A stretch of 61,500 nucleotides of DNA, the filler included, from Sphacelaria rigidula (Eukaryota): assembly GCA_964200075.2 (NCBI GenBank). It is 8 parts of 8 records of this genome, joined end to end, with 100 filler letters (N's around TTAATTAATTAA, not from the genome) between each part and the next. Parts side by side here need not be neighbours in the genome. Positions count along the whole stretch, not along the records: positions 23,101 to 30,700 come from CAXNAA020014154.1; 7 more parts are not named here. The stretch is one strand, 5' to 3'. This document shows, in pieces, positions 1 through 61,500 of this stretch. The translations under genes were made by a program, and so were the position numbers. Below the pieces are notes generated by a model. It made no database searches. It saw nothing but the letters and a program-made list of their open reading frames with translations, and was not told the DNA's origin. How positions within the stretch are numbered: position 1 is the stretch's first letter; every line of letters starts with the position of its first letter.

Positions 1-274
1 CGGCTGATGCGCCCACATATACCGAAAGGTGTAGACTGGTGCCCAGAATAAATGGGACGACAACACAACACACTGCTGTGCACGTTTCATTCGTGCATGA
101 GTCGTGCTGTTCGGTCGCCAGTCGTGCTCGCCTGTGCCATGCCGTCGAATGGCGCAGACAACATTTCCTTCCATGTGTGTCCCCATTTATTTTTCACCGT
201 GAAACTACGGGCTTCAGGATCCCTGAGTGTGTTCGGGGCGGTTTGTTGTGTTGTTCGTGTGGTCAAATCTACAG

Positions 275-3200
275 GTCTTATCGGGATTCAACAGCATTGT
301 CCTCGCCCGCGTGAACGCCCACAGTGACGTGGAGGAACTAAAGGCTGAGTCTTCGGTACCGGTGATCAACGCCCTATCGGACTTGCATCACCCGCTGCAA
401 ACGCTTGCCGATCTCATGACGATAAAGGTGATCGCCATTTTCAAGGCGGTTGCGAGTCCGTGCCCGAACCCGACGGCGGCACCAGGAGAGAGCCATACTG
501 CATACTCACGCGTTCAACCATTCAACTGCGATGTGGTCCTTTTGAGTTCACGTGTGCCAATAGACCACGTTGTATATCGAGTTTTTTAAACGACTGTACT
601 GCAGTATGAGAGGGGTCCCAAACGCTTCGCGGTCACTGGCTTGAGACCAACAATTTTGATCATACTGCTGTGGGTAGGACTGGCCACAAAAGTGCTACCA
701 CCGTGTTCCGTCCTGATTGCATAGCCTACCTTGAATGTCCATATCTGGCATCTGTGTTCTTGACCCTCGAGCCGAGTGCTTTGCCTCGTTGTAGTTTACG
801 AGTAACGCGTAGCATGGGCAAGGAACATCACATGTCGTCTCTGATAAGAAAGAATATTCTCAACATGTAGCAGTGTTCATATACAATTGAAATGTTCTGC
901 TCAATAAAAGACGGAAATTACATACCCACTGGTTGGACCAAATTTTTTACAGCGCTGTTCAGGACAGTTTGCTCATTTTTGTGTTTTACACAGGCCGAAG
1001 ACACGTTCAAGCTAATCTTGCTTTTTACCGGTCGTGCGTTGCCAATGCCGAAATAACTTTTTAACAGGAACGATTCGGGAAGCTGGAAGGTTTGACGTTC
1101 ACGTGGGTAGGGGATGGGAACAACGTACTGCACGACCTGATGCTAGGCTGCGCAAAGCTCGGTAAGTCGACAGCCAGCCCAAATGCGTCCTTAGGTCTTC
1201 AACACCTTGACACTCACCCGCGAAATAGGTAGAGCAGAGCATCATTGTCGGGGAATTTGGACGAACTCAGTTGAAATCAGCCATCGGTCGCCTGGATAAC
1301 TTGGCCCTCGCGTGCCTGGCGACGATCAAGGGCGTACCTCTCTCCTGATATCATGCAGTTTTCATGTGCAATGTTTTCCCGGCTATTTTCCCGCACGTCG
1401 CCGTTACAGCCATGAACGTACGGATTGCTACTCCCGAGGGATACCGACCAGATCCGACTATTGTGGGAACGACCAGCGATCTGGCAAAGGAGAGCGGATC
1501 GGCGGTGTTCATCACGGCGGATCCCGCAGAGGTATGAAGCGGTCAGATGGGGACGTGAACATAGTTGTGCCAGGTCACTTTGTCACGTTAACCCTTTTGG
1601 AACTGAAGCTCAGTAACAAGGGGTTCACCATATATTTGTCAAATGATAATGAACAAGTCTCGGAGCGACCTGCCCAATCATGGCCAAGCAAAAGTTATCG
1701 ACCACATCCAAGCGACCAGTGGGGGGGGTCTGTCGCCGGAAGGGATGTCACTGCCAAGTTTGTGTGTGTACCCTGTCCCTGGCCCACGAAAAAGCCTTCG
1801 AAGCAATAGAAATCTGCGATGGTGAGGGCTCGCTTTCCCGATTTTTTTCATTGTTTACTTGCATTTTATTCAGGTTCAACCCCCACTCCCCCGATTTGTT
1901 TTGGGTCACCATCCTATAGTAAAACGTGGTTCATTACACTAACACGGGGTGCTCGGGGGAAATTCGGGGATAAATTTACCCCACTATTTTTACGGCCATG
2001 TTCACAAGGAGACTGAATCTAGCAACTTAGTGGAACGACAGACGGCGCTAGAGGCATGAGTTCTGCGTATCCCTCTGTTGAGGCGGTACATCATGTAGTG
2101 AGGTCGTATGTGATCGACGGGAACGAACAGGCTGTGTATAGGTAGCTGATCCCCGTCGCGGAGAACTATATAAAACTTGTAAGGGAGTATGCAGCGGCAG
2201 CTGCTGCCGCAGTCGGAGAGGCGTGGGGTACTGTATGTGCGGCGCAAAGCCCATGCCCTTCGAAGAGAATCTGCCGCTTGCAACGAAGAGGGAAATCGCG
2301 ACCCACTCCGACCACAAAGGGCTGTGTGGCAAGGGGATGGGGACAAAAAAAAATCCAAAGCCACAAGTGGCGGGCAGCGGTCGCTACGTCCTGTTGAAAG
2401 CTCTCCACGGCGACTCATACTGCTCGATAAATCTGTACATTACGTGACGCGCACAACACCTGACTTACAGTGTGTACCTGCACTTGAAAATAAACGGAAT
2501 GAAACTTTCGGTCTTTCTAATAACCTTGTGGTTACATACATGGATTTTCAGTAACATAAAGCCACTGTCATCTATTTCGTGTAGACGCCAGACACGTCAT
2601 TCCCAACCAGCCTCATTGGTCGTTGTGAAGACTTGGTTCCAAAAGGGTTATTTGGTGAGCTGCCAGTGCCTACAGGATGGTTCACCGTCATCACCTCAAG
2701 AATATTTATCTGCAAAACTTCACGCCGTTGTTTAAAGTTGAGAACCTGATTTTTTTCACGAATGTGTCATGGGTTACTACAAAACCTCCGAAGAACGAGT
2801 GTTTTTCGAACGTCTTGATATTTCACCGGTATTCGGGGATCCCAGGGTTCTCGGGGACCTTGGACCCCGGGGGACCCCCGAAATCGGGTGAAAAAAACAG
2901 GGGGTAGAGGAAAACATCTATCGAAAGTTTTTTCATGACCCGCAGTACATGTGCGCAATAATATCATGGTCTAACTCCTAAAAATGGCCTGAATTTTTGC
3001 GCTTTTGTGCGATGAAGTGAGCGTGCAAGCTTCTAACTACTCGTCTCTTTTGCGTATGTTGAAAAACCTGCGTGAGGTTTTCGAGTTTCGCAACCAAACT
3101 TCGTACGTATAGGTTCCTTCGACAACCCCGGGACGTGTAGAGTATTTTTTTTGTTTGAGGCATTCAGTACCGCCTTCCGCGGGTGTTCACGCTGGACCCC

Positions 3201-5265
3201 CGGGAGTCGGCAAATAATGGAGAAATTTTCAAATATTTTCAAATAATTTTTTGCATTTGGAGGACTAATGCCAACGGAACTGCGAAGTTTGAGGGCGATC
3301 TAAGCTTTTCTACGATATAGGTAGGGGAAACCATCGGGAGACTCCCTGGGTCTTTCGTGCGTACCATCAGTGGAGATCTGACGACACCAAAACCCTTATC
3401 ACCGACATGCCGCGGTTTGGGGTATAAATTGATCCCAGAGTAACCGTTTTGAAATATATTATTTTCCGTTGCATTCCCGAGCTGGGGGCGGCTACTGCGA
3501 TGTGAGCTATGTGGAGAAGGATACATATTGCGTTGAGAATTCCTATTTTCGATTCCAGGGCATTTTAAACGGCGCTTATTGGTCGAGGCACCTTTTGTCC
3601 TGAGCACCAACGCTATGACCTTCAACACAAATGGGGCTATGTCAACATCCTTGTTGACTACTGTCAGTATGATAGCATGTATGCGACTATGGGTAGGTAT
3701 TGCGGAAGACATTTGCTGATGAAAGAATTTTGGGTGATGAGCGTTAACCAGCCTGTATCTGAAGTCAACGAAGCGCGATTCTGTGTATTAAAGGCGCGCG
3801 TTTCACAGGGTCTTGTTCGATGCACTTGGAGGCATCATGGTCAAGTTGGAGGGAATGCATCCACACAATCTTTGTTCTAAGAGTATACTATCGTTGTTGC
3901 CTGTCGTGTTGTTGCGCATCCATCATGGCTGAACTTGTCTCGAGGCTGTTGCCGGGGCGCATATCGTGGCCACGGACACGTGGGTAAGCATGGGACAAGA
4001 GGAAGAGGCGGCGAAGAGGATCAAGGATTACGAAGGCTATCAGGTTAGGCCCAAAATTTCTGCACTCTGCAGCACCATGGTACGACGCTTAGCGCGTGCT
4101 CTAAGGCTGCCCTGATTGTTGCCCCCCTACCCCGTCGTCCCCGAGGTGATGTTTGTCGGTCTATATTCTCTCAATTGGGTAGGTTTATGAAGCAGAGGCA
4201 GTTGTTGGCATTTCATTTTACTAATTGGTGTCGCTAACCAAAAATAATCGCACGATCAAAATGACGGGAGTGCAAGCAGAAAACCCCGAGAATCGCGAGT
4301 CCTTGCAAACCCCGGAACCCTGGTAATGGCCCCGGAACCCTTCAAGAGATGATCATCGAGGTGCCCATGGAAGCAAAGGGAGTGGTTTCTAGGGTGTGTG
4401 CACTCAGGGAGACTAGAAAAACCTCATGGCCCAGGAAGATATTGACAGTGACCCTTTGCTGGGTCTGCAGGGGTGCAGACGTCAAGAAGTGAATACAAGC
4501 AGACGAAGGGGGCCTGCAAACGTTCCAGTGTACTCGATTCCCCCCCCCCCCTGAAGAAAAGTGGCGAACAGGCAAAGGAATTCAAACGTGTGCATGACAT
4601 TTTGGTCGACTGACTCACCGCTCCGGACCTCACTTGCCTCCGTCTGCCGCTGACAGGTAACGGAAGCCCTGATGAACAAGGCTCAAGATGATGCCGTGTT
4701 CCTGCACTGCTTGCCCCGGCATAAGGAAGAAGTCGATGATGAGGTTTGGACAAAAATTTAGCGAACACGATTCTATTTTGAAAAGTTGTGTCATATCGGG
4801 TTTGCTAATTCGAGGCTGCTGGCGCTGTCTGGCTTTTGTCGTGTTTCGCAGGGTGTTTGGTTGTACGTCCGGTAAATAAACACATCCCACGGTGAACGCA
4901 ATATATGTGCATATTATTTGTATGAGCCACGATGTTTCTGGTGATATTGCGTTATTTAGCCTCGTGTTTTCCCTACATATCCGAAATTTCAACGGAACCC
5001 CGTTGTTTGTGCTCTTCGCTGATCCCCCACGCGTTTGCAGCAGGACGCGAGCAATTGCGCGGATATTATAGCACGTGCGAGAAGCAGGATGGCTTGTCAT
5101 TTACTTGTCCGCTCTTGTCTTCGTGTTGCCAAACTTTCGTCTGGAAATATTTCGGTTTTTCTGTGGCCGCAGGTTTTCTACTCGGAGCGGTCTCTCGTCT
5201 TCCCGGAGGCGGAAAACCGCATGTGGACCGTCATGGCTCTCATGCAGTCCCTGCTGGGGAAGTGA
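275..5265 (+). CDS. OTC: Ornithine carbamoyltransferase, 3' six exons (5' part outside fragment)
   Basis: Exons 275-427, 1068-1161, 1410-1531, 3945-4043, 4657-4743 and 5173-5265 join in frame via GT-AG introns. The product carries OTC motifs [39 protein letters not shown] and EAENR, ending at TGA 5263-5265. Confidence 0.96.
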
Positions 5266-6545
5266 CGAACGTGAGAGTGCTGCGCGAAACCCGCTTCACA
5301 CTTGGCTGCCTAGTCCATACCCTGGAAGCATGGGCGTTGTAGGATTGCGAGCATGGCCCCGACCTGCATAGACGTCACCTCCGAAGTTTCGCGCTTATTC
5401 TGGCCATGTCAACGGCAGCAGACGAGAACAGTAACGGTCCGTCAAATTTGTGCTCGCTCAGGAGACTGCCCTCAAGCCGCCAAACGCTTCCCGGGAATCA
5501 GTGGCTGGTCCCTTGTATTCTAATTGGAATTTTTAGGTACATATTTCCGACATGTTCGAAAAGCTTTCGGAATCTGAGGAGGAGCGTTTCTAGCACCACC
5601 ACCACCACCACCTGCAGCTGGAGCGTAAGAGCTGAAATTTAGTACACACGAAGGACACTGAAAAGCTCAGCATAATGTCTCAACCTTTTCGCTTCATTGT
5701 GCTGTACAACAGTGTTATTTGATATGTGGCACGATGGCGGCACTCGGACCGATGGGCAAAGTGCGCTTGACAGGAAGGACAGTGCAACTGAATTGTTGCT
5801 GTACTCTTCGAGTCCTCCGGTGGACTCGTGTGAGGGGACTGAATACCTTCAATTCTCCACGGCTTGCTAGGAATAACATGGCAGGAATGTTTCAATATTC
5901 GCGCCAAGCATTATAGAAAATATTTCGCCTGGAAAACAACGGAAGGTTCCGATTCGTTTGCACCCGATGAACTTTTGTACATACAAGCACACTGTATTGT
6001 AAAATGTAGGACTAAAGTTCGGTGCTTGAGGGTACTGGTGCGGACTGTTGCGCGAAGAATCCAAATTAGGTGGCAATAGACACCTCAATCATCGACATGT
6101 TTGCTAGCAAGCCGTGGAGAAATTTGTATTGCATCGCGTAAGAGGCTGTCTTTGCAGGACGCGAAAGAGCGTTCATTCGAAGGAAATCGCTCGGCAATTT
6201 ATGATAATCGGTAGTTGCTGCCCTTTTGATCCGTGGCTGAAGGCAAGTGTTTTCCTGTGCCGAAAACATGATGCTCCGACGGCATGAAATTTGGGGAATA
6301 AAAATGGCCGACCGCTGATCGTGGATTTCACCTTAGGCCGCCATGGTGACGGGTGGGTCGTCTGTACATTTCCATCATCTTTCAACTGAACATAATCCGG
6401 CTTCAACACGTTATCCTCCCTGGCCCTCGAATAGTTGTAGTCGATTTTTCTGGTCGTCGTTCTTGTTTTCTTGCAACTCTGGATTGGCTCGGGAGGTTCC
6501 GAACTCTTCTGATCGGTGGTTGACAGTAGACCTCCAGTGATTTAA

Positions 6546-6643
6546 CCCTTAGACCACGAGATTAGTCCTTCTGGACCATCATTACTTTTTTTCACCTGAA
6601 ATTGATACCGATTCAACAGAAGACTAACCTCGCGGTCTAAGGG
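6546..6643. mobile_element. piggyBac-like MITE (~98 bp)
   Basis: TTAA|CCCTTAGACCACGA...TCGCGGTCTAAGGG|TTCA: inverted termini in a TTAA-type site. Same TIR family at 49273-49368. Confidence 0.75.
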
Positions 6644-7532
6644 TTCAGCAAACAGGACGCACATTTCGCGTGGGTATTTTCGCATGCACACCCTCTTCGC
6701 CGGAGGTTTTACGGTCTGCCTTGGTCGGGGTTAATGTTGAGGTTAGCGTTAGGATGTAGCTGGGTTAGCCTGTATTAAGATCCGGTTGGCGCCTGAGATG
6801 GTGAAAATAGTAAACAGGTCCCTTGGAAAAAACGAACGGGCACGGAGATCCTGAGGATTTTGTAGCGACCAAGTAGTAGTGATGCGGTTAGAAACGTGGG
6901 CCAAGCAAGGATGAACATGGCACTCAGACAGCACTCCATACCGAGCGAGCTCTAGCATTCGCGAAACAACAGCACGCGCATCGAAAGCTCAGCGCTTGGC
7001 TGACTGAGCACGTCGCACTTATTCACGGCTGTGTCTACGAAGAACTGAATGAAAATCAACATTTTCAGTGAGCGAGCGAGGTCATGTGTATACTCGTAAC
7101 ACAAGAACCCAGCGCAAACTGTGCGTGGAACACGTCATTTTCACGTTTCGCGCCCGAAAACTTCGCCAGTCTTTTTGCTGTTGCGCTTTCCCTACTGAAC
7201 GAATCGATTTTCGTGCGCTCATTATTTTGTTCATAAGTACTTTCTTCCAAATGTACCTGACTGAGAGGGGGCGATGGTTACAGCAAATCGAATATGCGGC
7301 CTGTACGTGGGGGCTCGACGGACACTTGCACACAAATGAAGATTAAAAACAGTCACCTGGGCATGTACACCAGCGCAGGTTTTTGGTATTGCTATGTTGG
7401 CTTGTCTGCCGTGCCCAAATGTTTCGAAGACCACACCAAATGCGGGGAAAATAAATTTCGACGGTGTCTTTTCGCGGGTAGACGAAAACGATCAGGGGGG
7501 GTTATTTTGTCGCCGAAGGCAATTTTGGTCTT

Positions 7533-7591
7533 AACAGCCAATCATCTATGTTGAGGATGGTGCTTTTGATTGAGGATGAGAACCCGGAGGA
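7533..7591. repeat. Terminus of a dispersed repeat, also at 38342-38400
   Basis: 59 bp AACAGCCRATCATCTATGTTGAGGATGG...CCCGGAGGA shared with 2 mismatches. Both copies run into a spacer. Confidence 0.85.
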
Positions 7592-7600
7592 TTAAAATCT

Positions 7601-7700
7601 NNNNNNNNNNNNNNNNNNNNNNNNNNNNNNNNNNNNNNNNNNNNTTAATTAATTAANNNNNNNNNNNNNNNNNNNNNNNNNNNNNNNNNNNNNNNNNNNN
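7601..7700. other. Artificial concatenation spacer (also 15301-15400, 23001-23100, 30701-30800, 38401-38500, 46101-46200, 53801-53900)
   Basis: N44-TTAATTAATTAA-N44, a six-frame stop linker, recurring every 7,700 bp. Confidence 0.99.
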
Positions 7701-7771
7701 TCCGTCCCGGCATTGTAGGGATGCGAGGTCAATGATCTTATGACTATGGCATGCATGATCACGAGTACACC
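7701..7771 (+). repeat. Structured short dispersed element, copy A (5' truncated by spacer)
   Basis: CCGTCCC...GGGATGCGAGGTCAATGATCTTATGACTATGGC...GAGTACACC matches the copies at 12638, 15876, 22771, 24041, 30611, 48632 and 49964. Confidence 0.8.
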
Positions 7772-7862
7772 TATCTCCAGAAAGGCCGCGCCACCCAAAA
7801 GTCGCGCCCCATGAAACGGCAGGTGGGGACAAACTGTTCTCATCATTTATATCATCAGAACA

Positions 7863-8228
7863 GAAGGTGGGGAACATGTGCGTATGATTCACGCTGCATA
7901 AGTGAAGAATGAGAAACATGTGCGCTTGATTCATCTCGTGTGAATCGAAGGTTGGGAGCATGTACGTATGATTCATGCTGCATGAACGGAAATCGGGGAA
8001 CATGTACACTTGATTCATCATCGTACAAATGGAAGGTGTGAAACATGTGCGTATGATTCATGCTGCATGGGCGGAAATTGGGAAACCATGTACGCTTGAT
8101 TCACCTCGTGTGAATGGAAGATGGGAAACGTGTGCATGATCCATATTGAATACATGGAAATATGAAAACATGTGCCTACGATTCATACCATACGAATGGA
8201 AGGTAGGAAGCGTGTACCTTCGATGGTG
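7863..8228. repeat. 42-bp minisatellite with alternating A/B units (84-bp dimer), ~9 units
   Basis: (A/G)CATG anchors at 7874, 7916, 7958, 8000 and 8043. Units alternate ...GTATGATTCATGCTGCAT and ...CTTGATTCATCTCGTGTGAAT. Confidence 0.85.
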
Positions 8229-8429
8229 TACCGTACCGCACGAATCACAAACTGTGAATATGTACACTCCAAGCAATGTCGTACGAACCACGAACCCAAA
8301 ACATGTATTGGTCGTAACTTGTGTACGAATCACGATTTTGTTCGTCCGAACCGTCATCAATTGTAATAGGCAACATATTACATACTGTACGCAGTGCGAT
8401 TTTTGACAATGTAACATCTTGTCCAGGGT

Positions 8430-8760
8430 GTGAATGACTCGGAGTCACAGTCGCGAGATCGTCAAGTCGATGACATAGTCGTGGCAACGTTTTAAATTGG
8501 CCATGATGACTCGAATGAGACTTCGTCGTAATGACTCGAATGAGAATTGGTCGGGATGAGTCCAGTGAGACCTTGTCGTGATGACTCGAGTCCAACTCGT
8601 GATGGCCTCATTTCAGACGTGTCCTCTAGCATTCCGAACAACTGGCAAGACTCGAGTGATATTCTTCTTCCCTCTTTTTTGAATTATTGACATGACACGG
8701 CTCAGACTCGTTCCTATTTTCTAAAGTAATCACAACGGACTCCACTCGTCATGACTGAAG
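8430..8760. repeat. Cluster of ATGACTCG/CGAGTC motifs (likely MITE subterminal repeats)
   Basis: Many (A)TGACTCG(A) and GAGTC motifs in both orientations. Confidence 0.5.
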
Positions 8761-9382
8761 GCTCGTTTGGCGCGGCGACGTTTTTTCACCATTGAAGCTG
8801 TTAGTGTGGCGCACCAACAGTACGGCGAATAAATCGTACGAACGAAGTGCGCGCCATGGTGGCGGTTTCTCCTTTTACCGTGACGGGTGAGCAATGCCAC
8901 GGTAGGGGTGCACTTTATTTTCTGAGGCTCTTTGTTGCAGGGGCCTCTCGATGACAAATATATGGGGTTTGTACTGGGCTTTCGAATTTGTGCAGTTGTT
9001 AAAGTCCTGCACGCAGGGCAGGTGTGTGGGAGGGCAAGCATTTTCCGAAAATGCCAGCCATCCTGAATAGAAGTGCTCACGAAGGAAAACGACAACGCCA
9101 ACTGGCAGTACCCTAGGTCCCTGCCAGCCAATCTGTTGGCTACTTACGCTGCTCGCCTCGAGTACAGCCTCGAAAACACACCCTCACCCGTATAAATTCC
9201 ACGATATTCAATAGTTCGAACACGTACAGACAACAATGTTTGAGACATCTGTCGCTGTGTGACCTGAAATAATGAAGAACACAGGAATCCTCATATTTCG
9301 GCTCCTCAGTCACGGCGGAATGATCTTTTATGATTATTCATTCGCTGGGATCGTTGCGATTTGTTTTGGGGCCCTCGCCACA

Positions 9383-10550
9383 TGAAGCAGAAGATATTTC
9401 GTCTCGGGTAGGAGGCACCGTATCTTTCTTCATGGTAGAGGTGGTAAATATTTCCCCTCGTGAAGGAGGCATCTCTCCTGTGGATGAGGCATGATATCTC
9501 TTCTCATGGATGAGGCATGAAGTAACTCTCTTGTGACTGAGGCATCAGATGTGTCTTCTCGTGGATGATGTGATATTTCTCTTCTCGCGAACAAGGCATC
9601 AGATATCTCTTGTCATGGATGAGGCATCAGATTTGTCATCCCATGAATTAGGCATAATAATTTCGTCTCATGGATCAGGCATTACATCTCTTCTCGTGAA
9701 TGAGGCATCAGATATTTCATCTCGTGGATGAGGCAAGTCATCTCTTCTCGCGAACGAGGCATCAGATGTATTCTCTCATTGCTGAGGCACTATATCTCTT
9801 CTCGTGGATGAGGCACCAGATATGTCTTCTCGTGAACGAGGCAGTATATCTCTTCTCGTGAATGAGGCATCAGATATCTCCTCTCATGGATGAGGCATGA
9901 TATCTCTCCTCGCGAATAAGGCGTCAGATATTTCATCTTGTGAATGAGGCAAGATATTTCTTCTCGCGAATAAGGCATCAGATATTTCCTCTCATGGATG
10001 GGGCACTATATCGCTTCTCGTAGATAAGGCATCAGATATGTCGTCTCACGAATGAGGCATTATACCTTCTCTCGTGGATCAGGCATCATATATGTCTTCT
10101 CGTAAATGAGGCATTATATCTCTTCTCGTGGATGAGACATGAGATATCTCCTCTCATGGATGATGCATGAGATGCATGTCTCGTGGATACGGCAATATAT
10201 CTCTTCTCGCGAACGAGGCATCAGATATCTCTTCACATGGATGAGGCATCATATATCTCTTCTCATGGATGAGGCATAAATATTTCGTCTCATGGATGAG
10301 GCATTATATCTCTTCTCTCGAACGAGGCATGACATAGTTCATCTCGTGAATGAGGCAAGGTATCTCTCTCGCGAATTAGGCGTCAGATATATTCTTTCAT
10401 GGATGAGACATCATGTATCTCTTCTCGTGGATGAGGCATCAGATATGTCGTCTCATAAATGAGGCATTATACCTTATCTCGTAGATGGGGCATAAGATAT
10501 ACATTATTGTAAACGAGGCAGTAGATTTCCTCTCGTGGATGATGCTTAAT
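9383..10550. repeat. Minisatellite of 26+28-bp units (54-bp higher-order repeat), ~40 units
   Basis: GAGGCA-like anchors at 9730, 9756, 9784, 9810, 9838, 9864, 9892, 9918, 9946 and 9972. Consensus GAGGCA(TCAG/TT)ATATCTCTTCTCGTGGAT. Confidence 0.93.
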
Positions 10551-11014
10551 GTATCTCTAGTTGGAGGCAGTGATCTACTCAGAGGGCATATCTCTACTCG
10601 GTGACACCCGTTGAAAGCATAGGGTGAGCGGGTAGAGAAAAGATGCGACTCCTCACACAATCTTCACAGTACTACAGTACAGTGTTGCGGTTGTAGCACC
10701 TTCATCACTCGCACTGCCTTCAATCAAACAGTGAGCTGGCTGGATGTCCCGGCCGCCGTTCTACATGCCTGCTTCTACGTCTGCCTACCACTCTTTCAGC
10801 GTGCTAAATGACAATCGCTTCGATGTTCGGTATGGCGACATAGACATTCCAAGCTCTGAGCCTTTCATCTTATGCTCGGCGTTCGTCATCTCACATGTAT
10901 TATGATTCATGTGTGGATTTAATTTAATTCAATTCGGTGAGTAGAAATTTTTTCGCTTCCATAAAGCACATATTCCCTCGATTGGGAACATTCCGTCTTA
11001 CTGTGCAGCCTTAA

Positions 11015-11174
11015 CCCCTTGGGGACCGGACTCCCAGCAACATGGTGTTTGCACGTAGGGGCCTTGTCGTGTATCGGCATCATTTTCAGTCCCTTTCAAG
11101 TAAAGATTATGCAAATTCACAAAATGGTCCCTGTCTCCAAACACCATGTTTCTGGGAGTCCGGTCCCAAAAGGG
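11015..11174. mobile_element. piggyBac-like MITE (160 bp, long TIRs)
   Basis: TTAA|CCCCTTGGGGACCGGACTCCCAGCAACATGGTGTTTG...CAAACACCATGTTTCTGGGAGTCCGGTCCCAAAAGGG|TTGA. A related right end lies at ~46393-46413. Confidence 0.85.
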
Positions 11175-11571
11175 TTGAGACAAGTTTTGCTCGAAAAGTG
11201 CACCGCTACCGTGGCATCACCCGGGTGTGGGTATGGTTTTGCCACAAGAGATGACGGCACGAGTCGGATTGCAGCATTGTGCTTGCTTGGCTGCGGGCGT
11301 CAATCGGTATGCTGAACCCTTCACCTACCCCCTATGCATCGTGAAAACAGGAGCGGCGAAGGTCCCTCACGTTTCGTGCTGGGACGAGCTCGTATTATGA
11401 AATACTAGCGCGAGACGAGCAGCCGTCAGCGACCTTAGAAGGAGGTACATCAACAGCCAACCTGGCTCACACGCGAGCGACGTTTCTACCGTGCATGGCT
11501 GAACTCTGCGTAGTGTGACGATGTCCGCTGCGTGTCTGGCCGTGAAACTTGCGAAACGCATATGATAACAG

Positions 11572-11860
11572 GATGCTGCAGAAAGTCGGCGTGCTGTCAT
11601 TTTCAGAGCCGTACTGGTTCGAAAATATCGCCTACCTCAGGATCCAGGAAGGGTTTGACGATGCAACCGTGGGCAAGGTGAGTGAGGGCTTTGTCGATGG
11701 AGATGTACCGTGCCTTACTTCCGCGTTTCGTTTGCCTTGTTTTTGTGTGTGCATGTTTTTCTATCCATCGGTATTTCTTACGCCAGTTCGGTTGATGGAG
11801 TGATCTGATCACACCATCCGAGCAAGCTGTATGTTTGTGCTCTACGCAGACGTGTTGCGC

Positions 11861-11893
<33 letters not shown>

Positions 11894-14294
11894 CGTCGTC
11901 GTCGTCGTCTTTACCCGCTCGCATATGAAACGAACCCGCCGTTCTCATATGAATTTACCCTAGAACATCGAACCGGAATATTTTGCCCTCCCTGCATGTG
12001 CAGTGGACATCAATCACGCATCTCTCGTGACTGTTTCCATGCCCTCCGTTGGGTTAGACCTTGCAGGTGAACACGCACATATCCCCCGTTGTGTTTCTCC
12101 ACGTCGCCGTTTTGTATGTCTTGCGTCGCACGATTGTAGTTGTTCGGGGTTTGCGGTGCCGTGGACGTCATGCTGGCGCGCAAGGCCCTTTCCGCTGTGC
12201 CGCCGGTGAATGGGTCCGCTACGACGACCGGCGCATCCCTTGTGTCTTTCAATCCCAAGGGTAACGGCTTCATGATGATGGAGGCTGTCGTGAAGGCGAT
12301 GCCGCACGCTCGGCATATGATCATGTATCGGGATGTCCGAAAGGTGAACGCCAGTACAGTTGCCCCGGGACATAGCGAATATGCATTCTCCCTGTTTTTG
12401 GTACAGTCAACAATCGGGAAGCACTTCATCGTAATATGATGGTTCGGGACCCCACAACAGCTCGATGATTATTGAGGACCCATTCTCCTAGTGCGCTATT
12501 TTTCATCCAAGAAACCTCATCCTGTTCTACCGGGAGGTGATTGTGCTGTAGCGTGATCGGTGGAAGGCCTACTTTTTCGCTGCGCTACTACACGACAGCC
12601 CCTCCCTCCTGTTATGTTGGTTCAGCGGAAACCCAGCGTGCTTCGTCACGGCTCCGTAGGGATGCGAGGTCAATTGTCTTGTGACTACGGCATGCAAGAT
12701 CATCGATACAACCTGCTATCTTGCGAGGTGTAGCTTCGTCTTCCTTGAAAAAGACGTATTCAGTGGCATCATTTCATCAGGTGGTCGACTCGACTTTTGT
12801 GTGCCTACTTCGGGTACGACATGGATAGCAAAAAGTGTCTTCGCTATTCTTGGTGATTCATCAGCCAGTACGCCTGGCGTCTGCGTGTACCGCAGCACGC
12901 GGGCCGCATTTTCATGTTCACAGGGAGCAAGGGTGTGGTCGCTTGACGAAAGGAGGAGTTTGCACTCCGTACGCACTTGCAGTGTTCTGCTCGCGAGCCT
13001 CTTTTGTTAACATCGGACCCAACTTGCCCACCGCCACCCCCGTTCGGCAGGTCGCCGAGTCCTTCTGCAGCATTTTCCACCAGAATTCGTCGGGAATGGG
13101 CAAGGTGCGTGTGCGTGCGTGTCGTTGTAGTAGGGCCAAGGCGTGGATGCTGTCGCGTATGTTGACGTCCGGTCTGTACAGGTCAGAAGGAAATAGAGAA
13201 AGAGGAAGGTCGTGACCGTTCACACGGAATTAAATTTGGGCCTAGCTCGACCAGTTCACAGCATTCTTTGCTTGCGCACTTACTCCTGTTGCTGGATCTT
13301 TCTAAACGCTGCGGTTTCGTCTTTCGTGTGCAACCTCCATGTGTCTCGTGACACAAGCTGTGGGCCATGCTCCCTTGGGCGAGACGACCGGGTCCTCCAC
13401 CCCCCCGTGGTGACCGGCCTCTTCCCACGTTCAGCAAGACTATGGCAGAGGTAAGATAGGACTGTCCCCTCAGCGTAGGGCCTCTCAAGGCTCTGGAATC
13501 GGTGAATCAATACAGAGCTTAACACCAGAGCGGTATAGAGAATGTTGTGCGATATGTGCCGTGGACAGCGTACTAACAACAACTGGCTTCTACCACGTCG
13601 GCGTAACATTTGATTTCAGCCGAACGAGGAAGATTTTCGTTCGATCAGCGCAGGTCCGCTCTTGTACGTGTGATATCGACTGTGTGTGTCGTGTTGCGGT
13701 TTCATCCGTGGATGTCGCGGTACCCAAGGATTTCGGCACGGGCTAGCATTCTCGTCATCATCTCTTATCGCCGCCGTCTTTCTTGTTGTCAGGCTCCATT
13801 CTCACTGCCCGTGGAGGCCTGCTCACTCGTTGTTTGACGCAAGCAAGCGCTACTTCGCTCTCTTGTCCGATGTCACACCCTCACAGCCCATCCATCTGGC
13901 GTGTGCATGACGTACCCTCACATACCCACAATGTGGCGTGTGCATGGCGTTTTTGAAACGTCGAGCTCCATCGTCACAATAGGATCACTCAGGGCACGAC
14001 TCGCGCGCGACCGTCGTGTTGGGTCGCAGACTGGTTGATTCTTCGTTTTATGTCGCCTCCGTGCTTTCGCCAACTTGTTCATTTGTGACATGCTATACTT
14101 TGGGGTTGTGAAAAACACAACGCGTACATCAGGTGCAGGCATCGGGCTTGATTGTAAAGCCTTCAAAGATAGAGCCGTGGATGGTGACGAGGGACTGGAT
14201 GGAAACGATGTGCCTGTGGCAAGAAATGCTAGCGTCCGGCGTTATAGGGGAGAAAGGCACCCTGGCTCTCAGGATGGAAGACTACATTCGGAAG
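11572..14294 (+). CDS. Sulfotransferase-fold protein, internal exons
   Basis: Exons 11572-11677 (MLQKVGVLSFSEPYW), 12140-12343 (..MPHARHMIMYRDVRK), 13051-13104 (VAESF..) and 14133-14294 (..LALRMEDY), all GT-AG. SEP, P-x-A-x-x-x-x-x-Y-R-D..V-x-x-S and R-x-E-D resemble PAPS-dependent sulfotransferase motifs. The 5'-PSB exon was not seen and the exons between 13104 and 14133 are unresolved. Confidence 0.6.
11861..11910. repeat. (TGT)n(CGT)n compound microsatellite
   Basis: Direct inspection. Confidence 0.95.
12638..12713 (+). repeat. Structured short dispersed element, copy B (intronic)
   Basis: GTGCTTCGTCACGGCTCCGTAGGGATGCGAGGTCAATTGTCTTGTGACTACGGC. Confidence 0.75.
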
Positions 14295-14727
14295 GTGATT
14301 TTTGCCCTTCACCACATCAAACGCGACTTCGCTCCTAGATTTCAATGATGGCTCGGCTTTGGTTGTGGACGAGGACGGCACAGCCATCTAGATGTTCTAG
14401 AGGATTCGGCATTCCTCCCCTGAAGATAACACAGGTACCCTGGAATTCCGACAGCCTGTAACCCCAGGCACCCTGGGGTACCCAGGACTGCAAATGCTCT
14501 GGAAACTCAGGATACCCCAGGATATGATGCCCTACTCTTATTTTCCATCTGTTGTTGTATGGTGCCCTTACCGAAAGCAATACGGCAGGCGCCTGGCGTT
14601 TTTTCTTGTTCTCGGTTTGATGTTACCGTGGGTGTTGTTTTCTTCCATTTCTATTTCCCCCCCCCTCTGTTCAGTTTTCTAAGCGAGTGATGGCGTTATT
14701 TTGCCGTGAGTATATCTATCTAGTGAC

Positions 14728-15300
14728 CACAACTGGATACGTGACGGATCTGTGGGTGTGCGACAATCAGTCGAACTCATCAACTCCACGCGCCTCGCTA
14801 TATTTCACACCCTGGACAATACGATATGTAATATATATTGCCCGCTCAATATGTCGACGCGTCAGGTGGTCCATATTTATTGGGCGAGCAATATGATGGC
14901 TCGAGAGAGGGTCCATGTATATATATCGTGCCATCAATATGTCAAGGCCGGCGACATGCATATATATCGACCGAACAATATATCACGACACGCGCCACCT
15001 CAAAATGTATTGGCCAAGTAATATGTTGATGCGAGAAAGCACCAATATGTATTTGCCGTGTAATATATTGGCTGCCGCACGAGGTCAACATATATTGATT
15101 CAATATACTCAACACCCGAAGCGTCAATATATATTCCCGTCCCAATATGTTGTGCGTGAATGCGCCCAATATATTGGGCGGGCGAAACCCGAGGAAACCG
15201 AAGGTCACAATGCATATTGCTGTAGCAACATATAACAGCCGATTTTATATTTTGGGGTTCATACAAAATATGGGGCTGAAGTGGCATATCTGTCTTGCAC
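14728..15300. mobile_element. Non-autonomous TIR element (CACAACTGG start, CMC/CACTA-like) with many CAATATATTG-like subterminal motifs
   Basis: Left end CACAACTGGATACGTGACGGATCTG. The right end, truncated at the spacer, reads GTGCAAGACAGATATG on the reverse strand. AATATAT/ATATATTG motifs recur throughout. Confidence 0.55.
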
Positions 15301-15400
15301 NNNNNNNNNNNNNNNNNNNNNNNNNNNNNNNNNNNNNNNNNNNNTTAATTAATTAANNNNNNNNNNNNNNNNNNNNNNNNNNNNNNNNNNNNNNNNNNNN

Positions 15401-15473
15401 CGGGAATCGAACCCCCCAACTCAACCATCAGAAGGTTACGAGGTTACCAACTGAGCCACCGGGGCGACCGGTC
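15401..15473 (-). mobile_element. tRNA-derived SINE head (Pol III A and B boxes), truncated by spacer
   Basis: Reverse strand GACCGGTCGCCCCGG-TGGCTCAGTTGG(A box)...GGTTCGATTCC(B box). The anticodon region is not a canonical cloverleaf. Confidence 0.7.
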
Positions 15474-15875
15474 TTCACGTGTACTCAAGCTAATTAAATA
15501 CGTTTATGTCTGTGTGAAGCCATTGAAATGGGGGATTGGAAACGGGTTCAACCCTCCGATCGGCGGCGGAGGAGGCAATTTGTTAAATCGGCATGGTTTT
15601 CAAATTGAAGATAAAGTGTAAGGCTCAGATGACCCACCCTGGCGGTCGAGGGGTTGAGCACAAAAACTTGTTCCAGATTACCAAAGGTGTGTCGGGTAGT
15701 GTACTTCTTACATTCGTGTATATAAAAAAATCGAACTGTAACTACCCAAACCTTGGGGTAAAGCATTAAGATCGCACTCGACAATACCCAGATATTGGAT
15801 AGAGTATTGCGATCGACCCTAACACTACCCAACATTAGCGTAGAGTTTGGAGACGGACCATCGCGACGCGAAATT

Positions 15876-15975
15876 CCGGGGGGGGGTGTACTCATGATCA
15901 TATATGCCATAGTCATCAGACCATTAGCCTCGCATCCCTACAAAGCCAGGGCGGAGCACGCCGGGTTTTCGCCGG
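15876..15975 (-). repeat. Structured short dispersed element, copy C (CCGG at both ends)
   Basis: Reverse strand CCGGCGAAAACCCGGCGTGCTCCGCCCT...AGGGATGCGAGGCTAATGGTCTGATGACTATGGC...GAGTACACCCCCCCCCGG. Confidence 0.8.
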
Positions 15976-16213
15976 ACCAGGCTCTCACTCAATCACCAAG
16001 CGCAAAGCGCCGTGGTGTATTCGCGAAATTCCGGGGGGGGGCGGGGGGGGTGCATGCCCGGGTATTTACCCTTTTCAACACAAGGTTGCAGATTACGGTA
16101 GAGGGGGTGAAACTGCCCCTGTTGGAGGTTTTCGTGGGGTGACAGGGAGTGGGTGAAACATCTTACGCGTGCGGCATGATAGAACGACCCGCAGCATTCG
16201 AAAATGTCGTGTA

Positions 16214-16402
16214 GTTCTAGATAGTGTTCGAGAGTAGGTTTTGGAACAAGTTCTAGAATAGGTTCTAGATCCTGTCCAGGCTCTAGAATGGATTCTAGAA
16301 CGAGATCCAAAAATAGGTTCTAGATTCAGCCCTGAAATAGGTTCTAAAAGAGGCTCTACAACAAGTTCTCGAATAGTTTCTTGAATAGGTCCTGGAACAG
16401 GC
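16214..16402. repeat. Degenerate 12-bp tandem repeat (TTCTAGAATAGG)
   Basis: Recurrent TTCTAG/TAGG motifs at 12-bp periodicity, producing the LEPI-like spurious ORF. Confidence 0.75.
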
Positions 16403-16954
16403 TTTGGGGCGGTCTGTGCTGGTATTGTGTCGATTTACTCGGCACGAGTCAGCTTTTCTGGCTGATTTCTCTCTTTGATTTGCCGGTAACACTAACGGTA
16501 AGACTCCTTGGAAAAAAAAAAGAAAAGGGAAGGAAGGGAAAGTTGGGGAATGAAAAAGGAGGCAAGAAATGAAAAATGTATAAAGGCTTGGAAGGAAAAA
16601 CACAGTGCTGTAACTGGTCAGTACCGTGTCCGGTCAGTACCGTGACCAATCAGGATCTATCAGTGTTGAAAATCGAACGGAATAAAAAGTTCGATGCGGT
16701 TTTTAAAATATCGACGAAAACCCGTCGATGTTTTTTTTTTTCCCGATACTTGGAAAATGACGCGATATGTATCGAGTATCGAGTATCGAGTATCGAGTAT
16801 CGAGTATCGATACGATACGGCTATTGTGGTAGGGACGCAGCTTGCAAGACCTCACGGTACTACACCAGCACACAAGCAATCTAACCCGAAGTGGGTGCAG
16901 GCGTGATCGTGTGAAGGTACAGCAGCAGAAGTGTGTGATTTGTAATTTGACATA

Positions 16955-17564
16955 CGAGCTGGGCCAGCCAACAATGGCCAGTTTTCTCGCTCAGGCAACG
17001 CACTGCGTAAAATTAGGAGGTGGACGCCGAAATGGTGATAGCAGCTTATTATGATCGACATGCAGAACATCTCGAGAGCAGGAAAGAAAAAAGTTAAAAA
17101 CAAAAAAAAGTTATGGGCATTAGAAATTTCAGCGAAAACAAGATAATGTTATAACTTCAAGAAAAAGACAAGAATCTGCAGCTGCTGCTCCCGCAATGTA
17201 TCATTCCCTTGGGTGCAGAAGGTCTTCGTGAAATTTCAGCTCAAGAGTCGTCGCATTGGGCGGGGCATCGCACTTTTCGTGTGACACTGCCACGCCGCCC
17301 CTGTGATTCAAGTGATGGGAGACTCCCATTATGGAGGTCGTGAGTTCGAATCCCGACATATTCTCTTTTTTTTTCGTTCGTCGTTAAGGTTATATATTAT
17401 GCAGTACATTTTTTTTTCATTTTTTTCCTTCATTCAGCGGCGGTACCGTGTGTCACCAGGTTGGTCTGCACTTCCCAGTGATATGCTTACATCGGGTTTA
17501 CTCGAAGAACTGGGAAAGCTGTAACGTGGACAACGTTCGGCCGCTTTTAAGCTGGCCCAGCTCG
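16955..17564. mobile_element. Nested TA-flanked TIR element (Tc1/mariner-like MITE) carrying a tRNA-like cassette
   Basis: TA|CGAGCTGGGCCAGC...GCTGGCCCAGCTCG|TA: perfect 14-bp TIRs with a TA TSD. Confidence 0.85.
17297..17374 (+). ncRNA. tRNA-like Pol III cassette inside MITE
   Basis: Degenerate A box TGATTCAAGTGA, CTCC-CATTAT-GGAG hairpin, B box AGTTCGAATCC, then a T9 terminator-like run. Confidence 0.5.
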
Positions 17565-19968
17565 TAGTAGAAGCGGCGGCACAACACGCGGCGTGACGTT
17601 TCTGTCTAACGAAAATTGTTCACCATCGTTCAAGAGGCAAGAGGAGAAAGAAGTAGTTGATAACAAAGCCATGTGTGCGTGTGATGTATAGTGTGTTGTT
17701 CAAGCCGGTGGTATACAAGGTATGTGTTGCGGCCACTATTTTGTTATGTTTCGATCGAATCAGACCATTTGCCTTGTTTCTGTTGTCTGCGCACTGCGAA
17801 CGCACTCTCATTATTCAAAAACAAACGCACCAAACTTCGAAACTGCGCGAATAGGTGCAAATGCGCGCTAGCTTTTTCTGTTCTCCAATCTCAAGAAGAA
17901 AAATGTTGGCAGCAGACGTCCAATTTTTTATTGTCGGATGCTCATCAAATTATAACCTCAAGACGACTAAACGTCAGCAACCAAGAAAAATTTGAAGCTT
18001 GCAGAAACAAATGGATGTGGTGAGGAAAGAAAACAAATATCAACGATATCGAATACCGATATCGATACCGATTTTGATTCGTATCGACAAATATCGGCTT
18101 GGAAACCGTCGATTTGGATATCGGGTATCGACGATATTTATCGAATATTGATTTCTGATTTTCAACAGTGGGGTCTATGGCAGTACGAACGATTGTATCG
18201 TCTACTCATGCTTGATTGATTGATGGACTGTCGCACGTTAACTGATCCACTGTTAATCATAATCCAGTCATGCACACAAGACACACGTGCCCTGAAGGTA
18301 AACAAACGGGCACACTTCGCTGAAGGAAATTTGAAAAATTGGGAATGTGGGAGAGACGGGGGAGAAGAAACACGGTATACTGTAGTACAGCCCGCATGAA
18401 ACGTGGGCGAATTTTGTAATCGGGTACTTTTATTTTTTATTTTTATCGTATGGTATTATTAATTGGCACTCGAAAGTGCTAGAGATGATACATATTGGGA
18501 AAATAACGAGGTTGTGCTCAGCACACAATCCACAAGTTGGTGTTATCGGGGTGAAATGAAGTAACTACCTCGTTTGTGAGGAGGGTGTTATTGGCCGTAG
18601 TTGGACAAAAAACACAGTTTTTCGGCTCTAGCGCGATGAATAGGTAAGAAATCAGAAAACGATATTTTAATTTGTTCACTACAACGATCGTGCCTAGTTT
18701 ATTCGAGCAAAAATTCCAAAGAGTCAGAACCTGGGGCTATGTAGTCGCAGGACCCCCTAGAACCGATCACCCTCTAACTCGTTCAATATTTGATTGTGAA
18801 AATAATCTTCTCGAAATGTGAATCGGATGCTAGTATCTCCCGATTCTCAAACTTTGAGATCAAAACGTTCACTGTGATGAGCGGTGATACGCGAACAATC
18901 GCCAAAATACCCAATTACAATGTCCACCCAGTTTGCCTGCGGACTACAGGAGCTGCACAGGTGGCGTCATCGTTTAACTCTTTTGGCACTGGCAATGGAA
19001 AATTGCTGATTTCGAGGTGCTGTTTTTCGAACAACATATGTGGTTGATTGTTTGCAGCTTCCAAAAACCACTACTTTGTTCAAGGTGTTTTTTTCAGACC
19101 CACGACTGCTTCAAAGTTGCGGTGAATCGCGTAAATACTGTATCGCACCTCAATCCTTCCACGTGTGGTGAGGGGATTTCTGTGTGCTCGGCCATACTAC
19201 GTTGGTTCTTTGATGTGGCTTAGCACGCTTGCCAAGTGTTGGGCGGGTACGACCTCCGGGCTGCAGCACAACAACACTCCGGTGGGGTGCGTCACCTATA
19301 TAAATGTGTGCAGCAGTGCCACACGGGACAACATATAGAAAAGTATACAGGTGGTGCGATTTTTGTTGTATGACATTCAGAGGCCGCGGTGCTGGTTTTT
19401 GCCGTGTGCATAAAGTCGAACATGCGTGACCCGTTGCGTCCCCTCATTCGTTAAAACTAGTCCGATCGCACCGGGGTGACATTTTTGGTGCGAGCATGAC
19501 GTATGTCGGTGGATTCTTCTGTGGCCCTCCGCCGTAAAAAATGATTGCTGTCGGTATTTCATTTTCCCATTTTTTCTTCTTTGCCAGCGCTTGAATTAAT
19601 GAGGCGTCTGGACCGGGGACGAGAGGGGAGAGTCCCCAAAGGGTTGAGAACCGCTTATTTTGCACGAGGCTCGTGGCTTATTTCTACTGTGGTGCAACCG
19701 ACAATGGCTGCATAAGATCTATTGTAGGACCTCTTACCGTGGGGACGATTCGTGCATGAGGCGTTACATTTCGGATGTTTTTTAGGCTCAACTTCCGGAG
19801 TGCGAAGTTATTAAGTGACGGGATCGGCTGTACGGCGAAGAGGAGAAAATAAGAACATTTTTTTTTAACCCCCTTATAGTTCTGCTGCTCTTCTTGTGTT
19901 CCAAGTGTATTTTTTTGCCCTTTGCTTTGCTTCGCTTTGTTTGATATTTGTTCTTGGCCTCCCGTCAG

Positions 19969-20086
19969 TATTTGCCACAAGATGGCTGAGGAGTTTGGGT
20001 TCGCGGAGGGAGCGGGCTCCGTACTGCCTTGCTCCACCGGGGTAATCGGCTGGCGGTTGCCAGTTGAGTCCATCTGCGAGCAGCTG
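19969..20086 (+). CDS. argJ: Single internal exon of ArgJ (ornithine/glutamate N-acetyltransferase)
   Basis: Polypyrimidine tract + CAG acceptor and GTGAGC donor. Encodes ICHKMAEEFGFAEGAGSVLPCSTGVIGWRLPVESI, with the ArgJ STGVIG..LP motif. Confidence 0.78.
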
Positions 20087-20696
20087 GTGAGCGACTTTTT
20101 TTCGACAAAGGGGCAGGTTTGGCGGAACAGAAAACAACAGGCTGTGTGATATGCCATGGCACCTGCGAGCAAAGTCTTGAAACCGTTTTAATGGGTGACG
20201 GTCGAAGTGTGCGTGCCATCATCCTATGCATATCATCACCATCCAGTGTGCGTCATCATTCGGTTTGTGTCACAACCCAGTTTGTGTCATGATCCGGTGT
20301 GAGTAGAAATCCTGTGTGAGCAAAGATCCAGTGTGGGTAGTGATCCAGTGTGTTATCAAAACAATCCTGTGTGTGTGTGTGTGTTCGTGTGTATCCATCT
20401 GGGGAATCAGCATCATGACGTTCACGACAACGATGGCTATCGAGGCTCTCTCAGGTGTCCCTTTTTTGTTTTTGGCCTTGTGGGGAAGAGGAAACCTCAC
20501 CCAACACTATCCCACAAATGGGTTCGTGTGCGGATTACCCCGGGGCTCGGCTAGACCGCCTTGCGGCAGTCATATGAAGTAGGCGCCTCGACTCAGGTGT
20601 ACATCTGAGGACACTCGAAGGGTGAAATTGACCCCGTGTACGAGCGTGCGGATCCACGAGATGCCGCAGATCGATCTTAAGTCGACCACGAGTAAT

Positions 20697-20760
20697 TTGA
20701 TTGGTTGGTTGATTGATTGATTGATTGATTGTCGCACTTTAACTGACCCCCCCAGGGGTC
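20697..20760 (-). mobile_element. Probable non-LTR retroelement 3' end with (CAAT)n tail; second copy at ~18212-18250
   Basis: Both sites show (GATT)n followed closely by TGTCGCAC(T/G)TTAACTGA. Confidence 0.45.
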
Positions 20761-22770
20761 CAGCCGTGGTCTCATAGAAAACGTGTCCAAGAAAAACGAA
20801 ACTGAAACATTCGCCGAAGAAAAGAAGGAACAGGGGGGAAGAAAAAAGTCGAACAGAACGACATAGTAGACTTGAGTCGTAACAACAATAAATGATACTT
20901 GAGATAAATAAGTTCTTCTGTTACATAACCTACAGTTATTCAGGGGCTGGGACGCGCGGAGTGCGTGCGTAGTATATTGTCATTTTGGGGAGGGTGAGGG
21001 GTGACAGCGAGAGAGGAGCTGCCCTGGTGTAGCAGCACAGCATCAGGGTTATTACAGTAGCGCGATAAAGGTCAGACGGTAAGCTTGTTCCGAAAATATG
21101 TCTGGCGCCCGAGGAGGGTGGAGTCTATTCACTGCAAAGGCGGCGCGGTTATTTAGTAGTACGAATGTGCGATGGGGGTGTACTGTATTTGACGTACGTC
21201 TCTGTACCGCCTATCCGACGGTTGGGTAATACTATTTGATTTGAAAAAACAGAGCAAGGCAGTGCGGTGCTGGATGCTGGTGATCGCCAAGCGCAACTTG
21301 TTGTTGTTGATGCTGATGTGTTGTGTGCGTTGTCATCCCATTTATTCTGGACGCCGGTCCACACCTTTTGGTATCTGTGGGCGCATCAGCCGGGATCGCA
21401 CAGGAGGAAGGTCAACACAGGGGCTTTTTTATTTTTTATTTGTTTTTAGTACCCCACCTTCCTTCTGCAGTGCTTTCCTTTACTTTTTTATCGCGGGAGG
21501 GGTTTAGCAGTCCCTTTTCCCTCGTCGACGGTTGAGTCGAATTTTGTTGATGCTAATGTTGGGGTACGGTGCTCTTGTTTTATGTACAGCGTTGTGTGTG
21601 TATTCATCGTAGCCTGGGTCTAGTGAGATGATGCGTGTGGCTGTTAGTGGGCATTTGTTTTGTTTTTGTTGTCCAAGCTCTTTACCATTTTTTGTTTTAG
21701 GTGCAGTTTTTTTGGGGGGGGGAACTGTACATAAAGTATTCCACCTTTCTACCTATATACGGGACAAGAAACCCCCCCGAGTAACTGAACATTATGTGCA
21801 TACCATGAAGTATCGCTGCGTGCGATGAACGGGGGAAGGAACGGGCGTCACGTGTCTTCCCTTAACCTCAACAAAAATACGCTGCTCTATTTGTTGTTCA
21901 GGTGTTACAATATCATGATGTTTATCCGTAGGCTGCTGGAGATGTCCATCACAGTACCGTACACCCGGCGCATACTAGACTGCTGCTGTTTTTTTTTTTT
22001 TGTATTTTGTGTTTTTTTATTTGTCGTACTTTGACCCCCTCTCCTTCCTCGGGTCGAGTCTGTGGTCTCAAGGGATCAACTCATCTCTCCCCGGTATGTT
22101 ACCTCTGTATTGCGTGTTTTCCCTTCTCTTGATATTCATTAATTGCTGTGTCGCGTGTTTTTTTCGTGTCTCCTGACCGTTCCTTTCCCCGCCCCTACCC
22201 TCTTTACGAGAAGAGTCAGTGGCCAAAGAATCAACCGTGATCTGCCCCTATACGTGCTTCGCACTTCACCTCTCGTGTAACGGTTGGATCAGCACGATCG
22301 CGGGGTACTTGTTAACTTTTTTCGTCGATTTTTCGTTCCGGCTTTTTCGTCTTTTTAGTTCAGATCAATTCTGTTTTTATTTTATCTTTTCCTTCTTTTT
22401 TTTTACCCCTCCTTCAGTCATACTTCCCAATCCCTCCTTTTCCTCTGGACTATTTCGTCGTCTCAAGGGATTGAACCCGTATTTCCCGAGGTTTTTGCAT
22501 CATGCGTCTATTTCGTTTTACGTAACTGCTGCCGTCCTCATTTTTCTTGTCTTTGTTGTTGTTATTTTTATTCTCTGCAGGGAAACGTTAAGGCGAAGAT
22601 GCAATCCGATTCGCTTTTTCCGGCCGCGAAATCTATCATGACCACCGACCGATATCCGAAGCTGAGGGGCACAGAGGCAAGGACGACAGTAGGGCGTTGT
22701 ATTGTAGGTAATGGGCGGAGACCGGCTGGGTGGGTACGCAGTTTATCGGGGGGGTGTTTATGAGCGCGCG

Positions 22771-22855
22771 CGGGGGGGGTGGAGGGCGTACTCCTTTGCT
22801 GCTCGCCATAGTATTTTGACCATTAGCCGCACATCCCTTTTGAGACGGAGCACCG
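22771..22855 (-). repeat. Structured short dispersed element, copy D
   Basis: Reverse strand GTGCTCCGTCTCAAAAGGGATGTGCGGCTAATGGTCAAAATACTATGGC...GAGTACGCCC. Confidence 0.75.
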
Positions 22856-23880
22856 TTTCCTGCTCCTGATGAAGATATCTCCAACTTGTGGGCATTCATT
22901 ACGTATTTTCCATGCACTACGAGGAATCCGCTGGCATATCTCATTCCCTCCCTGTTTCGCCGTCTGTAGCCGGTATCTATCTCCCAGTATAGCGATCTGT
23001 NNNNNNNNNNNNNNNNNNNNNNNNNNNNNNNNNNNNNNNNNNNNTTAATTAATTAANNNNNNNNNNNNNNNNNNNNNNNNNNNNNNNNNNNNNNNNNNNN
23101 CCCGGCTTGGTGGGGTGGGGGGACGAGGGGGTTGGTCTTTTGTCCATGGGGTGCCAGGTCTAGAATACCCCCCCCCCCCCCCCCCCCCCCTTGTGCCTGC
23201 AGAGGGGGGATGGCATTTCCGCGCCCAATGGAGCTCGATGACAGTCCTCGGGACCCACGACTATTTTCGCTTGTATGTTGTCCGATGGGTCGTTTACCAT
23301 GCGTCCTCGAGTGTATTGAAATCTTGACTGTAAATGAGGAGCAATCACACATCAGCCCCCATCGCCACAGTCCTTCTGAAACTGTGGTGATCAAGTGTCC
23401 GTCGAAGACTTCGTGCTCGGTATATTTGTGGGCTCTCTCGACAGTGTATGGCTGTGTCGAAACGACGGTTGGGATACCCTCGTGGGTGTTTATTCCCACG
23501 ACACGTGCAGCTCCGTGATATGAGGTAGATTTGTCTCAGTTCGGGGCTCCAATATATCCATGGTTGACACATTTTGTCCAAGATAACTCTAACCGTAATC
23601 ATAACACCCCAACCCGAGGCGTGGAACGGGGCATGTCAGCCAGCGCTGGTACTTGTTTTGCAGCTGAAGCCAGTGGCATATGATGGTGCAGCAGGTCAAT
23701 CAGGAAATGTACAGGTCTCGTTACACGAAGAAATAGTTATTTCACAGGAAGATATCCCGCCAACACCCCCCCCCCCCACCATATTCTTTGAGAGCCTCTC
23801 TGTTGCTCGTTTGTGTAATGGGTTGCTGTTTGTGCCCTCACGATATTGCTGTGCGTGACCCCTGCAAAACGTCAACGCAG

Positions 23881-26043
23881 GGCCCTGATCAAGTCATATG
23901 GGGCGAGCAAGGGGGGAGACAAGATTCAGAGGAGCTCGGTGTTGATAAACAAGGAAGGAAAGGTTGCGGCCGTCTGGAACCCGGTGAGTACTGTATGCAT
24001 TTTTTGTCTTGGGATTTCCTTGTTGTGAGCGAGGGCGAGAGGGGGGGGGGGGCGTACTCATTTGTTGTTTGCCTTAGTCATTTGACCATTGACCACGCAT
24101 CCCTTTCGAGACGGAGCACTGAGAGGGGGGGGGGGGCAATCGCAATGTGTTCGAAATCGGAGTTACAGAGGTGAACTTGGTCTCAAGTTTCCAAGGTTGT
24201 GTTCTGTAGGATATGAGATTCCTTACACTTTCAGATATATCGAGTACCGGTTTGAAAGTCTTATAGAAATTACAGAACTTGTTGGGTACGGTTTGGTAGG
24301 CTTACAGAAACCGTATCGGCAACCGGGTATTTCTTCAAGGGCATACCCGCGCTCCGGGCACGTGTATACATTATGTGTGGAACTCACAGGAACTTTTGGG
24401 TAGGGTACGGAGTTCGCACAGAAAACCGTACCCCGCAACCGGGTATTCTTATCAAAGAGCATACCCTCGCCCCCCGGTAACGGCATGGGAGGCTTACATA
24501 ACTCACAGAAGTATCGGATAAGGGTATGAAAGTCTTACGAAGATTACGTAACTGTCGGGTACCAGTATGGAAGTCTTCCATATGTCACAGAAGCGGCAGT
24601 ATATACTCGGAAAAATACCACGGGCATCCTGAAAATCCTACCCTAAAGAAAACAACCTTGGTATCATCATCACCCCTGTGGTGGGACCTACGTCACTACA
24701 GTGGCGAACTACAGATGACAGTTCATGAACACTCTGAACGGCTTCGCGGGGTCGACAGAGAAGGACTACACGAACACTCGCAGTAGTACATGTGCACGGG
24801 ATCGTCAATATCCATCAGCTTCACGTTCAATCCCAGAGAGTATGTGACGGAGCTTTCACGGCTGCCCGCTCTCTGGACGCTCTTCGGAACCACAAAATCG
24901 TCGACAATCTTTACTTCCGGTGGCAACTCATACTCTTTGCCCTGCATGCTGATACCTGCCTGAGGTTCGATGACCACGACACAACCACCGTCAACGTCGA
25001 TGACCTGCGCAGTGCTACTTGATCCCCCTGGTGGCGCAGATGAACTGCCCCCCGCTCGAGCCACCTTTCGAGTCTGGGGGTGATCCATCCTTACGATCTG
25101 CAGTGCTGCTCATGTTTCGTGTTTCCACTCAGCAGGACCTTGTACCCTGTCGGATTCCAAGCTAAAGAACTTTCCAACTTCAGATTATATTTTTGTTGGT
25201 GTCGTAGTGTTGAATAAAGTAGTAGGGTGGGTTGATGAGAGGTACATGTCGAGATCAGGAGGTTGTGTTTCGATTGAACCTGTATCCATACCTTCCCAAG
25301 GTATATGCATATCTGTGCTCGTATCTGCAATCGTGTATTTCTACAACGGTATACCCTGATCCCGGGTAGAGGTATGGGAGGCTTACAGAGCTTCCAGCAC
25401 TGTCGGGTACCGGTTGGAAAGTCTTGCAGAAATTACAGAATTCGTCGGGTACGGCATGGAAGGCTTGCAGAAAACCGTACCGACAATCGGGTATTCTTCG
25501 AGGGAATACCCGCGCTCCGGTTTCGTGTAAACATTTTGTACAGAACTCACAGAAACCGTCGGGTAGGATATGGAGGTTGCACAGAACACCTCACCCCCAA
25601 CGGGAATCTTATCAAGAGCATACCCTCGCCTACGGTAACAGTACGGGAGGCTGACGAAACTCACAGAAGTATCGGGTGAGGGTATGAAAGTCTTGAAGAG
25701 ATTACAGAACTGTCGGGTACCGGTATGAAAGTCACACAAGTGTCGGTCGGGTACGGTACATACCCGGTAAAATACCCCGGGTATACATGATAACGTCCCC
25801 TTCAAAACACAACCTTGCAAGTTTCAGTAAATGTAGGGTTAATAGTTTGTTCGTGAAGGCGAGAAATTTCCTGTTCACAACAATTATGCTGACTTCTTCC
25901 GTGCGTCCCTTTACTTTCCCTTCCTCTCCTCTCCTTTCCTTTTTTCGTATTTTTTTGTTTGTGATGACTGGTGCCCGATGCAGGTCAAGGGAGCGGAGCA
26001 ACACCCGAATGAGGTTCTGGCGAAACTCAAGGAAATGTCATGA
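23881..26043 (+). CDS. PRXQ: Peroxiredoxin Q/BCP family, last two exons (copy 1)
   Basis: Exons 23881-23983 (ALIKSYGASKGGDKIQRSSVLINKEGKVAAVWNP) and 25984-26043 (VKGAEQHPNEVLAKLKEMS*) match the BCP C-terminal pattern R.TF.I.K.G....W..VK...H..EVL. Confidence 0.82.
24041..24120 (-). repeat. Structured short dispersed element, copy E (intronic)
   Basis: Reverse strand GTGCTC-CGTCTC-GAAA-GGGATG-CGTG-GTCAATGGTC-AAAT-GACTAAGGC-AAACAACAAAT-GAGTAC. Confidence 0.85.
24192..25817. mobile_element. Compound hAT element: two direct ~450-560-bp MITE-like units flanking a cargo ORF
   Basis: Perfect 12-bp TIR CAAGGTTGTGTT/AACACAACCTTG and perfect 8-bp TSD CAAGTTTC (24184-24191, 25818-25825). Internal right-type TIR ends at 24660; a left-type TIR-like motif is at ~25259. 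Confidence 0.9.
24723..25088 (-). pseudogene. 121-aa ORF inside the hAT element, possibly a transposase N-terminal fragment
   Basis: ATG-initiated ORF ending near YYCEC, reminiscent of the start of a BED finger. No catalytic domain visible. Confidence 0.35.
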
Positions 26044-28053
26044 AGAAACTAAGTCGACCTATATACACACCCACCTGCTCTACGATTCGTTTACTTGGGA
26101 AGGGCTGCATTTGTTTTGGCTGAGGTTTCACCAGCATGTGTACAGCAGGCTGTGCCGCGTAGTGAGTGTTTCCCATCACTCAAGGGCGCGCGATTGTAGG
26201 TCAAATCGGACATTGAATATCCCATGGTCGCTCGGGATCACTTTGTAGGTATCATGGAGGCGGTGGATATACGATTCAAAGGTTCTTCTCCTGTCGATTT
26301 TTAAAGAAATTATTTTTAATTGAAAAAGTCGATATATTGTACAAAAATGTAACGCTTCCGGTGTGAAGATGATATCAACATATCAATTGGTCCTCTCGTC
26401 TCGTACTGTTTTGTTTCAGTCGTTATGTCGTGGGATGCAAAAGACGATTTCTCTGTTCCTCTTGATTTGGTGGCCCTCAGGTGATGGTGACGACGAGTGA
26501 TGGTATGTTGTGATATCTTGTAGTGACCTTACCGTAGAATGCGGTGGATACAATCCCCGCGTAACGAATTTTTTTAGACCTGGAGACTCATCACCCTGCG
26601 GTAGAGTATTCATGTGGCGATATACAATATACCCCTGTACAGTACTGTACGTACTGGTGTGGTGTTTTAAGGAAATCCGGATTTGTATCCCCCGGGGTTT
26701 GGCATGCTACGCATGTGTAACAGTACATCGTATGTTGCGGTGCTGCAGTGTGGGGGAATTGTGCTGCCAAGACAGCCTGCACTACTATGCTCGTAGTAGG
26801 GCTGTCGCCGGTGTTGTTTGTGTTCTATTTACCGGCGGCTGGTGGAAACGCCTCCATGGAGTGTTTTAGTGCACCGTAAGTTTCACAGTACTAACACCGC
26901 CCGGGTGCGGACCTTTTGGGTCCCAAGAACTCGTCACATTGGGGTATTCATGTAGGGGGTGGTACCCAACGTACGCAGATGCTGTACTGCACTATACGGT
27001 AATTTCCGACATGATGCCGAAATTGGTCGAACATTCACCACCATGGGTGCTATGTAAAGTGACGGTAATACATGCCGCGTACCCGCTGACCCGTCTACAG
27101 GTACTGTACTGTATAGCGTACGACGTGTTGAGTGGAGGAGTGTCAGTCGACGATTTCGGAGCGGGCGCCAGCGGCCGTTGTCGCTGTTGTGTTTACACTT
27201 GTAGTACCCGAACGCCGGCAGGGTTGCTCTTCTGAACACAAAATCGACAAAACAGACCTGTACAGTACACACAACCTGGATGTGCCAGCTCTGATGGAAA
27301 AAGAAACACTGTCGACTTCGTTGTCGTTGCTTCAACCATTTGATGATAATTTGGCTCTCTGTTCTCTGCTATTTCGCTGTACTCTATTATCATTGTGCCA
27401 AAGTGGGAGAGTGCGTGGGGTTCCTCTCGAGCTGGGTGGCGCCGATCGCCTCAGTCCTATTCGGATAAGACTGTCCCGCTCCCCCTCCCCATTCTTGCTG
27501 TACGTGTAACCAGTGACCCAGGAATATTTCTTCGTTTTTCTACAGTGTACATCGCACAATGCTGGCAGAAAATTCCGAAAGTTGCGTCAAATACTTGTTC
27601 GTACGTGTGTATGCCGTGATGTGTGCCGTATCAAGTATGTCATTTTTGTGTTGTGGCAAGAAATTGGGTGGACGATGCTCGTTTCCTTGTTTGACATCCC
27701 CCCGCATTTACACCGAATTGGTCGATTGGTTGATTATATCACATTAGCTGATTGCAACAATCCATCCAGCCCGTAGAATATCTTGACCTTGGTTCAATAA
27801 AAGGCGAGATACGAAGTTTTCCCACCGGCGTATCTGTGACTGACTGCGACTTAACACATGCCGTGCTGGGTCGACGCTAGCGAAGCACCACCTTTTGTAC
27901 TATTTAGTAGCGCGATCTGGTGTGAAAGGTCTGAAACACGCGAACGGGAACTGAAACAGTATATCGTGATCTAATATGACGATGAAGAACACTGTTATGA
28001 CCAGCGCAATCATGATCATCACACACCGCAAGATCCCTCTGACATCTCTGATT

Positions 28054-30551
28054 ATGCGCTGTGCACAGTTGCTAGCTCTCGCTGCCACCGCGATTCACCA
28101 AGCCCAAGGCTTCGTGCAACCGCTGACTGCATCTTCCGCCTTCAGGACGAGCGCTGTCTGTAGGGAGACAAACGGTATCGTGCGTGGTAGTACGTGCACG
28201 AGGGTGCCAGCTAGGCGAGAGCGGCGCAATTTGGCGTTGAGGATGAGCGAGGAGGGCCTAGGCGTCCCACCGGAGGTACTATGAGAATAACCAGTCCATG
28301 TTTAAATTGTACAACATGGGGTGTCTACTGTTTTGAATCCTTCCAAGTTTCAAGCAAACATGAAAAACATGGGGACTCTTTGTGCGGTGTGATGAGGGCA
28401 CCCAGACGTTCGAATCATGAACATGCTACATGCGACAACATTTTGCTCACCACCACCGTACCGCGGTGGTACTGACAGTTGTCTGCCCTTTGCTCTATGC
28501 CGGGGATGGTACTAATACCGTCTGTTGCGCATGCACAAGCCAGTAACGAGTGTACAGCATCATGTGTGCAGCGCACAGTGTACCCGCTAGAACGATCATT
28601 TTGTTGCCATCTGGGTTTGTAAGTGTTGCTCACTCTTACTGAAGCGTGCTCCGGGGGGGAGCGACCTTCGATGTGTCTACGAGAACTTGATTTAGGTACG
28701 CACCTCACACAAGACAGTAGTGACTGGGTCGAGTGCGGGGTAAATAGCCCGCTTCTTGAGTTGTATGATATCAGCTGGACCCATCCTGTGCCATAACATC
28801 CACGTCCCGTTCGCATGAACGATATTCCTGAGTATTTCCCCATCAAATGCTATTTGTAAAGCTGGTGATGCTACGCAATGACACATTCGTGTACTCCAGT
28901 GCAGCTTGAGGCAACGGAGTCGTTCATACGAACAAGAAGTGTCTGTTCGTGGGGTGTTCGGCCATGCACGGTACACTCTACATCTCAATGATCCCATCCG
29001 CTTTGCAGAAGTTCAGAGCAGCAGCCCTCAACCCTCTCTGTCTTCTGAAGTATTGCCTGAACAGACCGCACACCACAGTCAGCACTGTAGTACTCGTAGG
29101 TAGTAGTAGTCTTTGCGCTGCACATTGCGGAGACAGCGACTACAAGATGATGCTGAAATGGACATGATGTACACGGTCTTGCGTTCAGTATGCCGGCTCG
29201 ATACAGCGCATGCAGTGTGCCACAGACAGTGTCCCGACGATGTTGGCTGAGGTCACAAGTTCCATCAGGACTTGCTGAGATGATGATAGCACGCGAGTTT
29301 CCGGCACCACTGTAGACTACTCAGTGCATTGGAATGTGCATCAAAAAGAGAATGGTTTTTACGGCGCCATGACGAAAAAAAAATGACACTCAAAAATTGA
29401 GCACAGTGCTGTTTCCTGCACACACCACAAGTACACACTGTTCTATTATAACTCGAAATGAAGAGAAGCGTGAGACACCGCAACCTTGCAGGGTATGTTC
29501 GGTAATCTTGGATTTGTGTTTTCCGCGCCGGCATGGATGGCCATCGATGGACCGTGAACATTACCTGGTGCGCGGTAGGCCAGAGCTTGAGCACCTCGTG
29601 GTGAGGACGGACGGTAGCATGGGTTGTGCTCGTGAGCTTCATATCCGTGGCCACTCCATTACTTTTGCGCTGAACAGCCACCGCCTGTGCTGTACGTTGT
29701 GTGCTGCTGGGAGATCGCAACTGAACGATTTCTGCCGGTATTGCCTAAGAAATCGACACAGTCAACCAATCTCATCTCTGTCCATTGGGCTCGATCTGGG
29801 CAGACCCATAGTCCCCCTGTTACTGCGGTAGACCCGTTGGCTGAACGCGTCGGAATACGCTGGGAAAAAAAACGCCCCTCTTGCCAGACGGCTATCCTGT
29901 GGGCAATGCGATACTCACCCTCTGTCGGTCGCGGCCGACCGTCAAACGGGTCCCTGTCCCTCTACAATGGGTTCCGCTCTATACCATTGAGTAGCGCTCG
30001 CGAATGCGTCGATTTCGCGATTCGGTGTCGGATTATCTCGGCCACCGAGCGCCATGCGTGCCAACTGGGCGAGCGCTCGGGATTGTGAACCCTGTGAAGA
30101 TTCGAAAATGATGGTGTAGAATAACACAAAGTATGTTCACAACCATCGATTTTTGTCGCCGAGGTTTGAAATTTTGCATGAACCCTACTTTGAATAAAAA
30201 AGACAGAAAATATCAAGCACGACGAATCCCGACAACGAAGAAGGGGAAGAAAATGAAGGGGAAGAGTAACAATGGCAAAAGCTAAATCGAGAACAACAAC
30301 AAATGTAGATGAAAACGGGGGCGAAGCGTGTGTAGAAATGGCGGCGAGGACCTCATGTTTATTTTGCAGAAAGCCTGATGTGTCGCGAGGTGTGATGCTT
30401 TTGCGACCTTGGCCTCCTTCTCGATGTATGGCAGGTCGGCACGGACGCGCCGGCCTTTTCGGTGAACGATCAAGACGGAAAGGAGGTTACCCTGGCATCT
30501 TTCAAGGGCGACAAGAACGTCGCGCTATACTTCTACCCCAAGGACGACACG
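28054..30551 (+). CDS. PRXQ: Plastid-targeted peroxiredoxin Q/BCP, first exons (copy 2)
   Basis: Exon 28054-28275 encodes a signal peptide, AQG-FVQP (ASAFAP-like) and an R/S-rich transit peptide. Exon 30435-30551 encodes VGTDAPAFSVNDQDGKEVTLASFKGDKNVALYFYPKDDT, the PrxQ YFYPKDDTPGC motif. Both exons are phase 0. Confidence 0.88.
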
Positions 30552-30610
30552 GTAAGGGGAAATACTCGTTTTTTGGTTCTTCGCGTGTCGTAGATTACCG
30601 GGGGGTTGGG

Positions 30611-30663
30611 GAGGGGGGGGAGCGTACTCATTTGTTGCTTGCCTTAGTCGTGTGACCATTGAT
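30611..30663 (-). repeat. Structured short dispersed element, partial copy F (another start at 30690-30700)
   Basis: G-run + CGTACTCATTTGTTGCTTGCCTTAGTCGTGTGACCATTGA, closely matching copies E, G and H. Confidence 0.8.
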
Positions 30664-31284
30664 GGTTGGGGAGGGGGGGAGGGGGGAGGGGTGTACTCAT
30701 NNNNNNNNNNNNNNNNNNNNNNNNNNNNNNNNNNNNNNNNNNNNTTAATTAATTAANNNNNNNNNNNNNNNNNNNNNNNNNNNNNNNNNNNNNNNNNNNN
30801 GCCAATCGGGCCCGTCCCTGCAGGGACCACGCCCCTGACCCTAAACACGTAACACTAACCCCAATCATAACCGTAGGGGTGTTCAAATTTCGATGCGGTC
30901 CTCTAAGCACGCGGTCCTCTCATGCATTACACCGATGACCTCAGATGCCGGAAGGCATTTTTTCGAAAATTGTCCTGATATTTTCTTTTCCCCATCAATT
31001 TTGTTGCAAGCAATTGATCAATAAACACTGACAAAAATCGAAAAGTCTGGTGGGCTTTGCGGGGTTTATGTACAATTTGATTCTGCTCCTTGCCCGCTCT
31101 GTCCCGATGGTCTCAAGTCTCCATGCCAAGGATCTCTGTCCACGGCAGCTGACCGCATTCGCCAACGCTTCGGCAATAAACTAGGGGACAGACGGCTGGG
31201 TGCCCCCCCCCCCTCCCCCCCTCAAAAACTCGAATTCTCGATATTGGGGCCTAGATGTCCAGTTTTGTTTTTTACACTGCCCCC

Positions 31285-32900
31285 TGCTCAAGCTTATGTC
31301 CTTTGACTACTTTGGCCCTGTACCGACCACAGGTGGCGGCAACACCTACATCTTACTCTTCACTGACCGCTTCAGCCGCCACGCGTCCATGCACGCGGTA
31401 ACCTCCGCAGATTTCGCTGCCCCCGGAACGGCCGACATATTGGTCCACGACTACATTAAGCATTACGGCTGCCCAGAGCAACTCCTGTCAGACAATGGTC
31501 AGCAATTATGTTCCGATCTCTCTGATGAGCTTTACAAGCTCCTGGGCATCCGCAAATTCGTAAGGAGCGCCTACCACCCGAACGGTAACGATGGTACCGA
31601 AAGAGTTAATCACATCATGGCTCAGATGCTCCCTGTAGTTGTCCATGACCGCCAAAATGATTGGGACCTACACCTCTCGCACATCATGTTGTCCTACAAC
31701 AACTCGGTTACCGCCGCCACAGGCCTTTCTCCAAACGAACTCCATCTTGGGCGCTACCCTCGGCTGCTCATCACCGTGTTTGAGAGAAGCACGTTCGACG
31801 GCCACCAAGGCTTGGATCAGGATCAGATATCCTACTACGAGCTAGCGCATGCACGACAACGCAAAGTGTTTATCCTCGTGCGCGAACAACACGCTCTCAA
31901 CGCCTCGCGCCTAGAGGGATCCAACACTGCTCTCTACAACCTCATGTAAAAATACCCCAACTGGAACCTTGGTGATTGGGTTTGGATCTGCAACAGTTTG
32001 TCGACCATCCACCAAGGTACCAGCAAGGCAGCCAACGAAACAATTTTGAGGACAAAATTGTCCTTCAATTGGACAGGACCATTCAAGATCCTGACAGTCG
32101 GACCATTGCCATCATCACCGGATGATGAACTCGTTGGTGACAAACTGCTCTATCTCGACTTGCCTCGCGACTTCCAGGGCAAGGACCGCGTCTCCGTGCA
32201 CAGATGCAAACCCTGCACAAACCCGCATGATACAAGTGATATGCCCAAGTACGTGCCTGCCGGACTCACACAGTATGTTCTCAACAGCTACTCGACCAAA
32301 TCCCCGCCCTAACAAGTTACCACCGACGACGTAACGGAACAGCCCCTCCGATGTCCTCCATCTCCGGCCACCAGCTAGACCGTGGTCGAGGTGGAAAAAT
32401 TGCTATCATGTATAAGATCCACCGGCACGGTCTTCGGAAAGCGTCTTGGAAACGCGAATCCGACCTTCGATTGCACCGCCGTGCAATCCTCCTGTACTGG
32501 ACGCAATCCCAACATCAGCATCTTGCTCACGACAAGAAGTACCGCAACATGCGTCGTGGTGCGGCAGCCCGCGAACTTCACCGCGATCAGGGACTACGCT
32601 TCGTCGCCGATGGTTACGAACTTGTACCCACCAAGACTTGTAAGACGAAGTTCTTCTCAAACCAGCGAATACTGCCCAAGGACAGCTACCTTTGGTTCAA
32701 AGGCAGCGACAACCGTTGGTGGTTGGGTCAGACCCACTCCGCTAACCTGGTTTCTGCCGACACATACATCGTGTGCTTCATCCATGACCCTGGACCCATA
32801 CAGCCAAGCTCCGGCCAGCACAATACACCACCAGCCCATCTGCACCACGCGGGTCCTGGTGCCTCCAGCGCCTTAAGTCCAAAGGACTTCGCCGCGGTCC
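31285..32900 (+). pseudogene. Gypsy LTR-retrotransposon pol 3' part: integrase + GPF motif + chromodomain + PWWP/Tudor-like domain (disrupted)
   Basis: DYFGP..TDRFSR, LLSDNG, YHPNGNDGTERVN (DDE) and WTGPF. In-frame TAA at 31947 and 32310, frameshift near 32345. Confidence 0.92.
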
Positions 32901-33527
32901 CCAGCGCAACATCGACCACACCCGCGATGCCCCCACCCCGCTTTGAACCACGCTCCCTCGCCGCAGCGTTTCACCCCCCTTCTGCAGCATCGTTTGCCCT
33001 TCTTTCTTCACTAGGGCCCGCTTCGACGACATCACAACAGGACCACCTACATCGGACGACGATCGAAACATTACTGAAGACAATCACCATCTACGGCTGC
33101 TGAAGCTATAATATCTCCTTTTGGCTCGCGCTCGATCTCGTTAGATAACCAACTTTAAGATTCCTGATCTCGTAGTTTTTAGCACCTTTGGATTCCCCCA
33201 GGTTGAAGCTCTGCCCCTGTTGTACCTCACTCTTTTCCCCCTTCGTTTTGCTAGGACGCCGAAGCAATTTGCGCTACTTCGTTGATCTAGCACCCACGAA
33301 CAGTTTGTGCTTCCGCGTTTCGAAGCAGTTTTCTGCTCCTCGAGGCAGTCTATACTTCCCTTCTTTTGAGGTGTGGAAGTGGGTACGAGAGTGTCGGGTA
33401 CGGAAGTGTTTCCTTAGGTATGCTTCATTAGCCGCTCACGACTTCACGGGTAAAGAAAAACCTGAGTTTTCGCTGCTTTGAGGATAGATCCTCGCAGCTG
33501 TAATGAAGGTTCGTCTGGGTGGGCGAG

Positions 33528-33985
33528 TGTCACGAGGACGCATACTAGTCTATTATCATGCAGCCTCAGACCCGTTGATGAGTCCGGCTTTGTATTTGCA
33601 ACTAGGTTATTCTGAGACCCAAGACCGCAGGTCTGTTCAGAGTTGGTCAGGTACGAGTGTGAATTTGTGTATGGCAGAGACGATGATGGCTTGAGCGTCC
33701 CTTGGGCAAGCGAGGGCCACTCTCTGACACTACCATCTACTCCCCCTCCCTCAGCAAGAAGTCTACCACTGGTGAGACTGATATACTGAGCGTGAAATTG
33801 AATTGATTGAGTGGATACTGGAAGGTCGAGACCAAGCAATAAAGAAGGAGATATAACTGCGCGTGAGATATTACTATTCGTCGAACACGTTTTGTGTGAG
33901 ACGGTGCTTTGTTGTTTGGCCTGGCCGTTCAGTCTTGAGGACTGACCCCCTTGTCTTGCCTAGTGAGCCTGAGCTTGTCATAACA
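33528..33985 (+). mobile_element. 3' LTR of the Gypsy element
   Basis: G-rich tract GGGTGGGCGAG, then TGTCAC...ATAACA. AATAAA at ~33838. Internal blocks are homologous to the LTR at 42894-43839. Confidence 0.72.
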
Positions 33986-34612
33986 GCACCGTAACCTCAT
34001 CACAGTAAGGATCTCCGTTGAGGATATATGACCTGCATCCTACAACAGATACCCGACCTCTCTAACCGATAACCGACATGACTTTTGAGACAAAAAAAGC
34101 ATGTATACCACAAGTGGAAGTTCATGAATGCTTCTAGCAGACGCAGGCAACTCGCACGCCTTACTTCCCCTGTCATCAAGAATAGGTCAATGTGCCTGTT
34201 GTATATCTTGAAGGCGACAGGCCCTCGAGTCAAACCAACGCCTCTCAACCCGACATCTCTTCACACGAGCTCCGGATTGGACTGCGCGAACTACGAGCAG
34301 GGAAGCTCATCTTGAACGGTGAGCCTCGGATGACACGTTTGTTTCCTTCAGCGCACGCATTTTGCTGATATGTCTTGAACGATTGAGATCGTAGGAAGTC
34401 GGGCGCCAAGTTCTGGGTAAGCATGAGCCTGAACGGAAGGTCGGTCGAGAAAGTGATTATCGCGGAAAAATCAGTTAAAGCATGCTCTTTTCTCATGAAT
34501 TTCAGCTTGAGCACTTTCGACCCGGAGATCGACAGCTCGCGGCCGGTTGCTCTGTCTCAGTTTGCCGGTGACTAAGCGTTCACGGTGGTTGCTTGCATTC
34601 AATGATAATAAT

Positions 34613-36050
34613 CTACACGGGACCTGTACAGCTGTTTCTGATCATATTCCTGTACTCGCACATATTTAACGACACTCGGGGTCGGTTTGCGTAACAATTA
34701 CCCTGCGCCCGCTCCACTGGCTAGTGTATTGCTAGTCTCTGCTGCTGCATCCCGAAGAGGCATGTAGTATTTCGACGTCAAGGTGCAGGTCGACTAGTTT
34801 GTGCCGATCAGTGGTGAGTCGTACCTGATCTCTGCCGCGGAAACATGGAAGATGGCCAGTTTCTCTTCGGTGGACAGACTCTCGAAAAGCTCTGGCGACG
34901 ACACCTCCAGACAAATACGACCAGAATGAGTAAGGGCATGAAATTCATCGAAAATTTCAAAAACGGACGTAGTCCCGGAGCACTAATGCCAACGTCGTCT
35001 GAAAACGGGGGTGGAGTACAACCGATCTGGTTGGGAACAACCAGACTCCATAATCGCTTACGATGCAGTTCGAGACCCAAGTCGCGATTGAACAGACAAG
35101 GGGAAGAAGGGTCGCTTGCTACGGTCGTAAACATTGCTAAATAGCCAAAATCTTCCCTTCTACTGGTATGTAGATACTTTATGATCCAACTGGTGCTCGT
35201 CCCCTTTCCCGTAGATTTGTGTCGCACGGGACACACTGTCGTAGGGCTGCCTTGTAGAACTGATCGCGATCTGCCACACCTTCATTACGTCATTGCGCAT
35301 TTTGGCATCAATGTTGATCTCAAACTCGCTGCCTTGTTTGATAAACTTGTCTTGAATGGCCTTAACCTTCTTGAATGGGTCGGGAATCTGTCGAAAGTCC
35401 GTATCTTCGTATTCGTGCACCTGCGCATACCGTTGCGTGACATCCACATTCAGCCTGGACGCTTTCATAACGAATCTACAGCACCTGCATTGACTGTACC
35501 TTGCTAGTGTGTTGAGGCACTCACTGGCTTTGGAAAGGCAAGACAAAGGAATACAGACGGCGATGAAAAAGGCACAGGAGGAGAAGAAGACACCGCACTC
35601 ACTCTCGACGTTTGTGCGGCCATAGGGTCGGACGAAAACCTTCTCACCATATTTCCACACTGCGCATAAGCTGGGGTGAGCATGAGGATGGACATTTTCG
35701 CGCGCTATCAACCCCGTGAGCGGCAGAGACTAGCACAATCGCACGTACCTTGCAGGCATTGCACACCCTGAACTGTATTCAACTATAATTCACCAAGCTC
35801 GTTCTCGGAAGAGATATGTTGTTGCAACACCCATTTTATCGAACTTCAAAACCAAACGATTCTACCAACAATGGCACTAGTTTCTTGTCACGTTTTAGAG
35901 TGAACTCTATGCGTTCTTTCGTTTGCTGCTGACCTCGTTCAGAAACCAGAGTGATTCGCCGCAGAGGTGCTTCTGGACGAATTCATTAAACACCGGATAT
36001 ACTTCGCTGTTGCCCATGAGTTGCTCCACGGTCTGGTAGTCAACCGTGCT
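34613..36050 (-). CDS. RGS (regulator of G-protein signalling) domain gene, 3' exons
   Basis: Exons 36050-35934 (..EQLMGNSEVYPVFNEFVQKHLCGESLWFLNE), 35420-35280 (VHEY..AIQDKFIKQGSEFEINID..R), 34904-34825 (..LAIFHVSAAEI) and 34649-34613 (RNMIRNSCTGPV*) join in frame and follow the RGS helix pattern. Confidence 0.88.
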
Positions 36051-36524
36051 CTACTGCCACAGCAAGGAGCGTGGAACGGCAATGGGCATATAACCGTAGA
36101 AGGGCCAACGGAACACGATGTGCGCAGCAGGTATGTTGGTGCATGTGGTGATACAGCGTAACATGGCTGCAGAGGCTGGGGTTGGTCGTGATGCAGCCAT
36201 TCGTGTGATACAGTTGTACACAGAATATATCACAGACATGATTTTGAAAGGACAGCTCTGGGACACGACATCTTGTTACAAGTTCGGTTCGGGCGATAGA
36301 CGGAAATAATAGACGGGAGGAGGGGACTTGCGTAAGTTCTCTCCGGCTAATATTCTTGAAACGTCGTACGCTGTGGGTTTGTGCCTCTAAATGTTACTAG
36401 TTTATTCCGAGCAATGTCTCTACTGGACCTGTATTTTCCGAAAGAAGGATCTCATAAACGAAAACTTCCAGAAGAACAATACCCGCTACTTTGCATTATA
36501 CGAAACGGAAGACACTTCTCTTAC

Positions 36525-37770
36525 TGCGCCATAAGACTCAGCATTGCCTAGGTGGACCGTGCAACGCGTGTCTCTAGCACAAGGTATCTCCTTCGCACAT
36601 CTAGCACAGCATTTTATATACGCTACCAAGCAACGACTATGATAGGCTGAAACGCCGTGACCCCGAACATAGTCAGCCGCCGTTGCATTGTAAGAATGGA
36701 TACTTCGACTGCGCAACAGAAAACACCCACATCCTGGCTCGGTAACGACGAGAATTATTAAGTACAACCAGCCTTCCATCGCCAGCAGTGTTTCATCATT
36801 GTCCCGTATTTCATGCCGCAGCGTTACCGTACGCCTGCCGGTAAGTGCCGTCGACATCCCATCCACGGTAGAATGAAATTAGAGCAGCCCGAATAACGTC
36901 GAATCACAGTGAACGTGGGTGTAGTGGGCGATGTCGCGGTTATAATCTCGATCGTAGGCTACTAGCGAGATATATATGCAGAAAAGTACATGCAACGACT
37001 ATATGAAAACCTCAGCATTCACGACGAACTTGCAGAAGAGCATATATAGCACAGCGCTGTTCGGTGAACTCACGGGTTGCTCATCCTCGTCTATAGCGAT
37101 CTTCTGCGCCCCGCGTTTGCTTTTCCAGCGCATGGGGGAAAACCTGCAGCGAGAAGCAAGCGCTTAAACGGAAGATGATGAAAATGCGCTGATCCCTGGC
37201 AATCGTGAAATCGCTCACAACTAGCATACAAGTTCGACCACGCCGAGCGTAGGATCAAAATCAGGGTGAGGAGTAACACAGGTGACTATTACACCCCCTT
37301 TGTCCAATCCCACCGCAATATGGCTTGTATAGCCAAGCGGCCTGTTCGAACTGTCACAACCCGAACAGACCGTCGCTCCTGAAAGAACGGCCTCCACCAC
37401 GGTGGTTGTTGCACCATTTTCCCAACGATCGCGAATCGAAGCATACTCACGTGTTGATTTGCAACACAATTAGGAGGGCGCCCAGCAGGAGTTGGATGGA
37501 AGTGTTGACTCGCAGTCCACCGAACTTGCGCCAGCCATAGAAGAAGACTACCCCAAGATCAGGAGGTGGACAAATGTTCGTGGAGAGAGCAAGCAGACAT
37601 TGTGTGCGAAGAAGGTCGAGCAACGTATTGTAGGTCGTTTGTTCGTTACGATATCACACGTACCAAAGAACAACCAGCCAGCTCACATTTGACGAGGGCC
37701 CAGCTACGGCTGAGCCTCGGGTTGGAGCATGATACCGCGAACCGTAGCCGTATTGTTTTTTTACGACTGC
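36525..37770 (-). other. Candidate upstream (partly hydrophobic) exons of the RGS gene, structure unresolved
   Basis: Phase-compatible GT-AG segments give ..RLRFAVSCSNPRLSRSWALVK/FFFYGWRKFGGLRVNTSIQLLLGALLIVLQINT. 36708-36525 is open and ends in phase with the RGS exon. Intervening candidates contain stops. Confidence 0.4.
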
Positions 37771-39185
37771 GGCTGTTTACTTGCCATCATTCACAGCCAC
37801 CCTTATCTACTGTTGACCTTCGACACACGCTTGTGTATAACTCCAAATAAACATGTCGTTTTGTCCACCAAGAGCAATCTAAATGGCATACACATATGAG
37901 CAAACGAGACCTACACACGTAGTTGGCACACGTCAATTTGTTCATGCCACTCTCAAAGGCATACTTGGTTTTCAGTCGTTGTGGCGTGGCCTCCAATCTC
38001 CGTCGTGAATTCTATACGAGAACAGGAAAAAAGGGAGCCTTTGATGAAGCTTAGTGGCATTACAAGATATCATGATGTGCGGGTCTGTTCGTAGACCCTG
38101 GGTTCCGTAACTCGTTGTTACCGCGTTTGTTATTGTCATTACTTAGGACTGTTTCGTCGTCGCCACATGCCCCCGACCCACCCTCGACCAGTTACTGGCC
38201 TTGCCTTGGTTGCTGATCTAGCTCTGCTACTCGGGGCCATCACTACGCTCTTCTCCAATGGCTGCGCCGCGGCTGCACTGAGTAAGAGAGCTTCTTGTAG
38301 ATATAACATGATGCTCTATAAAACACGCGAGTTCCGTATCAAACAGCCGATCATCTATGTTGAGGATGGTGCTTTTCATTGAGGATGAGAACCCGGAGGA
38401 NNNNNNNNNNNNNNNNNNNNNNNNNNNNNNNNNNNNNNNNNNNNTTAATTAATTAANNNNNNNNNNNNNNNNNNNNNNNNNNNNNNNNNNNNNNNNNNNN
38501 CGTTGATGGCATGTCTGTTATCCTCGTACCTGTTGCGTCTTGTGTGGTTGATTGCGGGATTTTTGATGGCATACCTCAAGCGTTCCCATTGGTTTCTCCG
38601 CAAGCGTTCTGCTCCCGAAGCGTGTTGGTGTTCGCCGGAATCGCTCATAGTAGTGCTGACGAGTTACGCGGTACCGTCTCTCGTGAAGGGTGTCTGTGTG
38701 TCAAAGGTGCTGTATGTAACCGAGGTTGCACACCTGTGGTTGTGGCCCGCGGGTGGCCCGCCTTTTTTTGTGGTCCGAAAGAGATTTGTTTTGGTTCAGA
38801 AGATGACGAGAAATTTCCTGCGCAAACGCCCCGCGGAGGCTGTGGTGGCCGACATGCGAGGTTTGTACGCTGTCAAAATGCGTTTGACCATGAGGTTATA
38901 AACAGATGTCGAAGTGGGGTAGTGTGGAGGGGTTATAGGGCGTTGTGCATAGTGTAATCTTCGCACGATCTGTACTCATGACCCGGGCGAACTGTTACCT
39001 CCGAATAGGCTTGGACAATATTCGCAGCCGCCTCTCACTCGTACGCACCTTGCGCACAGCAGACAAAGACGTGAAACAAACAAAGCCGCCGAAGATTCAA
39101 CCTACGGAACTGCGGATCCACAGAACGCAGTACGTCCTACCACAACCTACCGCTGTAGCCTCGTAGTAGAGAAGGTTAGGGTCTG

Positions 39186-42100
39186 TGGTGGCGAGTACAG
39201 GGTTGGGACGCTGTTTGCATCGGAGGAAGGTGTGTTTCACTTCAGACTCGGTGTTGTGGAATACAGCGGCGACGGCCTCGACGAAAGCAGTCCACTCATT
39301 TGTCAGTCATTTTTCAAGTTAACGACAGACGACGACCATTCCTGTCTGTAATATATTCACGAAACAGTCCCCTCATTTTTGAGTCATTTTTCAGGTTGAC
39401 GACAGACGACGACCATTCCTGTCTGTATTATATTAACATGATTCACGTCTTCATTTATTTTGAGGTTTCGGAATTTTTCATGTGCTTGATTTGTTTCACC
39501 TATATATTTTATTTTATTTTATTTTTATTTTTTCGATTATATTTTGTCTACTATTTACGTCTTTATTTGTTTTAAGGTATCGGAATTTTTCATGTGTTTG
39601 ATTTGTTTTTCTCAACAAGTCGTATTCAACTATCTGTTGAGATATTCGATTTTTCACGCCATGTCATGTTTTCCCGGGGTTTTTTCGCTCCCCCATACAA
39701 ACATCAGACGAGCCCACACTGATACTGAGCCCCCCGCCCGCCCCTGCCGCTTTTGCTGTTCAACTTTGCTCGCCCCGAACGCACCTGCGCAATGCCGCGA
39801 CTCATATCATGATCGTTGGTATCGCATCATACCATGTCGATGATCGGGGACGTCCTCCCTCATCGCCATTTCGCATGTGCAGACACCCACGGGTATGCCT
39901 TATTATCATTATTATTATATATATTTTCTTCACTACCTATGCATCTTTACTGCCTCCGCACGTTATCACATGCCGTCCTTCGACGATTGCTAGAGATGTC
40001 TGCTTTCAACAATCACTACGATAACCGCGGTACCAGTACCAATGCCGCTTCTGCAAATAATCTACAGGGTAGCGACACCTGCCGCCCATCCGCGGGACGA
40101 GCAGGTGACCCAGGAGCTGCTGCGCCACATCACCCCTACGACCTACGCAGCGGCATGCCCCCGACAACCCGGGGAGCGGCAGTGGAGGTGGCGCTGCCGA
40201 GGACACCGACCCCCGGACGCCCCCCCCCCAGCACCGTGCACCACAGAAGCCACGAGGATCTCGACCCTCGCTCCCCGTCGACGCAACATAGGCAGGACAA
40301 CCGGGACACCAGGCCCTCGACTTCCCGCTCTCGGAGCCGTCACCGCTCTCGTTCCTGGTCACTGGCAGAGCGCCGCTTCCACCCTCGCCCCCGCCGCCAC
40401 CGCTGCCGCTCCCGCTCCCGCCACCGCTACCGTCGAAACTCTCGCTCGCCCTCCCGCGGTAGGCGTCATCACTACGTCATTAGGCAGGGATCCCGGGACC
40501 GTCGCCACCACCGGAAAGCGCACAGGCCGTACCAGCAGCAAGCGGATGCCGGGTAGTCGAGGCGCTGGGATTGTGAGGCACCAGGAGCAGCAGCTGAAGC
40601 TACGGTACAAGGTCTAGAATCTAATCAGCTGGCAAAGATGAGCGAACGGGTACGCAAGCGGATTACGTGCGGTCGACCATGCCTAGTGTACAAAGGACCA
40701 AGCGCGGGGGAAGTATCGGTTGCCAACGGCGCTGTCGTGCTGCAATACCGGATATGGTCGACGCTGCGTGCAATGGACCAGGGAGTCTTGAAAATGCCGG
40801 AGGATGAATACGTCAACGGTAAGCGGGTGAAACAGACAGATAAGTACTCCGCCCGCCGTCGCGAGCTCCTGATTGAGCTGCTGACATGAACTAGTGGTAC
40901 GTTCATATCTCTAACCTCAGTGGATCGAGTAGACGTTCATCGCATCACGGGCGAAACCGATACTGTCCCACACAAATCCGTCACTGTCACCGACTGGCTA
41001 CGGATTCTCGTCCGTGAGGAAGTGATGACGAACGATGCCACCAAGTTCACACGTGCTGCTCTCGACTCCATCACCTTAGTACCCAACGAGTCGTGGAGTG
41101 CGGGAGCGGAACGAGTGTTGCTGGCACTAGCATTTCGCGCAAGTTTAGCAAACCCGGACCGGCCATACAGTTCCGAAGCTACGTATTTCTGGCGATTCAT
41201 CTCCGCCCTGCAGCTAAGCGAGCTCGACGATCGTACTATCCGAGTTCTTCTACCCAACGCGGTTGGTAGGCTAGGTCTAATGTCAATCTTGCATGAAAAG
41301 ACACACGCAATCTGGGCGAGGCTGCAGCCCCTGAGAAGCGAGTGGCACAATCCAATGGGGTTACTGATGCAAAGGAGGGGAGAAGTAGCCAAGAGTCTGT
41401 ACCAGGACTTCATACGCATCGTGTGCGCCCGCAACGTGGCACACAGCGACCACAGCCACGCACGCCCCCAAACGCGTACCATCAACCGTCGCGCGGGACC
41501 TGACAGATTAATTTGAGTTGAGGAAGTGAGAAACTTGCTACAGTCGCCCTCGAAGGTTGCCGCAATGCTCCAGTAAGCTAACCCGGGTTCACCCCATTCC
41601 CCCGAAGTGTCACCCGCCCTATCAGCCCCTACTGTGCCCGCTAGACCCCAGGCGTTAGCCGGTCGCCACTCGGCAGCACCTTCCGCCGCGGTGTTCAACA
41701 ACCACCTGGCGGCCTCACCGGGCTCACACGGCGTGCCCTTCATGCAGCAATATTCGACGCCCATAAACCCCGGTCCTCGCGACGCGACTCCATGTCATGC
41801 CGCCGCACCCCGCGCGGTAGACTTACAGCACAAACACCCAGCACCGCCGTATGGGAGCGCTTCGCCGTCACGGACACCCGCCGCATCCGCCCAGCTAGTT
41901 GGACCGGCCTCGACTCCCGAGCCATCCATACCCCCGGTTGCGGCGTAACGCGACGCAATGGTCACCTTCTTGCGTGATCGGAAAATCTGCTTCGGTTACG
42001 CGTTCACCGGCTCGTACCGTCACCGGGGCAACCCCCCTTGTCTGTGAGCGCACGGCATCATCCCGGACGCACACTGCAGCAGCTTACCGGCCCGCCGCAA

Positions 42101-42608
42101 GACGACCATTTCCCGACGCCGGCTAGCCGCGGTCACGGAGGCACAATACGTGGCAGCAATCGACCTGGGTCTCATCGGCGAAGACCACGACGACGACGTC
42201 GAGGATATGCTGAGCGTATCCGCGAGCGAGGCCGCCGCTGGCGATGCTCGAGCCGACGCGTGAAGACGCGCTCCAGGTGCAATCGACTTGGGGAACCTAC
42301 GCCGACCCAGCGCCACCAAGACATCCCAGCGTCGCGGAAGCCAACTTTGGGTGACGGGCGAGACCTGGCACCGACGGCGTCTCCGTCGGCCGTGGCCGAC
42401 AGAAGTCTTGTTGGACGCGGGAGCGGGACGTGGCAACTATATGTCGGGAGCGTTGTGGCGCAGCTTGCGCAAGGCCAACATCTTGGACGATACGCTGAAC
42501 CCTGAGGCGGCAGGGGTTTTCTGTGCAGCTAATCCACCCCAAAGTAAGGTCCCTCCAATGTGCATAAACGGTTCCCTTACTTTTAACCTCCGACTCACGG
42601 GTCCGTAA
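39186..42608 (+). mobile_element. Decayed Gypsy-like element: PBS, 5' UTR repeats, fragmented gag, aspartic protease
   Basis: PBS-like TGGTGGCGAGTACAGGGTT (39186-39204), a ~78-bp tandem duplication at 39281-39437, gag-like ORF pieces 39816-41948 and protease motif EVLLDAGAGRGNYMS (~42401). Confidence 0.7.
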
Positions 42609-42893
42609 AATAACCGTACCAGTAGTGGAGGGCCTGCCGTACGGCTCCTTTGGTGCAGATTATTTCCGGTCCACTGATACTTTCCCCCTGAATATCAGGC
42701 TCTGCCCATTTTTTTGTTTCATGACGGGTTTTTTCGGCGGTCATCTCTAGTCCCGAAATTCCGCGGTTTTCTCGTCGTTGACGTGATATAAGGCTGATGG
42801 CATGTATCTATGAGTGGATTTTTCCTGATATGAAATAAGCCGTGACACTCCCTACTTTGCATTGAGCAGCGTGCGCACAGCAAGGGAGGGGGG

Positions 42894-43839
42894 TGTTACG
42901 GCGGATATCAGTCGCATATATAGAAGGCGTTCTCGATGTGCTTGATACGTGCGATAGGTCGTATTCCATCTGTGCGTTATTCGTGTTATATCCCAGTCGG
43001 GTTTTGCAGTACAGTAGTACCGCCCTGCCTCCCAGTCGTTGAGCTACCTAGCAGTGCCTAATAACAAAAGGTATCACCCATCACTTGGAGACATTTCGCT
43101 TCCAAGCAAATCAAGAGCACTTCCCTGCACGTGAAAGTGAGTCTATGCTTTGCCCTATGATGCAGTGCTGGTTCGGACGCAATGGTCTAGAAGCCGCGAG
43201 TTGGAATATTTCTTCTTTCTACTGCAACCGTCCTCTGAGTCGGCCGATTGCACATTGCAACCCCCGACTATACTTGTTCTTCGAGAGTGATGCCCGTCTC
43301 AACTCGTGGCCAGACCACGACACACGCGAAGACTCTACAGTAGTAACGGGACCAATCTCACTCGTGGAGCAACGCGACTCTACAGGATCAATCTCACTCT
43401 TGGGGCAACGCCAACGCGACTCTACAGTACTACGTGCATCTGACCGTTGTCATGAAGACGGATATTAGTCTGTTGATGCCGCTTCAGACCCGTTGTCGAT
43501 TCTAGCCATGGCGTGCTTTTGTTCCGGAGACTACAGGTCTGTTCAGAGTTGGTCGAATACGAATGTGAACCTGTATAATCACAGGAATGATACGGACTTT
43601 GTTCGCTGTAGCCACGAACAAACCCCCCTGATGAGCAATACCAACTGCTCCCATCTGCTAGCCAGCAAAAGGAAGTCTAACCATCGGTTAGAGATATTGG
43701 CTGGTCTGGGTCGGATTGATTGAGTGGTATCGGAGTTAGAATCACGATAATTAAGAGAGAAGTCCAAGAACCTATTTGCGTGAACCTCGGCTAACATCTG
43801 GATATTGAGCGGGTTATACAGCTTCTGCACGTTGTAACA
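42894..43839 (+). mobile_element. LTR preceded by polypurine tract
   Basis: AAGGGAGGGGGG then TGTTAC...GTAACA inverted termini. Shares CAGACCCGTTG, CAGGTCTGTTCAGAGTTGGTC and ATTGATTGAGTGG with the 33528-33985 LTR. Confidence 0.8.
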
Positions 43840-44133
43840 GTCTGACGATTGTACACTTGCCTGCCAAGCTTGTGCCTTGGGTTGCAAGCTGTGTCCTTGC
43901 ATTATACAGCCGCTTGCTCTTTATTACACCGTACACTGGATGGCGAAACTGTAGTGGATGTATTTGACCTTACACTGGAGGTTGAAACTACAGAGTTGAG
44001 GCGGTCGAAACTACAGTAGTTGAGGAATGAGACTCTATGTTGCGAGGGGGAAGACGCGTCGCTAACTGTGATGAAAATCGCGATGTGCGGTCAAAATTTA
44101 ATCTGCCATTGAATAAGTGTACCCCAGTCGAAT

Positions 44134-46055
44134 TCAAAACGATATCATGTCGCTTCTGCATGTGATGAAGGGAGAAAATATCGAACTTGATGCTTGTACG
44201 ACGTAGACATCGGTCAATGGTACAGGGAGGTCTGTCGATGGGATTGAAACATTCAAATATCCCATATGGAATCTCAAATTTAAACCACCTACTGCCTCGA
44301 CTGGGAGTCTGGTTCCGTCACCCATCGTGACCCTGAGGAGGGGGTCGTAAATCAAAAACGTCATCTACATTGCCTGTGACATGGTATGTAGTGCCGGTAT
44401 CTGCAATCCATTCCTCTGCATTATCACTTTTATTGGATGCAGTCCCACTACGTAGCACATCATCCCTACGTGAATCACAATTACCAAGCCGAAAACGAGA
44501 CTCGCTTTCGGGCATGGAACGCGCCATAAATAGTCGTGGATGCTCCGAGGTGGATGTATCGGCAGGCGGAGAGGACGTAGCAGGGGGGGCTGCCTGCTGC
44601 TGATGCTGCTGATATGGGTCGTGAGGTGGAGCTGCAGATTGGTACTGTTGGTGATGACGGCTGTATTGCGGAGTAGGATAGTAAGACTGTTGCTGTTGCT
44701 GTTGTTGTTGTTGTTGATGGTATTGCAACTGGGGTTGCGGTTGCTGATAGAAGCAATGGTACTGAGGTGGTGGCTGCTCGGGATAGAGGTGGTGTGAAGG
44801 TGGGAGCTGTGGTTGTTGCTCGGCATAATATGGAGGCGGGAGCTGTAGGGAATCGGCGAATGCTGCGTTATGAAATGTATTTCCGTCTCGTGAGATGAAG
44901 TTGTCATCAGTGACAGAATCCTCGGATCGCTGTACAAAATTCGCATGACTGTGGGAGCTGCTGGAGGAGTAATAACGAGGGGGTGGTTTCTCCCGTGATG
45001 TGTGAAACGATGTTCTGGGCTGAGATCTTGATAGCCATGCCGGCGGTGGACATTGCTCCGCCCATTATATTGTGTACGGGAATCCATACCTCGATCATAG
45101 CATATATTGCAGTTGCGAGCATTGCATGATGAGGATTGGGGGTTTGGAGTTGGGTTGTTACTGTGGGATTGGCGTGGAGATCAGGAATGTGGACGGGAGT
45201 TATGTCTCGGTGATTGTTCATGGTCAGGCGAATGGTTATTGCGTTGTGAAGAATGATGCCCATTGCGGTCTGAACTGCACTCCCGGCAGCGGCTGTTTCT
45301 CCTGCCCCCCCGACTCCCGCGTCGCCTAGCCGATACGTCGCTGTCAGAGGCATCATGAACTTTGGCAGAGAGAGCATGGTCGCTTGGTGAATCTACCCTA
45401 CTGCTGCTAGATAGTTCCAACTCCGCGTGAGCAGTTTTCACCGTGCGGTGCAGGGTCTCCGTGTCTATCTCCGGCATGACAAGCAGTATACCACGCTGTA
45501 TTTCATATTCTTGAGCAGCCTACGTGCATAGTGTCTGTTTGTGTCAAACTCCGACATTACGGTACCGTAATGATGTCTTTTGTGACGAATTAGGTTCGCC
45601 CTGCTCAGAAAAACCAAAGAACCCTCGCCCGGTGACATTTGTAGCCTTGTCCGCTATTGTTCGAGGTGAGCTTTCTCTTCAGTCGGGGAAAAGGTGTAGT
45701 ACTGAACAAAATGTTTCCACGATTCGCTAGGCGAACCAAGTATGGCAACATTTTCGACCATGCTAGGGGCGATGGTTTTTTCGAGAAGAATGTCGTGAGC
45801 TCGTTGTGCTTTTCCTACGGCCTCATACCCGTGCTGCCTTACCAACTCCTCTTCCGTCTCATGAAATACACGGATAGGATCCTGCACAAAAAGAACATTA
45901 TAGCTTTTCTCGGCAGGAAAATATCCGATCATCTGCACATGAAAAACACGAAAGTTTGACTCAATGCTCTCCCCTGCTTTCACAGAAGAGTCCCACGGGT
46001 GGATACTTGTATTTTTACGCACTCTTACCACACTTTCTACGATAGCCTCACCCAA
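44134..46055 (-). pseudogene. Copia-like retrotransposon gag-protease remnant with Gln/His-rich linker
   Basis: EWIADTGTTYHVTG (Copia protease), VTMGDGTRLPVEAVGGL..LTDVYVV and gag-like ORF pieces, with multiple frameshifts. Confidence 0.85.
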
Positions 46056-47635
46056 AGAAGTGCATGATTTTGGGAGGCAAAATCTTCACGTAAATCGAAA
46101 NNNNNNNNNNNNNNNNNNNNNNNNNNNNNNNNNNNNNNNNNNNNTTAATTAATTAANNNNNNNNNNNNNNNNNNNNNNNNNNNNNNNNNNNNNNNNNNNN
46201 CCTGGGAAGGGTTATCTGGGCCAGGGATAGGGCCCCACACGATATTTGCAGTGGCATCGCATCCGACAACAATTCCCGCGCTGGTCGTTCGGGTCTGGTC
46301 AATGAATTTCGCCTCCCTGTGATTGGGTAGGTCGCTCGAAGACTTATTTTTTATTATTCCACTAACACAGGGTCAACCCTGTGTTAGTGGGGGTCCGGTC
46401 CCAAAAGAGTTAAAATAGCGTGGAACTGCCCTTTACTAAAATTGGAATAAAATGTAGCCGGTTACCGCGAAGGTCAAAGTCACCACTTCCAGTTTGAACT
46501 GCAATCTTGACTGATCCACTTCACTCTTCATGCTCTTGGAAGCATGGGGAGGCGCGCGTGTGGGGAGGGGGAGGGGGGGGGGGGGGGGGGGGGGGGGGCT
46601 TGTTGGGGGGGGGGGGGGGGGGGGGGGGTANNNNNNNTACGATTACTAGAGGGGGATGATGGATCTGTTGGGTTGTACTATGCGATTTTGGGGGAGGGTG
46701 GACGTACGAGGCGACGTATTGAAGCAGTACAACTCTCCTTAGGCCGTGCCTTGTTGAGACAACAACCAGCACGGAGAGGAACCGAGGAACCGAGGAACAA
46801 GAAGAACGTTCATTCGTCGGCTCGGCATCACCCCCCAAAAAACTAAATAAGCGGCGGCATTTTCTTCTGTGGCAGCGGGGCGTTATGAAACAATCATCTT
46901 AGAATTTTTCAGGCTATTCGTCAAGACTTTTTTGGGATGTTCGCCATTATGGGCGTAACATGAAGCAGCGGCGAAATGACCCTTGCTTTAGTACACGCCG
47001 TCACACAGCCCGGACCCAAGGCATGAGCTGCATAATTTTTTCATCTCACCGTCCCAGCATAGGAAATGAAAAGCTCGAGCCGTAGCTATTGGTTGACTGA
47101 GTACAGCGTTTTTAGTTCGGGATAAATCGGTCCAAAATTGGATGAGACACGATGATTTCTGTCACACAGGCGCCGTGCAACAAACCAACAAACGGTCAAC
47201 GACTCCATCTCGAGCACGTTTTGCTGCACAAACACCATTGACCGTCGTCCAACACCGAATGGATTGCCGTGAAAGAAAGAGCACTGTGCATAGATGAGCA
47301 AGAGCTAGCACCAGGAGCGCTGCGCTTGTGCCGTGGATGTCTGTGCTTGTTTGCTTAGGCTGTGCTGTGAAGGTGTAACGTGTTTCAGTCATGCTCGTTT
47401 AAATTTCCAGACCGTCTACGACTACTTCCAGTGCGGAAAGAATCACAGCTCGTCCCGGAACGCCAGATTCGTGATTTTTCGTGTTCTGTGTGCCGGCAAC
47501 TGCATGGCTTTGTTTCTCTTCGTGCTGGTGTTTCTTGTCTCGGTGAGACACGGCCTTCGTGAAGCTTGCGCCAAGAATAATGGCGAGCAGCATTTGAACA
47601 GGGTCCAACTCCCACTTATGCGTCAATTTCCGAAC

Positions 47636-50600
47636 CTTATCGTAGAGCTCGGTCTTGAGATAGTACAGCGCCTGCCACACGACGTACAAGGCAATCGATG
47701 TCATCACATCTCCGGCGTCGACCCCTGCTGTGCACTCCGGCTCTGCACCCTCCTCCCCACCCCTCAGCGTGTCGAGGGGACACCAGCGCAGCGTGAGCGA
47801 CAACCAACCCGGGAACAGGTGGATATAGCATGACGTCATCTGGGTATGGAGATATACGCGCGGGGAGGGACAGTACAGATGTCAAATACCATATATACAC
47901 TTCTTGAAAAAATAGGAGCGCATTTTGGCGTCCTCGCATTTCGGCATTGATTAGGTCCTCTAGTCCGCCAAACTAATCACAAGTATTAAGACTGCAGCGA
48001 AGGAGCAAACAGAGGACGGATATTCTTTGCACTGATGCACTGCCTGGGGGAAAAAAAAGGTAGTCGGCGGCAAACACGGCATACCTTATCGACGTCGTGA
48101 AACACGAGGCTGTTCCTCCAGAGAGGCACCGCCCAGCACAACGGCCCCATGCTGTACATGAAGATGATCTTCTGAAGCCTACAATCGTGCGGCAATAGGA
48201 AGATGCCAAGAATGCAACACACCTGCTCGTTCGCGACCCCGGGTGTATTCGGCAAAACAAGAAAAAAATGGGGCGCGGTCAGTGACGCATTTTGAAACAC
48301 ATGGCGTTTCAGCTGCACTTGAAGGCGCAATGCGGCTGACGACGCCATGCTTGCTACCGCTGTACATCACAAGCTATCAACGGAATCCGAATGTTGTGAT
48401 GTTGCGACGAATCACAGCGCTTGATTCCATTCGGAAGGTGGGATGTTTAAGGGGAGAGGCAAAAACGTGGGGGGGGGGGGGGGGGGGGGGACTATTTTTT
48501 TTCTTCCCTCAAGTGGGGGGACCATTTACTTAAGCCTCCCCCCCGAGGCGAACAACGNNNNNNNNNNGCATTGAGAAGGGTAACTGAGGAGGTTTAGTGT
48601 GTGCATTGATGGGCTGGGGGGGTGGGAGTAAGGGCGGACTCATTTGTTGCTTGCCTCAAGTCGTGTGACCATTGACTTACGCATCCCTCTCGAGACGAAG
48701 CACCGCGTTGTGTGGAGGAGGGGCCGGAATAAATAAGGCGTAGTCATTATTGATTGGACACATCATGTTGGCTTCTACGGGGCGGTGTCGTCGACTGCAG
48801 GAGAAATAACGGTCTATGCCCTCCCCAAGTGAACAGGAGCATCGCAACAAGAGAGCGGCCCAAACTACTGCGAGCTAGTTATCTCCTGTGTGTATAACCC
48901 TTGGTGGCTGGGTTCCTTCCCAACTGTACACGTCGGCGAAACCAAAGAGCACCTGCACGTAGTAGCAGAAGTCGAGGTAAAAGAGATGCCACTTGCGCTG
49001 CACGTAGGAAGGGTACCGCATCCCGAGCAGCACGGGCACGATAACCGAGTACCACAACCAGAACCTTTCGGGTATTTCCAGCAGCACGTACTCGCTCACG
49101 ATCATGGTCAACACCTGCTCCGCAAACCAAAACACATGACATCCACGCAAAACGAACTTCCAATCAATGGATATACAGCTGATCAGGACGTGATACGGGT
49201 GAGCCATGCAACATGTTGGGCTGGGTGAACCACATATACACTTGCACGGTAGCAGCGGCAGCGGCACCTTGACCCTTAGACGGCGAGCAGGTCATCTGTC
49301 AAATCAGCATAAATTTTACTTGCAAACAGAATGCATGGCCCAAATGGACTTCCTTCGCGGTCTAAGGGTTAACTGGCATTGGTGGGCTTATCTGACGATG
49401 CCCTAGGCTATGTTGCTACGGAAGGATTTTATTTTCCTTCAGTTCAAGACAATATAACCCAGACAACAGTAACAGCAGGGAGGGGATGAACGGCGCAGGT
49501 GAGAATACGGTAGACCATGCAATGTACTTCACGAATGTAGCTCTCCTACCCCTCTTATTTGCCATATGGTGCTCGATTTGTTCTTCCAGGCACAGCCTTC
49601 ACACAACGTAGCTTCGCATACATCCAAGCTTCCTACGGTATATGTAGCAGCTGTAGCAACAGGGCAATCTGTTCCACAACACCGAAACCCTAGCGAACCC
49701 TGCCTCTCAACACCCTCTCCCATCGACGGCAGGGCTAGACTTACCCCGACGGTGAACGCCGCCTTGTCCATGAGGCGCATGACCGGAGGCTTGCTTCGTG
49801 TCTCTTCCAGATGTAATCGGACGCTCTTTTGCGGATCGCCTGTCACGACCTGTGACCACAAGAACATCAAAATAGGCAACGGGATACATGTCCATGTATA
49901 TACACAAGATGGGAAAGCACATGCAATCAACACACGGGAGACACGATGTTACATGCCTGATTTCCGGGGAGGGGTGTGTGTACTCATTTGTTGCTTGCCT
50001 TAGTCGTTTGGCCATTGACCACGCACCCCTTCCTGTTTGAAGCACCGCTCCTACTCCCCATATAGATACCTCCAACATTTGGGCGCTCATGACGTTTTAT
50101 ACATTACACAACGTTCTACATATCTTGACCCTTCCTGTTTCGCCGCCTGTGGCCACAATTTATTTTCTCATGTAGCGATTGTTTTCTCGCTACTGTCCAA
50201 TGTAGCAAACGATTTTAGGCCACCTTCGTTAACTTGGGTGAGGGGGGGCAAGGAAGACAGAAGCGAAGGAAGGACAAGACACGGCGGGATGGGCGAGATA
50301 AAACAAAAACAAGATTTGTTTTCAGAAGTATTTCGTAGCAGTAGCAGTGCAGAAATCGTCAGTTTGAAAGTGTTTGACTCAAACTATCGACGTACGCAAC
50401 CGAAAGAGCATATGACCAACAGCCTGATGTGCCCGTTCTCGAGAACTCGATGTTCAAAGGTAAAGGCGAGGCATAACCACCAAAACATCAAGATAGCGAA
50501 AGCAAAAAAAAGCTACAAGATCCAAAAATTAGGAAGGCGACGACGACAAAACCAACGAGCCATAGCACTCGAAGGCGCATGCCTTTCATCGTTGGTGCGA

Positions 50601-51684
50601 AATATTTTCAGAAGCCGAGGAGAAAAAAGGAACAACGAAGACTCAAAGAGAACACAAACGACCGCATGCATATCGCCTGCACTCTTCGACGCCGCCAAAC
50701 GTAGACGGGTCATTTGATCATCGTATTGCACAATATACGCGTGATAATATTGCCGACAAAATCCACGACAAGTATTTTGACTTGCCGACCGATCTCTCTC
50801 CCTAAGAGACTGATTGCAGCATATTGAGTGGGTCCTCTCACCTTACGGATCTTTCCACGAACTTCCTTCCGGCGTTTGTCGAGCGGAGCAGCAATCTGGG
50901 GGAACAAGTTCGAGCGAGATTTCCCATTTGGACGTTACCGAAACACGGGAGCGAGGGCGAGGGCAAAAAAAAACACAGAAGTACATGTGCGGTGAGAGGA
51001 GAGATGACGCGTTGGACAAGTAAACAAGAAAGCAGAATCAACGACCATGCTCCCCCCAGTCCAGCGATATGTCGTGCAAATCGAACCGCGTCGCTCTGTA
51101 CCATACCGTACCGTTGACTCGGTCAAAATCCTACGTCACCCCAGAAATAAAGTTTAGTCCTGGGTGCAATCTGGGGCGACGTGATCAAAGATGCCATATA
51201 CATGTGCCATATATACTACGTTCTCTATGGAGCACGACAAATGCAGCTTATGTGTGGTTCAAACATCTGTCGAATTTTGTCTGCTTTGGTTAATATCGCG
51301 CAAGGCGAAGAAAACATGACGAACCATTCCCCGTGTTTTCGGGATATTTCAAAGCTGCACCGTTGACAGTACCGCTGGGCGAGTACCAACGGTAACTCAA
51401 CCAAAGGTGCGGGCTTCGAACGTCGAAACTCGTCACTCGGTACACTTGAGGTACTGTTCGTCGCCTCACCAATATCTTGGGCCTTAAAAACAAATGTTAT
51501 CGAACACTCGAGTTGGTAAAAATAATAATAATAATCATAATAACCCATATAGGGTCTGCCCGTTAACCGCCGAGCATCTCTCACGAGTAAGATGAGTGCT
51601 TACCTTAGACTGCAGCCTGCGGGGTGCCGTAGTAGTTTCTTCGATCAAGCCCCGAAGCCGCTGCCGCTGACGGTTGACAGTATT
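47636..51684 (-). CDS. GPC1: Glycerophosphocholine acyltransferase (GPC1/GPCAT, DUF2838 family), partial
   Basis: Phase-0 exons 50895-50842, 49849-49745 (..DKAAFTVG), 49114-48953 (..RYPSY..KWHLFYLDFCYY), 48222-48085 (GPLCWAVPLWRNSLVFHDVDK) and 47839-47636 (MTSCYIHLFP..LRW..YVVWQALY). Less certain 5' exons are 51684-51604 and 51482-51387. Confidence 0.9.
48632..48705 (-). repeat. Structured short dispersed element, copy G (GPC1 intron)
   Basis: Reverse strand GTGCTTCGTCTC-GAGA-GGGATGCGTAAGTCAATGGTCACACGACTTGAGGC...GAGTCC. Confidence 0.8.
49273..49368. mobile_element. piggyBac-like MITE (~96 bp)
   Basis: TTGA|CCCTTAGACGGCGA...TCGCGGTCTAAGGG|TTAA. Confidence 0.75.
49964..50047 (-). repeat. Structured short dispersed element, copy H (GPC1 intron)
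   Basis: CCGGGGAGGGGTGTGTGTACTCATTTGTTGCTTGCCTTAGTCG...GAAGCACCG. Confidence 0.78.
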
Positions 51685-52659
51685 CTGCTCCCCACCCACC
51701 CACGCCCCCACAAATATCACGCAACAGTGCACGAGTAAGTTACCGTCAGCCAGACCAGGCGCAGCAGAGTCAGGGCAACGTAGATCGGGTCTGCCCACCA
51801 GAACTATCAATGGTGCACCTGTGAGGCTACCCTTAGGCAGAAACTGATGTCACCGATGATGGCGCCAGCCACATGCCAACAACCATCCAAGATGGTCCTT
51901 GTACATGAGGCAGTTCTCCTAAGCACCGAACCAAGAATCTCTTTTTAGGGCAAACGAAAGTGCACAAAGAAGTCGCTACATCGTGGTCGGTGACAACATG
52001 GTACAGGCACAGGTGAGAAGAGTCAACAGTTTATACAAGCGGGGGACGACGGACAAACTGGTCAGGTACAAAACCCCACCCGAGCGGGTCTCACGTATTA
52101 TCACCAACCGCAAGACAGAAAAAATAAAAAAGTAGCCCGTCCGTGTGACGCATTGCGGAATTTTTGTCTAGTGCTTACCTCTTCACTTGTTGTGGTGGCA
52201 TCTTTATGTGATACCGTCCACGTACTTGGTGGAGGCATGTACAACACGTGCAGTGCGGTGGCGTCTATCGTCACCCTCACATGCATTACCCGCAAAACTC
52301 TTCGAGGATGCACTGCACCGGGGGTACGTACATTTTTTTCGAAAACGCGATCGTCATAATACCATGTGACGAAACATGTCTTCGATCACTCGACAGCGTC
52401 TATACGAGACAAAAGCCATCCTCACGACACACATTTCAGTCATGGAGTATAGCGTACCGTACTACAGTACTTGTCGCAATAACCAATCGACGTTGGAAAA
52501 TGGCCATTCTCCACCTGCGTTTCGAAAGGGGACTGAACTGCTTCAGGACGGGTTACTTCGCGCTCCCAAGCGCGATTAAGAAGTCCTCGAGACAACGTCA
52601 AGACAATCTATGAATCTTTCGCCAGAATCCTCGGGATTAGATCTGAGGGTCCACGGCGG

Positions 52660-53275
52660 CGTTGACCGTTTGTTAATGAAAATGAAAATTTGCCCTCCGA
52701 AAGTGAAATCGCGGCCGTCGGAAAACGCAAAGGTGTTCTGGAAATATCTAAACGGGTATACCAAGTCATTCCAAGGTGTCAACATCCACCTAGCCCTCTT
52801 TCACGGCGTAAAACGACGCAGGACCAAAAAGCCAGTTTTTATAAATGAGTCACTTCTCAGGTGTAAAAAAAAACTTCTTGAAAAGTGCATTTCGGCCCGT
52901 CTCCGTCGTTTTTCGCCCGAGAAGAGAGTTAGGCGGATGTTGACTTGTTGGAATGACTTGCTCTACTCGTGGAAACCGTCCCAGGGTACCTTTGCGTTTT
53001 CCGTAGATCACATTTTTGTTTTCGGCAAAACTCGCATTTTCAATAGCAAACGGTCAAGTTATAAAAATGCAGGAGACAGTTATATATAACTTGATCGAAT
53101 CGTTTGTTATTGAAAATGCGAGTTTGGCCAAAAACAAAAATGTGACCTACGGGAAACGCAAAGGTGTCCTGGAACGGTCTCGACGGGTACAGCAAGTCAT
53201 AGCCAAGTGTCCACATCCGCCTAGCCCTCTTTCAAGGCGTCAAACGACGCAGAAGGACCAAAAATACAGTTTTTA
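52660..53275. repeat. Foldback array: three ~190-bp units in direct-inverted-direct order
   Basis: AAACGCAAAGGTG..CAAGTCAT..CATCCRCCTAGCCCTCTTTCA..AAACGACGCAG occurs forward at ~52720-52840, reversed at ~52890-53060 and forward at ~53085-53275. Confidence 0.88.
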
Positions 53276-53293
53276 ACCGTTTTTTCTTTTTTA

Positions 53294-53800
53294 CAGGCTG
53301 GGCTAGCTGACAGTGATTTTTTAGTGTATTCTGGAGATGCTATCGGTGATTCGAAGAGTTAGACACTAAAATTTTGACAAAACATTTTGATGATCACTAC
53401 ACAACGTTTCTGGGGATGCCAAGAAAAAAAACAGGAAGTTACAGTGATTTGAAGTTTCTGCAAAAAGTATTGTATAGAAAAATGCTAGAACTCCGTGAAA
53501 AAAATAAATGCCGAGGCATCCCCAGAAATGTTGTGCGTCCTTGTGTGGAGGATATCCTGGTGCAATTTCGGCCAAAAATCTTGGAATTTCGGCACAGCAT
53601 CCATTTTTTCGTGTGGCACGGCTGCGCCCCCGTGGTCAAACTGGTAAAACTACCTCTTACTACAGAGGTCACGAGTTCGAATCCCGACATGACCATTTTG
53701 GTTTTGCGCATAATCTGGCATAGCGCCTTGCATCTGTGGGGTGTATAGCGCGGTTTGAGGTAGTACTTCTCCCTCTTACGGTGGTAAATGACCGCCGGCT
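53294..53800. mobile_element. TA-flanked TIR element related to 16955-17564 (right end beyond spacer)
   Basis: TA|CAGGCTGGGCTAGC left end. Shares AATTTCRGC, GCATC..TTTTCGTGTG.CAC.GC and the tRNA-like block. Confidence 0.7.
53626..53699 (+). ncRNA. tRNA-like Pol III cassette inside TIR element
   Basis: A box TGGTCAAACTGG, ACCTCT-TACTAC-AGAGGT hairpin, B box AGTTCGAATCC, then TTTT. Confidence 0.55.
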
Positions 53801-54000
53801 NNNNNNNNNNNNNNNNNNNNNNNNNNNNNNNNNNNNNNNNNNNNTTAATTAATTAANNNNNNNNNNNNNNNNNNNNNNNNNNNNNNNNNNNNNNNNNNNN
53901 AAAATCCATCCGGACCCAACTGGATCAAAACGAGAAATTTTCACTTGACTCAATTCCACCGCTCGTTTTTTCGATCGAAAAAAAAAGCGCGAAGACACGC

Positions 54001-54174
54001 TCTTAGCACATCATTTTTCGATCGAAAAAATGCTGTGAAGAACAAAAATCCCGATCTGATAGGTCGTGATTTCAACCATCTTTAGAACAAACGACGGTGG
54101 TTGAAGTTACGACCTATCAGATCGGAGTTCTCCTTTTCCGCAGCACATTTTCAATCGAAAATAGTGTGCTAAGA
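54001..54174. repeat. Long imperfect inverted repeat (~80-bp stem)
   Basis: TCTTAGCACA..TTTTCGATCGAAAA..CCGATCTGATAGGTCGTGATTTCAACCA pairs with TGGTTGAAGTTACGACCTATCAGATCGG..TTTTCAATCGAAAA..TGTGCTAAGA. Confidence 0.88.
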
Positions 54175-55651
54175 CACGCCCTCATCAAGAACAAAACGAA
54201 TCGAATTGATCATAACGAGGCCGTATCTGATACGTCCACAGCATTTATGTTCTCAGATGGCTTCAAGTCCATTTTACAGTTTTTTGCGCGCGATGGGCAG
54301 GGTCAAAAACAGAAAATCTTCGCGTTTTCGAGCGAAACGAGCCGCGGAAATAAACGAAGGGGCACATGACTTTTAGGTTGCAAGTAACCATGCCAGACAC
54401 CACCCTTTCACAGAACTATGCTAAACGCATATGGTTCATTCGCAGCTACCAACTCGACCCTACAGACTAGATCGCTTACTGAGCGTAGGGAAACGTATGC
54501 TTCAGTGATAGGGAAGCGATACCACCACCCTCTTGGCATGCTGTGTTTCTCTTTTGTTGCAGAAAACCTGGTTATCTAATTTTGTGGTGGGGTCCACCGA
54601 CGGAGTGGCGTGTTGGGGTGGGCGACCGAATTGCGAACACGATCATGGAAAGTAGAAGCAGTGCAAAACTGCACGCGGTTCAAATCTTCTTCACACCCTC
54701 CTGTATTTAGAGTATAGATAGCTCTGTCTGCATGTCACGCTGCCCGCTTCTTTTCCACATCGCGCCTGCATGCTGTACGAAACGCATACACTATGCATAC
54801 AGACAGTACAAGCAGCACTACTACTGTCTGTCATAAATACAAGTAAACAAGTACCGCTTCACGGATTTCCCTTGGCCTTTTCGATCCAAAGCGTGCAAAT
54901 TCGCTCGGACCCATACTCAACAAAGCGAAATGAATGAGTTTCACCGCACGAACTCGTTCGAGTCGAATTTGTTTTTGTAAGACAAGGCCTCAGATGTAAC
55001 TCCGCATTTTTTTTTTAGTATTTAGATGTTGGAGGGACAAGAAAAAACAGAAACAACGTGGATTCCCGACGGCTATACAGTATGGATCAAGATATACCAA
55101 GTACAGCCTCAGTACAGCCAGTATGCGGTAGTAGCTCTTAGGCCTGCGGCCATGTGCAATAGTGACAACCACGATGGTGCTGAATATCCTGAACCCTGGG
55201 TACGGTTCGAAGCCAGCAGGCGAGGACGCCAATTCCTGCAGGAGAAAGAAGCACTGTCTGTCGAAATGACATGGACAGTCAGGTCTGTTGCTCCGCTCAG
55301 CGCTTGTTTTGGCTGTGCCCTGCCTGACGGGCGGACGACGTCCGCGCTGTTTGTTTGGATATCAATTTGTCGGTCACGTGACAGAGTGGGTTGTTGAGGT
55401 ACTCTCGCGCAAACAGGCACTTGAAATGCAACGACAGGCAATTTGGGCAACTATTTCTATGTGCGATCTCGTGCGTCATGTATGGTTTCCTCCTCCTGTG
55501 TTTTGGGTGTTTCGCACGCTGCTTTGAGTTTCGAGTATACCTCGGCGCTTGCTTGATGCTCGAGAAAGAAAGGATCTGAGCATTGCCAACGCTCTTGTAT
55601 TTCTTTCCCAGCAGCACTACAGCAACTCTCTACTGCTGCTGTTGCCATTTT

Positions 55652-55653
55652 TA

Positions 55654-55691
<38 letters not shown>

Positions 55692-55700
55692 ATTACTACC
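55652..55700. repeat. (TAC)n(TGC)n compound microsatellite
   Basis: Direct inspection. Confidence 0.9.
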
Positions 55701-56292
55701 ACTCCTACTCCTGCAGTACTGCTTTGTTGTCGCAATTCACCCAACGATTACCATACAGATGGTAGCAGCCACAAAACACTGCGATCATGCTCATCATGCT
55801 GGGCTCGCTGCAGTACATGGTCTCAGTGGTATATTGGGACAGAAAATGTTTCCTCAGGCATCGATTTCGGCCAATGGAAATGCATTTCGGTTGCAACGCA
55901 TGGTAGGACATGCACCAATCTAAGCACGTCTCAGATGTAATCACGGCGCAGCCCCTATCGATGAATTGCCTTTCCCATCGATTCCTCCTTCCCATCCGGA
56001 GTTCCCGCGTCCCCTAACGGCAGCGAGACGCCTCCCTCGAAGCCACACCTTGAGTACGTTTCCGCCCTCAATTTTTTCACCTAGGACGGCGCGCTATACC
56101 CCCAAGCTTGTCACCAAAACGTTCCTACGATCGAGAAGCTGGGAACAGCCTATGCGTTTTCTGGGCGCCTTAGGGCGAGCTTTGAGAATCTTTCATGTTA
56201 CATTGTCATAAACATGGGTTGCTCAAGCGTCCAGATTCCCTCGGACGTCCCCTCCACACTGGCCTTACCACCTGATCTCTTCCATCCGCCAG

Positions 56293-59200
56293 GTCAGTCA
56301 TCCACTGCTTCCATCGCAAGCCGTCCACGACCCCATGTCCAAGCTCATTACCGCCGCCGACTCATACAGCGGGGGTGGTATACGAGTCGGAGTCGGGATT
56401 GGGGGCAATAATCACCAGGATATCGGCGGCGGCGTGGCCGTTCTCATGCAAGAAGAGCGAAGCGGAGTCACGGAGGCGGTGGTCGAGGAAACGCAAACCA
56501 ACTTGGCCCGCTTGCTCGGGGCCATCTGGCGAAAACTTCGAGAAGAAAGCGCGTTATTGGATTTTTTCTTGAAGAGACCGGACCGCACGGTCACGGCTGG
56601 CGAGAGTGCGGCCTGGAGCGTCGGAAAGTCCGTATCAGCGTTCGAGGGTGGGGAAGACACGCTGACAACCGCTAGCGACGACGGTGATGTGAGGACAAGT
56701 CATCTCTCTGAGACCGCCCGAGTCTTCAGCATCGACGTGTTCAGCAGCTTGCTACCTCTGCTGGAGCTCCCGGGGAGAGCGGGTCTCCACGCGCGGGAGG
56801 CCTGCTTGGTGGCGCTCAGCGTTAAGGACAGCAGGATCGGGACGTTCGTCGGCGGCCGAACCCAGTTTTGTACGCAGCTCTCGCGATCGCTAACAGCCCG
56901 GTACCTCGCTCTTTACGATACCCTCGAAGATCTGCAGACGGCAGCAGCCTTGGTGTTGAACGGTGAAGCAGCGGAAGGGGAGAGAAAAAAGGAGATTTCG
57001 CCGGTGGACCGATCGCCCGTCGCCACAGAGCAGGTCGAGGAAGCCGAAGCCACATTTTCGGAATCTCTATCGCTCTTTCTGCAGCACCTCAAGTTCTGCA
57101 ATGCAGTTGGGCTGGTCGCTGCCGGCACGCGCGCGGCGTGTACGCGACCACCGCCGTCGCCCTCCCGGCCGCTCTCGTGCGTCAACGGCAGCGATGGCGG
57201 TGGTTTGGACAGCAAGGGGGACATCGCCACGTCGTCCGCGGCGACGGAAAGCCACGACGCCGACTTCGCCGACCTCGGCGATGTCGCTTCCTCGCTGGTG
57301 TCGCAGGTTCGACGTATGCTGCTGGGCGAAGCCATAGGGCCGGCGCTGTCGAGCGCCCTGGAGAGCCGTGCGGGTATCGCTCAGGCAATTGCGGCGCGGA
57401 TGATTACGGAACTGTCGGCGGGCGTCGAAGGTTACGGCGTCGCAGTGGCCGGGATTGCCGCTAGTATGGGCGAAGACGGGTGTCGGCGGCAGCTCGGGCC
57501 GCTGCTGGACGAAGTATCGCTGTTCCTGGTCGGGCGAGAAAATTCTTGGCCAACAAGTGGCCACGATAAGGTAGAGTGGGAGGGTTCGAACTCCGCTGGC
57601 GACGAAGATTCAATTCGCAGTTACAGCCGCGGCGGCGGGAGGGTAACGGGACGGGATACATTGTTACACAGAGTGGTGTCATCCTCTCCATTGTTGCGGG
57701 TGTCCACCCTCGAGCTCGTAGCATCTTTGGCGGAGCTGCGACACGACCGCGTACTTCTCGATCTCGTCCTTGTACCAAAGCAAAAAGCTGCGCCACCAGA
57801 TGCGAAGGCGGCGCCAGTGCCGATGCCCGAGGGGGAGGCGGTACATGGACAACGAGAGGAGGACGGAATGCAAGCGCTGCTAGAGCCCGGCGGGCCGCTC
57901 GAGGATCTGAGAGTCACACGTGCGATGGTCGATTCGTTTGGCGCGGCCTTTGTCGGGTCCCCGATCCACCCCGATTTCCGACGTTTTGCTTCGCATGTTA
58001 GCCTGGAGAGGTACCTCGTACAGGCGCACCAGAGGCAGATCCAGCAGCTCATGACGGAGGCCCGAGTTAGCCATGCGAACGAGGCCGGCAGCGAGCTTGA
58101 ACTTGAGAGGACCTCGCGGCTTGTGAGCAGAGCGAGTAATGTGCACGTTGATGACATGCGCACACCGAGCGCAGATGCTAGGGGCTCTATTGTGAAAGAC
58201 GGAGGGATTGAAAGCGGTGGAAGACAAGCCGAACTTGACGGTGTGGGCCGAGAAGGACCAGGGGCGGCCGAGCGTCTGATCATGATGGAGGTGTTCGATG
58301 CCGAAGGGTTTGCGAGACGGCACGGGGCGACACTCGCCGCGTGTGCTGACTCACCCGGATCTTTCCTACACGCATTATTCGATTGCTTGGAGGTACGTGT
58401 TGTGTATGTGGTTCGGCAGCTGAAGGCTGCAACACTGCCTCCCCACCTTGTGCTGTGCGTGCCGGATTCTTTTGTGCCTTCCGTTTCGGGAGATCATGGT
58501 GGGAAGGGGAGACTACTGTGTTAAATGCTGTATCCAAGAACTCGTCCGTTAAACTTGCGATCTCGTTTGTACCACACCATATAGTCGGCATTCAGCCTCA
58601 CTTCCCGTGTACTAGTGCGGCAAAGAAACCAACAAACAAACGTTTATGCGCAGGCCATCTTCGAGCGCACGCTAGACGAGAACGTGGCGCTGACTGGGGT
58701 GCTCAGTAGCCTCTGCTTGGCGGCAACGGCGACGGAAGTCTCCCCCGTTCGACGTCTTCTGCTGGTTTTACTGTTCGACGAAACCGAAGATGCACCGTTC
58801 CGCAGGTATGCGTATAGTACTGCATGATGCCATGCCCGCGGTTTGTTGGCGATAGGATGCGAGCTCAACTTCTTTCATCAGCAGGTCCAACAGGCCGCGA
58901 ACAGATATCGCTAGTTTTCCCCTCCCGTCGTCTTGATTTCACAAAACCCCTCGTGGTGCCCCTATGAAGAGTCAAGTCGGTCTGCCCCGACCATTGAAGC
59001 TCTGCGCCGGCCTTTGAACTGGTCGCCCGCGTCTCGAAATTCCCTCTGATAGCCCCCCGTCCCCCGCCACCTGCACCATAATTCCACGTGCAATTGATTT
59101 CTGCAGTATGCGGAGGCTGCTTCAAAAGCTGTGGGTCTCCGCACAAGCTCGCGTTGCTTCGCTGCCGAACGCCCCCCGGCTGCTGGCCAGGGCGCGGGCT

Positions 59201-59962
59201 TCGCTTGGCATGGCCGCCGGAGATTTCTTGGGTCCCTCCTCCGACGAAGACGAAGACGAGGTAGAAGTGGAGGGCATCGGTACCGTCAGCATCATGAAGG
59301 GTAAGAGTGAGAGCGTCAACCACAAGGACAATATTCGCAGTAAGGGACGAAAAAGCACTACTCGGAAAAGCGGTACTTCGGGGGCGCAAACGGCAGCGGA
59401 ACGAGGAGCAGAAACAAGCGCAAAAGCCGTGGATAATCATGACCATGATGGAGTGGGGGGCAGCGGCTGTGGCGAGCAGCGGGGGAGGGGGGACGGGGAG
59501 GATGCTGGAGAAGAAGGCCGACGGGGTGGTGGTGGTCACAGTGGTTGTGGTCGGAGATGGGCATCGCGCGAGCAGGCGCGGTTTTTGGAGACGTATGTGT
59601 TCCTCGAGGAGTTCTTGAAGGAGTTGTTTTGTGTCCTGCAGGCGAAGAGCTGCGTGGAAACGGACGCGCGGGGGCTGTCCGAGTCGCATCGACAGGAGAC
59701 GAAACGAGCGCTGCAGCGGTTGCCCTCCGCGGAGGAGGGATGTCATCGTATGGATCCCTTGGCGGTAGGAGGGGCCGAGCTTGGCGATGATGAAGAGGAG
59801 ATGGAAGAGGAGGATAGCGGAGAAGAGGGAGATGGCTCAGGAGGGGAAGGAGCTGGAAGTGCGCTGGGCAAGGAGATGGAGCTCGTTGTGGAGGAACTTC
59901 CGACGTCTATCGACGAGTTCTTGCGAGCTGCAGAGTTTCCGACGTTTGCGTCTCCTCCCTGA
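56293..59962 (+). CDS. FHIP: FHF complex subunit HOOK-interacting protein (FHIP/FAM160, RAI16-like), 3' three exons
   Basis: Exons 56293-58392, 58654-58805 and 59107-59962 join in frame. Motifs VSHPLL..VHDPMSKLI, G..AREACL, FL..LFDCLE..NVALTGVLSSL and FLEEFLKEL..QA are typical of the family. Confidence 0.82.
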
Positions 59963-61500
59963 TGTTTGTGCGTGTGTCTGTGTGTGTGCACCAATAGCGG
60001 ACGTATGTTGTGTAAACGGGGTGCGACGATTAGTTTCCGACTATGTGTCGTTTGGGAAAAGTGTAGATGTGGTACTTACTGTACGGGTGGGTTCGTTTAC
60101 GTTGTCTTGTTGTTTTCTGTTTGGTTCACGGCGGTAGCAGAGTAGTGGCAGGAGCAACGCACAACTTCGTGGTACTGGTTTGTCGTTTTCCTCCCACCCC
60201 ATTCCCCCCTCCCCCCCAGCCTCCCTTCCGACCCCTACCCCAGAGCTGCAGTGATGTGTTTGGTTGTTCTTGGATGGATGTACCACTCAGTGCGCACCTG
60301 TTTGTTGTCATGTTGGTTACTCGTCGGCTCCGTCTCAATGAGTGTAGCTGTGTGAGCGTGGTTTGTGTGATTTATTTTCGAGTCAGTTTTTATTATCATG
60401 GAAAGCTCCAGTTCTTCTGTGGCGATTCAGTAACGTGTTGTCTGAGGATGAAACTGTGAGCCACGTCGAGAAGTTGATGCGATTGATGATACTATGCTTC
60501 GAGGCGAAAAACATAACGCCCGCCACAGGGTTGAAGCGAGCATCGTAAATAACGTTACTTGGCACAGCTCAGTCGGGAAAAACAAATATCGAGGAGAGAG
60601 AATAACGCTTGAGGGAGAAACCACAACAGTTTAAATATATAGTCAACGAAGTTGACGATTTCCCTGTCGGTCAAGTCAGCCCTGCTCGCCTACCCTAGCT
60701 CCTCCGTGGCAGATCGGCGTTGTTCACGCTCACAGTACAAAATGAGGGTTTGCGATGTACGTGCTGGTAGTTTTTAGATCTGTTATTCGTGGGTTGTGTG
60801 TGCTGTGCCGTTATGTGTAACGTTTTGTGTCTGCGTCAACGTGCAGGGTGGTGGATGACTTAGAGTGAGCGGTAGGTGTTCACGTGATTCACATAGCCTG
60901 CGCGTGCTCCATGTTTGCTTGCTCCCCGCTCCCCTCCCTCCGCCTCCCCTCGCTTTATTGAATCCCGATGCTGTGCCTGCAATGCGTCTGATGTTCTGAG
61001 CAATAGATGAGCGCCATCATTGGCTGTCTCCTTCATGTGGACTTTTCACTGTCGTCTTCCCAATTGAGCTAAAATTCGGCGAGTGATGCTATCATATCGT
61101 AACGTAACGTTCATTATATATTTCTGATACTCGAGCACAATCATTACATGTATAGAGGGAAATGTACCAATTAAGATACAGAGCCAATTAAGATACAGTT
61201 TTTTAATCGTTCATATCTCCGCGAAATATTAACCGTTTTCCGTTCTGTTTTTTTCTGCGTGTGCACACGAGCACGGCGCTTTGTTTGAGCTATTATATGT
61301 GTCTCAAGCTTCCGATTACGTAGTCTTACAGCGCTGCGAGTAAGCGCGTATGTGTCATCCTCCAAAATCAGCTTTTTGGTCGATCGGCTGCTAAGCATGC
61401 AGAGAGCAGAACGTGCAGCACAGGCCGTATAAGCGGTACACAGCGGTCGTCCTAGCTTCCGTGCTGCAGCTACGACCTTTGACATCTCCATCGGTGCACT

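Follow-up and report, generated by a model that had tools for sequence, protein, structure and literature searches.

A short dispersed repeat of Sphacelaria rigidula is very probably the 3' tail of a LINE, shared with a ~135-nt partner

Introduction

In Ectocarpus, the LINE families RTEX-1 and RTEX-2 are annotated with a 'single EN-RT ORF; (C)n 3'' and with a 'C-rich' target-site duplication (TSD; PMC12477816, Genome Biol 2025). The same annotation describes short partners that share a tail of ~60 bp with the RTE-X LINEs (PMC12477816). Among its LINE rows, (C)n or C-rich entries belong to RTE-X only, whereas RTE is given with (CAA)n and CRE with (CA)n and an RT-EN order (PMC12477816).

Pairs of a LINE and a short element with the same 3' end are also reviewed as the stringent type, for example eel UnaL2/UnaSINE1 and the Bov-B/RTE-derived SINEs (PMC3747384). 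As the review describes them, the shared 3' end contains hairpins and is thought to be recognized by the reverse transcriptase; the tail is part of the 3' UTR, with a short tandem repeat at its end, and the stem-loop is sometimes backed by compensatory changes or by assays (PMC3747384).

In this paper we looked at a window of 61,500 nucleotides of the S. rigidula assembly GCA_964200075.2, which consists of eight pieces of 7600 nt each, joined by 100-nt N linkers. A preliminary description of this window had reported a dispersed element with a conserved three-way-junction fold. Our analysis indicates, with high probability, that the repeat represents the final 66 nt at the 3' end of an APE-type LINE, most likely RTE-X, accompanied by a partner of ~135 nt with the same tail.

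Results

A covariance model (CM) that was built from 5 copies recovers all eight reported places on the reported strands. It gives 11 matches in total (E 1.7e-26 to 3.4e-4), namely the 8 in the window and 3 metagenome or MAG copies; three extra window matches at E 0.1-0.95 resemble chance. BLASTN of two metagenome copies (L001 and L002) against the window leads to the identical 8 places, and 0 occurrences of the 36-nt module core are expected (100 shuffles). The copies (Table 1) are found in four of the eight pieces. Thus the description of at least eight copies (all with E <= 3.4e-4) in four fragments was correct, and the two subfamilies are real, with a P2 loop of 4 nt versus 9 nt and different linkers. 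The unit length of 70-100 nt did not hold, as copies range from ~44 nt to the ~4.2 kb of a full-length relative. Outside the window, two loci with the module were found in the metagenome scan (L001 and L002) and one in the genome-contig scan (L003), on a contig of eukaryotic origin that had been assigned to a bacterial MAG, in which it is the sole copy; scans of viral contigs gave 0 module loci by pattern and 0 confirmed relatives by protein. Two candidates were rejected because the model did not place them at E <= 1. One is a degenerate copy (J, 60%) near 48479, and the other, noticed by eye, resembles the module in antisense at ~4740-4800 of L003.

Table 1. Module copies in the window and the target-site duplication of copy E.
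Feature	Position	Strand	Remarks
Copy A, subfamily 2	7701..7768	+	5' side cut by piece start
Copy B, older subfamily 2 unit	12585..12710	+	5' end approximate
Copy C, complete 135-nt non-autonomous subfamily 2 unit	15887..16021	-	
Copy D, LINE 3' end, at least 213 nt	22788..23000	-	runs into piece end
Copy E, target-site duplication, 3' copy	24037..24052	-	12 C then TCTC, exact repeat
Copy E, module-only insertion	24054..24119	-	66 nt + 1 extra base each side
Copy E, target-site duplication, 5' copy	24121..24136	-	exact repeat
Copy F, insertion 5'-truncated inside P3, ~44 nt	30620..30663	-	in C-rich flank of G
Copy G, last 8 nt of module before piece end, then C-rich stretch	30693..30700	-	
Copy H, older near module-only copy	48636..48705	-	2 inserted bases
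Copy I, old LINE 3' end, ~240-257 nt	49980..50236	-	

Evidence for the nature of the repeat comes from L003. Long elements encoding a reverse transcriptase had been proposed as something to look for, and one that shares the 3' end does exist: L003 carries on its minus strand (113-4261) a full-length copy of ~4.2 kb with a single ORF of 1382 amino acids. This ORF contains Exo_endo_phos at 193-415 (E 8.1e-11) and RVT_1 at 763-1012 (E 6.7e-32), in the order APE endonuclease, reverse transcriptase and then a Cys/His motif, and its best PDB matches are LINE-1 ORF2p and R2. The module makes up the final 66 nt of this LINE. In L001, L002 and L003 the ORF reads through the module and stops within P1', at a TGA that lies 3 nt before the end of the element, and the module thereby takes in the stop and the 22 codons before it. 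The same terminal peptide occurs in 9 of 20 database relatives and its start in 17 of the 20; those with a name come from Ectocarpus and Sphacelaria, the Ectocarpus ones being only 58-69% identical over the C-terminus.

In the window the 3' end is common to the copies, while the 5' ends vary and give lengths of ~44, 66-68, 135, ~240 and at least 213 nt. This variation matches 5'-truncated target-primed insertions. Copy E (CM 96.8 bits, E 4.7e-26) has 98.7% identity over 75 nt to the LINE tail in L001 by BLASTN, and it translates into the C-terminal 19 residues of the LINE ORF. Copy D (CM 84.9 bits) is 76-77% identical to L001 and L002 over 217-226 nt by BLASTN and has a frameshifted ORF remnant, which tblastn matches to the ORF C-terminus in two frames. 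Copy H (CM 57.6 bits, E 2.2e-14; BLASTN 82-88%) keeps 19 of 21 pairs. In copy I (BLASTN 79% over 248 nt, with tblastn reaching 50236) P2 is destroyed, a stop and a frameshift interrupt what is left of the ORF, and 16 of 21 pairs are kept.

TSDs could be assessed in the six copies with both flanks visible, A and D being cut off on their 5' sides. Perfect TSDs are found in three of the six: 20 nt in C (15867-15886 and 16022-16041), 16 nt in E, or 17 nt if the preceding G is included, and 16 nt in F (30604-30619 and 30664-30679). For B, H and I, which are the older copies, an exact TSD was not found. Each of the three TSDs starts with a C-run. The C-run had been described as part of the element, and we also considered it as a poly(C) tail; both were rejected, since in C and E the run has as many C on one side as on the other, with further duplicated bases after it, and is thus the start of the target-site duplication and belongs to the target. 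With its single EN-RT ORF, common 3' end and TSDs of variable length, the element is an APE-type LINE. Copy F sits in the C-rich flank of G and makes a head-to-tail pair with it within the window.

Subfamily 2 has similarity to the LINE in the module only (77-87% identity over 39-62 nt) and none upstream. It is represented in the window by one complete copy (C) and two that are partial or old (A and B). In copy C (CM 41.2 bits, E 1.7e-9) a head of ~63 nt that is unrelated to the LINE is followed by a 72-nt module. ORF continuity is absent, as the 9-nt P2 loop shifts the frame. Copy B is a partial CM match (23.4 bits, E 3.4e-4) that keeps 16 of 21 pairs, and by alignment with C its 5' end is apparently at the same position; copy A gives 28.1 bits (E 1.3e-5). 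The P2 loop of subfamily 2 is 5 nt longer than that of the LINE and early stops are present; since the reading frame is broken, conservation there acts on nucleotides. Judged from its sequence, subfamily 2 is a non-autonomous partner of ~135 nt sharing the LINE tail. A head of the pol III type (tRNA, 5S or 7SL) was searched for in the window; no Rfam family of any kind reached gathering score there, and ARAGORN found 0 tRNA genes. A tRNA-like head was rejected on these results, with only a chance-level miRNA match around C. The origin of the heads is left open by the Ectocarpus authors for their families too, in the annotation as described (PMC12477816).

The fold of the module was then compared between strands and contexts. 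In copy E the sense strand alone folds well (-18.4 vs -8.9 kcal/mol for the antisense), and in E and D the minimum-energy structure is the three-way junction (z-scores -2.42 and -2.84). In copies C, B and I the z-scores are weaker (-1.39, -0.99 and -0.57) and the minimum-energy structures differ from it. When the module is placed in its 236-nt LINE context, P2 and P3 stay but P1 is lost to upstream pairing (z -0.07). Thus the three-way junction that had been described is the predicted structure of E and D, and it is plausible for the isolated module only. The stems do persist, as had been stated, with pairing in 89.6% of cells against 23-50% with slid partners, in an alignment that was itself fitted to the structure; this persistence comes through sequence conservation. 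None of the 21 pairs changed on both sides, the observed covariation score was reached by 500 of 500 shuffles, and RNAalifold gives a covariation term of +0.09 with 11 pairs kept. The covariation in P2 and P3 on which the preliminary description had made its structural reading depend was therefore not seen in this set, which consists of 10 distinct but closely related sequences and so is weak evidence against structure. The pair counts come from a hand-segmented script and from the model-fitted alignment, as the subfamily 2 loop insertion was put in the wrong place when MAFFT was used alone.

These results bear on the possibility that the tail is conserved only as code for the 22 C-terminal residues of the LINE and that the RNA fold is incidental. 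The ORF continues through the module, 16-22 of the 22 residues are conserved across the 9 relatives, there are no compensatory changes, and P1 is lost in the longer context, all of which would fit a purely coding role. Yet subfamily 2 keeps the nucleotides despite the 5-nt frame shift, the early stops and a head that is not from the LINE. Moreover, the one-sided stem changes that preserve pairing are all Y-to-Y opposite G, so that G-C or G-U is kept, and the last 22 residues are conserved at least as much as the preceding 60 in 9 of 9 relatives. We regard a coding role alone as unlikely.

Contigs of four public runs (X1, X2, X4 and X6) were placed on L003, the X1 counts being lower bounds. None of the runs listed for this stretch is recorded as RNA; those marked as RNA, X6 included, are so by guess, and the module contigs of X6 carry no meaning for expression. 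Between 4,753 and 91,477 matching pieces per run were placed. Just past the 3' end, hundreds to more than 1,400 loose ends run into plus-strand G-runs. The summed depth of the two 3'-end bins exceeds that of every other bin by a factor of at least 2.6, a contig depth that cannot rank parts of a gene. In three of the four runs many contigs depart from the LINE sequence exactly where the module begins and go on into a C-run, and loose ends at place 173 of L003 number 378 in X2, 315 in X4 and 60 in X6; this hotspot at the module start is not among the loose ends listed for X1. The end of the C-run is also found rejoined to the module start 73-81 nt back, with up to 33 contigs per joint, which gives head-to-tail arrays with a period of ~75-81 nt.

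Random 5' truncation by itself does not explain the hotspot at the module start or the head-to-tail arrays. One explanation is that the module also exists as a discrete small RNA, a mini-retroposon of the recognition tail that is copied in trans by the LINE enzyme, with a precise 5' end set by transcription or by RNA processing, yielding solo units such as E as well as arrays. The hotspot in three of four runs and the joints from C-run to module would fit this, as would the two module-only copies E and H in the window, E with its perfect TSD, and the closed three-way junction of the isolated module (z -2.4 to -2.8). Against it, insertion into the C-run beside an existing copy gives arrays without any special RNA, as in the pair of G and F; other truncation points exist (~44 nt in F, ~240 nt in I); and the hotspot is not among the ends listed for X1, where the counts are lower bounds. 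We consider such a small RNA quite improbable. A slightly more doubtful suggestion is that the 66-nt tail is a self-sufficient minimal retroposon, whose small RNA (processed, possibly self-cleaving, or with its own start) would have its 5' end precisely at the module start, be copied in trans and seed the solo units and the ~79-nt head-to-tail arrays in C-runs throughout the genome. If true, no smaller retroposon would be known, and the unit would contain only a recognition signal for the reverse transcriptase. The sharp excess of tail-only units may reflect a small template RNA that exists as a discrete species, or else reverse transcription that aborts at a defined early step.

Discussion

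The preferred reading, that of a LINE tail with a short partner, can be set beside the described systems. The RTE-X traits found here are a single EN-RT ORF, a (C)n 3' terminus, a C-rich TSD and a module of 66-72 nt that is shared with subfamily 2, the published tails being ~60-100 bp. Based on these traits, membership of RTE-X is most likely, an assignment made from the published annotation table. As described there, RTEX-1_Ec32 and RTEX-2_Ec32 are alike in the single EN-RT ORF, the (C)n 3' terminus and the C-rich TSDs, and also in their very high copy number, mostly truncated copies and brown-algal host. They apparently differ in length, with an ORF of ~4.15 kb in the full-length copy here against a consensus of 5.5-5.9 kb. 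RTEX-N1_Ec32 (607 bp) and RTEX-N2_Ec32 (188 bp) resemble subfamily 2 in being short units with a head of unknown origin, and they are described with a 60-100-bp 3' tail common to RTE-X LINEs, C-rich TSDs and a sometimes tandem arrangement (PMC12477816). Subfamily 2 (135 nt, TSD 20 nt) has this layout; its length differs and the two are likened by description. With the stringent-type pairs there is the likeness of a hairpin-bearing 3' end common to a LINE and a short partner, and the arrangement is the classical LINE/SINE shared tail. In contrast to those pairs, the tail here overlaps the end of the ORF, it has no repeat tail of its own, and covariation is unsupported.

The copies of this LINE and its partner would be made by target-primed reverse transcription. 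The endonuclease may place its nick in the bottom strand, at the 3' edge of a G-run (a C-run in the orientation of the element), reverse transcription would start at the 3' end of the RNA and often halt early, leaving 5'-truncated copies, and a staggered second nick would give the 16-20-nt TSDs that begin with the C-run. A simple-sequence target of this kind recalls the microsatellite-targeting LINEs, elements of the R1/Tx1 group reportedly described by Kojima and Fujiwara in 2004, which are said to belong to other clades and to target di-, tri- and tetranucleotide repeats, unlike the edge of a mononucleotide C/G run here. The reverse transcriptase probably recognizes the tail, by its sequence and/or by the P2 and P3 hairpins, any role of the fold being inferred. 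If the tail is so recognized, a short RNA with an unrelated head could use it in trans. The earlier idea of a small unit whose RNA is recognized in trans thus comes close to the likely role, although the object is the 3' tail of an autonomous LINE. Since the element ends only 3 nt away from the TGA of the ORF, the tail would serve as code and as cis signal at once.

The finding holds up but is an ordinary one, as such elements are already catalogued in Ectocarpus, and one more brown-algal LINE family with its non-autonomous partner is of little importance on its own. Three details may interest researchers of retrotransposition, namely the overlapping tail, the insertion at run edges and the excess of tail-only units. 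The overlap of the recognition tail with the last 22 codons and the stop would place 66 nt under a joint protein and cis-RNA constraint. Insertion at the edge of C/G runs duplicates these runs and favours nested head-to-tail arrays.

Another hypothesis would make the module a new class of ribozyme, one that cleaves itself at its 5' edge. HDV-like ribozymes occur in R2 and RTE-type elements, and the 5'-end hotspot at the module start and a compact junction, in which G-U pairs are confined to one strand, could be taken in its favour. The Rfam ribozymes (hammerhead, HDV-like, twister, twister-sister, pistol, hatchet, hairpin and VS) did not match at gathering score. With permissive filters and a cut-off of E <= 10, copy E has 3 matches and copy C has 1, all unrelated and at chance level (CRISPR-DR56, PART1_3, Mn riboswitch and mir-8512). 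The earlier statement that the repeat matches neither hammerhead, HDV-like, twister nor tRNA is borne out by Rfam and ARAGORN, and the option of a self-cleaving RNA finds no support in these chance-level matches. A hammerhead suggested by a CUGAUGA string was rejected, as the string is confined to the P3 loop of copy C and is absent in A and B. In addition, there are no covarying pairs, and a tail cut from its own mRNA would disable the LINE; we therefore see a ribozyme as very improbable.

A DNA transposon, such as a MITE, with P1 as terminal inverted repeat, to which the small size and the imperfect 6-nt inverted repeat at the ends (GTGCTC/GAGTAC) might point, can be practically discarded, together with the ssDNA and HUH options that had been raised: the inverted repeats are only 6 bp and contain a G-T pair, whose counterpart on the opposite DNA strand would be unpaired, the TSDs of 16, 16/17 and 20 nt are not of a fixed short length, truncation is variable and at the 5' side only, and the continuity of the module with the EN-RT ORF of the LINE already refutes this reading. 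For genome annotation, the practical advice is to mask units of ~70 nt like these as LINE tails rather than to report a new structured RNA.

Module copies and the LINE that carries them

The repeated module of ~66 nt that we examined here is the tail of a LINE and nothing out of the ordinary, since such tails are already annotated in brown algae. In the preliminary description it was taken as a free-standing element at eight places in the window; with two metagenome copies as BLASTN queries, related sequence was found at 8/8 of them. A covariance model built from five copies and the proposed three-way junction gave 11 matches with E values of 1.7e-26 to 3.4e-4, eight in the window and the others in three database contigs (L001, L002 and L003), while three more window matches at E 0.1–0.95 were treated as chance. 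For the 36-nt core, 0 occurrences are expected in shuffled sequence. The division into two subfamilies that differ in loop and linker was also confirmed: in subfamily 1 the P2 loop is 4 nt long and the linker reads AAGCAACAAAT, and in subfamily 2 a 9-nt P2 loop goes with a 12-nt linker.

When metagenome contigs were scanned with a degenerate 29-nt pattern, two loci were found (L001 and L002). Ahead of the module they share at least ~190 nt with each other and with window copies I and D. This shared sequence encodes the C-terminal end of an open frame and includes a Cys/His motif, as LINE ORF2 C-termini typically do; the frame continues through the module until it stops at a TGA inside P1'. Scanning prokaryotic genome contigs gave one further copy, on a 5.3-kb contig in a bacterial MAG bin (L003). 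Here the element is complete: its open frame of 1382 codons includes endonuclease and reverse transcriptase domains, and the closest solved relatives of its product are human LINE-1 ORF2p and R2 proteins. Because the frame runs through the module and a full-length endonuclease–reverse transcriptase copy exists, the '70–100-nt element' is not a unit in itself but the 3' end of a LINE. A protein-collection search with the last 147 residues as query gave 20 longer proteins, and those with names come from the brown algae Ectocarpus sp. and Sphacelaria rigidula. The module-encoded peptide is the terminus in 9/20 and its beginning is present in 17/20, and some relatives continue into Pro-rich translations of the C-run. 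Brown-alga-like eukaryotic LINE sequence appears in bins deposited as bacterial, namely L003 (an 'uncultured bacterium' MAG) and P0004, one of the 20 relatives, which bears the name of a Parasphingorhabdus MAG; this is probably binning contamination.

Features of the window and of the L003 contig
Feature	Position	Strand	Length	Remarks
Copy A (subfamily 2)	7701	+		Cut by piece end
Copy B (subfamily 2)	~12585	+
Copy C (subfamily 2)	15887	-	135 nt	Perfect TSD on both sides, 20 nt: nine C then GGAATTTCGCG
Copy D (subfamily 1)	22788	-	at least 213 nt	Cut by piece end
Copy E (subfamily 1)	24054	-	module alone	TSD 16 nt (twelve C then TCTC), 17 if the G ahead of it is included
Copy F (subfamily 1)	30620	-	~44 nt	5' end inside P3; TSD 16 nt
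Copy G (subfamily 1)	30693	-		Cut by piece end
Copy H (subfamily 1)	48636	-	module alone
Copy I (subfamily 1)	49980	-	~240–257 nt
Open frame, L003	113–4261	-	1382 codons	Product P0021
N-terminal part, P0021	residues 1–190		~190 residues	Ahead of endonuclease; no Pfam match; an RNA-binding module is one possibility
Exo_endo_phos endonuclease, L003 frame	residues 193–415
RVT_1, L003 frame	residues 763–1012
Module-like stretch, L003	4740–4800 (minus-strand reading)			Upstream of LINE; resembles a degenerate module in opposite orientation; no match at E <= 1 in the covariance model
Tandem array	7830–8215			~42-nt unit (84-nt double period), directly downstream of copy A
Tandem array (piece 2)	9400–10560			Long; ~54-nt unit (27/28-nt half-period), 8–22 copies, 60–88% identity; no relation to the LINE tail
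Repeat family, dispersed or tandem	24228–25744			~41–83 nt, 5–6 copies, 60–81%; just downstream of E (plus strand)
Open frame	31185–31949	+		Weak integrase core (rve) match, E 7.8e-7, under Pfam cut-off
G-run	46546–46630			Tens of bases; adjoins small assembly gap
Assembly gap (N)	46631–46637
G-run	48451–48491			Tens of bases; adjoins small assembly gap
Assembly gap (N)	48558–48567
Inverted repeats	52697–53263			163-nt arms with 81% complementarity and 48-nt spacing; further related copies of 125 nt, direct and inverted

Comparison with annotated elements

The one directly relevant publication that we found, on the Ectocarpus TE landscape (Genome Biol 2025, PMC12477816), counts 16,418 copies in seven LINE/RTE-X families. 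For RTEX-1 and RTEX-2 its table gives 'single EN-RT ORF; (C)n 3'' or '(C)n termini/TSD' and a 'C-rich' TSD. RTEX-N1, a 607-bp non-autonomous family and the most abundant of the Ectocarpus genome, 'can be present in tandem' and has 60 bp of its 3' end in common with these two. RTEX-N2 (188 bp) has a similar tail and 'could be SINE', and the remaining LINE groups of the table end in (CAA)n or (CA)n. Compared by these annotation descriptions, the RTE-X entries agree with our LINE in every tested feature. Tail sharing of this kind follows the principle of 'stringent' LINE/SINE pairs, as outlined in a review (PMC3747384). The non-LTR retrotransposon papers that we consulted give no RNA structure for RTE-X tails, and we found no published statement on a three-way junction or on an ORF that ends inside the tail, in a search that was not designed to exclude either.

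Subfamily 2 is such a tail borrower. Copies B and C have in common ~60 nt upstream of the module that show no similarity to the LINE and seem to start at the same base, and in C the longer P2 loop shifts the LINE reading frame into early stops. From the unrelated head, the TSD-bounded 135-nt unit and the broken frame, we conclude that subfamily 2 is a short non-autonomous unit with the LINE tail. Its head has no tRNA, 5S or 7SL likeness (Rfam, ARAGORN).

Copy ends, target sites and module-only copies

All copies have an identical 3' end (GAGTAC and one base) and variable 5' ends. A script seeking exact repeats of the 3' flank upstream of each copy found them in C, E and F, which are 3/6 of the copies having both flanks in view, whereas the older copies B, H and I gave no such repeat; copies A and D also went through the script and stand outside this count. 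Each duplication starts with a C-run of equal length on both sides, so the C-run is the target and not a tail. Copy F is located in the C-rich duplication adjoining copy G, which shows that insertion at a C-run next to an older copy gives head-to-tail pairs.

On a larger scale, we aligned the contigs of four public sequencing runs to L003 1–4400 at 85% likeness, which gave 4,753 to 91,477 matching pieces per run. Depth is highest in the two bins with the LINE 3' end, which we take only as a hint of 3' excess because the depth of contigs is no measure for ranking regions within a gene. Many contigs leave the LINE just past its 3' end into plus-strand G-runs, which are C-runs in element orientation.

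Alignment of public-run contigs to L003
Run	Summed depth, two 3'-end bins (million)	Highest other bin (million)	Contigs leaving just past 3' end into G-runs	Contigs leaving at module start
X1	3.6–3.7	0.68	at least 1,410 + 390 (lower bounds)	none among the matches listed
X2	3.0–3.3	0.59	1,422 + 378 + 350	378
X4	1.2–1.3	0.45	671 + 285	315
X6	0.21–0.22	0.017	91 + 45 + 52 + 25	60 + 31

An unexpected hotspot coincides precisely with the opening bases of the module, where contigs depart from the LINE and continue into a C-run. In the best-supported joints, the C-run ends and the sequence jumps 73–81 nt back to the module start (at most 33 contigs per joint). Based on the hotspot and these joints, module-only units and ~79-nt head-to-tail arrays are common.

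Beyond the observed architecture, 3'-anchored truncated copies, TSDs and shared tail, the steps of a mechanism can be filled in with the accepted TPRT scheme of APE-type LINEs. The bottom strand would be nicked at the 3' edge of a G-run, the nicked end would prime cDNA synthesis on the last bases of the RNA, the enzyme would often halt early and a second nick would follow 16–20 nt downstream. The reverse transcriptase would recognise the tail, and in this way the short partner may use the enzyme in trans. Random truncation does not explain the module-only hotspot; the explanation we prefer is that the enzyme tends to abort at a defined point, on leaving the tail that it would recognise, and arrays would then arise by nested insertion at C-runs. 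A discrete small RNA that serves as template for the module-only copies is an improbable source of them. A new self-cleaving fold is less probable still. No Rfam family, ribozymes included, matches the module. The repeat is indeed real and mobile and its RNA strand matters, as was first claimed, but it represents neither a new tiny element nor a new structured RNA class. Only the module-only hotspot and the overlap of a putative recognition tail with the ORF end merit a specialist's second look.

RNA fold and sequence constraint

The proposed three-way junction stands as the minimum fold of the isolated sense strand of copy E (-18.4 kcal/mol, z -2.42, 2/200 shuffles equally good), and D also folds well (-21.9, z -2.84), but C (z -1.39), B (z -0.99) and I (z -0.57) are no better than shuffles; copy H was folded without its last 4 nt. 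Folding differs between the strands, with antisense z values of +0.82 for E and +0.84 for C. Hand segmentation of nine full modules shows between 16 and 20 of the 21 pairs formed. The stems differ only where one pyrimidine replaces the other opposite G, so that G-C or G-U is retained, or where old copies have a mismatch, and no pair is changed on both sides. A model-fitted alignment of 11 sequences has 89.6% of its cells paired, versus 23–50% with slid partners. Covariation does not support the stems in this small, closely related sample of 10 distinct sequences (0/21 two-sided changes; 500/500 shuffles reach the observed score), and RNAalifold, whose covariation term is +0.09, retains 11 pairs, which lie in P2 and P3. 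Nothing yet shows selection on structure as distinct from sequence; given the small and closely related sample, the lack of a signal does not count against the structure. Within 236 nt of LINE RNA, which as a whole are no more stable than shuffles (z -0.07), P2 and P3 are still predicted, and the 5' strand of P1 pairs instead with similar upstream sequence; the P2 and P3 hairpins are therefore plausible, and the closing helix P1 only for the isolated module.

Subfamily 2 keeps the module sequence though the peptide is not encodable, and in 9/9 LINE relatives the module-encoded last 22 residues are conserved as much as or more than the preceding 60 (16–22 of 22 versus 36–59 of 60; one relative is tied at 82%). 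Together, these point to nucleotide-level constraint on the module.

Composition of the window

The window consists of eight 7600-nt pieces joined by linkers of 100 nt of N around a ttaattaattaa stop block. Its eukaryotic character is seen in a 770-codon open frame matching the RAI16-like family and in GT-AG-like intron borders. Public runs that contain piece 4 carry the label 'algae metagenome' or a coded organism. The two small assembly gaps lie inside one piece; the very long G-runs adjoining them are of the kind that this LINE prefers as targets, and the assembly probably breaks at them. Copies A, D and G likewise reach piece ends. The rve-matching frame was probably left behind by an LTR retrotransposon or a DNA transposon, and the inverted repeats look like a foldback or MITE-like structure.
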